The translations under genes were made by a program, and so were the position numbers. Below the pieces are notes generated by a model. That model did no database searches. It was given only the letters and a program-made list of their open reading frames with translations, and had not been told where the DNA came from. DNA of 64,000 nucleotides from Octopus sinensis (Eukaryota), in the NCBI RefSeq assembly GCF_006345805.1, contig NC_043013.1, forward strand, positions 14,818,001 to 14,882,000, in the 5' to 3' direction. This document shows, piece by piece, positions 1 through 64,000 of this stretch (the stretch's first letter is position 1; the number at the start of each line of letters is the position of its first letter).

Positions 1-177
1 ATGATCATGGCTGGAATGTCTTTGATCTTGAATCTCCTGAATCAGGATTGGGACGTTGGAGTCTAAACAGCAATAACTTGTTAGAAGTATTATAATGAAA
101 GAATTAAACATTTTCCAAATTTTTTTTTTTATGATATTTTTATTATTAATATTAAATTTGCTTTTTAGATTTTTTTT

Positions 178-597
178 ATCTTTTACTTGTTTCAGTTATT
201 AGGCGTTAGCCATGCTGGGACATCCCCTTGAAGAATTTTTGATCGAATGAATTGACCCCAGTACTTAGCTTTTGTTAAACCTGGTGCTTATTCTATCAAT
301 TATTTATGCTGAACTGCTAAGTTACAGGGATAAAAACACACCAACACTTGTTGTCAAGTAGTGGTGGGAGACAAACATACCCACACACACACACACATGC
401 ACATACACACACACACCACACTCATGCACACATATTTGACGGGCTTCTTTCAGTTTCCATCTCCCAAATCTACTCACAAGGCTTTGGTCGACCTGGAGCT
501 GTAGTAGTGGGCACTTGCCCAAATTGCCACACTGTGGGATTGAATCCAGAACCATGTAGTTGGGAAGCAAGTTTCTCCCCACACAGCCACACCTGTT
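178..597 (-). mobile_element. tRNA-derived SINE family B, full length
   Basis: Reverse complement has head ggtgtggctgtgtgg...ggttctggattcaatcccac (Pol III A/B-box-like), ttgggcaagtg core, internal (TG)n and tail ...gaaacaagtaaaa. Confidence 0.85.
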
Positions 598-689
598 TTT
601 ATTATTAATATTAATTTTTTTTTTTTTTTTTGTGTGTGATTAAAATATTAATGACTTGCCTTTGAAATTGATGTGATTCTGTTTTGCAG

Positions 690-885
690 AACTTCCTGTC
701 AGTTCTCCGTTGCTACATGCTGTTCTGAAGAATCTGGAACAATGGGAGGAAGTGTTACACAGCAAGCTAGAATTGTTCTCTGGGCCACCAGATAATTACA
801 TTCCTCACCTGATCCTGGATGTTGAAACAGGAATACCTCACACAAAATATGAGGCTTTACTCAAACCTCATAACTCGCCCTTCAT
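690..885 (+). CDS. DMXL2: DmX-like protein (Rabconnectin-3 alpha; DMXL1/DMXL2 ortholog), first exon visible in window; gene starts upstream
   Basis: ttttgcag acceptor at 689, gtaag donor at 886. Reads (E)LPVSSPLLHAVLKNLEQWEEVLHSKLELFSGPPDNYIP...KYEALLKPHNSPF, matching the ELPVTSPL...NLENWEQ...GPPPNYI...ENTPF segment I recall from vertebrate DMXL2. Phase 1 in, phase 2 out. Confidence 0.93.
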
Positions 886-1089
886 GTAAGATATTTTCTA
901 AACTCACTGTATTTTATATATATAGATGTATGCATACCTTTTCCTTCTTTGGACACTAAACTCTGCTTGCAAAGACCTATTGAGGCAAGTGAAATCAAAG
1001 TCAAATTTGATGATTGACATCCGTGCTAGTGGATGTTTTTTGTATCTGGTTTGCAAGATTCTTTATGTGAATTTGTGTGTTGAAACAAA

Positions 1090-1343
1090 TTTTGTTGTCT
1101 CTAGGGAGTGTCATTGTGGCAATATAATTAACACACATACTCGTTCAATTCCACTCATTTATTAAATATCTGATATTTATTTTTATTTTTTTTTTTTTGA
1201 TGAAGTTCTCCTTGCTGAGAAGGTTACAAAAAAGCAATGAAAGAGCTTTGACAAAAAAAGCAGATATTTAATAAATGAGTGGAAATGAACCAGTGTGTAT
1301 GTTAATTATATTGGCATGGTGACCCTCCCTAGACACAACAAAA
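1090..1343. repeat. Foldback element, arms of about 83 bp
   Basis: 1090-1172 is the reverse complement of 1261-1343 with about 10 mismatches. Related to 18879-19085. Confidence 0.85.
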
Positions 1344-1537
1344 CTTACTCCTTAGTTACACGTGTTTCAATACTATATGGTAGGTGTTTTGTGTTACAAC
1401 ATATTGCATGTGATCATTGTACATCATATCATATATCAGCTTAAATTAAGATTCTCCATTGACCACATCATCACTTATGTTTGCCATACCTCCATCTCCA
1501 TCTCACATGTTGCGTCATCTCTGCTTTATATTTTCAG

Positions 1538-1658
1538 AAACCACCACTCAACCTTACCCTTGAAACGTCTCTGGTTTCTCATTGTCAAAGAAGAATACCT
1601 GAAGGATGTGTTCATTCGCTACATCTTCCGGAAGAAAAGGTTTCTTGAAGATACTGAG
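1538..1658 (+). CDS. DMXL2: DmX-like protein exon
   Basis: ttttcag / gtgag boundaries. NHHSTLPLKRLWFLIVKEEYLKDVFIRYIFRKKRFLEDTE resembles DMXL PVKRLWHFLVKQEVLQETFIRYIFTKKR. Phases fit both neighbours. Confidence 0.95.
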
Positions 1659-1717
1659 GTGAGTATGTCTTGTCAGTGGTGGAATTGCTCTAACTCTCCT
1701 CTTCTCTCTTATGTGTG

Positions 1718-1765
<48 letters not shown>

Positions 1766-2630
1766 CACACACACACCTGTATATATAGTTCAAATTTACA
1801 GAAAACTAAAGGCAAAGACAGGTGTAGGAATAACAAGCAGGTGTATTAGTTGAACACTGGGAATAATGGAAAAGCCTTTTACGTTTCGAGCCTATACTCT
1901 AGTTGAGAAGTTTGCTTTGTAACCCATGTGTGGTTTCAAGTTCAGTCCCACTGTGTAGTACCCTGGGTGTTTTCGACTATAGCCCCAGGCCCACCAATTA
2001 CCTTGTTGGAATTTGGAAGACGGAAACTATATGGAAGTCTTGCTCTGAGTGTGTGCATGTCTTTGTCCTGCCACCACTTGGCAACTGGCGTTGATTTGTT
2101 TATAGCCTTGTGACTTAGCAGCTCAGCAGTAAGAGATTGAGTGAATTAATGCCAAACCTAAAATTAGTTTTAGGGTGAGTTTGTTTGACTTAAAGCCTTC
2201 AATGCAGTGCTCTGCAGTCCAATGATTGGAATTAGAAAAAGTAAATGAATGAATGATTTGAACCAAGGTTTTGTTTGATCTCAATCTGTAAAAGATGGAT
2301 TAATTGAGATTCGATATATAATCATGTTTTACTTTCTACATACATCCTTGACACGAGCACGGCTGTGTGGTTAAAAAGTCTGTTTCTAAACCACGTGGTT
2401 TTGGATTCATTTGCTTTGTGTGGCATCTTGGCCAAGTGTCTTCTGCTGTAGCCCTGAGCTAGCCAAAGGCTTGTGAGTGGGTTTGGTAGAAAGAAACTGT
2501 AAGAAGCCTGTTGTATGTGTGTATATATGGGGGAAAGTTGTGTTTTCTTGTCTTGATTTCATGCGATGGTTAGAACTGAGAATCACAATCACATAAGAAG
2601 TGTCATTCATTTCTAGTCTGCTATCATGAA

Positions 2631-2880
2631 AACATGTGTAAAAAGATTCGAGCAAGGTCATTACCAGTACCGTCTGACTGGCCCCCGTGCCGGTGGCACA
2701 TAAAAAGCACCCACTACACTCTTGGAGTGGTTGGCGTTAGGAAGGGCATCCAGCTGTAGAAACTCCGCCAAATCAAGATTGGAGCCTGGTGCAGCCATCT
2801 GGTTCGCCAGTCCTCAGTCAAAATCGTCCAACCCATGCTAGCATGTAAAGCGGACATTAAACAATGATGATGATGATGAT
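2631..2880 (+). mobile_element. RTE-tail repeat (family C), young copy nested in an older SINE
   Basis: aaaagcacccactacactc...taggaagggcatccagctgtagaaa...ccaacccatgctagcatg...(gat)n. It splits a B-head/RTE-tail SINE spanning about 2355-3035. Confidence 0.85.
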
Positions 2881-3140
2881 GTTTGTCCTGGCCATGGGGG
2901 AAGTACTACTCTGCTTGGAAACATGTGAAGGTTGGTGACAGGAAGGGCAACCAGCTAAGGAAAAATTTACCTCAATAACTATAAGCATGGAAAAGTCAAT
3001 ATTAAAACAATGACAACAACAATGATGATGGTGATGACAAACAAGTATGCACACACTTACACACACACACACACACACACTTACACACACTCATGCAGAT
3101 GGATTTCAAGAGCTTTTCTTTTTCTTTATTTCTGTTTCAG

Positions 3141-3245
3141 ATAACACTAAACTCAGGAGACAGCGAAAACTCTGAGAAGAGTTCATCTTTGATGAAAGTT
3201 ATTCACAAAGAACAAGATATCATTACAGCATTCGCTATAAATCAG
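3141..3245 (+). CDS. DMXL2: DmX-like protein exon
   Basis: tctgtttcag / gtcag boundaries. ITLNSGDSENSEKSSSLMKVIHKEQDIITAFAINQ resembles DMXL KVIHKESDMIMAFSVNK. Phase 0-0. Confidence 0.93.
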
Positions 3246-3978
3246 GTCAGTTTCTCTTCTCACATGTTTTTCTTACCTATCACTCTACAATAACTTCTAT
3301 TTTGTAAGATGCTTGTACATAAATATCAAACAGGTTACATATCATGCACTACAATGTTACCAGGTCTCAAACTCCTGCTGAACTTATACTGGCTCTATCC
3401 GAACATCTGCTGGCTTTGTTCATTTGGAGATGTGTGGCATGAGATATCTAACACCCATTACACTCACGGAGTGGTTGGCATTAGGAAGGGCATCCAGCTG
3501 TAGAAACACTGCCAAATCAGACTAAAGCCTGGTGCAGCCTTCATGGCTTACCAGACCCCAGTCGAACCGTCCAACCTATGCTAGCATGGAAAACAGACGT
3601 TAAATGATGATGATGAGGATGATGATATCCAGCCAAAATATTTTGCCTGTTTTTATGTTCAAATGGACCAGATCCAAGCTCTCTGACCCACCTTACAATG
3701 TCATTGTTAGAATAAATAATCACTTTCATCAAAATCTTGAAGCTATGAGATGATACATGCTTATTTATTCAAAACAATATGAATAAATAAGCATTACATG
3801 ATTTGAGAACAGGGTGGATGTCCTTACCCTAAAAGTTTAGGACTTGGTTAGGAGAGTAGTGGTTGGGTGGTGGACCTGATATGGAGGATACTGAAACAGC
3901 ACCTGGGTAGAAATGTATCCATCGTCTGTGTATGAAATAAAATCATGTATATATATGTGTGTATATCCTCTATTTCAG

Positions 3979-4103
3979 GCCAATCCCAATTGTTTGGCAT
4001 TGTCTACTCAGAAGGAAATTGTGGAATTAGATATTGGTGCCTTACTAAATCCGCCAGCCTGGTTAGGTGATGAGAATGAGTACGACATTGAGACCTTGAT
4101 CAA
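3979..4103 (+). CDS. DMXL2: DmX-like protein exon
   Basis: tatttcag / gtaag boundaries. ANPNCLALSTQKEIVELDIGALLNPPAWLGDENEYDIETLI; phase 0 in, phase 2 out. Confidence 0.93.
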
Positions 4104-4356
4104 GTAAGTTGATCCTTCTTCTTCATTCAGCTTTTATTTAACTAACTTACTAATTAAGATCTATAACAATAGGTTGTAGGTGTGGCTGTGTGGTTAAGAA
4201 GTTTGCTTCCCAACCACTTGGTCTGGGTTCAGTCCCATTGCATAGCACCCTTTTTACTCTTTTGTAAATACAGTCTGTTTTATAATCAGAAGTAAGCTAA
4301 CAACTGTCCTTTCCTGCACATTATCATTGTTACGTATGTTTTGCTTCATTTTTCAG

Positions 4357-4525
4357 TACGACTGCTTATGGCTACGACGAATCTGACTTCGTTTTGGTTC
4401 AGACGCCGTTCGACCAGCTTCCTAATACCGCTGTATCCACTCCTGGCACACCGATGTCTTATAACTCGGCCAACACTGCAATACCAAACATACAACAATA
4501 CAACTCAACTAATCGGGCTAATGTT
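4357..4525 (+). CDS. DMXL2: DmX-like protein exon (low-complexity linker)
   Basis: tttttcag / gtaag boundaries. In the phase set by the previous exon it is open: (N)TTAYGYDESDFVLVQTPFDQLPNTAVSTPGTPMSYNSANTAIPNIQQYNSTNRANV. Ends in phase 0. Confidence 0.9.
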
Positions 4526-4942
4526 GTAAGTAAAATCACCGTTTCCTTTTTTGTTTCAACAACATTACACTAACTCTTAGATGACTTTTATTTGTTGTTT
4601 GTTTCATAAAACATTTTGTTTTTTAAATGTTTTAAATTCTTCTTAAAAATTATCTGACATCCATATATTCATTATTGGTGTCGTGTCTGAGAATTTTTCA
4701 TTTTTGTGAGATTAATATATTTTAACACTTTTAATTAATATATTTTAACCCTAATTGCAATAATACATTAACGTTGTTTGTTTTTGTAATTAATTTTGTA
4801 AATAAATCCTTACTGAGCCATTAAATGGAACCAAACATAACAAAAAGGTTCCTACATAATACCGTAACAGACTGTTTTTATTTCAATATGGACATTCTAA
4901 AATAAGATGTTTGATAGATTTAGATGGGGCATCCGGGGGATT

Positions 4943-5038
4943 AGCATCATAGAACCTGAGGTGGTCATGGTTGGATGAGCATTGTAGAACCCGGGGTAGT
5001 CATGGTTGGATGTGCATTGTAGAACCCGGGGTAGTCTC
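4943..5038. repeat. 35-bp tandem repeat, about 3 copies
   Basis: gcattgtagaacccggggtagtcatggttggatg(t/a). Confidence 0.8.
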
Positions 5039-5364
5039 CAGTTGGCTGATATCAAAAGTATTAATATAACTGAACGTCCCCTCTCTATGCTAACCTCTCA
5101 ACTATAAATATAAAATATTAGTAATGTGTGTGTGTGTGTGTGTGTGTGTGCATGTATTTTTATTGCAAGTTGGCAGAATCGTTAGAGCTTTGAACAAAAT
5201 GTTTCGCAGTGATTGTTCGGTCTCTTTATGTTCTGAGTTCAAATCTCACTGAGGTCTGCTTTACCTTTCATCCTTTCAAGTTCAATACTATTACCTAAGA
5301 CCCCTCTCTTGAAATTTACTAGCCTTGTGCCTAAATGAGAAACATTGTTGTTTTTTATAATTAT

Positions 5365-5670
5365 TCTATGGAACCTGTGGAAGAGGAAGACATGGGACCG
5401 AACGAGATAGTGAAGATGCCGATGACTGCTCAGTTCAAAGTCTCTCTTGACCAGAAATGGCCTGAATTCTTTGTATGACCACCCTCCCTGTACATAACTC
5501 CCTGTACCCCTACATGGCCTTGCTTTTGCTTTTTGAGCCAATAAAAATTGAATTGAAAAATTAGTGAAAGATGCTCTCAGGACTTTGAATCTTATGTAGG
5601 AGATGACAAGGAACCTGAACTCCTGGCAATATGCAGTACTTGAGAAGACATGTCCATCTTGGTGAAACAG
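5365..5670 (+). mobile_element. Degenerate RTE 3' ORF fragments
   Basis: GGAACCTGTGGAAGAGG-AAGACATGGGAC (GTCGRG..TWD) and ...EMTRNLNSWQYAVLEKTCP mirror the end of the 15162-15845 element. Confidence 0.55.
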
Positions 5671-5878
5671 AGGTTATGGAAGCATATAATATGAATATAC
5701 ACAGCTGGGCCCCTCATCCACCTCCAACTGTAGTCTTCTGCCACTGTAATTAAATGAGGCAGAACATATTTTAACATCTTTTCTCTGATACCAGTTACCT
5801 TTCTCACTACCCAGAACCACTTCACTTAACATCCATCCTACATCCTTGACATTGTCCCTCTTCACGCACACTTTACAT

Positions 5879-6126
5879 TCATCATCATCATCATCGTTTA
5901 ACGTCCGTTCTCCATGCTAGCATGGGTTGGACGGTTCGACCGGGGATCTGGGAAGCCAGAAGGCTGCACCAGGCTCCAGTCTTATCTGGCAATGTTTCTA
6001 CAGCTGGATGCCCTTCCTAACGCCAACCACTCCGTGAGTGTAGTGGATGCTTTTTACGTGCCACCTGCACAGGTGCCAGGCGAGGCTGGCAACGGCCACG
6101 GTCGGATTGGTGCATTTTACGTGCCA
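5879..6126 (-). mobile_element. RTE-tail repeat (family C)
   Basis: (cat)n-cgtttaacgtccg...gggttggacgg...gctggatgcccttcctaacgccaacc. Almost identical to 55763-56045. Confidence 0.85.
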
Positions 6127-7051
6127 ATCATTGACACCAACAAATTATCCCCCCCTCTTCATTGAATCACCCCCCCCCCTGTCAACTTTTTTCTATCACT
6201 GTATATCTCTCACTTTTACCACACACTCTCTCTCTCTCTCTCTCCAATCACACTCTTACAGCTTACCCATCCACACATCATCTCCCTTTCTCTCATCCTT
6301 CTCCTGTTTACTGTATCACCACTCTTCTTCTGCTCTTCACCCACTTCTATACTACCAATCAGCACCTGTTTTCCATTCCATGACCTTCCCTATAACTCCT
6401 ATGTATCATTGATCATCCCCTTTGCTATTCATCTCTTCTTCATCTCTTTTCCCTAGCCCATATCTAATTATTATCTACTTTCCCTTACCTTCCATCTGAG
6501 TCGTATCATCCTCTCCCTCAACTTTTGTTCATCATTCAGTAAATTCACACCTTTACCCTATCCATAGCCAATCTTCACGCTCTTCATAATCTCTTGCAGC
6601 CTCTACCCATCTTCCTTCTTCTGTCTCCAGAGCCAACCCTGACAGCTTGTCCCCACTATCTTTTCTATCTTTCAAGCTCCACCTTTAATACTCTCACCCA
6701 TTCTTATATGATACAAGATAGCAGTATATTTCCTCAACAACATGAAACCTCTTCTGGTCCCTTCTCTCATACATTAGCCCCTTATCCTACAGCATAAAGC
6801 TGCCTCCCTCTCTACTATAGCCCCACTTCAGTTGAAGAGGAACTTAGTCTTGCGAGCTACCTGGTGACCGCACTAGTACTGGTGTCATGGAAAACGCATC
6901 CCGTATGCATTGTACAGTGATTGATGTTTAAGAACAGCATCCAGCCTTAGAACCCATGCCAGAGTAGATTTTAGAGTACGATGTAGTTTCATGACCAGTC
7001 GACCTATGAATCTATGCAATCCATGCCAACATGAAAGCTGAGATGTTTATA

Positions 7052-7083
<32 letters not shown>

Positions 7084-8108
7084 AATGGATGAATGAATTA
7101 TCCTTTGTTTACTGTTAACATGGAAAATTCAATAAACAGTTACCAGGGTAGCAAAATTCACGCAAGTAACAAGGATGTAGCGACCTATTCAAAGGTAGAA
7201 ACTTATATTTACTTTTATATATATATATATATATATATTAAATATAACAGCAGTTTATCCGCATAATTGCCTCCATATCTGCTCACCTTGATTCCTCTTA
7301 TAGCCACTCTTTATCCTGCAGAATTGGTCTCTCATAAAGACATCAGAGTCTAAATTCAAATCATTTGACCGCTATTAAACATTTTCTATACCAAGAATCT
7401 CTAGATCTCATCTGTTGATTATTTATTTTATATATATATATAGGTAAATTTCCAAATTAGGTTGGTAGAGATATACAATCCTAACAGGTTAATAATGCTA
7501 GCTAACCTCTGTGAGTGTAGAAAAACTCCTATTAGTTTATTTTACTGTCTGTCCTCAGTAGATCTTCACAGCAGTAAATCCACATGTCTCTATAGAGACT
7601 GCATGTTGTCAGCAGAGAAGAAATAGTAAATTATTGATAATGTGAGCAGAGATTTATATATCCAGTTTTATGGATGTAGGTGCAGAAATGGAAAGGCGTG
7701 ATTGATTACAGAATAAAACTAGATATATAAATCTTTGTTCTCCTTATCATCAATATATATATATATATACACACACATATATACTTAAGTCTAGTACTTA
7801 TTCTATTGGTTTCTTATGCCAAATCAAGTAAGTCAAAAGAACATAAGCCAATGCAGGTTGTCAAACTGTGGTAGGGGACAAACACAAAGATACACTTATG
7901 TGTGTGTGTGTACACATCAGGCTTCTTTTAGCTTCTGTCTACCAAATCTACCCACAAGGTTTAGGTTGGCCCTAGACTATAATGGAAGACACTTGCTCAA
8001 GGTGCCATGCAGTGGACCTTAAACTGGAACTATGTGGTTCCATTTCTTACCATACAGCCACTCCTGCACATGCGCACACACACACACACATAGTAATAAT
8101 TGATGAAG

Positions 8109-8296
8109 GAAACAGAAGATAGGTTTAATACTAGTCTTTATTAGTACAACGATCGTTTCAACTCATCCTGCAACTGTCCATTATCAGTAGGCTTTTGCAC
8201 AAAATCCTACCACTACCCATAATGGACAGTTTGCAGGATGAGTCAAAATGATCATTGCACTGATGAAAGACCAGTGCCAAATCTATCTTCTATTTC
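8109..8296. repeat. Foldback element, arms of about 75 bp
   Basis: actcatcctgcaactgtccattat / ataatggacagtttgcaggatgagt, extending to gaaacagaagatagg / ctatcttctatttc. Confidence 0.8.
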
Positions 8297-9440
8297 TTTA
8301 ATAAATTATTACTATTTAAATTAATACTGCAGAATTCCTGAAGTAGATCCAGCAGAAATATACGCCAACCATGGATGTCACTAGGTAGCCCAAACTGTGA
8401 AGTGAATGTGCTTTACTAAACACACTAATTGACCCATTAGTCAAAAAAATTACATAGGGCATCCAGCTGTAGAAACACTGCCAGATCTGACTGGCCTGGT
8501 GCAGCCTTCGGGCTCCCCAGACCCCAGTTGAACCGTCCAACCCATGCTAGCATGGAAAACGGACGCTAAATGATGATGATGATGATGATGTATATGTGTG
8601 TGTGTGTGTGTGTGTGTTTGTCCCTCTAGCATTGCTTGACAACCGATGCTGGTGTGTTTACGTCCCCGTCACTTAGCAGTTCGGCAAAAGAGACCGATAG
8701 AATAAGTACTGGGCTTACAAAGAATAAGTCCCGGGGTCGATTTGCTCAACTAAAGGCGGTGCTCCAGCATGGCCACAGTCAAATGACTGAAACAAGTAAA
8801 AGAGTAAATATACATATATATACATATATATGTATGTGTGGAGGGGTAATGGCCTAGTGGTTAGCGCAGCGGACTCACAGTTGTAGGATCACAGTTTCGA
8901 TTCCCAGACCAGGTATTGTGAGTGTTTATTGAGCGAAAAACACCTAAAGCTCCACGAGGCTCTGGCAGGGGGTAGTGGCAATCCCTGCTGTACTCTTTTG
9001 CCACAACTTTTGCCAGCGGGGTGGCGTCACTTGAAGGCTAAAACAATGCAGAGTGCATTGTGACCAGCGATGTGTAGCAATATCTGATAGCCTGGTCGGT
9101 GACAGTGACGGTGATATATATATTCCAAGAAAGTTAGAGTTTGTGAATCCAACCAACTAAGGGATAATATTTATCCAATATACTGCTGGTAGAATACCCA
9201 ATTATTAATATACAAGTGGTTTTTTTTCATTGCATGGCAATTACACTACTGAATGTAATAAATGGGTGAGTGTAAAAGGTTTTTTTACCCTTAATTTATA
9301 TGGCAATAAGAAAATTGAAGGGACCAAGAGATGTATATTGTTATAATTGTTTTTTTAAAAAATAAATAAATAGACATAAAATAATGTCTAAAAGTTGATG
9401 AATACCACCTCTTGATGCCCTCCATTTTCTTATTGCCGAG

Positions 9441-9474
<34 letters not shown>

Positions 9475-9940
9475 AGGCTTCTGATTTTTCAGGCTTTATA
9501 CTCGGCTCCGGATAGGGTTTTAGGGAGATTTAGCTTTCTAGCCAGTTGAGCAATATATTGTATACTAGCTACAACTCTTTATACTATGGTCCCAACAGTA
9601 TATATTATAACCACAATACAATATCCTCAACCTACAAAGTCGAGATTCTAATATTTGTATATCTTTGTTGTCTGTCCTCTCTCCCTCCTTCTCCTTCACC
9701 CACCCTAACTGTGCACCATCTGTAATATATTGATTTATATGAGAAAAATTATCTATTGATTTCTATGATGATGATGATGATTATTATTATCTACATGCAC
9801 CTGTTTACTCAGAATAGCAAATAGGTCACAAGGTGTTGGATTACAAAGTGTATACACACACACACACACCCTGACTGATGTCTGCATAATATCGTAATTT
9901 TTATGTGTATGTATGTGTGTGTGTGCATGTGTATGTATGT

Positions 9941-9975
<35 letters not shown>

Positions 9976-9977
9976 AT

Positions 9978-10163
9978 TATTATTTAAAACAGTTTGATCC
10001 GGCTCCAGGCAACTTGAAGTTTTACAGGCTTCCAACAGAAATTCAGCTCGTTTAGATTACTGAATCTGATTTTGGTAATCTGAGCCTGAACAAGCTGGGT
10101 TTCTCTTAGAAGCCTGCAAGACTTTAAATCTCATGGAGCCAGATCAAACTGTTTTAAATAATA
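9978..10163. repeat. Foldback MITE-like element (186 bp)
   Basis: Terminal 30 bp tattatttaaaacagtttgatccggctcca / tggagccagatcaaactgttttaaataata (1 mismatch). Looser pairing continues to the centre. Confidence 0.85.
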
Positions 10164-10249
10164 CATGTAATTCCTACTAAATGTGTTGAGTGCCTTTCTC
10201 TTTCTTTTATCCACTCATTCATATATGTATATGTGTGTACATACATACG

Positions 10250-10281
<32 letters not shown>

Positions 10282-10290
10282 GAAAGAGGG

Positions 10291-10512
10291 GAGAGTTGGC
10301 CAAAAGTCACCTGACAGTAAATCAAAACCATTTAATTCCAAGATTAAAACAAAAAATTATTTTATATTAGACTTCGTTAATAGATAGACAAATGTTGAAA
10401 ACAAATGGTGATTTTAATTCACAGCATTCAATTATTGGAATGAATAAATGAAATTGAATATTAAGTACTTGGGAAATTTTGATTTACGTCGGGTGACTTT
10501 TAGCCAACCCTG
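10291..10512. mobile_element. Tc1/mariner-like MITE
   Basis: Imperfect TIRs of about 35 bp: gttggccaaaagtcacctgacagtaaatcaaaa / ttttgatttacgtcgggtgacttttagccaac. Confidence 0.75.
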
Positions 10513-11347
10513 TGTGTATGTGTGTGTGTGTGTAGACGGAAACTGTAAGAAGCCGTCGTATGTGTGTGTATATGTTTCTCTGTCTGTGTTTGTCCCCCCC
10601 CCCCCAACATCGCTTGACAACCGATGCTGGTGTGTTTATGTCCCCGTAACTTAGCGGTCCGGCAAAAGAGACCGATAGACTTACAAAAAATAAATCCTGG
10701 GGTCGATTTGCTCGACTAAAGGCAGTGCTCCAGCATGGCCACAGTCAAATGACTGAAACAAGTAAAAGAGTAAAAGAGAGTATACCTTGTGATATGCTGT
10801 TTAAAGCCCATTCACTGTATTGGGCTACCTGATGTCATCAACAGTATGCATATATATGCCATTGGGTTAACTTCAGGAATTCCTTCATGTCAGTAGAGAA
10901 AGGGACCGATGCACAATGGGTTGAAATGATCAAACTGATTAATAAAGTATCTCTTGAATTCCATTTTCTTGCTTGGAACATTGAAAATCAAACAGATGAA
11001 GCTGTAAATAAAAGTGTGTAAATATTGGGCTAAAACACATTTGGATAGAAAGTTGAAGGCTGTTTGTGGGATGTGAACCCACATCTGTAAACATACATGG
11101 CAGATGTTCTACCAGTGGACCAAAGCAATCCTTTGAAGTTTCCTATCCATTTTAGAAACTTGGTTCATACCAGCAAGAATTGTATCTTGTTGACATCATA
11201 ATAATTTATAAACATTGAGAGAACACGAAATGATTCTTATAATGTTAACAATGTGTGTGTGTGTGTGTGTAATGCTTTAGTGTTTCTTATGCAACCTGTT
11301 GTGCATAATCAGATGGTGCAGTTACAGGTGATATACTATGGAATAAT

Positions 11348-11579
11348 AAGGCAGCAAGCTGGCAGAAATGTTAGCACGCCGGGCGAAATGCGTAGCCATA
11401 TTTTGTCTGCCGTTATGTTCTGAGTTCAATTCTGCCGAGGTCAACTTTGCCTTTCATCCTTTCGGGGTCGATAAATTAAGTACCAATTATGCACTGGGGT
11501 CGATACAATCAACTTAATCCATTTGTCTGTCCTTGTTATCCCCTCTGTGTTTAGCCCTTTGTGGGTAGTAAAAAAATAG
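11348..11579 (+). mobile_element. tRNA-derived SINE family A
   Basis: Near-consensus copy. Others at 17338-17541 (internal deletion), 22391-22622, 60684-60912, all on +. Confidence 0.88.
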
Positions 11580-12079
11580 ATATACTATGGAATAACAAAA
11601 GAAAATTACAAAAATACAATTCAAATTCTAAAATACAATTCATATTCGAAACATTTCCAATGATGATCAACTTGAAACCTTGTCGCTTTTGAGTTTTTTA
11701 CTCTTCATAAGTTAGACCGGTTTACATTGTTATCAATAAACTGGGTAAAGTGAGGGAAAGAGAGAAATCAAACACGCTGAGAATAAATGCATTAATGCAC
11801 ACACATACTACTCAGAGATAGTGTATGTATACTTCCATGTGTCCGATTCTGTTCTGCAGCTCACCGTCAAGTTCTGCTTTTTAATAGAAAGTACCTCTAC
11901 TACTACGGATTTACATCAACCTGCTCTGCTATAGTGAGCCACCAAATCTCTCCTTATCAATCAATGCTCAACTCAGCACATCAAACAAAATGCTAAGCAG
12001 CATTTCTTTTGACTCTACATTTTGAGTCCAAATTTCACCAAGGTCGAGTGCCTTTCATCTTACTGGGGTTGATAAAATT

Positions 12080-12470
12080 AAAATCACTGATGTCGATGTC
12101 CTGTCTTCCCTTGAAATTTTCTGGCCTTGTACCACAATCCGATGCCATTCATTATCGAGATAGCAGAATTGTTAGCATATATCAGACATCTTGTTTTTGT
12201 CATGTTTCTTCCTGCTCTTCTGATAACATATCAACCCCAGTATTTGACTGGTACTTATGTTATCAGTCTTGGAAAGATGCAAGGTAGAGTTGACCTCAGC
12301 AGTATTTGGATGCAGAATCAGAAGAGCTGGACGAAACATAGCAAAACAAGATGTCTTATATGCTAACAATTCTGCTAGCTCAATAAAGAATGGCATCGAA
12401 TCGTGGTACAAGGCCAGAAAATTTCATGGAAAGATGGGAGTTAGTCTATTGCATCGACATCAGTGATTTT
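12080..12470. repeat. Local inverted duplication (arms 12080-12224 and 12317-12470)
   Basis: Arms are about 85-90% complementary and include a unique SINE-SINE junction sequence. Confidence 0.85.
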
Positions 12471-13041
12471 ATTTCTGGGGTTGATAAAATCAACTATTCC
12501 TGCTCACCCAAAATTTCAGGCCTCGTGCCTATATTAGCAAGAATTGTTATCATTATAACGTAAGAATGCATGGCCCAGTGCTCAGGGTTTTGCACTCACA
12601 ATTGTGAGACTGTGGTTTCAGTTCCTAGACTAGGTGGTGTGTTATGTTCTTGAGCAAAACACTTCGTCTTGCGTTGCTCTACAATCACTCTAACACCTGG
12701 CATGCAATGCACCTGATCAGCAACATTGATTTAATTTCATGGAGGAAGTGAGCTACTACCGTACTGTACATACATTTGATCATTATAAAAGAATCATCTG
12801 TTGCACAGGTTGTTCGGCAAAAAGCTGGACATTCATACATTGTCTTTGACAGGACAGTCCATCATTATCATTATTATTATTATTAAGGTGGTAGGCTGGT
12901 AGAATCATTAGCATGTGGGACAAAATGTTTAGCAGCATCTTTTCAGGGTTGGTAAAATAAACCCCAAGTACTGGGGTCAATGTAATAGACTTGTCCACTC
13001 CTCCTTAAAAAAAATACTACTTTTGTGCCAGAATTTGAAAC

Positions 13042-13094
13042 CATTATTATTATTATCATTATTATTATTATTATTACTATTATTATTACAATTA

Positions 13095-13136
<42 letters not shown>

Positions 13137-13276
13137 TACTATTATTATTACTATTATTATTACTGTTATTACTATTATTATTATTACTATTATTATTACA
13201 ATTATTATTATTATTATTATTACTATTATTATTACTATTATTATTATTACTATTATTATTATTACTATTATTATTA
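13042..13276. repeat. (TAT)n microsatellite, about 235 bp
   Basis: Long imperfect (att)n run at a SINE A2 tail. Source of the poly-Y/L/I/N ORFs. Confidence 0.97.
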
Positions 13277-14716
13277 AGGTGGCAAGCTGGTAGAATCGTT
13301 AGTATGCCAGGTAAAATGCTTAGGGACATTTCTTCTGTCTTTACATTCTGAGTTCAAATTCCACTAAAGTCAACTTTCCCTTTCATCCTTTTGAGGTCAG
13401 TGAAATAAGTACCAGTTACGAACTAGGATTGATATAATCGACTAACCCCACCCTCAAAATTTTAGGCCTTGTGCTTTTAGAAAAAAATAATTTTTTTTTT
13501 TAAAGGCGGCAAGCTGGCAAAATCGTTAGCACACTGGTCGAAATGCTTAGCGGCATTTCGTCCAACTTTGTGTTCTGAGTTCCATCAAGATGACATTGCT
13601 TTTCATCCTTTCGGGATCAATAAAATAAGTACCAGCTGGGCTCAATGTAATCGACTAAACCCCTCCACCCCCAAATTTCAGGTCTTATGCCTTCAGTGGA
13701 AAGAACTATTGTTATTCATCCAATTTATTTTAAGTGGTTAATAGCAAATCCTTTATTTTATTATTTCAGAAAAATCCCATCCAGCTGTTTCCCTCTCAAT
13801 AATCGGTTTTTACTCTGTTTAGTTACACCCACAACTTGTCTGGTAAACATACTGCCAGCGCAAGAGAGAGAGAGAGAGAGAGACACATGTATAATTTTGA
13901 TTGCCATATCTTTACATATACACATACATACATATATATATATAGATAGAGAGATAGAGTGGGTGACAGAGAGGGGTGAGAGATATAGTTATTGATGGGC
14001 AGAAAGATAAAACTACGCACTTTTAACTTATAATTTTGTTCATAGCGAGGCATATGTTTATCTATTGACTTCAGCACCTTAACTGGTCATTTGATCTCTT
14101 TCTCACTTTGATCCTGACACAAAGCTATTTCTTATCATCTGTATTGATTATTTAAAATGTCTACTACCTTTTTTTATTACTATTATTTTTTTCCCCCCTG
14201 AATTTATATCACCTGTTGTAATAATTACCTTGTTAGTGATTAAAACAAAATCAAAAAGTGACAGTAAATCACTTGACAAACCTTTGCTTTCTTTTCTATA
14301 GCGTTTCTCTCAGGGATGGCAGTATTGTGGGGTGTCTTTTCCATCTACCAACAACCTTGCTAAGTTATGCTGTGATAGGGTCTTATATAGGCATAGGCAT
14401 GAGTGTGTATTTAAGAAGCTTGCTTCAATGACCATATCGTCGAAGGTTCAGTTCCACTATGTGGTACCCTGGGCAAATATTTTCTATTTTATGTCCAAGC
14501 AAAACAATGCCTTGTGAGCAGATTTAGCTGACGGAAACTGAAAGAAGCCCTTTGTGTATATGTGTGTGTTCACATGTATGTATGTATTTGTGTGTACCCT
14601 TTACTTGCATGTTGTGATGTTAAACAAGATACTCAACAGCAACTGGGAATTGACCTTGCAATGGACTGGCATCCACACGAGTGTGTATGTGTTAATTAAG
14701 ATGCATTTGTACAAAC

Positions 14717-14747
<31 letters not shown>

Positions 14748-15161
14748 TACATATTTAAAAACAAACACACATATAGATATATGTAAAAATATTTGTACAT
14801 GCATATGTGTATTAGAAGGGGCAGGTGTTTTCAGTTCCACTAGGCAGCACTTTGGACAACTGTATTTTACCATAACTCCAGACCATCAAATGCTTTGTGA
14901 GGGAATTTGGCATAGAGACCATCGTTGTGTGTATGTGATTGGGAATAATTGCAAAACTAGAAGTTGATGTGTTGAATGCATTTAATACACACATTTTAAG
15001 TAGTTACATAAGATAATCATTCTGTAATACTATCCTCTTCAGTTGATATCTCTATGTGTGCGTGCATGTGTCTGCATATGTCTGAATGCTTACAAATTTA
15101 CAATTTGGGCCACAGCTACAAGTATCAGCATTTTTAATTGAAAACAGTGACATTTGTTGAG

Positions 15162-15843
15162 ATCATCATCATCATCACACATCCATTTTCCATGCTTGCT
15201 TGGGTTGAATGGTTTGACAGAAGCTGACCAGCTGAAGGGTTGTTCAGGTTCTGGGTCTGTTTTGGCATGGCCTTCTTAGCACCAACCACTTTACAGAGTG
15301 TACTTGGTACTTTAAGCAGCACCAGTACAGGTGCTTCTTATGTGGCACCAGCACTTACAAGCCCGCAAGATTAGGGATGCTCAGCTGGAGAGGGTTGTAA
15401 GGGGCAAGCCTGTATGGAAGGGCAACCACATTTTTACTTATACTGACGTATCTTTTCAAGCACAGCAATCTGCCAGGAGTCTCAGTCCCCTGTCATCCCT
15501 TTTGTGAGTCTCAGCATCTGTAGATCCTTTCTCACCACTTTGTCCCATGTCTTCCTGGGTCTACCCCTTCCACACGTTCCCTCTACAATTAGAGATCGGC
15601 ACCTCTTGATGCAGCTGTCTTCATTCATAGGCATTACATGGCCATACCAGTGCCCATCTTCTCTCTTGCACACTACGCCTGATGCTAAATATACCCAGTT
15701 TTTATCCCAAATCACTTACACTGTCGTATATGCACACTGACATTACCCATCCAGCGAAATACACAGGCTTCATTTCTTTCAAGTCTTTGCATATCCTTAG
15801 TACTCACAGCCTATGTCTCCTCACTACCATGTAGCGTAGCTGT

Positions 15844-15845
<2 letters not shown>
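15162..15845 (-). mobile_element. RTE-clade LINE, 5'-truncated 3' end (ORF2 C-terminus, 3' UTR and (GAT)n tail)
   Basis: ORF 15482-15715 contains WYGHVMPMNEDSCIKRCRSLIVEGTCGRGRPRKTWDKVVRKDL, a typical RTE C-terminus. It runs directly into the CCAACCC/CATGGAAAA...GATGATGAT tail seen in many short copies. Confidence 0.85.
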
Positions 15846-15882
<37 letters not shown>

Positions 15883-15995
15883 ATTAATCAGCCAAAATTG
15901 CGAGGATGATCCGGTTCTTGACTGAAGATTGAAGGCTTCGAATGACCCATCCTTGTTTTTTGTGTTAAAATGTTTTGCATTCTTGTCCCAGTTTG

Positions 15996-16050
<55 letters not shown>

Positions 16051-16074
16051 GTACATATATGTATATATAAGTGA

Positions 16075-16469
16075 AGGAGTGGCTGTGTGGTAAGTAGCTT
16101 GCTTACTAGCCACATGGTTCCATATTCAGTCCCAATGCATGGCATCTTGGGCAAGTGTCTTCTACTATAGCCTTGGGCCAACCAAAGCCTTATAAGTTGA
16201 TTTGGTAGATGGAAACTGAAAGAAGCCCATCGTATATATGTATATATATCTATATATATGTATGTATATGTTTTTGTGTCTGTATTTGTCCTCCTACCAT
16301 CGCTTGACAACCGATGTAGGTGTGTTTACATCCCCGTAACTTAGTGGTTTGGCAAAAGACCGATAGAATAAGTACTAAGCTTACAAAGAATAAATCTTGG
16401 GGTCGATTTGTTCGACTAAAGGTGGTACTGCAGCATGACCACAGTCAAATGACTGAAAGAATAAAAGAA
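16075..16469 (+). mobile_element. tRNA-derived SINE family B, full length
   Basis: aggagtggctgtgtggtaagtagcttgc...cttgggcaagtgtcttc...gacaaccgatg...ggggtcgatttg...gactgaaa. Other copies at 32215-32618(+), 17866-18238(-), 8590-8810(+), 10520-10780(+), 7800-8065(-). Confidence 0.88.
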
Positions 16470-16774
16470 CATACAAATCATTTTGACAGTTGAACTCTAA
16501 ATAAATGAAGCATGTAGAATGCTGGGTTAAAAATTACTTTGGTTGGGAGGGAAAACTGCTGCCTGAGAAGCATGAACCCACATCACCTGTGAACATAACA
16601 GACATTCTACCATCATACCAAAGAAATTCAGTGGATTTTCTCTATCCACTTTAGAAGCTTTGTCCTTATCAGTGAGAATTCTATAGTTTGTATTATAAGA
16701 ATATTTATTTATATCATTTTTTTCATTTAAAAAAAATAGAGAAGTAGGAAATAAACCATTTATAATGGTTAGGT

Positions 16775-17044
16775 CAGTGGTTCCCATAGTGAGCAGTACT
16801 GTCCCTCTGGGAGCTGTGGAAAGGTTCAGGGTTGCTGAAGAAGAGCAGGGACGATAATGGGTTGGCCAAAAGCGGGCAATGGATGTAAAAACAGCAAAAT
16901 AATGGGTTATGTTTTATTAGTGAAATACAGTTGTTTTGAAATTGATACAGAAAGTGGGCTACATTTGTATTGGTGAGGTGGGGAGCGCTAGGAATGTGGC
17001 CTGGGTGCTAAGCGTAACAGCCTAAATAAGTTTGGGAACCACTG
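16775..17044. mobile_element. hAT (Charlie/Buster-like) MITE
   Basis: TIRs CAGTGGTTCCCA / TGGGAACCACTG. The 8-bp flanks GGTTAGGT and GTGTAGGG share the nnnTAnnn pattern (decayed TSD). Confidence 0.75.
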
Positions 17045-18878
17045 GTGTAGGGTCAAAGTAGATAAAGCTATAAATATTAGCATGAAAGCTATTGGTTTAA
17101 AAAACTCCTTGGGTAGAAAACAGCCAATGACTACCTACTCCCCACAAATCTTATAATGTAGATAATATGTATATGTGTGTCTATCTATATATAAGTACCA
17201 GCCTTCAAAAGAAAAGTAAGTACTGGGGTCGATTCATTCAACTAAAATTCTTCAAGGTGGTGCCCCAGCATGGCCACTGTCTAATGACTGAAACAAGTAA
17301 AAGATAAAAGGTGTATATATATATATATATTACACATAAGGCGGCGAGCTGGCAGAAACGTTAGCATCCGCCGTTACGTTCTGAGTTCAAATTCCGCCGA
17401 GGTCAACTTTGCTTTTCATCCTTTAGGGGTCGATTAAATAAGTACCAGTTACGCACTGGGGTCGATATAATCGACTTAATCCGTTTGCCTGTCCTTGTTT
17501 GTCCCTTCTGTGTTTAGCCCCTTGTGGGTAGTAAAGAAATATATATATATATATATATTTACACACACACACATACACATGTATATGTACATACATATAA
17601 TAAGACAGACCTATCTCTTGTCAGTTCATGGAATTTCCTCTTCCAGTGTCTGATGCTGTGCAGGAGATAACTACAATGAAATGCATGCATCCATATCCGT
17701 CTGGGTAAGGGGCACCTTGAACTGACTTGACGTGTTTACACTGATTTATCTACAGCAAAAAAAATTTTCTCCATGACGTTAAATGATGATGATGATATAT
17801 ATACATATCATCATCATCATTTAACGTCCGCCCTCCATGCTAGCATGATATAATATATATGTACATTACTTGTTTCAGTCATTAGACTGTGACCAAGCTG
17901 AGGGACTGCTTTGAAAAACTTTTAGTTGAATGAGCCACTCCCAGGACTTATTTTTTAAGCCTAGTATTTATTCTATTGGACACTTTTGCCAAATCACTAA
18001 GTTACAGGGATGCAAACACATCAACACCGGTTGTCAAGCAGGTTGGGGTGGGGGACAAACATGCACATACATATATATATATATATATATATATGACAGG
18101 CTTCTTTTAGTTTCCATCTTCCAAATCCACTCACAAGGATTTTGGTCGGTCTGAGGCTATAATAGAAGGCACTCGGTCTAGTGTGACTGAATCCAGAACC
18201 ATGTAGTTGGAAAGCACACTTCTTACCACGCAGCCACGCGTGTGTGTAGATATCTGTGTGTATGTATATGTGTGTATATATGTGTGTGTATGCGTTTGTA
18301 TATATGCATGTGTGTGGTGTGTATAGTTTCCGGTTCTTTTAATTACATTGAAGCCCTAACTCTTGTTGGAAGAATTTAGAAATATTTATCCAAATAGCGG
18401 AACTAACCAGGAAATAGTTTTCTGTAATATTTCCCCTCTATGCTCATTCCACAGTACACTCTGCCACTATGATAACATCTTACTAGGATGGGATTGTTAG
18501 ATCTAAATAACTTCCATTTGGTTTTAGTCAGTCTCTATAATGTCTAAGGAAACACATTAGCCTTATGTTTCATTCAATTGGTTTTGATAGTAATTTAAAT
18601 TGGAGCGGATTTTGGAAAATAACTAACTTTCCCATTCATTGGTTTGTTTAGATGGTGCTTGGAACAAAAGCGAAATATATATTAGTATATTAAGATGTTT
18701 GTATTAGGAATATAATATAGCAAAATGCAAATGTAAATTGGTAAACTAAAATGCCATTTGATATATAAAAATGACAACTGTATATTGGTATACTATGATG
18801 GTGTTTGGTACATAAAAATGGGAAGTATATATTAGTATGTTAAGATAGTGCTTGGTATATAACAAAATATAAGTAATG

Positions 18879-19085
18879 TCTGTTGTGTCTGGGGAGAGTC
18901 CTTTTTGTGCCTTCTTATTTAACACAATCACCGGTAAAATTTCCACTTTTTTCTTATTTTCTTATATGTGTAAAATTATAAAAATAAAAAAAATTTTTTA
19001 AATAAGAAAAAAGTAGAAATTTTACCAGTGAGTGTGTTACATTATAAGGCACAAAAAGAAAATGACTCTCCCCAGACACAACAGA
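18879..19085. repeat. Foldback element, arms of about 82 bp
   Basis: tctgttgtgtctggggagagtc...ccacttttttcttattt / aaataagaaaaaagtagaaattttacc...gactctccccagacacaacaga. Confidence 0.85.
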
Positions 19086-19899
19086 ATATGCTTCAACACA
19101 CGAACTCATATAAAGAATCTTGCAAACCAAATCCAAAAACGAAATAAAATATAAGTATATATTGGGATAATAAGATAATGTTTGAAACATGACGAAAGAC
19201 AAATGTATATTTGTACATTAAGATGTTGTTTGGGATGAAACCAAAGATAAATATACATTGATGTATTAAGATGGTGTTTGAACACAAATCTCAGATGTAT
19301 AAATTTGAGGAGAACTCTTGTTAAATCATTTGAAATTTAAGGAAGGTGTGTGTGTGTGTTTCTCAAAGAACTGTTGTTTCTGTTTACGTAATCCTGCTCT
19401 TCCACCTAACCACAAAGTATATTCCAAGACCTGAATGGTTTAATTATAATTCTCATCAAGTTTTAATTAACATTACCTATGTATTTGATACATATATAAT
19501 AAAAAACCACATGAAAATACAAATCCACTCTGTGGGGTGGTTGGTGTTAGGAAGGGCATCCAGCTGTAAAAAACCATGCCAAAACAGTCACAGTAGCCTT
19601 GTGTAGTCTTCTCCCTGGCCAGCTCCTGTCAAACTGTCCAACCCATACCAGCATAAGAGCCCACACATTCTTACAAAACGTGTGTGTGTTACAGAGAGGA
19701 TATGTGAAGGGGATGTACATATATATATTTATATATAAAGCTGCAGTTGTCTGTGTGTGGCAGGTTTGGTAGCCTTCAACTAACACTATCTCCTCCAAGA
19801 CCCTGCGGTGCAAGTTGACTAAAATTGAGAGTATGATAGAAGAAGGTTTGCTCTTCATTCTGTAGAAGAAAAAATTCAAATCAGACCATGTTAAGACCA

Positions 19900-20121
19900 A
19901 AAATTATTTACATCAAAAAGGTGCTTTTTTTCTATGAAAATCTCTGTTTTTTACGATTTTTTGACTGCTGTGTCACCATTTTTCAGTGTATTTCAACCAG
20001 AAAAATGTTCACTTAAAGAGAATAACAAGCTACATGACGCAAAATTTTTACTTTTCAAAAATTCCAATTCTAAAGGGTCGAAAAGAAAACAAACCCAAGC
20101 AACGCCGGGTTATACTACTAG
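19900..20121 (+). mobile_element. Helitron 3' fragment
   Basis: Ends CCCAAGCAACGCCGGGTTATACTACTAG|T, the same terminus type as 59230-59627. 5' boundary uncertain. Confidence 0.7.
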
Positions 20122-20470
20122 TATATGTATAAAAATGGAAAAACTCTATTAAATAAAGTAAAAAAGAACTACTCAAACAATAAAGAAGGTGCTGTTTTTG
20201 TTACAAGAAGTTTTCCACATCCTTAAAAGAAAAAGCCCCCTTCCTTCAAAAATAACCCCTCCATCAAAACCTTTATTTAGCTAAATCCACCTTTATTAAA
20301 TGTTCTATATTTGACCTGTTCATCATGACCTGATCTGGTTGTCTTTTCTCTCTTTTTTTTTCTCTTCTCCCCCCTCTCTTTCTTTCTACCTCCTTTCTTT
20401 CTTTCTTTCTTTGCTGCCGTTGCCACTGCTTGGCTGGATAAAAAAAAAAAATTGGTAAATTTCTCTACAG

Positions 20471-20554
20471 ATCAAAGGAATTAATCTGTCAGGGCTTGGA
20501 ACCCCCCAGTTCTGTCAGTTTGTCCGCGATAGAAGTAGACGCTTGCTACAGTCG
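20471..20554 (+). CDS. DMXL2: Probable in-frame cassette exon of the DmX-like gene (28 aa: IKGINLSGLGTPQFCQFVRDRSRRLLQS)
   Basis: tttctctacag acceptor, TCG|gtaaga donor, 84 nt, phase 0-0 and no stop, so it fits between exons ending 4525 and starting 30491. No AG dinucleotide in 20281-20468. Long upstream pyrimidine tract and downstream YCAY cluster. Confidence 0.72.
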
Positions 20555-20876
20555 GTAAGAGCACAGCCTAACCACCTCCACCACCATCACCACCTCCACC
20601 TCCTCCTCCTCCACCATTGTCCCCCCTCACTCCCACCTTTCCGTTTATTCATTTGCTTGGTACCATTGTAGTCGTTGTTCTTGCTCACCCTGGTGTTGTC
20701 ATCGCTGTTGTTGTTGCTGCTGCTGCTGCTGCTGCTCTTATGAATGTTGTCTTTTAATCATATTATTTTTACCGTTTCCTTATTTAGATGCTTGCAGTTT
20801 TAACTTGTATATGCATGTTTGGATAGGTGGATATATGAGTGTGTGTGTGTGTATGTAATATGCACATATGTATGAA

Positions 20877-21303
20877 TGCATGTCTGCACACCTGTGCACA
20901 TACACATCTGTATACCTGTATATATGGAAATGTATTCATATGCTCATTTAAAGTTTATCTGGTGTATACTTATGTGTGTGTGCTTATGTGTGTATATATG
21001 TGTGTGTATGCGTAAGCACTTGCATGTCTACACACCTGTGCACATACACATCTATATACCTGTATATATGGAAATGTATACATATGTTCATTTAAAGTTT
21101 ATCTGGTGTATACATATGTGTGTGTGTTTATGTGTGTATATATGTGTGTGTATGCATAAGCACTTGCATGTCTACACACCTGTGCACATACACATGTATA
21201 TACCTGTATATATGGAAATGTATACATATGCTCATTTAAAATTTATCTGGTGTATACATATGTGTGTGTGTTTATGTGTGTATATATGTGTGTGTATGCA
21301 TAA
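20877..21303. repeat. 144-bp tandem repeat, 3 copies
   Basis: Units start tgcatgtct(g/a)cacacctgtgcac at 20877, 21021 and 21165. Confidence 0.92.
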
Positions 21304-24300
21304 GTATGAGTGTGTGTATAAGCACCTGCACAGAAAGCTGTGCATGTTTGTACAGAAAGGTTATGACATCTGTCGAGATGCATGTGTGTATGTTTGTTAG
21401 AATGTAAGTTATAATTTCGGCATCATATATATATATATATCTATATATATATATATATAATTTGCATATGTGTGTATGTATACATTTGCATGTGTAAGTA
21501 TATATACACGTGGATACATAAATATGTATATATACATGCATATATATAATTGTTGATGTGTGTGTGTGTGTGTATGTATTTATGTATGTGAATATGCATG
21601 TATGTATATATGTGTGTATATATGACAGATTCAAACATGGAGTAACGTGGGTACAATATTTAGCCCATGTTGAGACTAGATTCATCTTCTCTTTGGTTTA
21701 TTTTTCGTTTTTCTTTTATCACAACCGTTATATATATATATATATATATATATATGCGTGCGTGAGTGTGTGTATATAGCACAGTTTTATTTACTTGTTT
21801 CTGTTTTGAACAGTCAGCACCACTACCACCACCACCATCCCTGCCCCACTCCCCCAGTCCCCCTGTGACACACCTGGAATATCTTAGTGCATCTTTCTGC
21901 AAATATCAAAGACACCTTTCTCACTCATTTCACTGCGTAGTATTCTTCAATATTTTTGCAATATTCTTTCGTTAGACAATTTTTGTTTCATAGAATTACA
22001 TTTTCTTTGTGAACGACTTTTTGTTAGTGTTCTGGTTCTTGTCATTGTTTTTGTTATTGTTTGTTTGTTTGTCTGTTTTTTGGGTTGTTGTTTCTTTTTT
22101 GTTTTTGTTTTGTCTTTGTCAGTTTTTAATATTTTTGTTGTTTTGTTTCTGTTTTTTCTAAAAATCTTAAATAGAACTTTCGATATTGTCTTTTTTTTTT
22201 ACCTTTTTATCAATTCCATTTTTTTATTAATTCTGTCTTTTGACTTTTTGACCTCCAGCATTGCCTGGCACATGAAAGCATTTGAATAGTTGGTAATCCT
22301 TCTGTGTGTGTGTGTGTGTGCACATGGTTCTTTTATTGTCAATGTTATGTATGTGTGTGTGTGTATATATATATGTATGTATGTCTGTATAAGGCTGCAA
22401 GCTGACAGAAACGTTAGCACGCCAGGTGAAATGCTTAGCGGTATTTCGTCTGCCGTTATGTTCTGAGTTCAAATTCCGCCGAGGTCGACTAAACCTTTCA
22501 TCCTTTCAGGGTCGATAAATTAAGTACCAGTTGCGCACTGGGGTCGATGTAATCGACTTAATCTGTTCATCTGTCCTTGTTTGTCCCCTCTGTGTTTAGC
22601 CCCTTGTGGGCAATAAAGAAATATATATGTATGTATGTATATATGGAAATCCTTAAAAAGATAGACATTGTTCTATGTTTGTGTTTGCATGTGAATATAT
22701 GTGTACGGTTTCTTATATTCTCCATGTTATGTCTATAACACAATTCTCTGTGTGTTTGTGTATAAATGCATGTGGATATTCTGTTTCATATATGTGTGTG
22801 TGTGTGTGTATTTATGTATGTGAAAGTGCACAAGTAGATGAACACAGTCCTGTGTGTGTATGTGTGTTTTTATGTATGTATGTGTGTATGGTTCTTTATA
22901 TATTCTCTTTATTACTCTTATATATACACATGTGTGTGTGTGTGTGTTTGAATGTATTTATGTATGCATATGTATTTAATGACATTTTTTATATAATCTT
23001 TCATATTGTATTTATATGCCTACAACCTCAATATATTGACAACTATAGGCAATAAAAATTTAAATAACTACTTTTAACCATAGGCTGAAACAGCTGTAAG
23101 AAGTGATTTAATGATTTCAATAATTTATATTATGATTTTTATAATTTGTATTCTTATCTTATATGTATTGAATTATAAGATATATATGTATGCTATTAAG
23201 GTTCTCATTTTGTTAAATGAATGAATAATTCAACATTCTAATATCCGAAAGTTGATGAACAAACTAAATTTGTTTCTCCATTTTCTTATTTGTATCATAT
23301 ATATATACATATAGATAGATAGATTGTTATTACATTGAGTGTATATTGATTCTCTTTAACTTAACAGTATTATAATTAATTCACATTACTCTACTAAATA
23401 AATTAATAATATTTGTGTGAATGCATTTTGTGTGTTTTTGCTGTTCCTATGTCTTTAAATTTTTTCTCATTTTAGTAGTTTTAAACTAATATGCAAATGT
23501 ATTTTTACCGGAATCATTTTTTTCTTTCAGACATAGTGCATATAGGAATACATTATCTAATTATCTAATGTGTCCTTCCTTTCTTTTAAAATGTTTTTTA
23601 AGATGGTAGTGTGATATAAGAGATTTAATTGCTGTTCTTAACAACTGCAGAGGGGCTCCCTTGTCTCATTGCTTAGTTTTGTTTTGTTTTTTTGTTTTTT
23701 TCTGTCTTTGTATGGTCGTAGATCTGTATCCCCTGATAGAGCAGGTTTCTGATCAAAGTCATTTAGTCTTGACTCTCTCCTCTTTTCAGATGAATTTGCC
23801 ATGGCTGGATGACATAATTCAGCTCAGACTAAGCTATCCTATGGTTTTTTAAAAAAATTTTTTAAAAGATGTGGCTGCTATTTCTACTGATCATATGGAA
23901 ATACTCATTTACCTGTTGCTTTGTTGTTGGTGTAATTACAGCATTGTATGTTAATTTCAAGGATAACTGGTGATTGGTCTGTTGGAATCATCAACCATAC
24001 AGTTAAATTATGATATAGAATAAATTTAAAATTTCCTCACCATTCTTTATCCCATTGATGACATTAGCATAAAGATCTTATTATTAGCATAAAGGTCATG
24101 TCATTAGCATAAAGATCTTCCCAAGATACAACAAAATCTGTTTTAACACACAAATCCACATCAAGAAATTTACAAACCAAATACAAAACTCAAATATTAT
24201 AAACTTCAACCAAGCTCGCAGGGTGCTCAAAAACATTGTGTTCTGCTAGATCAGAATAACCACCCAACAGCTTTGCTTCATTATTGCATTAGGTAAAGAG

Positions 24301-25597
24301 GGTATTTCGTTGAAGTCACAAATGGCAATGAAAGGACTGACAAATGTGATTGATTGACTGACTGACTAAATGATTAATCAAACAACTGAGTAGTTAATTG
24401 GTTATATGGTTAGCTAATTATAACAAAAGAAGTGAAATAGAACCAGTGCATGTGTTTCTTATTCCCATCATGAATCATGCAAACCAGATAAAAATATGCA
24501 ATAGTTTAAGAAATCTTTTCTCTACCCCTTTAGTATTTAAACCAGCCATATCTAGCCCAAATATTCTACCTGATTTATATTCAAACAGTCCAGATCCAGA
24601 CTCTCACACCTACCCTACAATATCATTTCTTAAAATGTACAATTACATCATCAAAATCTCCAAGCTATGAGATAACGCGTGATTAATTCAAAGTAGTGCA
24701 AATAAATAAGTACTACATCTTTTGGGCAAAAAACTCAAGGTCGGATACTCTTTGACTACACCTCGTACGTATATGAACTGTAGCTTAACAATCAATTTTG
24801 AGAAGCTAATCTAAATAATACAGAGACACTTGAGAAAGATTCACTTGTGTATAATTCTTGAATGTTATCCAACCCAGCACTCTTCTCTTTCAATCATTTT
24901 CTTTCAAAATACACAATCGCTATTTCATTGACCTTGCAGAATCAAAATTCTTATTTAATATCTTTAATAGAAATAAAAACAGTAAAGAAAAGGAAAAAAA
25001 TACATTGAGGGGTTTTTAATTTCATTAAATATTTTCTTAAGCTAGATCGTTGGCATTATGTAGATATTTTCAGTTAAAATATTTTGGGAGGTTTTCTGTA
25101 AAACATTTTTAATACTATGTTTGGTGTCTAATTTCATATGGACTCAATATGGCCCATTGTTTATGCATGGCATTAGCAAATTTAAAAAAACAGGTCACAA
25201 GTGATGTGATTTGAATAGTAGCCCCGCTAACGTTATGTCCTATGTTTGTTGTATGTGGCATAATCTGGGGAAACGGTTCTTCAAAAGGAGAAGCTGGATT
25301 GTTCCATTTAGTTCTCACAGTACCGCTCTGGAGGGTTTTGCTATTTGTGAATTTTTCAGAAGGAAAAAATCCCATTGAATGAATATGAGTTGTTTGATAT
25401 CTATATATATTTTTTTTATATAGATACACACATACATGTGTATGTACATTCATTCATACATACATGTGTGTGTGTGTGTGTAAACTTCAAGCTATTGATT
25501 AATATTTATCCTAGATAAATAGACAGACAGAGAGACACACAGAGAGGTGTGTATTTATATATGTTTGTAAACATACACCCACATAAAATTATAAGAA

Positions 25598-26060
25598 AAC
25601 CTACAGAGAGCCACAGATCGACTGTGTAGAAAGTGTTAAGTTCCAGCCAAACAGACATGGTAGTATTATAATACTGTAGATAGTTATAAGTGCCGAGAAA
25701 CAGGCCTAGACAGGTGACAAAAAGAGGAGAGGGTAGCAAAGAGCAGTATGAGGTAAGTAGAAGACAAGTTGGATGTCAAGTGTACTTGACAAAGGAAGAA
25801 GAGGTTTTCACATGTTCGACAATGTGAAGATGAGAGGCACGAAGCATTCCAGATTGCAAAGTGGTGTACTAGAAATGGAGATATTGCTACGGAGAAGTGT
25901 GTACAGAATGATAGCATTACACTTGTTCTTAATGGTACCAAAAAGAAAGAGGCATGGAATTGCTATTATGAGAAGTTGCTGAAAGACGAGAATGAATGGG
26001 AGAAAGCATATACCTCAAGTTGACCCAACAGAGATATTAGCCATTCCAGGTGACAATGGT
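25598..26060 (+). mobile_element. Degenerate RTE LINE ORF2 fragment (endonuclease-RT linker)
   Basis: Broken reading ...QVYLTKEEE...EKCVQND...KKEAWNCYYEKLLKDENEWEK...VDPTE resembles the RTE linker as I recall it. Stops and frameshifts present. Runs straight into the 36-bp array. Confidence 0.7.
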
Positions 26061-28091
26061 CACCTGTACAATTAAGCCATTCCGGTTGACTATGGTCACC
26101 TGTACAATTAAGCCATTCCGGTTGACAATGGTCACCTGTACAATTAAGCCATTCCGGTTGACAATGGTCACCTGTACAATTAAGCCATTTCGGTTGACAA
26201 TGGTCACCTGTACAATTAACCCATTCCAGTTGACAATGGTCACCTGTACAATTAACCCATTCCAGTTGACAATGGTCACCTGTACAATTAAGCCATTCTA
26301 GTTGACAATGGTCACCTGTACAATTAAGCCATTCCAGTTGACAATGGTCACCTGTACAATTAAGCCATTCTAGTTGACAATGGTCACCTGTACAATTAAG
26401 CCATTTTAGTTGACAATGGTCACCTGTATAATTAAGCCATTCCAGTTGACAATGGTCACCTGTACAATTAAGCCATTCTAGTTGACAATGGTCACCTGTA
26501 CAATTAAGTCATTCTAGTTGACAATGGTCACCTGTACAATTAAGCTATTCTAGTTGACAATGGTCACCTGTACAATTAAGCCATTCTAGTTGACAATGGT
26601 CACCTGTACAATTAAGCCATTCTAGTTGACAATGGTCACCTGTACAATTAAGCCATTCTAGTTGACAATGGTCACCTGTACAATTAAGCCATTCTAGTTG
26701 ACAATAATATGGTCACCTGTACAATTAAGCCATTCTAGTTGACAATGGTCACCTGTACAATTAAGCCATTCTAGTTGACAATGGTCACCTGTACAATTAA
26801 GCCATTCTAGTTGACGATGGTTACCTGTACAATTAAGCCATTCTAGTTGACGATGGTCACCTGTACAATTAAGCCATTCTAGTTGACGATGGTCACCTGT
26901 ACAATTAAGCCATTCTAGTTGACAATGGTCACCTGTACAATTAAGCCATTCCAGTTGACAATGGTCACCTGTACAATTAAGCCATTCCAGTTGACAATGG
27001 TCACCTGTACAATTAAGCCATTCTAGTTGACAATAATATGGTCACCTGTACAATTAAGCCATTCTAGTTGACAATGGTCACCTGTACAATCAAGCCATTC
27101 TAGTTGACAATGGTCACCTGTACAATTAAGCCATTCTAGTTGACAATGGTCACCTGTACAATTAAGCCATTCTAGTTGACAATAATATGGTCACCTGTAC
27201 AATTAAGCCATTCTAGTTGACAATGGTCACCTGTACAATCAAGCCATTCTAGTTAACAATAATATGGTCACCTGTACAATTAAGCCATTCTAGTTGACAA
27301 TGGTCACCTGTACAATTAAGCCATTCTAGTTGACAATGGTCACCTGTACAATTAAGCCATTCTAGTTGACGATGGTTACCTGTACAATTAAGCCATTCTA
27401 GTTGACGATGGTCACCTGTACAATTAAGCCATTCTAGTTGACGATGGTCACCTGTACAATTAAGCCATTCTAGTTGACAATGGTCACCTGTACAATTAAG
27501 CCATTCCAGTTGACAATGGTCACCTGTACAATTAAGCCATTCCAGTTGACAATGGTCACCTGTACAATTAAGCCATTCTAGTTGACAATAATATGGTCAC
27601 CTGTACAATTAAGCCATTCTAGTTGACAATGGTCACCTGTACAATCAAGCCATTCTAGTTGACAATGGTCACCTGTACAATTAAGCCATTCTAGTTGACA
27701 ATGGTCACCTGTACAATTAAGCCATTCTAGTTGACAATAATATGGTCACCTGTACAATTAAGCCATTCTAGTTGACAATGGTCACCTGTACAATCAAGCC
27801 ATTCTAGTTAACAATAATATGGTCACCTGTACAATTAAGCCATTCTAGTTGACAATGGTCACCTGTATAATTAAGCCATTCTAATTGACAATGGTCACCT
27901 GTACAATTAAGCCATTCTAGTTGACAATGGTCACCTGTACAATTAAGCCATTCCAGTTGACAATGGTCACCTGTACAATTAAGCTATTCCAGTTGACAAT
28001 GGTCACCTGTACAATTAAGCCATTCCAGTTGACAATGGTCACCTGTACAATTAAGCCATTCCAGTTGACAATGGTCACCTGTGCAATTAAG
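26039..28091. repeat. 36-bp minisatellite, about 56 units, with a 555-bp higher-order repeat
   Basis: Unit ccattctagttgacaatggtcacctgtacaattaag. Seven 41-bp variants (+aatat). The variant pattern recurs at 26700, 27255 and 27810. Confidence 0.97.
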
Positions 28092-28095
28092 TCTT

Positions 28096-28306
28096 CAGCA
28101 TTTAAACTAACCATATTCAACCCAAATATTTTACCTGTTTTATGTTCAAACTGGCCAGCTCCAGCCTCTCACACCTACCCAACATTGTCATTGTAAAAAT
28201 AAGCAATTGCATCATTGAAATCTAAAAGCTACAAGATAAAGCATGGTTAAATTTAATGTGAATCAATGGCCATTACATCTGATAAATCTTAATGTTAAAG
28301 GGTTAA
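28096..28306. mobile_element. Second TTAA-ended MITE family of about 220 bp (decayed copy)
   Basis: Shared core cctctcacacctaccc and end aatg(c/t)taaagggttaa. Other copies at about 3625-3805, 24525-24720, 36885-37100. Confidence 0.65.
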
Positions 28307-28717
28307 AGTTTGAAGACAAGGAAAATGACTAGACTGTGAAGAATAGTTGCTGTGACACTTGAAATATCTGTCACAATAAGTCCCATGGGAGTCACTTGTA
28401 TAGTTAACCAGATAATACAGTGAGATGTCTTACTTAATGACTGGTGAAGTAATATCATTCTGAACTACTGTTTCCTTCTTGCTTGATGAGGCTGATATCA
28501 TCCCATGTTGATAGTTTCAGAGTTGTCATCATGTGTAGAGCCATTCAGGTCCACATGTGCTCTCCATCGCTAGCAGTCCGGTACCAGCCCCTCTGCAACC
28601 TCCAAGGTGACGTTGAGCCTCTAGAGATCTCCCCCAATCACATCCAGTCATTTGGTGTGGGAGAGCCAGCTATGAGGTCTCTTCCAGCCTGCAAAATAGA
28701 TATATAAAGAGAGGAAG

Positions 28718-29035
28718 CTGACTACAGAGGTATCAAAATTGTTGGATCAGGTGATGAAAACTATGGAAAGAGTTATAGCATAACTGATTAGATACAGTAG
28801 TTGTCCAGATGAGATGAAGTTTGACTTTGTACAAGGAAGAGGTGATGACATATTCCTAGAAGTAATAGCCAGGGGTAAGTCACAATACTGAGCATTCATC
28901 AGCCAGGAGAAAGGCATTTCTCAGGGTTCGAGGTTCTGTAGTCTGGTGGTCACTAAGGAAGCTAAGCATTAGATGAATGGTTTGTGAGAGCTATGCAAGC
29001 CATGTACAAAAGTCAATCATTATGGTAAGAGATAG
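28718..29035 (+). mobile_element. Degenerate RTE LINE reverse-transcriptase fragment
   Basis: YRGIK/LLDQVMKTMERVIA*LIR...DEMKFDFVQGRG and VWWSLRKL...DEWFVRAMQAMYK are RT N-terminal motifs of RTE elements, with frameshifts. Confidence 0.75.
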
Positions 29036-29040
29036 TAATC

Positions 29041-29300
29041 ATTATCATCATCGTTTAACGTCCATTTTCCATGCTAGCATGGGTTGGACGGTTTGACCAG
29101 GGTCTGAGAACCAGGAGGCTGTACCAGGCTCCAGTCTGATCTGGCAGTGTTTCTACAGCTGGATGCCCTTCCTAACGCCAACCACTCCATGAGTGTAGTG
29201 GGTGCTTTTTACGTGCCACTTGCACGGAAGCCAGTCAAGATAGCGCTGGCATCGACCTCATACGGATGGTGCTTTTTACATGCCACCGGCACAGGTGCCA
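29041..29300 (-). mobile_element. RTE-tail repeat (family C)
   Basis: Same diagnostic core and (cat)n end. Other copies at about 3452-3625(+), 8456-8590(+), 30933-31280(-), 33225-33486(+), 34738-35010(+). Confidence 0.85.
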
Positions 29301-29567
29301 GGGTAGGCTGGCAATATGTTCAAATTCTCACATCTTCCAACAGCAGACAAATTTTTATTTAGGTCAGCTGTGATCACATCTCCCAATAGCAGCCAAAATT
29401 TACTCAACATAGCAGTGCTTACATCTCACAACACTTGACAAACGTTACTGAAGACAGTCATTTCTACATCTTCTAACAGCAAACTTTTCACAGTGCGGCA
29501 GTGCTCAGATCTCCCTATAACAAACTTTCTCCAATCTTGACAATTTTACTAAATATTTTAAAAAAGA

Positions 29568-29661
29568 TTTTCGTCGCTTTGAGACCGCGACCTGTTCACT
29601 GACAAAACATCACACACGAAGTTTTGTCAGTGAACAGGTCGCGGTCTCAAAGCGACGAAAA
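29568..29661. repeat. Perfect 41-bp inverted repeat with 12-nt loop
   Basis: ttttcgtcgctttgagaccgcgacctgttcactgacaaaac is exactly complementary to 29621-29661. It is the core of the family at 48077-48333. Confidence 0.95.
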
Positions 29662-30490
29662 TATTTTGACAAATTATATTTAAATTTTTAAAAAAGTTTA
29701 TAGAAAAAGAGATATGGAATACAAGCTCTGGAATAGCAAATATTATTTTCATCTGTTTAACAGTGACTACTCCTTTTATGGCTTTGTTCAGAGACAGAAG
29801 AGCAATACCTGGGATTTTTTTGTCGTGGTCTCCAAAATTGTTGTGGTATTTCAGTGACAATTCATGGCTTAGAGATTAGAATTTCTTTTCTGAATGTTTT
29901 CTTTATAGTTTCACCAATATTTTTGTTGTTTTTGTTTGGCTATTCCAAAGTTTTTGTAGCTTTCTTTTAACTTTGCATCTCATTTCTGTCATCACATTTG
30001 TCAGTTGTTCATCTAAAACCTAAGTAGTTTTTGTGGTTCTTAGTTTTTCAGGCAGACATTATCTTAGTTTTATCTTCTTAGCTTTTTCTTTGTTATTTTA
30101 TTTTTTCTCACAATCAAAAAAAAAAAATCCATGAATTTCATTTCCATTTCAATTTCCAGTAGAATAATTAAATGCCATGGTCATTTGCCATTTTTATTTC
30201 TTCTCTAATTTCTAGACATTAAAATTTTTTTTTTTAAACAAAACACAATGTCAGCCATTTTGTATGAGTGCATTTTTTTTTTTTTTTCAATCTCAATAAT
30301 TCTCATTGTTCTTTCTTTTTCTATAAATTGACCTATTTTACAATATATGTCATCTGTAATAGTATGCTAATTAGAAATCCATGTTGTATTTGCATGTTGA
30401 TAATTCAGTGAAGGTGATTTAATGAAATGTTTCCGTCTTTTCTTCTCTCTCTCTCTTTATCACTCTCTTGCTCTCTCTCTGACTCATCAG

Positions 30491-30551
30491 ATAATTCAGA
30501 GAAATGTCACTGGTGTCAGAAGAATTGGAGCTCACCCCCATCTACCTCACT
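30491..30551 (+). CDS. DMXL2: DmX-like protein exon (start of C-terminal WD40 propeller)
   Basis: (ct)n...catcag / gtaag boundaries. IIQRNVTGVRRIGAHPHLPH resembles DMXL LMKRNLHNVKRMTSHPVHQY. Phase 0 in, phase 1 out. Confidence 0.93.
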
Positions 30552-32214
30552 GTAAGTCAGTCATTTCTGATTTTTGTTACTGTTTACTTTTTGCAGCTCA
30601 CAAATATATGCACACACACATATACACACTCTACTAATGTGACAATCAAATCGGCTAGTATTTCATATTCAGATCGATCCAATGATAACAGGTGTACAAT
30701 CAACTTCCTTTCCTTTTGTCCTTGTTAAAATTCAAACTCCAGTGGCATTGTCTACACTACACTACACTGCATTAGTCATACCAAGTAATACAAAACCAGC
30801 AACACACACCAACATGACTTCATCCAGAAGATAAGACCATGTTAGCCTTAGAACATTGATCACAGATTTGGAACGTTACAGTTAAAACAAACTGCAATGT
30901 ACTCACATGAAAATATGAAGAAAACATTGATATCATCATCATCATCATTGTTTAACATCTGCCTTCCATGTTGGCATGGGTTGGATGGTTTGACAGGAGC
31001 CAGCTAAGCAGAAGAATGCACCAGACTTTTATGTCTGTTTTGGCATGGCTTTTATGGCTGGATGCCCTTCCTAACAACAACCACCCCACTGAGTGGGCTG
31101 ATTGCTTTTTACATGGCACCAGCACAGGTGAGGTCAGTTTTGGCTTGGTTTTTACAGCTGGATGCTCTTCCAAATGCCAACCACTTTACAGTGTGGGCTG
31201 GGTGCTTTTTACGTGGCACCAGCACTGGCAGAGTCACCAGATAACTTGCAAGACAAGGAGCCTTTGAGAGGGGAGGGGCCAGATACAACAGATGAAATTA
31301 AAACTCAGCTGAATTTTCAATACAATATTGCATGTGTATGTGTGTGTGTACCCTTGTCTTGACCTTGTGGTGGTTGTAAATGGGTATCACTATCATATAA
31401 GTGAGGTTGCTCATTTCCAATCTTCCATGAAAAAAATGGCTGGCCATGAGAAATAATACTGTGCCTGGTAACACTTGAGGGTTAGCAGCAGGAAGGACAT
31501 CCTGCTGAAAAAAATCTGATACAACGAATTCCATTTAAGCCATGTAAGCAATGGAAAAGTAGGCTTTAAAACGGTGGTGATAATGGCAGATATAAATAGT
31601 GACTTTTTACTTTGAAGTTTCACTACTAAAATTGGTTTTAGAAAACAAAGGGTGCATTGAGAAGTTGGTTTTTAAGTAGTCATGTTTCTGCTCGACAAGT
31701 TGGTTTGACCCTGAACTCTTTCTTTTGTGTCTTATAAAAGTTGGCAATCAAACTGCTCTTCATACTTTGTATTTCTGTATTCATGGTGAGATAATGAAAG
31801 CAATGCATAGAGGTGCAGTGGTTTTGTATTATCATAAAATGAATGTAGGCGCCACTACATGGCATCTTGGAAAAGAGTCTTTTACTACAGCCCCAGGCTG
31901 CCCAAATTCTTACAAGTGGATTTGGTAGAAGGGAAACTGAAAGAAACCCATCACACAATCGCATGTGTGTGTTCAGTATCAAATTAAAAGAAGTGCTAGT
32001 GTTGTAAACATTATCAGCTGCACATACACAATGTATGTGTTTTGTTTGTTTGTCAGTTCGCTGCGGTGGGGGAGACGACTTCCTCATTACGCTGGGTGTT
32101 AAAACACCTGAGATTCATAGACAGCCTGTCTATGACTTTCAGGGAGCTATACTGCAGTGAACAAACAAAGCGCATACTTTGAGAAAAGGTGCTCGATAAT
32201 ATATATATGTGGCA

Positions 32215-32618
32215 CAGGAGTGGCTGTGTGGTAAGTAGCTTGCTAACCAACCACATGGTTCCGGGTTCAGTCCCACTGCATGGCATCTTGGGCAAGTGTC
32301 TTCTGCTATAGCCCCGGGCCTACCAATGCCTTGTGAGTGGATTTGGTAGACGGAAACTGAAAGAAGCCTGTCGTATATATGTATATATATATAAGTGTGT
32401 GTGTATATGTTTGTGTGTGTGTGTGTTTGTCCCCCTAGCATTGCTTGACAACCGATGCTGGTGTGTTTACGTCACTTAGCGGTTCGGCAAAAGAGACTGA
32501 TAGAATAAGTACTGGGCTTACAAAGAATAAGTCCCGGAGTCAATTTGCTCGACTAAAGGCGGTGCTCCAGCATGGCCGCAGTCAAATGACTGAAACAAGT
32601 AAAAGAGAGAAAAGAGTA
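32215..32618 (+). mobile_element. tRNA-derived SINE family B, full length
   Basis: Near-consensus copy of the same family. Confidence 0.88.
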
Positions 32619-32931
32619 TATGTAGCCGATACCAGTAAAACCAAGTGATATTGTAGTTGTGACCATTATTGATGTCATGTAAAGGGCACCTGTGAAATTG
32701 TAGTCATGGCTGATGCCAGTGTCATATAAAGGGCACCTGTGAGATTGTCGTCGTGCCCATGCCAGTGTCATGTAAATGGTAGCTGTGCCATTTGGAGTGA
32801 TTGGAGTTAGGAAGGCCGTACAATCCAAATCAAATCAAACTAGAACCTGGTGAAGCTCTCTGGCTTACCAGTTCCAGTCAGACTGTCTAACCCATGACAA
32901 CAAGAAAAGCAGATGTTAAACGATAATGATG

Positions 32932-32966
<35 letters not shown>

Positions 32967-33777
32967 GTGTGTGCTACTGTCTCCTAGTCTTGACGTGGTA
33001 TGGTAGTTGTAAATGAATGTCATCATCATACAAGTGTTGTCTTTTGTTTCCAGTCTTCCTTGAAAACGTGTTAGGCCAAGGAGAAATATTACTTTGCATG
33101 GAAACAGACGAGGCAAGAAGGGCATTTCGCTGTATAAGATCTGGCTTCATGAATTCCTTCCAATCCATGTGAACATGAAAAAGTGGATGTTAAAACGATG
33201 ATGATGATATTTTTTATATATATTTACCAGTGTCGCCTTACTGGCACATGAAAAAACATTTGAGCGAGGTCGTTACCAGTACCGCCAGACTGGCCCCCAT
33301 GCCGGTGGTACGTAAAAGCACCCACTACACTCTCGGAGTGTTTGGCGTTAGGAAGAGCATCCAGCTGTAGAAATTCTGCCAGATCAAGATTGGAGCCTGG
33401 CGCAGCCATCTGGTTTGCCAGTCCTCAGTCATTCGTCCAACCCATGCTAGCATGGAAAGCGGACGTTAAACGATGATGATGATGATATTTCACTTAGATA
33501 TTGCAAAACAAATGACCTTGTGTAGAACTGAACTCAACTACAAGTTCACTGTATTTGATAACCGAAACAGTTGTGAGCTACTGAAGTTCATATGATGATC
33601 GTTTATTCCTTTGTGATTTCATTTTCTTATGTGTGTGTGTGTATACACACACACACTCACATGTACATACACTCACACACAATGAAATATGTGGCTTTTG
33701 AAATGCTTGTTGTAAACACAAGACTATTGTATCGTCTGTTATTCCTTGTTTCACTAAACATGTTGTTGTTTATACAG

Positions 33778-33908
33778 ATCTGACCGGGAGCACTGATGGC
33801 AGTGTCCGCATGTGGGAGTGGGGCCATCACCAGCCATTGTCTCTGCTACGACAGCCTGGCTGTTTCTCAAAGGTCACCCGTACCCTATTCAATGCCCAAG
33901 GTAATAAG
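33778..33908 (+). CDS. DMXL2: DmX-like protein WD40 exon
   Basis: tatacag / gtaag boundaries. YLTGSTDGSVRMWEWGHHQPLSLLRQPGCFSKVTRTLFNAQGNK resembles YLTGAQDGSVRMFEW...VTRLYFNSQGNK. Confidence 0.97.
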
Positions 33909-34479
33909 GTAAGAATCACTTTCAAACTACTTTCTTCATAGTTACAATCTCTCTTGATACTGTCGCATTATGTTTACATACCTTGTTGATATGCAATAGG
34001 TTTTGCTGCTCTCTCAAAGACCAATGAAATACAATATATTCCTCAAGCAAGGGTTGGTGACAGGTAGGGCATCCAGCCGTAAAGCATTGCTTCAAATAAT
34101 CCTTGTCCAACCCATTCGAGAATTGATAAGCAGACATTGAACAATCAGTATTTAACAATTGAGAGAAAAGTTGTTGACAATGTCTTTGATATGCTTGGTC
34201 CATCCTTAATATTGCACCTTCTTTCAAACCTGGTAGAGCTGCTACCTTTGTTTAACCAAAAAAAAAGGTTTTAATGTTTTCATTGCATAGGAACAGCAAT
34301 TATGCAAGAAATTTCATTCTTTGTAATTGTTTGCATAAGGCTAAACATTTGCTACATAATTTCAAAAGACAAATCTGCCATAGGAAATTTTGCAGTGAGG
34401 AGTTTCTGACATTTTTTTTGTTGCAATTTCTGTTCACATTTCTTCACTCCTCTCTCTCTCATACACACATGCACATGTG

Positions 34480-34510
<31 letters not shown>

Positions 34511-37500
34511 ACACACACATTGTAGGCTGTTTTATGTGTGGAGAATGATTTCTATCAGTGTTCAAAAGTTAATGTTCTTTTTGTTACCACATATATTTTA
34601 ACATAACATCGGCACAAGCACTTTTACGTGGCACCAGCATGTGCTTATTATGTGGAACCCCAGTCGAACTGTCCAACCCATGCTAGCATGGAAAACGGGT
34701 GTTAAACGATGATGATGATGATGATATATTCTGTGACTGGATCGTTACCAGCATCGCCTTACTGGCACCTGTGCCGGTGGCATGTGTAAAAGATTCATGT
34801 GAGGTCATTGCCAGTGCCGCCTGATTGGCACATAAAAGCACCCACTACACTCTTGGAGTGGTTGAGTGTTAGGAAGGGCATCCAGCTGTAGAAACTCTGC
34901 TAGTTCAAGATTGGTGCCTGGTGCAGCCATCTGGTTCACCAGACCTCAGTCATTCGTCCAACCCATGCTAGCATGGAAAGCGGACATTAAACGATGATGA
35001 TGATGATGATCTGAATATTCTTATTAACAGTTTCTCTGTTCATTATTCAAAATTTGTATAATGATATCAGACATGAAATTCTGCCACAAAATTTTAAGTT
35101 TCAATTTTAGCAACTATATTTCAACACTCTACATTCAGTATTGAGCATTCTCATATTTTTCCTTTCTTTTTCACTGAGGAGTTCTTACTTTCAAATATTT
35201 TCCTTGTTATTGTAAAATCTCTGGAAAGAGTGGGTTGGAGTGTTTTTTTTTTTTTCCTTTTTCTTTTAATCTGGCATGGTTCCGACAGGTTTTGTCACTC
35301 CTCACAATCCTTCACCATCTGGCGCTCACAACATGTAACATCTGGCCAACCTTATAGTTGCTTCTGTTGTCGTTATTGTTATGTGTCTTTGTTTGTGGAG
35401 TGTGTGCATTCTATTGTGTCCCCCAGAACAGGAGATGTTGTAGCAAGCATAGAATGAGTCCCCTGTCGCTCTGTATCAATTTTTATTCTCAGATGGAGTG
35501 GGGGAACCTGAAATGTGGTTTGCAGAATCTGCGTCTTAATCATATATACTTAGACAGGCATACACACATACATATTCATATACATTAACACTCATATATA
35601 CCTGCATACACACACATATGTGCATGAGTGAGTGAGTGTATGTGTGTGTGTGCTCTCTTTTACTGTTTTCTTTCTACCTGTTGCAGCCCTTGGGTTGTGA
35701 CCATGCTGGAGTATTGCTGGTATTGTTCCTACTCTTTCTACAGCCCTTCCTCTGTAGATTTTTATTTCCTTTTTGTTATTTTGTTATGACTGAGGGAATT
35801 TGATACTGCTACCTTGTTTGTGCTTCTTGCTGCAACATATGGTCATCCAGGACCTCAAATAGTAGAATGTCCTGTTATTTCTTGACGACATTTGTATCTA
35901 CTCCATGTAAATCCCTCAGGTTTATCAGCAGGATATTGAACTGTTGTAGGCCCTTTTAACTGTAAATTATTGCAGTATTAGGTTCAAATTCTAGACAAGT
36001 AGTGTGAGAGCACCATATAAATTGCTCTGGTATCATTTCATTTCATCCAATTTCAGCTTACGAGCTGTGGCCATGCTGGGGCACTGCCATTCAGTATATG
36101 TGTTCCAGTTTAACTGCCACTGAGTCCAGTTTCACACTTCATCCCTTCAGGGTTGATTAAATGAAGTACCAGTCAAAGACTGGGGTGGATTTTATTGACC
36201 TTGCCTGGTAAAATGCTTAGCATCATTTCATCAGTCTTTATGTTCTGAGTTCAAATTCTACCAAGGTCAAATTTGCCTTTCATCTTTTCAGGGTCAATAA
36301 AATAAGTACCAGTTGAACACTGGGATCAATGCAATTGACTTACCTACTTCCCTGAAATTGCTGGCCTTGTGCCAAAATTTGAAATTATTATTATTATTAT
36401 TATTACCAAGGTGGAATTGTTAACCTGTTGGACAAACTATTTAGTGGCATTTCCTCCCTCTTTACGTACTGAGTTCAAATACTATCAAGGTCAATTTTGC
36501 CTTCCATCCTTTTGGGTTTAATGAAATAAGTACCAGTTGGGCCCCTCTCAGTAGACTGAGCATTTGTATTTGCTTTGAATAACATCTATGAATACCAAGC
36601 ACACCCTTTATTTAATTGCTGTTATGCTTTTACAAAACAAATTCTTTTTCTTCTTTTTTCTGCCGAAATATAAAGAAAAGGTCATGGTTGACAGGCGTCA
36701 GCTTGTCTGATTTTTTTGTGAATCTTTTCCAAGGGTAGAAGAAATAAAAAGGAAGAAGCAAAATATGGAGGGTATGGAAGAAAATAGAATTATTTTCTGT
36801 ATTGTTTCTTATTCAGGAGAAAGAGGCATTTCTCATGGCCTTCTTTCAAGGTTTCCAGAACCAATTTAATTGGTTGTTCCCATCCTTAGCCATTTAGTAT
36901 TTAAACTAGCCTTATCCAGCTCAGATTCTATATCTGTTATACATTCACGCTGGCTGTATTTAGCCTCTCACACCTACCCTCCAATGTCATTAAAAATAAA
37001 CAAACATATCATTGAAACCTAAACACAAAGAGTAATTCAAAATAATGTGAGTAAAAAGGTATTACATTAGACAGAATAAGCTGAATGCTAAAAAGTTTAA
37101 AGAGTTTCAGGCCTTGTGCCAATGTTATCGTGGAAAGAACTTTTATCTTACTTTTGTTATTTTTTTATTGTTCTTGGTTTGTTCTGTGGATTATCTTCCT
37201 TATTCATTCAGAAACTATTCTCTCACACTCACTAACACAAGAAATATTAATTTCCCCCACAAACAGGGAACATTGAAGCAGACAGTCTAACACACAGTTA
37301 TTAACTGATCACCCACAATCCTCAAAGGCTGCATATATACATGAATGCAAACCTATCCATCATGCTTATTCACAAGATTGAAATATCCAAGATGTTGTTT
37401 CACTTGCTCTTAGCTCTCTCTCTCTCTCTCTCTGCTTGCTCACTGACATTTCATGTTTTACACACCTCTGTTGTTTGACGTTCAACATACTACAATCTGA

Positions 37501-37569
37501 CATTGATAATCTATCGAGAAAAAAAAAAGCAACCACTGGCTGTCTTTTCTGGGTTTTATTGGTTGAGTA

Positions 37570-38072
37570 ATGGGAAATATTGAAAAGAAACATTGTGTGT
37601 GCTCGTGTGTGTTTTTGCGCATGTGCATGCGCTTGTGTGTTTGTTCACATGTATCATATGTGTGCATATGTGTGTTTGTATGTCTGTTTATGTGTGTGTT
37701 TGTGTTGTTTTGTGGGTCTGTGTTGATGTGTCTGTATATGCATATCTGTGTATGTGTGTGTGTGTGTGTGCATATCTGGTATATTAGTGTGTGTCTTAGT
37801 TTGTGTCAGTGTGGATGTATGTGTCTGTGTGGGTCTGCATCCCTGTATCTGTACATGTATATCTGTGTACGTGTCTGGCTGTGTATGTATGTGCTTCTAG
37901 TGTTTGGTGTTGTGTATACATGCCAGCATGGAAGGTGGACGTTAAATGATGATGATGTTTCTGTGTGTCTGTGTGTGGATTGTGTGTGTGTGTGTGCGTG
38001 TGTCGTGTGCTTCCGTGTATGTGATTTTGTGTGTTTGTGTCTGTGTGAGTGTGTGTGCATCTCATTCTGTGG

Positions 38073-38168
<96 letters not shown>

Positions 38169-38289
38169 TTTTGTATATACATATCTTTGTGTGCATGTAT
38201 ATGTATTTGTAGCTGTTTGTGTTTCGATGTGTCTGTGTTTCTGTATGTGAATGTGTGTGTGTGTGTCTTTGTATATGATTCTTTGTGTA

Positions 38290-38352
<63 letters not shown>

Positions 38353-38460
38353 GCATCTGTGTGTGTATGTATATGCCTCTCTATATGTATCTATATGTCT
38401 CTGTCTCCATCTGTGTGTGTGTGTATATGTCTCTATGCTATCTGTATATGTGTGTGTGTC
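37570..38460. repeat. Compound (TG)n/(TA)n microsatellite field
   Basis: Includes an (AT)n run of about 85 bp at 38077-38161. Similar fields at 47700-48030, 48330-48545, 49830-50330, 50900-51220, 63360-63770. Confidence 0.95.
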
Positions 38461-38670
38461 AATTATTGATTTCAAATTTGTTTGTTTTCCCTCTCTGCTC
38501 ATTGTGGTATTGTTTCTTTGTGTTTTGTTGTTCAGTTTCCCCAGAAGTATTTCAGATGAAAAGGTTACGAGTTCAAAATGGACCAGATATTTCTTCATCT
38601 ATCATCAGAGAAAAAAAACATTGTGTTGTATTTCATCAAAGGATTTACTTTTATTCTATTATCTTTTCAG

Positions 38671-38748
38671 TGTTGTGTCAGCGACGCTGAGGGATCAGTG
38701 TGCCTCTGGCAAGTTGGTATTGGAAGCAATTTCAATAAACCAATTATG
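38671..38748 (+). CDS. DMXL2: DmX-like protein WD40 exon
   Basis: cttttcag / gtatg boundaries. [26 protein letters not shown] resembles CGVADGEGFLSIWQV...NPKPYM. Phase 0-0. Confidence 0.95.
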
Positions 38749-39055
38749 GTATGATATTTATTAATTAATCAATTAATTAACTAAAGTATGTTGACCTCAA
38801 TCTTCTTTCCTGTATTACTTCACATTTTAACTCCTGCTTCTAAAATCATTGGAAAAGTTTTTTTGGTATTTCATCTGACTTTCTATGTTCTGGGTTCAAA
38901 TGCTACCATTGTCAACTTTGCCTTTCATCCCTCCAGGGTCAATAGAATAAAGTAGGGGAGAGGTCAATGATGTCAACTAACCTATTCCTTCAAACTGGCA
39001 AAATTGTTAGCATTCTGGACAAAATGCTAAGCAGTAATTAATCTCTATTTATATA

Positions 39056-39506
39056 CTGTAAATCCTCGAGTATAATCTGCATTTTTTCCCCAAAATTTAA
39101 TGGTCAAAATCCCTAGTGCGTACTATATATGAGGTTAAAAATGAAAAATATTTTCTAAGCAATGTCCAAGTCTCTATCTGCTGTCCAGCAATGTTTATTC
39201 AGACGCATTTTGTGCTGTCGGGTGCGAAAATACTTTAAGCTAAGCCTGTAAGCAATGAAGTCATAAAAGAATCATCCATAACTTGCAGTAAGCAACATTT
39301 ATTAAAATAAAAGTATTCAGAAATAAATGAAAGTGAATCTTCTGATGTTGACTATGAATCTGACGACGGAGATATATAGACCTCCTTGACTCAAGTTAGA
39401 GAAGGGGTGCGTATTGTACACAAGGTTTAGGTTTTTCAGAGGTACAGCCCCCTAAAAATCCCCTGCGTATTATACTCAAGGGCAGACTATACCCAAGGAT
39501 TTACAG
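39056..39506. mobile_element. Tc1/mariner (pogo-like) MITE nested in a SINE A2
   Basis: 25-bp TIRs CTGTAAATCCTCGAGTATAATCTGC / GCAGACTATACCCAAGGATTTACAG, with TA on both sides. Confidence 0.88.
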
Positions 39507-39862
39507 TACAGAGTTCAAATGTTGCTGATGTTAATAAAGTAAGTATCTGTTGAGCACTGGGGGGGGGGGGGGTAACTGACTAACCCTCCTCCCCACAATA
39601 TTTCAGACCATGTACCTATAGTAGAAAGGATTATTATTTTCACTATTATTAGTAAGGTGGTGAGCTAGTGGAATCATTAGCATGCTTGGCAGCATTTCAT
39701 CTGTTTTTACAGTCTTGGTTCGAATTCTGCCAAGGTCAACTTTACCTTTCATCCTTTCAGGATCGATAGAATACGTAGCAGTTGAGTACTGGGGTCAATA
39801 TCATCAATTTGGCTCCTCCCTCATAATTGCTGGCCTTGTGCCAAAATTTGAAGCCATTATTA

Positions 39863-39905
<43 letters not shown>

Positions 39906-40282
39906 AGCAGTGAGCTGGCAAAATGCTTAACATTTCATTTGTCTTCACATTCTGTGTTCAAATTCCGCTGAGGTCGACTTTGCCTTTCACCCTTTCAGGT
40001 TCGATAAAAGAAGTACCAGTTGTGTAATGTGGTTAATGTAATTGACAGGTTCCCTCCCCTGAAATTACTGGCCCTGTGCCAAAATTTGAAATTATCATTA
40101 TTATCCTACTGGGGTCGACTCTGCATTTCATCCTTCCAGGGTCAATAAAATATGTACCAATCAAGTACCGGGGGTCGATGTAATTGACTTAGCTCCTCCC
40201 CTCAAAAACTGCTGACCCTATACCAAAATTTGAAACCATCATTATTGTTATTATGTGTCTCTTTTTTTTCTTTCATTTCCAG

Positions 40283-40427
40283 AGTTTACAATGTCATAAC
40301 AAAACAACCAGTGATTTTACCTTTGTTGGTTCCTGCAGTCTTATTGCAACAGCTGGCCATTCTTCAGAGAGTAAAAATGTTTGTCTTTGGGACACCTTGC
40401 TACCAACACGAAGTGCCCTTGTCCATC
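40283..40427 (+). CDS. DMXL2: DmX-like protein WD40 exon
   Basis: tttccag / gtcagt boundaries. SLQCHNKTTSDFTFVGSCSLIATAGHSSESKNVCLWDTLLPTRSALVH resembles SWQCHSKATSDFAFITSSSLVATSGHSNDNRNVCLWDTL. Confidence 0.97.
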
Positions 40428-40653
40428 GTCAGTACCACCTGCTTTATAAATCATCTCCTCCTCTTCCTCCTTCTTTGTATCACTACGATTCATTGGTTTT
40501 ACCTTTTTTATCATCTCCTCCTCTCTTGTTATTCTTTAATTTTTTTCTTTTTCATTTTATCTTATTTCTTTCCTTTTTTTTTCATTGTTATCGTTACCCT
40601 CTGAAATTACTGGTATTGGTAAAGGTATATATGTATCCTTGTTTTTTATGATG

Positions 40654-40884
40654 TTTGGTTCCAAAAAGACAGTGATAAATAAATCCTTTGGTTCCAAAAA
40701 GACAGTGATAAATAAATCCTTTGGTTCCAAAAAGACAGTGATAAATAAATCCTTTGGTTCCAAAAAGACAGTGATAAATAAATCGTTTGGTTCCAAAAAG
40801 ACAGTGATAAATAAATCCTTTGGTTCCAAAAAGACAGTGATAAATAAATCCTTTGGTTCCAAAAAGACAGTGATAAATAAATCC
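40654..40884. repeat. 33-bp minisatellite, 7 near-perfect copies
   Basis: tttggttccaaaaagacagtgataaataaatcc x7, with one substitution. Confidence 0.97.
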
Positions 40885-42399
40885 TCTCCACACACTTTGT
40901 AAATAGAATGAATAGCTGATTCATTAGCACCACCATCATGTATTTTCTTGACTATTTCTACCGTTTTTCATTTTTTTTTTAAATGCATTCTTCTGTTGTT
41001 TGTCAAGATCAGGAGCCTTTGTACTTTTTTCTGTTCGCTGGTTCCATGTTGATGGGTGCGAGTACATAAATCCATATAAATTATATGCACTGCCTTGCAG
41101 CTCAGTCACGTAAACGCAAGCAATAGACTGTATATTCTGGGTGATTGAGGATTGTGGCTGGTTGCTAGAGTACATTTTTGGAGTACAAGCAGAATTCTTT
41201 AACTGTATCCTGACCTTTGTTGGCACAGATCAATCCATGACAAGCACAACATGCTTCACAATTGAGTGTACTGCTATTCTTGATCAGTGATGATTGAAAC
41301 TACATGTATATTGTACTTGCACTGGCTGCCAACCACTGCTATTGTGCTGAACAAGTTATACCTCGTGGGAACTTCTGCACCCTAACAGACGACAAAGACC
41401 ATTCAACTACATTGATGTTATTGGCAGAAACCCATTCATAAAATTGAGGGCCTGCCAAGACTAATGGGAAACAAACATTCCTGGTGTAGTGTAGTGGCAT
41501 GCAGCCTAGTTGTAGCCACTTAAAAACGATATATTTGTATTTCTACATTGTGTTTTATTAGAACAAAGTGTGGGAGTGGGACCGACTCGCTTCTCAGTCA
41601 CACCCGCTTCCTCTGAGGTCTCTCAGTTGTATTGTCCTACACCCGGCTACTTACTTCCATCATCAATATCAGCCAGTCGTTGGGTGGTGGGGAGGGGGGC
41701 AGGGTTAATGGTATTAGAGAATGAGAAGTTTTTTGAAAGTCTAACAGAGTTGGACGTCTTTGCACTGGAGTTACAGCCGTGTAACTCCTTTGCACTGTGT
41801 GTGTGTGTGTAGGACACATTTGAATGTATGTGTGTGTGTGTGTTAACTCTAATGGGAATACGTATTTGTGTTACATTGCAACTGGAATGTGTATGTTCAA
41901 TACACAACAGCTGCAATATGTGTTACACAACCGTTAAAATATGCGCGCGTGTGTGTGTATGTGTGTTATACTACAACTGGAATGTGTATGTTTGTGTTAC
42001 ACAACAGTTGAAATGAATATGTATGTTTTGTATATAATATTGTAGCAACTGGAACATGTATATTTGTCATGCTCATAATACATGTAACAGGCATACTCTG
42101 AGGTAACATTATCCAATATGTTCTTCCTGTTGTTTTAGTTTATCCACTCAACTCAGCCTTTTTTCAGACCTACTGATATGTGTTAAAGGATTTCAGCTAT
42201 GACTATCCCATCTTAATATTTTATTTCAGACATCATGGTTTTGAATTATCTAAAAATAGCTTTCTTCCAAAACGAGACTATCAGCTCAAACTACCACATT
42301 GAGACTCATGTATTTTAAATATATTCTTGTGTGTTTCTTATATTGCTTGGTGGAATCCTTGTTAATACTATTGACCGAAAGAATCCCCCAAGTTATTGT

Positions 42400-42620
42400 T
42401 GACACTATTGACTGAGGAAATCCCTCTAACTGTTCACGGCATTGACTGAAGCAGTCTCCTCTAACTGTTCACGGCATTGACTGAAGCAGTCTCCTCTAAC
42501 TGTTGACGGCATTGACTGAAGCAGTCTCCTCTAACTGTTCACGGCATTGACTGAAGCAGTCTCCTCTAACTGTTGACGACATTGACTGAAGGACCCCCTC
42601 CCCACAACTGTTGACTGAAG
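42400..42620. repeat. 35-bp minisatellite, about 5-6 copies, just upstream of exon 42664
   Basis: ggcattgactgaagcagtctcctctaactgtt(c/g)ac. Confidence 0.9.
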
Positions 42621-42663
42621 GAATGCCTCTATCTAATTATCAGAATTATTTACTATTTTCCAG

Positions 42664-42753
42664 CATTTACCTGTCATGAACACGGAAGCCCAGCAATTGT
42701 CTATGCTCCACAGCATCAACTCATTATCAGTGGCGGCAGAAAGGGAGAAATTT
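42664..42753 (+). CDS. DMXL2: DmX-like protein WD40 exon
   Basis: ttttccag acceptor. (P)FTCHEHGSPAIVYAPQHQLIISGGRKGEI resembles FTCHDHGATVLQYAPKQQLLISGGRKGHV. Donor is GTATCCTTT (U12-type). Confidence 0.96.
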
Positions 42754-42922
42754 GTATCCTTTTTTTGTTTTTGTAAATTCCATCCTGAAATTTTACCTCA
42801 TCACATCTTACATCTTTTGAGAGGCTGTTGTTGATGCTGTTGTGTGTATGTTTCCCATATAAGACCATTTCTTCAATGACTGTTTATCAGAGATATTCTG
42901 CTATTCAAACTGACTGTTCCTG

Positions 42923-43105
42923 ATAGATCCTTTCTCACCACTTTGTCCCACATCTTCCTGAGTCTACCCCTTCCACGTGTTCCCTCTGCAATTAGAGATC
43001 AGCACCTCTTGATGCAATTGTCTTCATTCATACACATTACATGGCCATACCAGCACTGTCTTCTCTCTTGTACACTACATCTGAGGCTACGTATACCCAG
43101 TTTTT
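42923..43105 (-). mobile_element. RTE LINE ORF2 C-terminal fragment inside the U12 intron
   Basis: Near-identical to 15523-15710 (gatcctttctcaccactttgtccca...ggccataccag...cttctctcttg). Confidence 0.8.
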
Positions 43106-43107
43106 CT

Positions 43108-43460
43108 CTTGGATGCGTGGCAAGAAGTTTGCTTCCAAACCATGTGGCATCTTGGGCAAATGTCTTCTACTCTAGGCACAGACCAAACAAAACCTTGTAT
43201 GTGGGTTTGGTTGACAGAAACTGAAACAAGTTCATCATAGTACTGTTAACCAGACGTCATGTGATAGTTGTATATGAGCATCACCATCTTATACATGAGG
43301 TTGTTTTTTCTGTAAAAAAAAAAACAGAAAAATTTATCAAACTATGGGAAAACATTACCTTGCTCGGAGATAGGTGGGGATTGGCCACAGGAAGGGCATC
43401 TGACCATAGAAAATCTGCCTCAACAAATTTTGTCTGACCCATGCAAAAAGAAAAGTGAAC
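43108..43460 (+). mobile_element. Composite SINE (family B head plus RTE-like tail; family D)
   Basis: B-type head (gtggcaagaagtttgcttcc...ttgggcaaatgtcttct) joined to ...aggaagggcatc...gacccatgcaa. Related pieces at 2355-3035, 31330-31580, 32965-33210. Confidence 0.65.
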
Positions 43461-43847
43461 ATAGTGATTAACAGTGACTGTTTAATTGGAAATTTTGCTG
43501 TTAATATTGGCTTCTCAGAATTGTTTTTAAAAGCCAGTTTTAATGGTGAAATTTGAAAGTCAGCAGTCATACCATCCTTTCTTCCTTTTCAGTTGAGGTA
43601 CCCCTGTATCTCCTCTACAGCCTACAGCAAGACACCTGATCCCATCCCTCCCTCCTACTTTAGCCTCTCTACCCCTGGTACAAAACCACCTTCCTCAATA
43701 CTGCATCACCATTCTGTGAAGGAGTCTTGTCTTGCATGTTATTTTGTGACCCCTTTAGTGTTAGCGCAATGAAAAATGCACCCAGTACATTCATTGGCAT
43801 TAGGGAGGGTATCCTGCCATAGAAACCTCCCCAATGTGCACACAGGA

Positions 43848-43924
43848 GATCCTGTCCAATTAAGGTAATTGGATCTTGTCCAATTAAGGTAATTGGATCC
43901 TGTCCAATTAAGGTAATTGGATCC
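43848..43924. repeat. 24-bp tandem repeat, about 3 copies, hit by a SINE A insertion
   Basis: gatcctgtccaattaaggtaattg. Confidence 0.9.
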
Positions 43925-44157
43925 GAAGGCAGCAAGCTGGCAGAAACGTTAGCACGCCGGGCGAAATGCGTAGCCGTATTTCATCTGCCGTTACGTTCTG
44001 AGTTCAAATTCCGCCGAGGCCAACTTTGCCTTTCATCCTTTCGGAGTCGATAAATTAAGTACCAGTTACACACTGGGGTTGATGTAATTGACTTAATCCA
44101 TTCGTCTGTCCTTGTTTGTCCCCTCTGTGTTTAGCCCCTTGTGGGTAGTAAAGAAAT
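43925..44157 (+). mobile_element. tRNA-derived SINE family A, young copy with 14-bp target-site duplication
   Basis: gcaagctggcagaaacgttagcacgccgg...gagttcaaattccgccgagg...ctttcatcctttcgg...gtgggtagtaaagaaat. Flanked by AGGTAATTGGATCC at 43911-43924 and 44158-44171. Confidence 0.92.
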
Positions 44158-44291
44158 AGGTAATTGGATCCTGTCAAAACCATATAATCCATGCTGTCAT
44201 GGAACACCGACATTAAACGATGATGATGATGGATGTGTATCTGTATGTTTCTTTCTTGCTTTTTGTATTGCTTTTCCTTAACCACTGCCAG

Positions 44292-44419
44292 GTTTATTCG
44301 ATATGAGACAGAGATTAATGCGACACACCTTCCAAGCCCATGAATCCCCAATCAAAAGTCTGGCCCTGGATCCAGAAGAAAGGTTCTTTGTGACAGGTTC
44401 TGCTGAAGGAGACATCAAG
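44292..44419 (+). CDS. DMXL2: DmX-like protein WD40 exon
   Basis: ttccttaaccactgccag acceptor / gtatga donor. (C)LFDMRQRLMRHTFQAHESPIKSLALDPEERFFVTGSAEGDIK resembles CIFDIRQRQLIHTFQAHDSAIKALALDPYEEYFTTGSAEGNIK. Confidence 0.97.
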
Positions 44420-44544
44420 GTATGACATATTTTTTTCTTGAAAATCAAAATAAATACTAGTTGAGCACTGGAGTTGATGTAATCGACTTAGCCCTCCATG
44501 AAAATCATTGGTTTATTCCAAAATTTGAAACCGTTGTTTTATCG

Positions 44545-44800
44545 TGAAGATCACTCCACATGCAAGAACGACAAGCACTTTTCCTCTCTGTGTGGTGGTC
44601 ATGGCAAAAGAGGTTGTGTGGAGGGCAAAACTGAAAGGACTGATGCCAAACACTTCCTCTTCGGCTGAGACTTTTTAAGAATTCCGTTTGAAAATGAAGG
44701 TGAGGATTAAAAGGGAGGTGCTGTCATCCAGAAAATTTGTTGAAAGACAGGCGAATGGGACGAGGATGGCTTATGTGAGCTGACCTACACTAAAGCTGGT
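44545..44800 (+). mobile_element. Degenerate non-LTR retrotransposon C-terminal fragment (Tx1/L1-like)
   Basis: VVMAKEVVWRAKLKGL...LKMKVRIKREVLSSRKFVER with internal stops. Family assignment recalled, not searched. Confidence 0.45.
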
Positions 44801-45330
44801 GCCTGTAGGCTGAGGACACTTTCCACGGGTCTCCTGGTAAATAGGATGGTTCAGGATCTGAGAGGTTCTTTGGGTTGCCTTTGGGTGGTGATTCCCCTAT
44901 ATTCAGGAATTTTGTTGTTAATTGTTATTATTTTTTTATTTTTTACACATTTATGTAAATCCTTACTATCCTTTGTCTTTATATTGTCCTAAATGATTTT
45001 TGCAGCCTTTGTGGCTAATAAAGAAAGCATTATTATTATATTATTATTATTATTATTATTATCAAGGTGATGAGCTGGCAGAATCAGTAGCACATTGGAC
45101 AAAATGCTTAGCAGCATTTCATCCGTCTACATTCTGAGTTCAAATTCCACTAAGGTCAATTTTGCCTTTCATCCTTTTGAGGTCAATAAAATAAGTACCA
45201 GTTATGCACTGGAGTTGATGTAACTGACTATCCCCCTCCCCCAGAATTTCAGGCCTTGTGCCTTTAATAGAAAGATGATTATTATTGTTGTTATTATTAT
45301 TATTATTATTATTATTTTTGTTTAATTCAG

Positions 45331-45540
45331 ATCTGGAGTCTGGACGTTCACCAACTGGTGTGTTCATTCGTTGGTGAACACAGCAAGACAACGTTTTTCC
45401 GTAATGTCGGTTCAACGTCTGGGGTCACGCAAGTGACAGTCATACCACAGAACCATCTTCTATCCTGCGGTGTGGACGGCTCTATGAAAATCCGGAAACT
45501 TCCAGACAAAGACGATATCGTTCACAATTGGTCTGGCTGA
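45331..45540 (+). CDS. DMXL2: DmX-like protein terminal coding exon with stop
   Basis: tttaattcag acceptor. IWSLDVHQLVCSFVGEHSKTTFFRNVGSTSGVTQVTVIPQNHLLSCGVDGSMKIRKLPDKDDIVHNWSG* resembles VWRL...EHAKQSIFRNIG...RLFSCGADGTLKTRVLP. TGA ends at 45540. Confidence 0.96.
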   Translation: MWSLDVHQLVCSFVGEHSKTTFFRNVGSTSGVTQVTVIPQNHLLSCGVDGSMKIRKLPDKDDIVHNWSG

Positions 45541-45620
45541 TTTATCACTCGACTCGTTCCAAAGTCGACTAACAGAACATATATATATATATGTGTGTGT
45601 ATATATATACATATATATAA

Positions 45621-45626
45621 AATAAA
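45621..45626 (+). promoter_or_regulatory. Nearest candidate polyadenylation signal (AATAAA) of the DmX-like gene
   Basis: First AATAAA about 80 nt after the stop. Further AATAAA at 45831 and near 47506; actual site usage cannot be determined from sequence. Confidence 0.35.
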
Positions 45627-45989
45627 ACAATGTTGGGAAAGAAGGAAAGGGGTTGAAATTTGAACAACTTGCAGAGATGCAATTTGGTTTTTAATTCTTG
45701 TAAACTAGGCAAAGCCACAATGCCACTATGTCCCATTGCCCCACCACCACCACCATCTCTTCTCTTCTCGCTCAGTTTTCTACCCAAAAGGAACAACAGA
45801 CCACTTAGATGTAAACTTGAACATAAACAAAATAAAAACAAAAAAAAACAACAATCCTTCCACCACCACCACTCATTTTCCCCCTCCAAAAAAACAAACA
45901 CTGAACAACAATAACAAAAAAAAAACATTTATTTACACCCGTTGTCTTCTGTTATTTGCAGAGTGGGAAATGATTCCCAGATTCTTAAA

Positions 45990-46840
45990 GAAATTATTGT
46001 TATTATTACTATTGAAGACTTTGCCTTTCATCTTTTAAGGGTCAGTGAATTAAGTACCAGTTGGGCACTGGGATCAATGTAATTGACTGGTCCTTACTCC
46101 CAAAATTTCAGGCCTTGTACCTTTAGTAGAAAGGATTACTATTGTTGTTATTATTATTATTATTATTATTAAAATGGTGAGCTAGCAGAATAGCCAGAAC
46201 ATTGAAGAAACAGTACTTTGTAATATTTTTCTGACTGCTTAGGTTCTGAGTTCAAGTCCCACTGAGGTTAACTTTGTCTTTCATCCTTCTGGGGTTGATG
46301 GTATCGATTATCCCTCTCCTCACAAAATTGCTGGCCTAAGTGAGAAACTGTTGTTGTTGTTGTTAATAATGTTATTAGTATTATTAAAGCAGCAGGCTGG
46401 CAGAATCGTTAGAGCATCAGGAAAAATACTTTGTGGTGTTTCTTCAACTTATTACATTCTGAGTTCAAATTCTGCTGAGGTTCACTTTGCCTTTTATCTT
46501 TTTGGGGTGGATAAAATAAAATACTAGTCAAGCACTGGGGTTGGTGTAATCAACTTGCCCCCACCCCACAAAATAGCTGGCCTCGTGCCAAAATTATTAT
46601 TATTATTATTATTATTTTCATCAAGATGTTGAGCTAGAAGAATTGTTACCGTGCTGGACAAAATACCTAGCAAAATTTCTTGTGGAGCTTTACATTATGA
46701 GTTCAAATTCCACCAAGGTCAACTTTGCCTTTCATCCTTTCGGGGTTGATAAGTACCAGTTATACACTGTGGGCGATGTTATCAACTAGCCTCATCAGGC
46801 CTTGTGTCTAAAGTAGAAAGGATATTATTATTATTATTAA
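45990..46840 (+). mobile_element. Head-to-tail cluster of SINE A2 copies ((ATT)n-tailed variant)
   Basis: Repeated gagttcaa...ctttcatc...agtaccag...ggcc(t)tgtg...(att)n units. Similar + clusters at 12880-13700, 36150-36550, 38880-40230, 45060-45310, 48910-49360. Confidence 0.8.
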
Positions 46841-48076
46841 TATTTTAGTATTGTTATGCATAATTGAAAGTTTAAATGGAAAACAAAATTTTGATGGAGG
46901 AGGAGGAGGAGGACTGAGGAGAAGGGGGTATGAGCAGGGGGTAGGGCAAGTTATGGTGGTTGTGGGGGAGCAGGAATGATTCTATAAAAACAAAAACTCA
47001 CAAAAACAACCAAAAATATATATCTAAAAACAAATATACACCATAAACAAATAACTTCACCCTCCCCTCCCTTCCCCCCAAAAGTAATAATAAAAACCAG
47101 AATGATTCTACCCAAACATGGTTCTTGGATGTCAGTTTAAAAATTATATAAAAAAAAAAACTTGAAAAAAAAAAACAAAACAAAGAAAATATACAATAAT
47201 GGCATGCAACTTCCTGAAAATTGGAGCTGCATGCCAGCCTCCACTGTATTTGGAGCCAAATCTAAAACTTGCAGCTTCACCAAAATTTTCATCTGTGTAA
47301 AAGAATTAAAAAAAAAAAAAAACGAAAATATTTTTCCTTCCTTCCTTCTTTCTCTTTTTCTCTCTTTCTTGTCCCTTTTTTCTCTCGTTTCGTCATACCC
47401 CCCTCTCTCTATTTCTCTCTCTAAAAAAAAAAAAAAAGCTCTCCATAGGAGCTGTGTTAAATCCTTTAATTGGACAAGCAAAACTGAAGTACAAAAATGA
47501 AAAAAAATAAAAAGAATTTAATTAAGATTCAATTAAAACAATTTAGAAAATATTTGTACCTCCATTTTTTTTTCTTAATTTTATTTTTTATTTTATTTCA
47601 TTTTTTGTTTTCAATGAAATATTTATAATTTAAAAAAAGATATTCTTTTGTAGTTTACACAACTATTTTAAAAAGACCAGATATTATACACTGAGGTTGT
47701 AACTTATATATGCATGTATATATAAATGTATGTATGTATGTGTGTGTGTTTATATTGTGTGTGTACATATGTATGTATATTTAGAAGTTATAGTATGTAT
47801 ATATGTATATTATATATTTGTGTGTGCATGTGTATACATGTATATTATATTGAACATATGTATATATTTATAGATGTGTGTATATATGTATATTTGTTTG
47901 TGTATATGTATATAAATATATATATATATGTATATGAATATATATATATATGTGTGTGTGTGTGTGTATACATATATATATATATGTGTGTATATGTATA
48001 TGTATATTATGGAGATGTACTTGCATAGCAAGTGACCTGATCTGATATTGTGTGCTGGAATAAAAACAATTGCAGC

Positions 48077-48330
48077 GTGGAAGGTGTTTATAAGCCATTT
48101 AAAAACACGAAAACCATTAGATTCACTTCAACATTTAAATTTGATTTGCCAAAGTATTTTCGTCACTTTGAGATTGCGACCTGTTCACTGACAAAATTCC
48201 ATGCTACACGGAATTTTATTAGTGAATAGGTTGTAATCTCAAAGCGAAGAAAATACTTTGGCAACTTAAATTTAAATGTTGAAGTGAATGTAACAGTTTT
48301 TGTGTTTTTAAATGGCTTATAAATACCTTC

Positions 48331-48333
<3 letters not shown>
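48077..48333. repeat. Foldback element, arms of about 124 bp with 9-nt loop
   Basis: gtggaaggtgtttataagccatttaaaaacac...ctgacaaaattcc / ggaattttattag...gtgtttttaaatggcttataaataccttccac. Confidence 0.88.
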
Positions 48334-48364
<31 letters not shown>

Positions 48365-48368
48365 CTTT

Positions 48369-48401
<33 letters not shown>

Positions 48402-48494
48402 TTACATATACATATTTTTATATATGCATATATATATATGCATATATATATATGTATATATATATATTTATGTATATATTTGTGTATGTGTATG

Positions 48495-48547
<53 letters not shown>

Positions 48548-49663
48548 GTTTAACTTTCTTGATGTTTTCAAAATTCCCTATTGAATCTTTGTTTGGTATA
48601 GTTGACAATAACAACATTCTTTCTTTCTCTTTCCCATATTCTTCTTTATAGATAAAAAATTTTTTCTTCAAATATTAGTCTTTTGAGTGAAAGGGTTGTA
48701 ATGTGTCTGATTATATGATTCCATAATCCTTGTAAGATATTTACTACAATATTCTAGAAAGAAAACAATTTATAGAATTTGTATGACTTTCTTAAATGAG
48801 AGGCCTTGTACTTGTGTACCAGTAATGTTTTAGGATCAGTTCTGGAGCCTTTTGGAAATGGTTACTGCTATAATTATTATTGTTATTATTGTTATTATTA
48901 TTATCATCATCGGGCAACGATCTGGCTGAATTGTTAGCATGATGGACAAAATGCTTTGTAGCATTTCATCTGTCTTTACATTCTGAGTTCAATTTCTGCC
49001 GAGGTCAGCTTTGCCGTTCATCTTTTTCGGGTCAATAAAATAAGTACCAGTAGAACACTGGGGTCGATGTAATCAACTAGCTCCTCCCCTGAAATTTAAG
49101 CCTTGTGCCTGTAGTGGACAGGATCGTTATTAGGGTGGTAATTTGGCAGGATAGCTAAAGCTTTGGAAAAAAAAATACCTTCTGGTATTTTTTCTGACTC
49201 GAGTTTAATCCTACTAGGGTTGTCATTACCCTTCATTCTTCCAGGATCAGTAAAATACTTGAGTACTGGGCTGATAAAATAAAGTACCAGTCACATACTG
49301 GAGTCAATTTAATCAAGTAAACACTTTCCCCGAGTTTCTGACCTTCTGCCCGAATTAGAAACAATTATTATTGTTCTTGTTATGGCTATAGTTTTAACTC
49401 CCCTTATTCTCTCTCTCTCTTTCCTGCTCCCCTTCCATCTCTCTCTGTCTCTCTCCCCTTAGCATTCTATTCTGGATCCATACTTAGCTTTTGTATTTCC
49501 ATTAAAGTGTTTCTATTAAAAACCAAAAGAACCCAGTCTTTGAATTCTTTCAGTGATGCTTTAACTGCCCTGCCGTTTTCTGAGAACTCTGGTTGTTATT
49601 TTCATGACTATCTATGATGACTAAACTACACAAATATACATGGTGTTCATAAATGTACACCTT

Positions 49664-49702
<39 letters not shown>

Positions 49703-49730
49703 GTAAATTAATATGTGACAATTATTCGGT

Positions 49731-49802
49731 AGCCAAGATAAAACTCTGAGTTTCGGATGCCGAGGTGGAAATCCACACCACCATCTCTTCGGTTATCTGG
49801 CC
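49731..49802 (-). ncRNA. Type I hammerhead-ribozyme-like motif (Penelope-type minimal hammerhead)
   Basis: Minus strand reads GGCCAGAUAA-CCGAAGA-GAUG...CAUC-C-GAA-ACUCAGAGU-U-UUAUCUUGGCU. Stem I is 6+4 bp, stem III is quasi-palindromic and the cleavage triplet is GUU. Deviations are U4C and one bulged C in stem II. Confidence 0.55.
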
Positions 49803-50209
49803 ATCTCTTATCTTACCGTTTTACCAATATATATATATATATATATAATTTGTGTATGTCTATATAAATATGTAATTGAGTGAATAAGAACATACATGCA
49901 TGTCTATTTATACATACATATGTTTATAGTAATACACATACAGACGTATACGCAGTGTTCGTACACACACAATTAGTACTCAAATGTAACATATACATAC
50001 ATACATACATACATATATGTATATATTCAAAATATACATGTGCATATATAAGTGTGTCTGAATGTATATAGATGTGTGATTCTGTAATTATGTATTTGCA
50101 TGTATGTCTAGATATGCATACATATGTGTTTGTAGTATACAGATACACTTAGATGTTATATGTTGATACACACACATAGTATATGTGTGTGTGCATATAT
50201 GTGTGTGTG

Positions 50210-50243
<34 letters not shown>

Positions 50244-51056
50244 TGCATGTACATATGTATGTTTATATATATATAAAAGCATATACATGATGGGGTGTGT
50301 GTGTCTGTGTATGTATGTAGATACATGCATATTACATTATGAGTATTTTTATTTTATATTTTCTACATATGTGTATATCCTGGTTCAATTCTTACTACCT
50401 AATAATGAGCGTGACTTCTCTGCCGTTGGATTGACTTATCTTTTGTGAACCTAACAACTGCATTCCAATCTAGTTTGTAAATTTTGATTAATTAATTCAA
50501 TTGTTGCTTTCTTTGATTATCTTCATTACTTCAAAGAGCATCTAAATTTTAACCATGGACTGCTTCTCTGAGATTAATTAAAACCATAATATAGATTTTA
50601 ATTTATAACAAACAAACAAAAAAGAAACAAACAAACAAGAAAGCAAAAGAAATGCCAATGAATGAATTTTTTTTTTTTTTAAATAATAAGGTGCCGGAAA
50701 GAAACCCGACCCTCACACACACACACACACACACATATGCTATAATGAAAAATACAAATTCTTGGTATTAATCTTGGTGGGAATTGAAACCTTATAGCTT
50801 TAATTTCCGTCTGCAGCTTAACTGTTTTACAAATTCTTCTATAGTATTATTGTGCTCTTATTTTTCTCTGAAAGACATTTGTCATGTGTTTATAAAGAAG
50901 AAAATGTGTGTACATACGTATGTGTATATATATGTGGTTATATATATATATACATGCACACGTATATGCATGATATGTATCATGTGCAGGTATGCAATAG
51001 ATATATACATGGTTACAGATATATATACATATGTATGTGTGTGTATATTCTTTATG

Positions 51057-51087
<31 letters not shown>

Positions 51088-51093
51088 CATAAA

Positions 51094-51171
<78 letters not shown>

Positions 51172-51865
51172 CGTATCTATATATGTACACACACACACAC
51201 ACACACATTATATATACATGAAATCTCCAATTATGCTTTCTTGGTTTTGTTCTATATGCTGGGTGGTGATCAAATTCCAGTCGTTTGAGGTGAAGTTGTT
51301 CAAAACTAATATTGTAAATATATTGTTGATCATTTTTCTCTGTTAAATCTTTGTCTTTTGTCTCCATCTTTTCTTCTCAACTTCCAAACTTTAGCTAAAT
51401 AAATGCAATTACCTTTAATTTATGGAAAAATTTTTTTTGTATATTCTTGTAATTTTTTATGTATTTTCTTTTTTTTTTGTCTGAATTGTCAGTATCGTAT
51501 TTCATTTTTGTTACTGTATAATATGTCACTAAAATAGTTTTTTTGGGTTTTTTTTTGTTAGTTTTTGTTTTTGTTATTGATGTTAATATTGTTATTATTT
51601 ATCCCAACCGTCACCAACAAGATATTTAATTAAAAATGCTGATTCAATTAATTTCATTCTTCTGTTGTCTTCTTTGTCTTCACTTACTCTTGTCATTTTC
51701 TTATTCTTTGATGCTTCTTTGTCAGTTTAATTCCAGCCTCCACCTAGGCCTTTCTTGGTGACCTTCAGCAGAGTCTGTTCTGTTGCAGGCATTCAGGTTA
51801 AGCTTCCAGTTTGAACATTCATCTCTCCCTCCTTCTCGTCAATCCTCAGAGACCCTAAAAAGAGA

Positions 51866-52091
51866 TTAACCCTTTCGTTACCAATCCGGCTGAAACCGGC
51901 TCTGGCACTGAGTACAAATGTCTTGTTTTCATTAGTTTTGAATTAAAATCTTTCACCAAACCTTAATCACAATTTATGTGCTTAATGCTAGCTTAATTAT
52001 AACTAAGTTATTTTACTAATTTCTTTGTTATATTTAAAGTAATTGAAAGAAACAGAGCATCTGAAAATAAATACAGTAACAAAAGGGTTAA
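51866..52091. mobile_element. TTAA-ended (piggyBac-like) MITE
   Basis: TTAACCCTTTCGTTAC ... GTAACAAAAGGGTTAA, a 16-bp inverted repeat with 1 mismatch. Confidence 0.8.
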
Positions 52092-52599
52092 GGGCATTGC
52101 CCTTTCTCCAGACTTAGAGGCAGTAAAAGAAAATTTTCTATTTTTCTTCTTTCTCTCATTAAAAAAAAAAAACTAGGAAGCTGACCAAATGAACTGATAC
52201 AACTCACTTGTGACCTTTTTTTTAGATTCTGGCTCAAGAAAAAGAAAAAAGTGATATTGTTTGTTTTACAGCCTCGCTGATGGAAATTGTAGTTGTGATA
52301 CCTGTGCCAGTAGCACGTAAAAAGCACCAATTGAACATGGCCAATGCCAGTGCTGCCTTGACTGGCTTCTGTGCCGGTGGCACGTAAAAAGCACCCACTA
52401 CACTCATGGAGTGGTTGGCACTAGGAAGGGCATCCAGCTGTAGAAACACTGCCAGATCAGACTGGTGCCTGGTGCAGCCCCCTGGTTTCCCAGACCTCGG
52501 TTGAACCGTCCAACCCGTGCTAGCATGGAAAACAGATGTTAAACGATGATGATGATGATGATGCTAGGAATCCATAGGTGTTATTTCATTTCAAAGTAA

Positions 52600-54030
52600 A
52601 TAGAAAACTCATTCTGTAGCATAAAGCCTAAAATTTGTGGGGAGAAGGCCAGTCAATTAGATCAACCCCAATATGCAACTGGTACTTAATTTATCGACCC
52701 TGAAAGGATGAAAGGCAAAGTTGACTTCAGCAGAATTTGAACTTGGGACATAAATACAGACAAAATACCACCAAGCATCACACCCAGCATGCTAACGATT
52801 CTGCTAGCTCATCTGTAGCATAATAATAATAATAATAATAATTCTTTCTACTATAGGCACAAGGCCTGAAATTTTGAAGCAGAGGGAGCTAGTCAATTAC
52901 ATCAACTCCAGTACATAACTGGTACTTATTTTAATGACTTCCAAAATAGAGGAAAGTCAAAGTCAGCCTTAGTGGAAATTGAACCCAGAATGTAAAGCAA
53001 GAAGAAATGTTGCGGAGCATTTTTCTGACACTAATGATTCTGCTGCTTCACCACTTTAATAATAATCCTTTCTACAATAGGCACAAGGCCTGAAATTTTG
53101 AAATTACATTGACCCCAGTACTCCACTGGTATTTTATTTTATTGACACCAAAAGGATGAAGGTCAAAGTCAACCTTGGCAGAATTTGAACTCAGAACATA
53201 AGGATAGACAAAATGCTGCTGAGCATTTTACCCAGCATGCTAACTATTCTGCCAGCTTGCCACAAGGCCAGGCCTGAATATTTTTTGGTGGTGGTGGTGG
53301 TGGTGGGGACAGTCAATTATATCGCATTCCCCCTATGCTCAGCTGGTACTTATTTTATCAACTTCAAAAGAATGAAAGGCAAAGTAGACCTCACTGGAAT
53401 GTAGTAATAATAATAATAATAATGGTTTCAAATTTTGGCACGAGGTCAGCAGTATCAAGGAGGGGGTAAGTTGATTACTTCGACCCCAGTACTCAATTAG
53501 TACTTATTTTGTCAACCCTTGAAAGGGTGAATGGCAAAGTCAACCCCAGCAGCATTTGAACCTAGAACATAAAGACAGATGAACTGCTGCTAAATATTTT
53601 GCCTGGCATACTAACAATTCTGTCAGCTCACTGCCTCTTATAATAATAATAATAATAATAATCCTTTGTACTAAAGGGACAAGGCCTGAAATTTGTAGGG
53701 AAGGGACTAGTCAATTATATCAACCCCCAATGTTTCACTGGTACTTAATCTATTGACCCCAAAAAGATGAACGGTAAAGTAGACCTCAGTGGAATTTGAA
53801 CTCAGAATTTATTTTATCGATCTTGAAAGGATGAAAAGTAAAGTCGACCTTGGTGAAATTTAAACTCAAAACCTAAAGATGGACAAAGTGCCAGTAAGCA
53901 TTGTGCCCAGCATGCTAACAATTCTACCAGCTCACTACCTTAATAATAATAATAATTTTGACATAAGGCCAGCAGTTTTAGGCAAAGGGGATTAGCCAAC
54001 TACATTGACCCCAGTACTTAACTGGCCCAC
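52600..54030 (-). mobile_element. Head-to-tail cluster of about 7-8 SINE A2 copies on the minus strand
   Basis: Repeated (aat)n...caaggcctgaaattt...gaccccagt...ggtactt...gatgaaaggcaaagt...atttgaac...gctaacaattctg blocks. Confidence 0.8.
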
Positions 54031-54059
54031 CATTACGTCCTGTCCTTGGTGCAGTGTAG

Positions 54060-54478
54060 TGGCTCAGTGACCCCTGAGAGCTATGCCATTAGAGCATAAG
54101 CTCCTGATAAGGCCTCCCATGTAGGACAGATCAAAGGAGAGAGGCCAAACTAATATGGACCACTTCTTCCCAGAGGTAAAAATGGGTTTGCATCGGGCCA
54201 ACGTCCTTATCTAGTGAAAACTAAAGTTATAGAAGCATTAATAACAATTTCAAAACCAAAAAGTCTTGGAAGAAGAAGGCCTTCCTTCAGAAAAATATTT
54301 GAACAGATACCATAAGGGAGGTAGAAGAGAGGACACCTTCGAGATACTGAGACAGATCTGAAAATGCAGGGACTCAACTGAAGAGAAGCAGAAAAGACAG
54401 CCCAAAGTTTAGAACTGGGGGAAAAGAGTTTGACAATGGCCTATGCTCCATAGGGAGTGAACAGCTTAAGTAAGTATT
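54060..54478 (+). mobile_element. Internally deleted element of a second RTE-like lineage with (TAAG)n tail
   Basis: The 3' part reads DTETDLKMQGLN...AEKTAQ...GLCSIGSEQ and ends cttaagtaagta. The 5' part looks like a non-coding RTE leader. Assignment is from memory of RTE termini. Confidence 0.55.
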
Positions 54479-54589
54479 TATCTAATTGCTACTTTTGTGT
54501 GATACAAATAATATTTTTTCAAACGTAGAATTGCTGTTAGAACAGCAGAAATACTGGATAAATTATCTTTACCAGGCAGAAAAATTTGT

Positions 54590-54668
54590 CAACAACCAGC
54601 CATGGGGTACGAACCCATATCCCTCAAAGGCTCTAGCTGAGTGCTTTACCATTAAGCTAAACGGCCCA
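54590..54668 (-). mobile_element. tRNA-derived SINE head (family G)
   Basis: Minus strand GGGCCGTTTAGCTTAATGGTAAAGCAC...GGGTTCGTACCCC gives A and B boxes but no valid acceptor stem. Related heads near 11040-11130 and 16545-16625. Confidence 0.55.
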
Positions 54669-57589
54669 CTGAATTAGATACTGGATACTTCAGCTTTCAT
54701 AGAATTCCCATGCCAGTGGCATGTAAAAAGCACCATTTGAGCGTGATCATTGCCAGCATCACCTTAATGGCACATGAAAAACAACATTTGAGCGTGGTCA
54801 TTGCCAGTGCCGCTGGACTGGCTCCCATGCAGGTAGCATGTAAAAAACACCTTTTGAGCGTGGTCATTGCCAGAACCACCTAACTGGCCCTTGTGCCGGT
54901 GGTATGTAAAAAGCACCCACTACACTCTTGGATTTGTTGGCATTAGGAAGGGCATCCAGCTGTAGAAACTTTGCCGGATCAGACTGGAGCCTGGTGCAGC
55001 CTTCTGGCTCGCCAGTCCTCAATCAAACCGTCCAACCCATGCCAGCATGGAAAGCAGATGTTAAACAACGATGATGATAATGATATGACAGACTTCTTTC
55101 AGTTTTCGTCCAGATCCACTCACAAAGCTTTGGTCAGCCCTAGACCATAGTAGAAGACACTTGCACAAAGTGTCATACAGTAGAACCGAACCTGGAACCA
55201 TGTAGTTGGCAAGTAAACTTCACATCATACAACTATGCCTACACCAGCTCTTTATAAAGGCCAAAATATTTCCTGTTCTTTTAAGATTCGGTCTTTCTGA
55301 TGTATACAATTTTAAAGAATCTCCATTATTGCCTACTGGGTTTTTTCAGATTAGTTTCCACATCTGAACGTGGCTGTTGCCAGCGCCGCCCCGACTGGCC
55401 TCTTTGCCGGTGGCACGTAAAAAGCACCAACCGATCGTGGCCATTGCCAACCTCGCCTGGCACGTAAAAAGCACCCACTACACTCATGGAGTGGTTGGCG
55501 TTAGGAAGGGCATCCAGCTGTAGAAACACTGCCAGATCAGACTGTTGCCTGATGCAGCCTCCTGGCTTCCCAGACCCAAGTTGAACCGTCCAACCCATGC
55601 TAGCATGGAAAATGGACATTAAATGGTGATGATGATGATGATGATGATCTCAGTTGTTAATGATTACATTGTTTTGGTTATTGCTCTTTTAAGAATCTTC
55701 AGGTACCACTTACATTCTGGATTGTTCTTGAAATTTCAAATATGAACACTTTTATCAAACTCATCATCATCATCATCGTTTAACGTCCGTTCTCCATCTA
55801 GCATGGGTTGGACGGTTCAACCGGGGATCTGGGAAGCCAGAAGGCTGCACCAGGCTCCGGTCTTATCTGGCAATGTTTCTACAGCTGGATGCCCTTCCTA
55901 ATGCCAACCACTCCGTGAGTGTAGTGGGTGCTTTTTACATGCCACCTGCACTGGTGCCAGGCGAGGCTGGCATTGGCCATGGTCGGATTGGTGCATTTTA
56001 CGTGCCACCTGCACGGAAGCCAGTCGAGGCGGCACTGGCTTCGGCTGTAGACATAAATTGATCTCATTTTGTTGTTCATGTCTACGATGGTCTTGCATTA
56101 GTTATTCTTCTACTTTGTGATGCTACTTGCTTTGTAGGAGAGTAATAACCGATATGCAAATTCTGATAATGTTACTTAATATAAGAGACACCTGCAAAAA
56201 GAAGGTCAGTGGGTACAACAGGTGAAACATTGTGATCGTGTCACATTGTTCAAATCAACATATCATCATCATCATCACCATCACCATCATTATCATCATC
56301 ACCATCATTATCATCATCATCATCATTATCATCACCATTATCGTTACCATCATAATCATCAGCAGCAGCAGCAGCATTGTCATCATTATAATTATTGATT
56401 TATTCATGGCAACTGTCATACCCTTCCTCAGACACCCAAACAGTGAATAAATCAATATGTATATGTGTAAGAATATATTTATATAGTTCTTTTATCACAT
56501 CTAGTAGCTTTCTAATATACAAAACTATTTTGGTACTTCTGACTCATGCTGTGTTGTGCATAAAATATATTTTCTTTAATTAAGGATGAGACATCAGACT
56601 CACAAATATACAAACAAAGCCATCCACCTTAGTTGCTAGTTGCTGATTGCTTAATTGTTAACTAACTTATAAAGTCGACTCTATGCTTCTATACAAGGAG
56701 AATGGATGCATCTTCTCTGAAGAGCAATCAGAAAATCATGAACCAGACTGTCAGGAGACCCTTCCCTCACTCTGTTTTCTGCACGCTGAAGGCCTAGAAG
56801 AAATGTGTTTATATTTGTTATGTTGTTTTACCACGTCTAAGGCTTTCAACTATTTAAATCTAAGTAGGTTTTTTTTCGAACAAGCATAGACACATTTAGA
56901 GAATGAATATTTATTATACATATTTTATTACCATCTCTAGATTAAGTAAGACCCTGATACTTAATTCATTTATATACTTATATATTGTTGTTGATGCTAT
57001 TAAAATAGCCAAGGATTGTCTTTGACCTAAAGGAATTTGGATTAGTATTACTTGAGGTATATATATTTCAATAGTTGTAGATTCTATTTACTTCATTATT
57101 TTGTCAGTTATAATTTTTTTTAATTGTACTTGTTATGTAGTTGAAAAGTTTATGCTCACACTCCTAAACATAGGTATTTGAATCAATTTTTTTTGCAATC
57201 TAGCTGTCCTTTCACATAGAATTTCGTCTGTCTTTTGAACCAAAACCCTGAAGCGATTTATATACATGGATATGAATTGTTTATAAATCAAATAATGTAT
57301 ACAAGTCAAAACAAATTGTTGGCTTTTTTGGTTTTTTTAATAATTTTTTATGTTATCTTATTTATATTATATTCATAGTCTATTATGTTATATTATGATT
57401 ATGGTATAAATAAATTGTTAGATTGTCAATTGAATCTCTCTATAGAATCTATTGTTTTTAATTTGTATTACACCCCTATTTCTGTGGTATTCAACTGACG
57501 TACCAGTGAACTGGATTGTTTTACACAACCCTTTGAAGGAATTTCTTTCCTTAGTATTTTTTTTCTTTTTTTTTTTACTTTGATATTTA

Positions 57590-57790
57590 TCTATTATATA
57601 AAATCTGTTCTGTCTGTGTGTGTGGCTTCTAGGATCTCGAGCATCTTCCATCCGATTGCGCTCAAATTTGATATGGAGATACCGACAGTATCAGGGCATG
57701 TATAAGTCTTGAAAAAATTACAAAAATCAATTCCAGGTGAGAATGCGATCGATAAAGCCATGGGAACATGCATTTATACGCACAATAAAA
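57590..57790 (+). mobile_element. Probable Helitron-like 5' fragment
   Basis: A|TCTATTATATAAAAT start followed by ctgtctgtgtg microsatellite and ccgattgcgctcaaattt. No CTAG end found. Confidence 0.45.
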
Positions 57791-58129
57791 TCGTTTTTCT
57801 TTGGAATAGAAAAAAGTCTATCTTTATTTCTTCTTTTGCTGGTGTCACAAATTTAGTTTAAATCAGTGTTTCTCAAAGGGGAAGACTATGGGACGGTCGG
57901 ACAAGTTGTTTTGAGAAAATTTGGTTTAAATGTTTGACAACTCAGCACCATCCATTGGATGGGGGGGGGCGTTTTGCTTGTATATATATATACAATCCTA
58001 ATGGGTATCATATTCACTTTTACTGGTTACTAATGCTGGCTAACGTCTGCGAGTGTAGAAAAACTCCAGTTAGTTTATTTTACTATCCTTAGTAGATTTT
58101 CACATCGGTAAATCTATATGTTTCTATAG

Positions 58130-58513
58130 TGGAGGTGCAATGGCCCAGTGGTTAGGGCAGCGGACTCGTGGTCATAGGATCGCGGTTTCGATTCCCAGAC
58201 CGGGTGTTGTGAGTGTTTATTGAGCGAAAACACCTAAAAGCTCCACGAGGCTCCGGCAGGGGATGGTGGTGATCCCTGCTGTACTCTTTCACCACAACTT
58301 TCTCTCACTCTTACTTCCTGTTTCTGTTGTACCTGTATTTCAAGGGGCCGGCCTTGTCACTCTCTGTGTCACGCTGAATATCCCCGAGAACTACGTTAAG
58401 GGTGCACGTATCTGTGGAGTGCTCAGCCACTTACACGTTAATTTCACGAGCAGGCTGTTCCGTTGATTTGGATCAACCGGAACCCTCGTCGTCGTAACCG
58501 ACGGAGTGCTTCC
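58130..58513 (+). mobile_element. tRNA-derived SINE family E with 12-bp target-site duplication
   Basis: Head TGGCCCAGTGGTTAGGGCAGCGGAC...GGTTTCGATTCCC. Flanks ATGTTTCTATAG (58118-58129) and ATGTTTCTGTAG (58514-58525). A copy with the same head and a different 3' half lies at 8839-9115. Confidence 0.88.
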
Positions 58514-58638
58514 ATGTTTCTGTAGTGTCTGCATGTTGTCGGTAGAGAAGAAATAATAAATTAATAATAAGGAGAACAGAGATTTATATATCCAGTTTTA
58601 ATCTGCAGTCAATCACGTCTTTTCATTTCTGCACCTAC

Positions 58639-58710
58639 ATATGTTTTTGCTGCACTTTCATGCACACTGCAAAATTTTGCAGTGTGCACGAAAATTCAGC
58701 AGAAACATAT
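58639..58710. repeat. Loop-less palindrome of about 72 bp
   Basis: Perfect 28-bp centre tgcacactgcaaaa|ttttgcagtgtgca (58661-58688) with imperfect extension to atatgttt/aaacatat. Confidence 0.85.
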
Positions 58711-59229
58711 ATAAAGTTAATCCAAATATGCATATATACATACATATACACCCACACACATAATATGTGTATGTGTGTGTATAGATAGATAGATAGGTAT
58801 TATATACATATGAGAGGGATGACCACTATGTGGACAGCCCTTATGCTAGAAGTAGATCCGCTATGGTCTTACCATTAAGAAATGTTCTCAAGAAAAATTT
58901 AGCAAACACCAATAAATAGATATAGATAGATAGATAGGTAGGTAGGTAGGTACCCACTCACAAGGCTGTGAATGGCCTGAGATTATAGAAGACACTTTCC
59001 TAAGATGCCACACAGTGGGACTAAATCTCTGGCTGCATGGTTAAGAAGCAAGCTTCTTAACCATGCTGCCACACCTGGTATAATATAATGTAGGTGGGTA
59101 GGTAAGCAGACAGGAAGAAAGAAGGATGGAAGGAAGGATTGAGAGAAAGAGAGGGAGAGATATGTGTTGACTATTCTCAGTACACACTAACTCCACGAAA
59201 GAAAAAATTTAAAATGCACACAAATGTAA

Positions 59230-59627
59230 TCTTTATATATAAAAGTGAAGTTGTGTGTCTGTCTCCTACGATTTAGATTCCTAACTACTCCCACATTTTG
59301 CGGTGCAGTTTAACCAAAACCAGGTATCTTATAGTCGTGATTCATATCGAGCCCTTCTGGGTATTAGCGCGCATCTACGATGAGTCTACGATTTAAAAAA
59401 AAATTTACCATCATTTTTTTCCATTTTAATGCATTTTTTCGCTATTATATAAGGGAAGTAACTCTCTAAAAATGTCTACGATGAGTCAACGATTTAAAAA
59501 AAAATTTACCATCATTTTTTTCCCATTTTTAATGCATTTTTTTGGTATTTTTTGGCTATAACTCTCTAAAAATGCTTATATAGTTATTTCCCTTACAAAC
59601 CCGAGCAACGCCGGGCGATACTGCTAG
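59230..59627 (+). mobile_element. Complete non-autonomous Helitron (398 bp)
   Basis: A|TCTTTATATATAAAAG start, subterminal hairpin CCCGAGCAACGCCGGG, CTAG|T end, no TSD. Internal tandem duplication of about 100 bp. Confidence 0.88.
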
Positions 59628-60085
59628 TAATAAATAAATGCAATAAAAAATTCTATGAAACATTAATTTTGAGATAATTAACAATAAGATATTTTTTTTT
59701 GAATTCTATCAGTCAACAAATGTAGCAGATCTTACTTTTAAAAGAATCTATCAGAGCAAGGCAGAATATGACAGAATATCTGTCATGATTTTCTCTTCTG
59801 TTTTTAGCCTGTTTGTCATAGGAATGCTTAAATAGACAGATATTCAGTGTAAACATTTGTGTGCTTGGAGTGTGCTGTATTTGGTCTCCAAATGCAGGAA
59901 TCGATGTCCCATCAACTACTTCCACTGGTTAATTATAAAAACAGAAGTCAGAGGAAAGAGTAAACTCTTTTCACTGACCAGGATATTTTCCCCACAAACT
60001 CTTCTCTCAAAAGTGAATTTTGACATTTTGGTCAAGAATAAATTCTTCTTTTAAAATTTGGTGGGTTTTTTAAACAGAACCCTCC

Positions 60086-60291
<206 letters not shown>

Positions 60292-61040
60292 GAGCATAAT
60301 CCTATGAACCAGAAAAAAAAAATGAAGGAAAAAGGGGAGCCACTTACTGTAATGTGTTTTCTGTTTGCATGACACTATTGCCCAAGGTTCCCATGGTCTT
60401 TTCCGTAGGTTTTCTATCCACAGACAAACCCAATCTGTTTTCCCTTTTTACATTGACATTTCTGTGATACACGATCCCTATTGATCGGCCCCACTTTTTT
60501 TTTTCACAATCCCTTTTGATCGGAATCCAACCCATTTTTTTTCTTTCTCTTCTTCCCAAAAACAAAAGCTCTACTTTGTATTTTGTCCCTTCTATGTTCA
60601 GCCCTGCTTGGCCAATAAATAAATCTATCTATCTCTTTCTCTCTCTCTCCCCCTTTGTTGTTATTTTTAAACTTCTTTATCTTCAGCGAGCTGGCAGAAT
60701 CATTAGTACGTGGGGCAAAATGCTTAGCAGTATTTTGTCTGCTGTTATGTTCTGAGTTCAAATTCCGCCGAGGTCGACTTTGCCTTTCATCCTTTCGGGG
60801 TCAATTAAATAAGTACCAGTTATACACTGGAATCGATGTAATCGACTTAATCCCTTTGTCTGCCCTTGTTTGTCCCCTCTGTGTGTAGCCCCTTGTGGGT
60901 AGTAAAGAAATAAATATTATATACTTGTTTGTGTGGAAATATATGCAAGTATTATATACTTGTATACATTTCCACATGTACAGGTATGTATGTTGTGGAA
61001 ATATAGGGCGTGGAAAAGCTGCTTAAACAGTAAGGAAAAT

Positions 61041-61580
61041 TGTGGTTGATGGTAGAATTGGTAGAACAACAGGTAAAATGCTGGTAGATGGTAAAATTAG
61101 TAGAGTAACAGGCAAAATAGTGGATGATAAAATTTGTAAAGCCTCAAGCAAAATGGTGATTGATAGGAGAATTAGTAGAGCAATGGGCAAAGTGCTGATG
61201 GATTGTAGAATAACAGGCAAAACAGTGATTAATGGTGGAATTGGTAGAACAACAGGCAGCAATAGGCAAAATGGCTGTCAATGGTAGGATTGGTAGATAA
61301 ACAAGCCTAATGTTGATGGTTGGTAGAATTGGTAGAGCAACTGGTCAAATAGTGATTAATGGTAGAATTGGTAGAGCAACAGGCAAAACAGTGGTGGGTG
61401 ATAGAATTGGTAGAGCAACAGGCAAAATAGTAGTTGATGGTAGAACTGGTAGAGCAGCAGGCAAAGTGCTGATGGATGGTAGAATTGGTAGAGCAACAGA
61501 CAAAATGCTGGTGGTAGATGGTAGAACTGGTAGAGCAACCAAGAAAATAATGGCAAAGGGCAAAATTGGTAGAGAAATAG
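61041..61580. repeat. Diverged 39-bp minisatellite, about 14 copies
   Basis: Consensus ggtagaattggtagagcaacaggcaaaatagtggttgat. Explains the GRIGRATGK repeat ORFs. Confidence 0.9.
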
Positions 61581-62122
61581 TGTGATTTGACTGAATCTTT
61601 AAATTACAGATAAAGTTTATCCAACAGGCTTCCATTCAGTTTTGCTCTACTGGAAAGACTTAGATTGACTTGAAAGAGAAAGAAGAGCGGGGGCATAGAG
61701 AGAGAGAGGGTGGGGTGAGAGAGATGCTTATCTTTCAGATTTCTCACCAATGTAAAAGAGCTGGTTTCTACCCTAGAAACTATGCTCTTTCACTGGTATT
61801 AAGACATAACTCAGTCAGGTGTGTAAATACATACATACAGACATACATACATATATATATAATATTATTATGGAAAATTATTCCAAACTTATAGGGAAAG
61901 ATTCAATTTAGAAATACTAAATCTAATTTTACAAAATATAATATATATATATAAATTAGAAGAAAACCACCTTTTATCAATTCAACAATGAAAAAACTAA
62001 ATTATACCATTTTGAAAAAAATTACATCTTATAGAAAAAAAAATTAAATATAGGATAAAAACATACACCAATTATTAAGTAATGTACAAAATAATAAATA
62101 AAACGTATATAATGGATAAAAT

Positions 62123-62204
62123 GACAACACATGTTTCGTGGCTATATTTAAGAACTGATAACAGTAAAATCAATTCAATTTAAATATAGCCACTCTTCAG
62201 GTTA
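62123..62204 (-). ncRNA. Hammerhead-like motif, probably degenerate
   Basis: Minus strand: CUGAAGA, perfect 14-bp stem II (GUGGCUAUAUUUAA/UUAAAUAUAGCCAC), GAAA, palindromic ACAUGU. Stem I (UAAC/GUUG) forms only if the cleavage-site nucleotide is missing. Confidence 0.4.
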
Positions 62205-62442
62205 GAGATAAAAGCAATAAAATAATTAAATAAATAAATATATGTATATAATCTTGTAAAATACAAAATATCTTAACAAATATATTCTGGTGTAAATAAA
62301 AATAAAATAAATAGGTATAAATATTTATTATATCTATAAAAATAAAATTTTAACTTATATAAGAAAAGAATAACAAACTATAATATATCATTACTAGGAA
62401 ATTAAAATACAATCAATTAAATTATTTAAAACAAATATACAT

Positions 62443-62478
<36 letters not shown>

Positions 62479-62668
62479 AGGCATGTATATATGTATGTAT
62501 GTGTCCTGTTTTCCATTTGCTTCTCTCGTTGTTTTGCATATTGTATTCATTTGCTTCCGTATTTCATGTTGTTTACTGTTGGTGACGTCCTGTACTCATA
62601 TATGCATGTGTATACATACATACATACATACATACATGCATGCATACATACATACATACATACATACA

Positions 62669-62704
<36 letters not shown>

Positions 62705-63396
62705 TATATATTATTTACATTATTATTTGATTGAATGCCGTGCATCCATTTCCAAGTAAGTTTATCTTCATCTTTTTGATGTGACCCTACTTTATACTGT
62801 TTTCTCTCTCATCCTTTCTCTGATTCCCTTTTTTCCTCCCCTTCACAGTTTTCTATCTGTCTCTCTCTCCCTCTCCCTTTTTCTCCATTTCTCTCTCTCG
62901 TTGCTCACACATGACCATCATCCATCTTTCTTTTCCTCATGTGATCGTCTTTCTTTTCTTTCAGGACTGTCTTCAGGACACCACATATCCTATCTTTTCT
63001 CTTGTCAATAAAAATATTTCTCCAGCATTCATTATTTTACCCTTGTTCTGGTCTAACAACCCTCCATGTTTGTTTTCATTCAGTTTCCTTGTATGTCTCC
63101 ACTGTCCTGCTTCTGTTCCCAACTTTGACCCCTCATAAATCCCAAATCTTATTTTGATACTTATGGGAGCAACTGTCTTCAAAGACTCATTGTCATTCAA
63201 TGCTTGAAATGAGGAGTAGATAGACAGCCGACAACTGATGAAGGGTCATTCTTTATGTTACTTGCCCTGTTTTCCATTTTTTTGTCGTGTTGTTTGCATA
63301 TCAAACTCTTTTGCCTTTGTATTTCATGTTGTTTACTAATGGTGACGTCCTGTGCCCATATATGCATGTGTATGTATATATATATATATGTGTGTG

Positions 63397-63452
<56 letters not shown>

Positions 63453-63719
63453 AGTCACTTTGGGTGGGTGTCTTCCGCTATAGCCCCGAGCCGACCGGAG
63501 CTTTGTGATTGAATTCGGTAGGTGGAAGTCATTGCCGTGTGTGTATGTGTGCGTATAGCTGCTCAGTGCCTCTCCGAAAGAGAGAGAGAGAGGGATATGT
63601 GAGTGTGTATGTATATATGTATATATGTATATATATGTATGTATATATATATATGCATATATGTATGTGTATGTATATATATATGTATATATATATATGT
63701 ATGTATATATATATGTATG

Positions 63720-63755
<36 letters not shown>

Positions 63756-64000
63756 TATATATATATTCTTGTGGCTGACTAGATGGATGGATATATTGAT
63801 AGATGGACCAAGAGACAACAAGCAGACTGTAAAAGATCAGATCATAAAACCAGCAGTTTTATCTATAGAGATAGTTAAGCATGATGTGATGAGAAAATTG
63901 GCTGTGAAAAAAGAATTTGTGTCTTATTGATAAAGTAATTGATCAGCTTGTTGAGAAATATCTATTGAAACCAATTTACGCAGTAACAACAGGTGTTTGT

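Follow-up and report, generated by a model that had tools for sequence, protein, structure and literature searches.

An ancient 84-nt coding exon in the octopus DMXL (Rabconnectin-3a) gene, probably optional and with a distant-branch-point layout

Within what reads as a 26-kb intron of the Octopus sinensis DMXL (Rabconnectin-3a) gene lies an 84-nt segment (20471-20554) that, by comparison with orthologues in other animals, is a genuine and very old coding exon. The evidence is jointly best explained if this ancient exon is optional and its inclusion in octopus is regulated through a distant branch point, a reading to which we give a probability of about 0.7. Octopus would then make two isoforms, one with and one without 28 residues of the protein, and skipping of the exon would keep the reading frame.

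The plus strand of the window (i.e., the whole 64-kb stretch of DNA that was analyzed) is, by homology, the 3' part of a DMXL gene, whose exons we placed by eye and by frame (Table 1). The spliced octopus C-terminus returned 71 database matches, several of them, from different species, named DmX-like protein 1 or 2: One of them is a Lottia protein (73% identity, 99% coverage), and further DmX-like matches come from Timema, Tenebrio, Danio and others. Membership in the family is indicated by the C-terminal WD40 propeller, which is orthologous to that of DmX-like proteins. In Lottia, Tegillarca and Candidula, the Rav1p_C domain (PF12234) is found on the neighboring gene model upstream, and its octopus counterpart lies upstream of the window. 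Searches of PDB sequences for a DMXL chain found none and returned generic WD40 proteins only. Two of the octopus exons have counterparts in other cephalopods: The exon at 4357-4525 is matched by P0001, a Logan genomic ORF (a query consisting of flank and insert retrieved two fragments only), and that at 30491-30551 shows 100% amino-acid conservation in contig L012. The gap between these two exons measures 25,965 nt, and it contains 20471-20554.

Table 1. Positions of the DMXL features in the window, and of the orthologous exons in eight other genomes.
Feature	Position	Strand	Remark
DMXL exons	3141-3259, 3979-4104 (ends approximate)	+	placed by eye/frame
Upstream DMXL coding exon, ..YGYDESDFVLVQTPFDQL..NRANV, phase 0 end, then gtaagt	4357-4525	+	P0001 match
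Intron upstream of the cassette, 15,945 nt	4526-20470	+	
AG-free zone, 188 nt, previous AG at 20279-80	20281-20468	+	10 other gene acceptors in window, 18-130 nt
Candidate distant branch sites TTGAC (20311), TTCAT (20319), CTGAT (20330)	20311-20334	+	138-157 nt from exon
Pyrimidine tract (at least 95% pyrimidine, ~75 nt), UCUU/CUCUCU-rich, ends ~58 nt before acceptor	20338-20418	+	
(TCTT)n within the pyrimidine tract	20377-20412	+	
Spacer from tract to 3' AG, proximal pyrimidine run only 9 nt (ttctctacag)	20419-20470	+	
A12 run in the spacer	20440-20451	+	
84-nt phase 0-0 exon encoding IKGINLSGLGTPQFCQFVRDRSRRLLQS	20471-20554	+	orthologous 84-nt exon in 8 other genomes
Intron downstream of the cassette, 9,936 nt	20555-30490	+	
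5' splice site TCG/GTAAGA	20555-20560	+	
(ACC)n/(CCT)n microsatellite with 11 YCAY (9 CCAY, 2 UCAY), +18 to +79 from donor	20571-20636	+	
11 YCAY motifs	20572-20633	+	9 are CCAY of (ACC)15 at 20571-20616
(GCT)11, (CUG)n in RNA, gives YGCY, +150 to +182	20704-20736	+	only + strand run of at least 5 CTG in window
Downstream DMXL exon, IIQRNVTGVRRIGAHPHLPH, phase 1 end, start of C-terminal WD40 propeller	30491-30551	+	
Remaining six C-terminal DMXL exons	33778-33908, 38671-38748, 40283-40427, 42664-42753, 44292-44419, 45331-45540	+	
DMXL stop codon TGA	45538-45540	+	
Orthologous exon, Lottia	L004 7983-8066		
Orthologous exon, Tegillarca	L005 17507-17590		
Orthologous exon, Candidula	L006 12524-12607		
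Orthologous exon, Timema	L007 2443-2526		
Orthologous exon, tick Amblyomma	L008 17998-18081		
Orthologous exon, Diploptera	L009 18236-18319		
Orthologous exon, Aedes albopictus	L010 7240-7323		
Orthologous exon, Laodelphax	L011 8291-8374		

An earlier note on this DNA had described an 84-nt, stop-free, phase 0-0 exon with AG and GTAAGA ends that is invisible to the ORF track, and such an exon is indeed present: The segment has no stop codon, it is bounded by an acceptor (..ttctctacag/ATC) and a donor (TCG/gtaaga), and it is missing from the list of 60-aa ORFs. Because the upstream exon ends (GTT/gtaagt, at 4525) and the downstream exon begins (cag/ATA, at 30491) at a codon boundary, the exon between them is in phase 0-0. 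With usable 3' and 5' splice sites and a length of 84 nt, it could be skipped without disturbing the frame, as is expected of a cassette.

Segments matching the 28 octopus residues could be aligned in Lottia, Candidula, Tegillarca, Timema, Ephemera and Amblyomma as well as in two transcript-derived proteins, and they are situated between the end of one exon (..GRGxxV) and the start of the next ([IVL].[KRQ][RH]..GVRR..HP). The segment reads VKNFHIPGVNNAFMTNFIIDRSWRLINL in Lottia and MKGLNFPGSHDPRFCQFVIDRSRHLLKP in Timema, and the conserved pattern of the insert is xKG....G....F.Q.V.[DE]RS[RK].L[LI]. An insert of this kind in arthropod DmX proteins, which the earlier note had suggested, is thus real, occurring in Ephemera and Amblyomma as well as in Timema, with which the octopus segment shares 16 of 28 residues (57%). 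When eight homologous 28-aa peptides were compared by tblastn with all six frames of the 64-kb window, each matched 20471-20551 best (E from 7e-8 to 0.06), and E was at least 0.4 elsewhere. Similarly, all eight genomes that were fetched (those of three molluscs, four insects and one tick, i.e., two phyla) have kept an intact 84-nt AG/GT-bounded phase 0-0 exon in the corresponding intron and at the identical position of the protein. Because the exon is intact in both mollusc and arthropod genomes, it predates the split between these phyla, which puts its age, by our own estimate, at more than 500 million years.

An exon of only 84 nt in the midst of low-complexity DNA might be suspected of being an open frame that arose by chance, or a decayed pseudo-exon that was never spliced. 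However, the segment is 57% identical to insect orthologues at the exact position in the protein, and its length, phase and AG/GT boundaries are the same across nine genomes, such that we consider this explanation exceedingly improbable; the chance-ORF reading is effectively ruled out by the tblastn comparison with eight peptides and by the orthologous exons in the genomes.

In position, length (84 nt), phase and splice boundaries, the octopus exon resembles that of the DMXL proteins already deposited for other protostomes (Lottia LOTGIDRAFT_166979, Timema podura DmX-like protein 2, and those from Ephemera, Amblyomma, Tegillarca and Candidula), with which it also shares the conserved K, G and [DE]RS[RK].L core. 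It differs from these orthologues in having much longer flanking introns (15.9 and 9.9 kb), microsatellite arrays of its own and a longer AG-free zone. As a class the feature is ordinary, i.e., a conserved cassette exon that deposited protein models from other animals already contain; a search of the literature on alternative exons of DMXL2/Rbcn-3A found no description of the 28-aa insert. In an exhaustive profile search, some of the long DMXL representatives that make up a third, diverged group had a cassette-like segment (..P[FW]IIDRS[RK]..L.K..) and others did not; a profile search with the junction alignment yielded no new cassettes and returned mostly single-exon genomic ORFs of insects. 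In L012, the only other cephalopod contig obtained (ENA, 10 kb around a downstream exon), no cassette was seen in the 8 kb upstream of its copy of the 30491 exon, a stretch that stops short of the cassette position, and the introns of this contig and of octopus do not align. A search of the octopus intron for a second micro-exon, resembling the 8-aa variant of P0005, came up empty.

The exon is optional across protostomes, in that mRNAs and gene models with it and without it are found, in different species. An intron-free arthropod mRNA (Logan contig L001, SRR14381432) represents the inclusion form (..GSQTGRGASV/MKGLSFPG..LLKP/VQKHRVDG..), and an intron-free gastropod-like mRNA (Logan contig L002, SRR32835202) represents the skipped form (..GRGTSV/NMRRAVTGVRR..). 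The product of the latter, P0007, is about 90% identical to a 1375-aa representative that includes the exon (P0193) outside one gap, and this gap is exactly the 28-aa cassette (VKSLSSLGIQNPALTHCILDRSRRLIGV). In the deposited models P0014 (Diploptera), P0011 (Aedes albopictus) and P0015 (Laodelphax), the exon is left out even though the genome of each species conserves it; these omissions could be annotation misses. In at least one dipteran-like genome (P0091), the cassette has been lost, because only about 66 nt separate the two flanking exons. The cassette status proposed by the earlier note thereby receives indirect support, coming as it does from inclusion and skipping transcripts in different species, the P0007/P0193 pair and the three insect models, and we judge from these other species that the octopus exon is quite probably a cassette.

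Another possibility is that the exon is constitutive in octopus and that the 26-kb intron is simply an artefact of an exon too short for the ORF track. The exon is included in each of the three gene models that span the site in molluscs (Lottia, Candidula and Tegillarca), which would also suit constitutive use in molluscs, its amino-acid conservation equals that of the neighboring constitutive exons (16/28 between octopus and Timema), and its donor is a decent one, with G at -1 followed by GTAAG. Constitutive splicing is nevertheless unlikely: A spliced mollusc-like transcript (L002) skips the exon and a close relative includes it, the exon is symmetric (84 nt), vertebrate DMXL sequences do without it, and none of the other 10 DMXL acceptors in the window is so weak or follows so long an AG-free zone.

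Additional support for an optional exon may come from synonymous sites. The cassettes of Diploptera and Timema are identical at all 28 amino acids, and identical codons are used for 20 of the 27 conserved degenerate residues in the cassette vs. 13 of 51 in the two neighboring exons (Fisher p = 8e-5). Regulated exons often show such constraint on their synonymous sites. The signal was absent from pairs that involve Laodelphax.

If the octopus exon is optional, as we favor, the sequence upstream of it suggests how its inclusion might be controlled. The earlier note had claimed an exclusion of AG from 20281 to 20468, branch-like TTGAC and CTGAT motifs at 20311 and 20330, and a pyrimidine tract of about 75 nt ending about 58 nt short of the acceptor, all of which we recovered, along with an additional TTCAT at 20319 and the tract at 20338-20418. 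The 188-nt AG-free zone exceeds those of the 10 other DMXL acceptors in the window (18-130 nt, median ~56), and the pyrimidine fraction over the last 40 intron nucleotides (0.42) is the lowest of the 11. The zone has four yUnAy matches, and each is at least 138 nt away from the exon, leaving the proximal 137 nt without any. With branch consensus and tract placed distally in the zone and absent near the acceptor, the octopus sequence fits the distant-branch-point layout that the earlier note had put forward.

An AG-free run by itself is not special, because the microsatellite-rich 64-kb window has 11 AG-free gaps of at least 180 nt; what matters is its position at the weak acceptor of a conserved exon. 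Tracts of 70 nt that are at least 95% pyrimidine occur at only two places on the plus strand of the 64 kb. Across the orthologous exons of the eight other genomes, AG-free zones range from 46 to 153 nt, and the upstream flank of the octopus exon is not conserved. A long-range RNA structure bridging the tract and the acceptor was considered and rejected, the fold of 20281-20480 being no better than that of shuffled sequences (z = +0.84).

Human exons with AG-free zones of at least 100 nt are enriched for cassette splicing, and the known distant-branch-point exons carry regulatory elements between the branch point and the exon (PMC1431707). The octopus exon is like the members of that class (Gooding et al. 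2006, PMC1431707) in having an AG-free zone of at least 100 nt with branch-like motifs and a tract at its 5' end, and in being likely a cassette; however, that class was defined in human exons and verified by mutagenesis, whereas the octopus exon is a candidate from a cephalopod, in a region where AG-free runs are inflated by microsatellites. 

The octopus 3' splice site, having a short proximal pyrimidine run and an A12 spacer, is weak and atypical, and its branch-like motifs, accompanied by a long pyrimidine tract, lie some 140-160 nt upstream, inside the 188-nt AG-free zone. Given a weak 3' splice site and a tract and branch motifs far from it, regulated inclusion via a distant branch point would be the most likely mechanism, and proteins recognizing the pyrimidine-rich, C-rich and CUG arrays on either side of the exon might modulate it.

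One candidate for such a protein is a PTB-type repressor that would occupy the 75-nt UCUU/CUCUCU tract, downstream of the distant branch point and ahead of the exon, much as happens in classic distant-branch-point exons, and would allow inclusion where it is low. This would be compatible with regulation through a distant branch point and would name the regulator. The tract has a composition and a location, within the AG-free zone, that suit such a repressor, known distant-branch-point exons have regulatory elements in just such an interval (PMC1431707), and PMC6339879 links alternative exons to purine-rich spacers that set the pyrimidine tract apart from the 3' AG, a separation like that seen here. 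However, this support is at the level of motifs, the tract may instead be the functional polypyrimidine tract of the distant branch point or a neutral microsatellite, and it is not conserved in other phyla. A repressor of this type is therefore possible but doubtful, and regulation through the distant branch point, whatever its protein partners, is the reading that we retain.

On the downstream side, the earlier note had counted about ten YCAY motifs 17-82 nt past the donor, followed by a (TGC)n run, and the sequence has 11 such motifs and a (GCT)11 array (Table 1). At least 10 YCAY per 66 nt are reached at only two places on the plus strand of the 64 kb, and three microsatellite blocks come together in only 1.4% of 480-nt segments. 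Because such arrays are rare on the window's sense strand, their clustering around the exon is suggestive, even though all three of them, (TCTT)n, (ACC)15 and (GCT)11, are microsatellites.

A reading built on these arrays is that inclusion is neural-specific, brought about by Nova/Pasilla on the downstream YCAY motifs and by MBNL on (CUG)n. The YCAY cluster is in the enhancing position, the (GCT)11 array places a YGCY cluster in the flanking intron, and DMXL2 acts at synaptic vesicles. Also in keeping with this reading is the role of DMXL2 with respect to the V-ATPase (PMC12527914), as is the finding that Nova/Pasilla sites promote inclusion when placed downstream of an exon, in a map conserved from fly to mouse (PMC3165201). 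The octopus exon is similar to Nova/Pasilla-enhanced cassette exons (PMC3165201) in its dense YCAY cluster less than 100 nt past the 5' splice site, but this cluster, known here from its motifs, is a CCA-type microsatellite and mostly CCAY. In fact, the (ACC)n repeat itself generates nine of the 11 motifs, as CCAY. Such C-rich RNA would suit poly(C)-binding proteins equally well, and a PTB-type repressor on the UCUU tract fits the sequence as well as Nova or MBNL does. Moreover, in the eight other genomes only 0-4 YCAY occur within +1 to +100 of the orthologous exon, with no comparable cluster, and no (GCT)n run is conserved beside it. The review that presents the map also cautions that motifs of this kind are abundant and in many cases without function (PMC3165201). 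Because the arrays are microsatellites, consist largely of CCAY (9 of 11) and are not conserved, and because such motifs often lack function, the assignment to Nova and MBNL and the neural prediction are conjecture. The control by Nova/Pasilla and MBNL that the earlier note had advanced, the basis of which is motif counts inside microsatellites with flanks that are not conserved in eight other genomes, is thus not upheld; Nova, MBNL or neural control of the exon would be speculation, and we view neural-specific inclusion by this route as improbable.

The exon had also been set apart as lying in a block free of transposable elements within an intron saturated by them. The stretch 20154-20796 does have no other copy in the window; however, only 35% of the intron has another copy in the window, and nine unique blocks are longer than this one, such that the block is not distinctive and the argument was dropped.

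As to the protein, alignment and an AlphaFold2 model of an arthropod orthologue starting at the cassette put the C-terminal WD40 propeller about 10 residues past the insert, in agreement with the position just before the last propeller of Rabconnectin-3a that the earlier note had assigned to the insert. In the model, the propeller begins at about residue 37 and has pLDDT values above 90, and the cassette has values of about 46-62, with a low-confidence helix at its residues 12-25. The charges of the 28 octopus residues sum to about +4, and the insert is predicted to be a basic segment that is helical with low confidence. It might act as an optional basic helix or linker that alters the docking or binding of the propeller.

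In the metazoan RAVE complex (mRAVE), which reassembles the V-ATPase, DMXL is the large subunit. DMXL1/2 form this complex together with WDR7 and ROGDI, and V1 binding in it has been assigned to a helical bundle, with no role given for the region of the insert (PMC12527914). The vertebrate DMXL1 and DMXL2 of mRAVE (PMC12527914) have an orthologous C-terminal propeller that is ~50-54% identical to that of octopus, and an assembly role of octopus DMXL like that of the vertebrate proteins is presumed. Unlike octopus, all vertebrate DMXL1/DMXL2 sequences retrieved are without the 28-aa insert, having no counterpart to it at the junction (GxxV/[LM][MI]K[RK]..).

DMXL proteins drive the reassembly of V-ATPase on lysosomes and synaptic vesicles, and a frame-preserving insert that can be omitted, and yet has been kept by molluscs, insects and ticks, points to a conserved route to two functional forms of the complex. 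One could go further and imagine that, in octopus and perhaps in all cephalopods, this ancient DMXL cassette gained a composite splicing switch built wholly of sense-strand microsatellites, with a distant branch point and UCUU tract upstream and (CCA)n and (CUG)n downstream, that would confer tissue-specific (e.g., neural) inclusion, and that the basic helical insert would tune the reassembly of V-ATPase by mRAVE on synaptic vesicles; this extended scenario is a long shot. For annotation, the more immediate point is that an 84-nt exon within a 26-kb intron is easily missed, as three insect gene models are without it.

The gene models deposited for Diploptera punctata, Aedes albopictus and Laodelphax striatellus leave out the 84-nt cassette exon of DMXL (Rabconnectin-3a); in all three genomes, a perfectly conserved 84-nt exon is present (see table). 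In Tegillarca, the gene model begins the cassette 6 nt late, such that the encoded segment starts with GIHIPG, and the genome itself reads AG followed by VKGIHIPG. The DMXL gene is represented by two separate gene models in each of the Lottia, Tegillarca and Candidula assemblies, with the split lying upstream of the cassette, close to where the C-terminal part begins. Tegillarca also contains a diverged second copy of the next-but-one exon after the cassette (AILFYGWGHIQPLTMLSQPG..), which adjoins the 3' side of the real exon.

The cassette is skipped in a lophotrochozoan transcript (L003, Logan SRR26445938; product P0005), which carries an in-frame 24-base addition, CTGAAGCGCCAGTTAAAACACCAG (LKRQLKHQ), 5' of the downstream exon and positioned around the GRGTHV codons that close the upstream one. 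Because this addition ends in CAG, it looks like the product of an alternative 3' splice site situated 24 nt upstream. In the octopus window, AG is absent within 75 nt of position 30491, where the corresponding downstream exon starts. A dipteran-like genomic ORF from Logan (P0091) reads GRGTSM-VSVPTLLTCSHMLNLCFPLRQ-VLRHKV, and since only about 66 nt separate its flanking exons, this lineage appears to have lost the cassette.

Within cephalopods, a contig from a more distant species (L012, ENA ERZ21867824 ctg112919l, 14042-16071) has DMXL exons with 74-81% nucleotide identity to those of the window, and its introns yielded no alignment to the window introns. Retroelement ORFs (rve, RVT_2) occur in the intron 3' of its YLTGS exon.

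Elements repeated within the window make up 35% of its sequence. Two interspersed families, which can be told in translation by the motifs LQLDALPNANHS.SVVGAFYVP and FAFHPFGVDK.STSY, occur at many sites and on both strands, and a tandem repeat lies immediately 3' of the cassette block. A search of 45541-64000 for DMXL coding exons found none 3' of the stop codon (45538-45540); the remaining sequence observed there consists of repeats rich in microsatellites.

Coordinates of cassette exons, a duplicated exon and repeats
Feature	Location	Remark
Diploptera punctata cassette	L009 18236-18319	in genome, omitted from gene model
Aedes albopictus cassette	L010 7240-7323	in genome, omitted from gene model
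Laodelphax striatellus cassette	L011 8291-8374	in genome, omitted from gene model
Tegillarca cassette	L005 17507-17590	
Tegillarca second exon copy	L005 20723-20830	
Octopus tandem repeat	window 20877-21304	144-nt unit, x3, 96% matches, TRF score 793
Repeat-family sites, first group of examples	window 5902-6162, 29147-29362, 52234-52449, 55326-55619, 55873-56061	
Repeat-family sites, second group of examples	window 11350-11514, 17365-17514, 43823-44084, 60655-60888

What the first reader, a model, noticed from the sequence alone, without database searches (positions are those of the whole stretch)
42754..44291. Minor-spliceosome (U12) intron near the 3' end of the DmX-like gene, carrying several TE insertions
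SEEN: the donor T|GTATCCTTTT and branch TTCCTTAAC about 10 nt upstream of CCAG|G match the U12 consensus exactly. All other introns here have U2-type donors. The intron splits the Cys codon in GEIC. It has absorbed an RTE fragment, a composite SINE, a 24-bp repeat and a young SINE A while both U12 signals stayed intact. KNOWN: U12 introns are rare, often ancient, and can be rate-limiting for expression. INFERENCE: full-length Rabconnectin-3a output may depend on the minor spliceosome, and retention would remove the last WD40 blades.
Basis: partly seen in the sequence, partly recalled or inferred. Interest (0 to 1): 0.7.

Follow-up and report, generated by a model that had tools for sequence, protein, structure and literature searches.

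The report
Ancient U12 intron in DmX-like gene
The second-to-last intron of this mollusc's DmX-like (Rabconnectin-3 alpha) gene is a genuine minor-spliceosome (U12-type) intron, kept at the same spot in snail, clam and spider, so it is a well-supported but ordinary member of a known intron class.

Summary
Window 42754-44291 (+) is an intron that splits a Cys codon (T|GT, phase 1). It lies between two coding exons of the 3' end of a DmX-like (DMXL/Rabconnectin-3 alpha) gene. Its donor GTATCCTTT and branch site TTCCTTAAC (branch A 10 nt from the CAG acceptor) match the U12 consensus at every position. Identical 12-mers in curated human and mouse minor introns score 96-97.5 out of 100. The nine other introns of the gene in this window have U2-type donors.

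The decisive evidence is comparative. An intron at the same position and phase, with GTATCCTT and TCCTT[A/C]A[C/T] 10-13 nt from the 3' end, is present in four other genomes:
- a close unlabelled relative
- the snail Candidula
- the ark clam Tegillarca
- the spider Araneus

These introns share no other sequence. The intron therefore predates the split of molluscs and arthropods.

It is absent from bird DMXL1, mammal- and fish-like DMXL2, a stick insect, mite-like sequences and some bivalve-like contigs. One chelicerate-like contig carries a U2-type intron at the same site.

About half of the octopus-type intron is demonstrably repeat DNA. The "RTE" label could not be verified.

Dependence on the minor spliceosome follows logically. 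A rate-limiting or regulatory role is untested.

The parts
42664..42753 (+). Coding exon 9 of the in-window model (xFTCHEHGSPAIVYAPQHQLIISGGRKGEI + first base of Cys)
   Evidence: It is conserved in L003, Candidula, Tegillarca and Araneus.
42754..44291 (+). U12-type GT-AG intron, 1538 nt, phase 1
42754..42762 (+). U12 5' splice site GTATCCTTT. It matches the U12 consensus at 9 of 9 positions and the U1 consensus at 3 of 9.
   Evidence: The identical 12-mer TTTGTATCCTTT scores 96.1/96.8 in the MIDB tables.
42774..42776 (+). In-frame TAA reached if the intron is retained (GEICILFLFL*)
42924..43108 (-). Interspersed-repeat fragment. In antisense it encodes a ...WYGHVM.MNED... peptide, which resembles the tail of a non-LTR retrotransposon ORF2. 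RTE identity is not verified.
   Evidence: The other copy is at 15521-15706 (87.6% identity).
43143..43239 (+). Head of an older SINE-like element ('B'). It is collinear with the copy at 2419-2882.
43773..43834 (+). Middle piece of the same older element
43848..43924 (+). 24-bp tandem repeat, 3.2 copies, 96% matches
43925..44159 (+). SINE ('A') inserted into the 24-bp array. It is flanked by a perfect 12-bp target-site duplication, gtaattggatcc, at 43913-43924 and 44160-44171.
   Evidence: direct reading. One search shows more than 25 copies in the window, the best at 90-91.5% identity. ARAGORN found no tRNA-like head.
44165..44248 (+). Tail of the older SINE-like element 'B', ending in (GAT)n. 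About 12 copies are in the window.
44274..44282 (+). U12 branch-point sequence TTCCTTAAC. The branch A is 44281 (or 44280), 10 (or 11) nt from the intron end.
   Evidence: The identical 12-mer TTTTCCTTAACC scores 97.5 in the MIDB tables.
44290..44291 (+). 3' splice site AG (CCAG|G)
44292..44419 (+). Coding exon 10 ((C)LFDMRQRLMRHTFQAHESPIKSLALDPEERFFVTGSAEGDIK). It holds the best WD40 repeat and has a U2-type donor, GTATGA.
45331..45540 (+). Last coding exon, with stop TGA at 45538-45540

Best explanation
Window 42754-44291 is a U12-type (minor-spliceosome) GT-AG intron of a DmX-like/Rabconnectin-3 alpha gene, and it is the second-to-last intron.

Mechanism, inferred from the established biology of U12 introns:
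- U11 snRNP pairs with the donor GTATCCTTT.
- U12 snRNP pairs with TTCCTTAAC, bulging an adenosine 10-11 nt upstream of CAG|G.
- Excision joins T to GT and restores the Cys codon of GEIC-LFD.

The intron was inherited from at least the common ancestor of molluscs and arthropods. Selection has held only the roughly 8-nt donor and roughly 8-nt branch motifs. The interior has turned over completely and, in this lineage, has filled with SINE and retroelement fragments.

The donor is a very poor U1 site, so full-length protein should require the minor spliceosome. Failure to splice gives a stop codon after 7 intron-encoded codons. That means a protein lacking the last 112 residues, or an NMD substrate.
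For: Shown by sequence:
- The donor matches the U12 consensus at 9 of 9 positions but the U1 consensus at only 3 of 9. A TCCTTAAC motif lies 10 nt from the 3' end. None of the nine neighbouring introns has either feature.
- Identical 12-mers in curated human/mouse minor introns score 96.1-96.8 for the 5' splice site and 97.5 for the branch site. The classification thresholds are 50 and 65.
- An 11-exon model using exactly these junctions gives one open frame of 441 aa running to the stop codon.

Shown by comparison. The same position and phase, with GTATCCTT and a branch motif close to the 3' end, is found in:
- L003: branch site TCCTTAAT, 13 nt from the 3' end
- Candidula unifasciata: TCCTTCAC, 11 nt
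- Tegillarca granosa: TCCTTAAC, 12 nt
- Araneus ventricosus: TCCTTAAT, 10 nt

Intron lengths range from 331 to 3072 nt, and no pair of introns shares any blastn similarity. Between the window and L003, exon third positions are only 53% identical, yet both motifs are intact.

Gene identity rests on named DmX-like hits and Rav1p_C gene models upstream in orthologous loci.

The consequence of retention is shown. Molluscs, including Octopus sinensis, are reported to have substantial minor-intron complements (PMC10639083).
Against: - No RNA evidence from this species was available: no junction reads, no lariat data, no dependence on the minor spliceosome.
- The branch-to-3' distance of 10 nt is at the short edge of the reported 11-13 nt optimum, although Araneus has the same spacing.
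- The organism of the window and of L003 is not identified by any tool result.
- The 'rate-limiting' idea has no support here beyond general literature.
Confidence: 0.93

Rival explanations
1. The intron has U12-like motifs but is in fact removed by the major (U2-type) spliceosome at the same GT-AG boundaries.
For: The termini are GT-AG and there is a pyrimidine-rich stretch upstream of the branch motif. A homologous intron in L010 is clearly U2-type, so the position tolerates major splicing. The literature reports some sites used by both spliceosomes (abstract of PMC10853781).
Against: The donor matches the U1 consensus at only 3 of 9 positions and lacks G at -1 and +5. The exact U12 donor and branch motifs have been preserved in five lineages while everything else in the intron changed. 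That pattern is unexpected unless the motifs are the functional signals.
Confidence: 0.04
2. This is a recent, lineage-specific (cephalopod) gain of a U12 intron, for example by an insertion with target-site duplication into coding sequence TGT ATC TT that already resembled a U12 donor.
For: Many homologous exons are contiguous across the site. Intronless species read TGT ATC TTC there, which resembles GTATCCTT.
Against: The same U12 intron is present in a gastropod, a bivalve and a spider. In Candidula the downstream exon starts GCATATTT, so the supposed duplicated motif is not conserved. Minor-intron gain is considered very rare (PMC10639083).
Confidence: 0.01
3. The locus is a decaying pseudogene or an assembly artefact, and the gap between the two exons is not a spliced intron.
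For: The intron is repeat-rich, and no transcript from this species was seen.
Against: Eleven exons give an uninterrupted 441-aa frame with canonical splice sites and 73-75% identity to the closest mollusc-type homologues. The closest relative, L003, is 69 of 72 residues identical over exons C and D, with saturated synonymous sites (third positions 53% identical). That indicates purifying selection.
Confidence: 0.02

Closest known systems
U12-type (minor-spliceosome) introns, GT-AG subtype, as catalogued in U12DB / MIDB / IAOD
   Same: The 5' splice site is |GTATCCTTT. The branch site TTCCTTAAC lies 10-13 nt from the 3' splice site, with no polypyrimidine tract between the branch site and AG. 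The phase is non-zero. Position and type are deeply conserved, the interior evolves freely, and the intron has been lost or converted to U2-type in several lineages.
   Different: Nothing mechanistic differs. The host gene is not a minor-intron gene in human or mouse: DMXL1 and DMXL2 are absent from the 2019 MIDB lists, and vertebrate DMXL1/2 exons are contiguous at the site. It therefore belongs to the set of ancestral minor introns kept in some protostomes but not in vertebrates.
DMXL1/DMXL2 (Rabconnectin-3 alpha; Drosophila Rbcn-3A; yeast Rav1) gene family
   Same: The C-terminal WD40 region is 52-60% identical to vertebrate and arthropod DmX-like proteins and 73-75% identical to mollusc-type sequences. 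The outer exon boundaries (xFTCH... and ...IK|V) are the same as in vertebrates, insects and bivalves.
   Different: In this lineage the exon that is single in vertebrates, insects and some bivalves is split by the U12 intron. The Rav1p_C domain itself lies upstream of the part of the gene examined in the window.
U12-to-U2 intron conversion and U12 intron loss (the known evolutionary fates of minor introns)
   Same: The same site shows all three states across taxa:
- U12-type in five genomes.
- U2-type (G|GTATGTAC ... polypyrimidine-cag) in L010.
- Precise loss in vertebrates, Timema, mite-like and several bivalve-like contigs.
   Different: The taxon of L010 is not labelled, so the direction and lineage of the switch are inferred, not shown.

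Membership tests
U12-type intron (GT-AG subtype) | 5' splice site matching |RTATCCTT(T) | tested here: met
   GTATCCTTT matches at 9 of 9 positions. The identical -3..+9 12-mer scores 96.1/96.8 on the minor GT-AG PWM in MIDB tables, against a threshold of 50.
U12-type intron (GT-AG subtype) | Branch-point sequence TCCTTRAY | tested here: met
   TTCCTTAAC lies at 44274-44282. The identical 12-mer TTTTCCTTAACC scores 97.5, against a threshold of 65.
U12-type intron (GT-AG subtype) | Branch site close to the 3' splice site (about 10-15 nt, optimum 11-13) with no intervening polypyrimidine tract | tested here: met
   The distance is 10 nt from the second A (11 from the first) in the window, and 10-13 nt in the four orthologous introns. 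The optimum is quoted.
U12-type intron (GT-AG subtype) | Poor fit to the U2-type (U1-complementary) donor relative to neighbouring introns | tested here: met
   The donor matches the U1 consensus at 3 of 9 positions, against 5-8 of 9 for the other nine introns. A formal major-PWM score was not computed.
U12-type intron (GT-AG subtype) | Orthologous introns at the same position are also U12-type | tested here: met
   L003, Candidula, Tegillarca and Araneus all carry GTATCCTT plus TCCTT[A/C]A[C/T].
U12-type intron (GT-AG subtype) | Excision depends on U11/U12/U4atac/U6atac snRNPs, with a lariat at the branch-site adenosine | not testable with these tools
   No RNA data or experiments were available.
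DmX-like / Rabconnectin-3 alpha gene | Sequence homology of the C-terminal WD40 region to named DMXL proteins | tested here: met
   Hits are named DmX-like protein 2 (Timema, Tenebrio, Xenotaenia, Araneus), DMXL2-like (Mya), dmX-like 1 (Danio) and dmX-like 2 (S. purpuratus), with E-values from 1e-102 to 1e-66.
DmX-like / Rabconnectin-3 alpha gene | Rav1p_C domain (PF12234) upstream of the C-terminal WD40 repeats | not tested
   It was not searched for in the window. The 441 aa modelled were scanned only in part, and that part gave WD40 hits only. In the orthologous Candidula and Tegillarca loci, the gene model immediately upstream carries PF12234.
SINE (element 'A', 43925-44159) | Short, high-copy, non-coding, flanked by a target-site duplication | tested here: met
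   The element is 235 bp with a perfect 12-bp target-site duplication. More than 25 copies are in the 64-kb window.
SINE (element 'A', 43925-44159) | Pol III-type (tRNA/5S/7SL-derived) head | tested here: inconclusive
   ARAGORN found no tRNA-like structure. Rfam gave no tRNA, 5S or 7SL hit. Diverged heads are often missed by these tools.
RTE non-LTR retrotransposon (fragment 42924-43108) | Homology to RTE-clade ORF2 (endonuclease/RT) sequence | tested here: inconclusive
   Pfam gave no significant hit for the antisense peptides. The only evidence is a repeat copy at 15521-15706 and a WYGHVM..NED..GRGRPRKTW motif, which I recognise from memory as the tail of a non-LTR ORF2.

The most novel reading that the evidence does not exclude
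In this lineage the repeat-bloated U12 intron might act as a regulated 'detained' intron. Minor-spliceosome activity would then set the dose of full-length Rabconnectin-3 alpha, a V-ATPase assembly factor important for synaptic-vesicle acidification, in neurons. Retention would route the transcript to NMD or to a truncated protein lacking the last WD40 blades. A lesser point: the site offers a natural series (U12 kept, U12 converted to U2, intron lost) for studying the fates of minor introns.
Probability: 0.1. Interest if true: 0.5.

Novelty: new member of a known kind. Interest (0 to 1): 0.25.

Why it matters
The practical value is for annotation.
- U12 introns are not modelled by many gene predictors. 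The Tegillarca gene model skips the exon before this intron and invents a cryptic acceptor. The Amblyomma model stops short of it.
- Recognising the intron gives the correct C-terminus of a large, neuronally important V-ATPase regulator.

In evolutionary terms it adds one clear case of an ancestral protostome minor intron.
- It has been held for more than half a billion years in molluscs and a spider (my dating of the mollusc-arthropod split, from general knowledge).
- It has been lost in vertebrates and insects.
- It has been converted to U2-type in one lineage.

It does not open a new question. Whether minor splicing limits expression of the gene remains an untested general hypothesis.

Tried and rejected
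1. Cephalopod-specific gain. The first homologue search returned only exons contiguous across the site. Intronless species read TGT ATC TTC there, so I considered a recent gain by insertion with target-site duplication. I rejected this once labelled genomes (Candidula, Tegillarca, Araneus) showed the same U12 intron. The Candidula downstream exon also starts GCATATTT.

2. PDB sequence search to name the gene. It gave only generic WD40 hits and no DMXL chain.

3. Pfam on the C-terminal 259 aa and on upstream exons. It returned WD40 or beta-propeller families for the first and nothing for the second.

4. Literature searches for DMXL1/2 together with U12 or minor intron. Nothing relevant was found. 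The supplements of the pan-eukaryotic survey held no gene list, and one paper had no supplements held.

5. Look-up of the Mya arenaria gene model. It is not on record.

6. Pfam on the antisense peptides of the putative RTE fragment. There was no significant hit.

7. ARAGORN and Rfam on the intron. No tRNA was found, and only sub-threshold miRNA matches appeared.

8. An unfiltered tblastn of all ORF pieces against L003 was swamped by microsatellite-derived low-complexity matches. I repeated it with filtering.

9. I ran no further search on dating the intron in deuterostome invertebrates or cnidarians. Most hits are unlabelled and only two contig look-ups remained.

Full report
**Observation**

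- The upstream exon ends ...GGA GAA ATT T at 42753.
- The intron begins GTATCCTTT at 42754.
- TTCCTTAAC lies at 44274-44282.
- The intron ends CCAG at 44291.
- The next exon begins GT TTA TTC GAT ATG AGA.

Joining 42753 to 44292 gives ...GEIC LFDMRQR..., so the intron splits the Cys codon after its first base (phase 1).

GTATCCTTT and TTCCTTAAC each occur exactly once in the 64-kb window on either strand. A single occurrence of either is close to the chance expectation of about 0.6-0.7. What is not chance is their placement. Both lie on the coding strand, at the two ends of the only gap that the protein alignment allows. From base composition I estimate the joint probability for a fixed donor and about 14 permitted branch positions at roughly 3e-8.

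**The gene**

- Comparing the window's open frames with a related contig (L003) showed five conserved plus-strand exons ending in a stop codon.
- A search with the concatenated exons returned named proteins: DmX-like protein 2 (Timema, Tenebrio, Xenotaenia, Araneus), DMXL2-like (Mya arenaria), dmX-like protein 1 (Danio) and dmX-like protein 2 (sea urchin).
- In the Candidula and Tegillarca genomes, the gene model immediately upstream of the homologous region carries the Rav1p_C domain.
- Using transcript-derived homologues as guides, I built an 11-exon model of the 3' part of the gene. It gives one uninterrupted frame of 441 aa ending at TGA 45538-45540.
- The intron in question is the ninth of ten in the window, which makes it the second-to-last intron of the gene.
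- The other nine donors are GTAAGT, GTCAGT, GTAAGA or GTATGA. They match the U1 consensus at 5-8 of 9 positions, and none has a TCCTTRAY motif in its last 40 nt.
- Intron 9 matches the U1 consensus at 3 of 9 positions and the U12 donor at 9 of 9.

**Scoring against curated minor introns**

I could not run intronIC. The supplementary tables of the MIDB paper (PMC6717393) list the -3..+9 donor and 12-nt branch-site strings of human and mouse minor introns with their PWM scores.
- The window's donor 12-mer TTTGTATCCTTT occurs there with scores 96.1 (mouse Ralgapa1) and 96.8 (human SLC9A9).
- Its branch-site 12-mer TTTTCCTTAACC occurs with score 97.5 (Rasgrp1, AP1M2).
- The paper's criteria require a minor 5' splice site score above 50 and a branch-site score above 65. 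It quotes an optimal branch-to-3' distance of 11-13 nt.
- Here the distance is 10 nt from the second A and 11 from the first.

**Comparative evidence**

This is the decisive part. The first homologue search suggested the opposite of conservation. Nine ORF calls on genomic contigs ran straight across the site, with the same outer exon boundaries. Labelled genomes then changed the picture. An intron at exactly the same nucleotide position and phase is present in four other sequences:

| Source | Donor | Branch site | Distance to 3' end | Intron length |
|---|---|---|---|---|
| L003 (closest relative, unlabelled ENA assembly) | T\|GTATCCTTA | TCCTTAAT | 13 nt | 2799 nt |
| Candidula unifasciata (gastropod) | T\|GTATCCTTG | TCCTTCAC | 11 nt | 1636 nt |
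| Tegillarca granosa (bivalve) | T\|GTATCCTTT | TCCTTAAC | 12 nt | 331 nt |
| Araneus ventricosus (spider) | T\|GTATCCTTT | TCCTTAAT | 10 nt | 3072 nt |

- No pair of these five introns shares any blastn-detectable similarity.
- Between the window and L003, the flanking exons are 80.7% identical in nucleotides, with third positions only 53% identical.
- Only the two U12 motifs have been held constant, which is the signature of selection on functional U12 signals.
- The intron therefore dates at least to the common ancestor of molluscs and arthropods.
- My interim idea of a cephalopod-specific gain through target-site duplication is rejected.

**Where the intron is missing or changed**

The exon is contiguous in:
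- bird DMXL1 (Chauna, L008) and the stick insect Timema (L009)
- genomic ORFs that match Myotis DMXL2 and carp DMXL2
- mite-like sequences
- L001, whose exon is 69/72 identical to Mya arenaria
- contigs about 93% identical to the Tegillarca exon (67 of 72 residues, by my own count; the scripted comparison was misaligned)
- L005

DMXL1 and DMXL2 are also absent from the human/mouse minor-intron gene lists. Positive controls were found in those lists, and the alphabetical run reads DIAPH3, DMC1, DNA2.

One chelicerate-like contig (L010) carries an intron at the same position and phase, but with a U2-type donor (G|GTATGTAC), a polypyrimidine tract before cag| and no TCCTTAAC. I read this as a U12-to-U2 conversion. 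Loss and conversion are the known fates of minor introns, and gain is considered very rare (PMC10639083).

**Repeat content**

Self-comparison and TRF show the following.
- A 185-bp repeat fragment lies at 42924-43108. One other copy is at 15521-15706 (87.6% identity). Its antisense translation carries a WYGHVM..NED..GRGRPRKTW-type motif, which I recognise from memory as the tail of a non-LTR ORF2. Pfam gives no hit, so 'RTE' is unverified.
- An older SINE-like element has its head (43143-43239), middle (43773-43834) and (GAT)n tail (44165-44248) collinear with a 464-bp copy at 2419-2882. Here they are spread over 1.1 kb by later insertions.
- A 24-bp tandem array of 3.2 copies lies at 43848-43924.
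- A 235-bp SINE lies at 43925-44159. It inserted into that array with a perfect 12-bp target-site duplication (gtaattggatcc). More than 25 copies are in the window, and the closest are 90-91.5% identical.
- About 740 of the 1538 nt are demonstrably repeat-derived.
- The last repeat ends 25 nt upstream of the branch site, and the first begins 170 nt after the donor. Both signals escaped disruption.

**Function**

Shown:
- If the intron is retained, the frame reads GEICILFLFL and stops at 42774-42776. This removes the 112 residues of exons 10-11, including the best-scoring WD40 repeat.
- That stop lies far more than 50 nt upstream of the last exon junction, which is the NMD criterion quoted in PMC6717393.

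Inferred:
- The donor is a very poor U1 site, so the minor spliceosome is the only efficient route to full-length protein.

Not shown:
- Nothing here shows that this step is slow, rate-limiting or regulated.

**Verdict**

This is a real, textbook U12-type intron, deeply conserved in protostomes, in a gene that has no minor intron in vertebrates. I class it as a new member of a known kind; automated intron databases may already list it, which I could not check. Interest is modest. It mainly matters for correct annotation and as a clean example of the retention, conversion and loss of a minor intron.

Noticed in passing
L010 1738-2424 (Logan SRR30952540): A chelicerate-like DMXL contig has an intron at exactly the same position and phase, but of U2 type. 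The donor is G|GTATGTAC, a polypyrimidine tract precedes cag|CA, and there is no TCCTTAAC. This looks like a U12-to-U2 conversion. The split codon is GCA (Ala) instead of Cys.
   Followed up: yes
L006 19585-19837 (Tegillarca granosa); L010 1502-1737: In these two genomes the exons corresponding to window exons 8 and 9 are fused, so the upstream U2-type intron has been lost. The intron at the U12 site was kept. It is still U12-type in Tegillarca and is U2-type in L010.
   Followed up: partly
P0042 / L006 (Tegillarca), P0077 (Amblyomma americanum): Deposited gene models break at this intron. The Tegillarca model skips the exon before it and starts the next exon at a cryptic 'YTG' acceptor. The Amblyomma model ends in intron read-through just before the site. 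In both Candidula and Tegillarca the DMXL gene is split into two models. This is typical of predictors that do not model U12 sites.
   Followed up: partly
window 43490-43553 (+): A near-perfect 60-nt hairpin lies inside the intron (MFE -23 kcal/mol, z = -3.95, and none of 200 shuffles folds as well). Rfam gives only sub-threshold miRNA matches (mir-2_2 at 24.9 bits against a gathering score of 94). No other copy is in the window. It could be a transposon inverted repeat or a miRNA-like hairpin.
   Followed up: partly
window, e.g. 11348-11582, 17365-17541, 22391-22623, 60684-60912 and more than 20 others: The 235-bp SINE of the intron is very abundant, with more than 25 full or partial copies in 64 kb on both strands. 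Part of another copy (44447-44490) lies in the next intron.
   Followed up: partly
window 4526-20470 and 20555-30490: Two very long introns (15.9 kb and 9.9 kb) separate short exons of 84-169 nt. The last 441 codons of the gene span about 42 kb, and the sequence is dense in SINEs and TG/TA microsatellites.
   Followed up: no
window 27921-28193 (+): There is a tandem repeat whose translation reads LTMVTCTIKPFQ about five times (a roughly 39-bp unit), inside the 9.9-kb intron.
   Followed up: no
window about 62400-63930 and 45580-45620: There are long TA/TG/CA microsatellite-like tracts, which translate as YIYIYI/CMYVCM. They swamp unfiltered protein-level comparisons. One sits just after the stop codon in the presumed 3' UTR.
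   Followed up: no
L003 319-2348: In the relative's locus, ORF calls with rve, SH3_retrovirus and RVT_2 Pfam hits indicate remnants of an LTR retrotransposon in an upstream intron.
   Followed up: no
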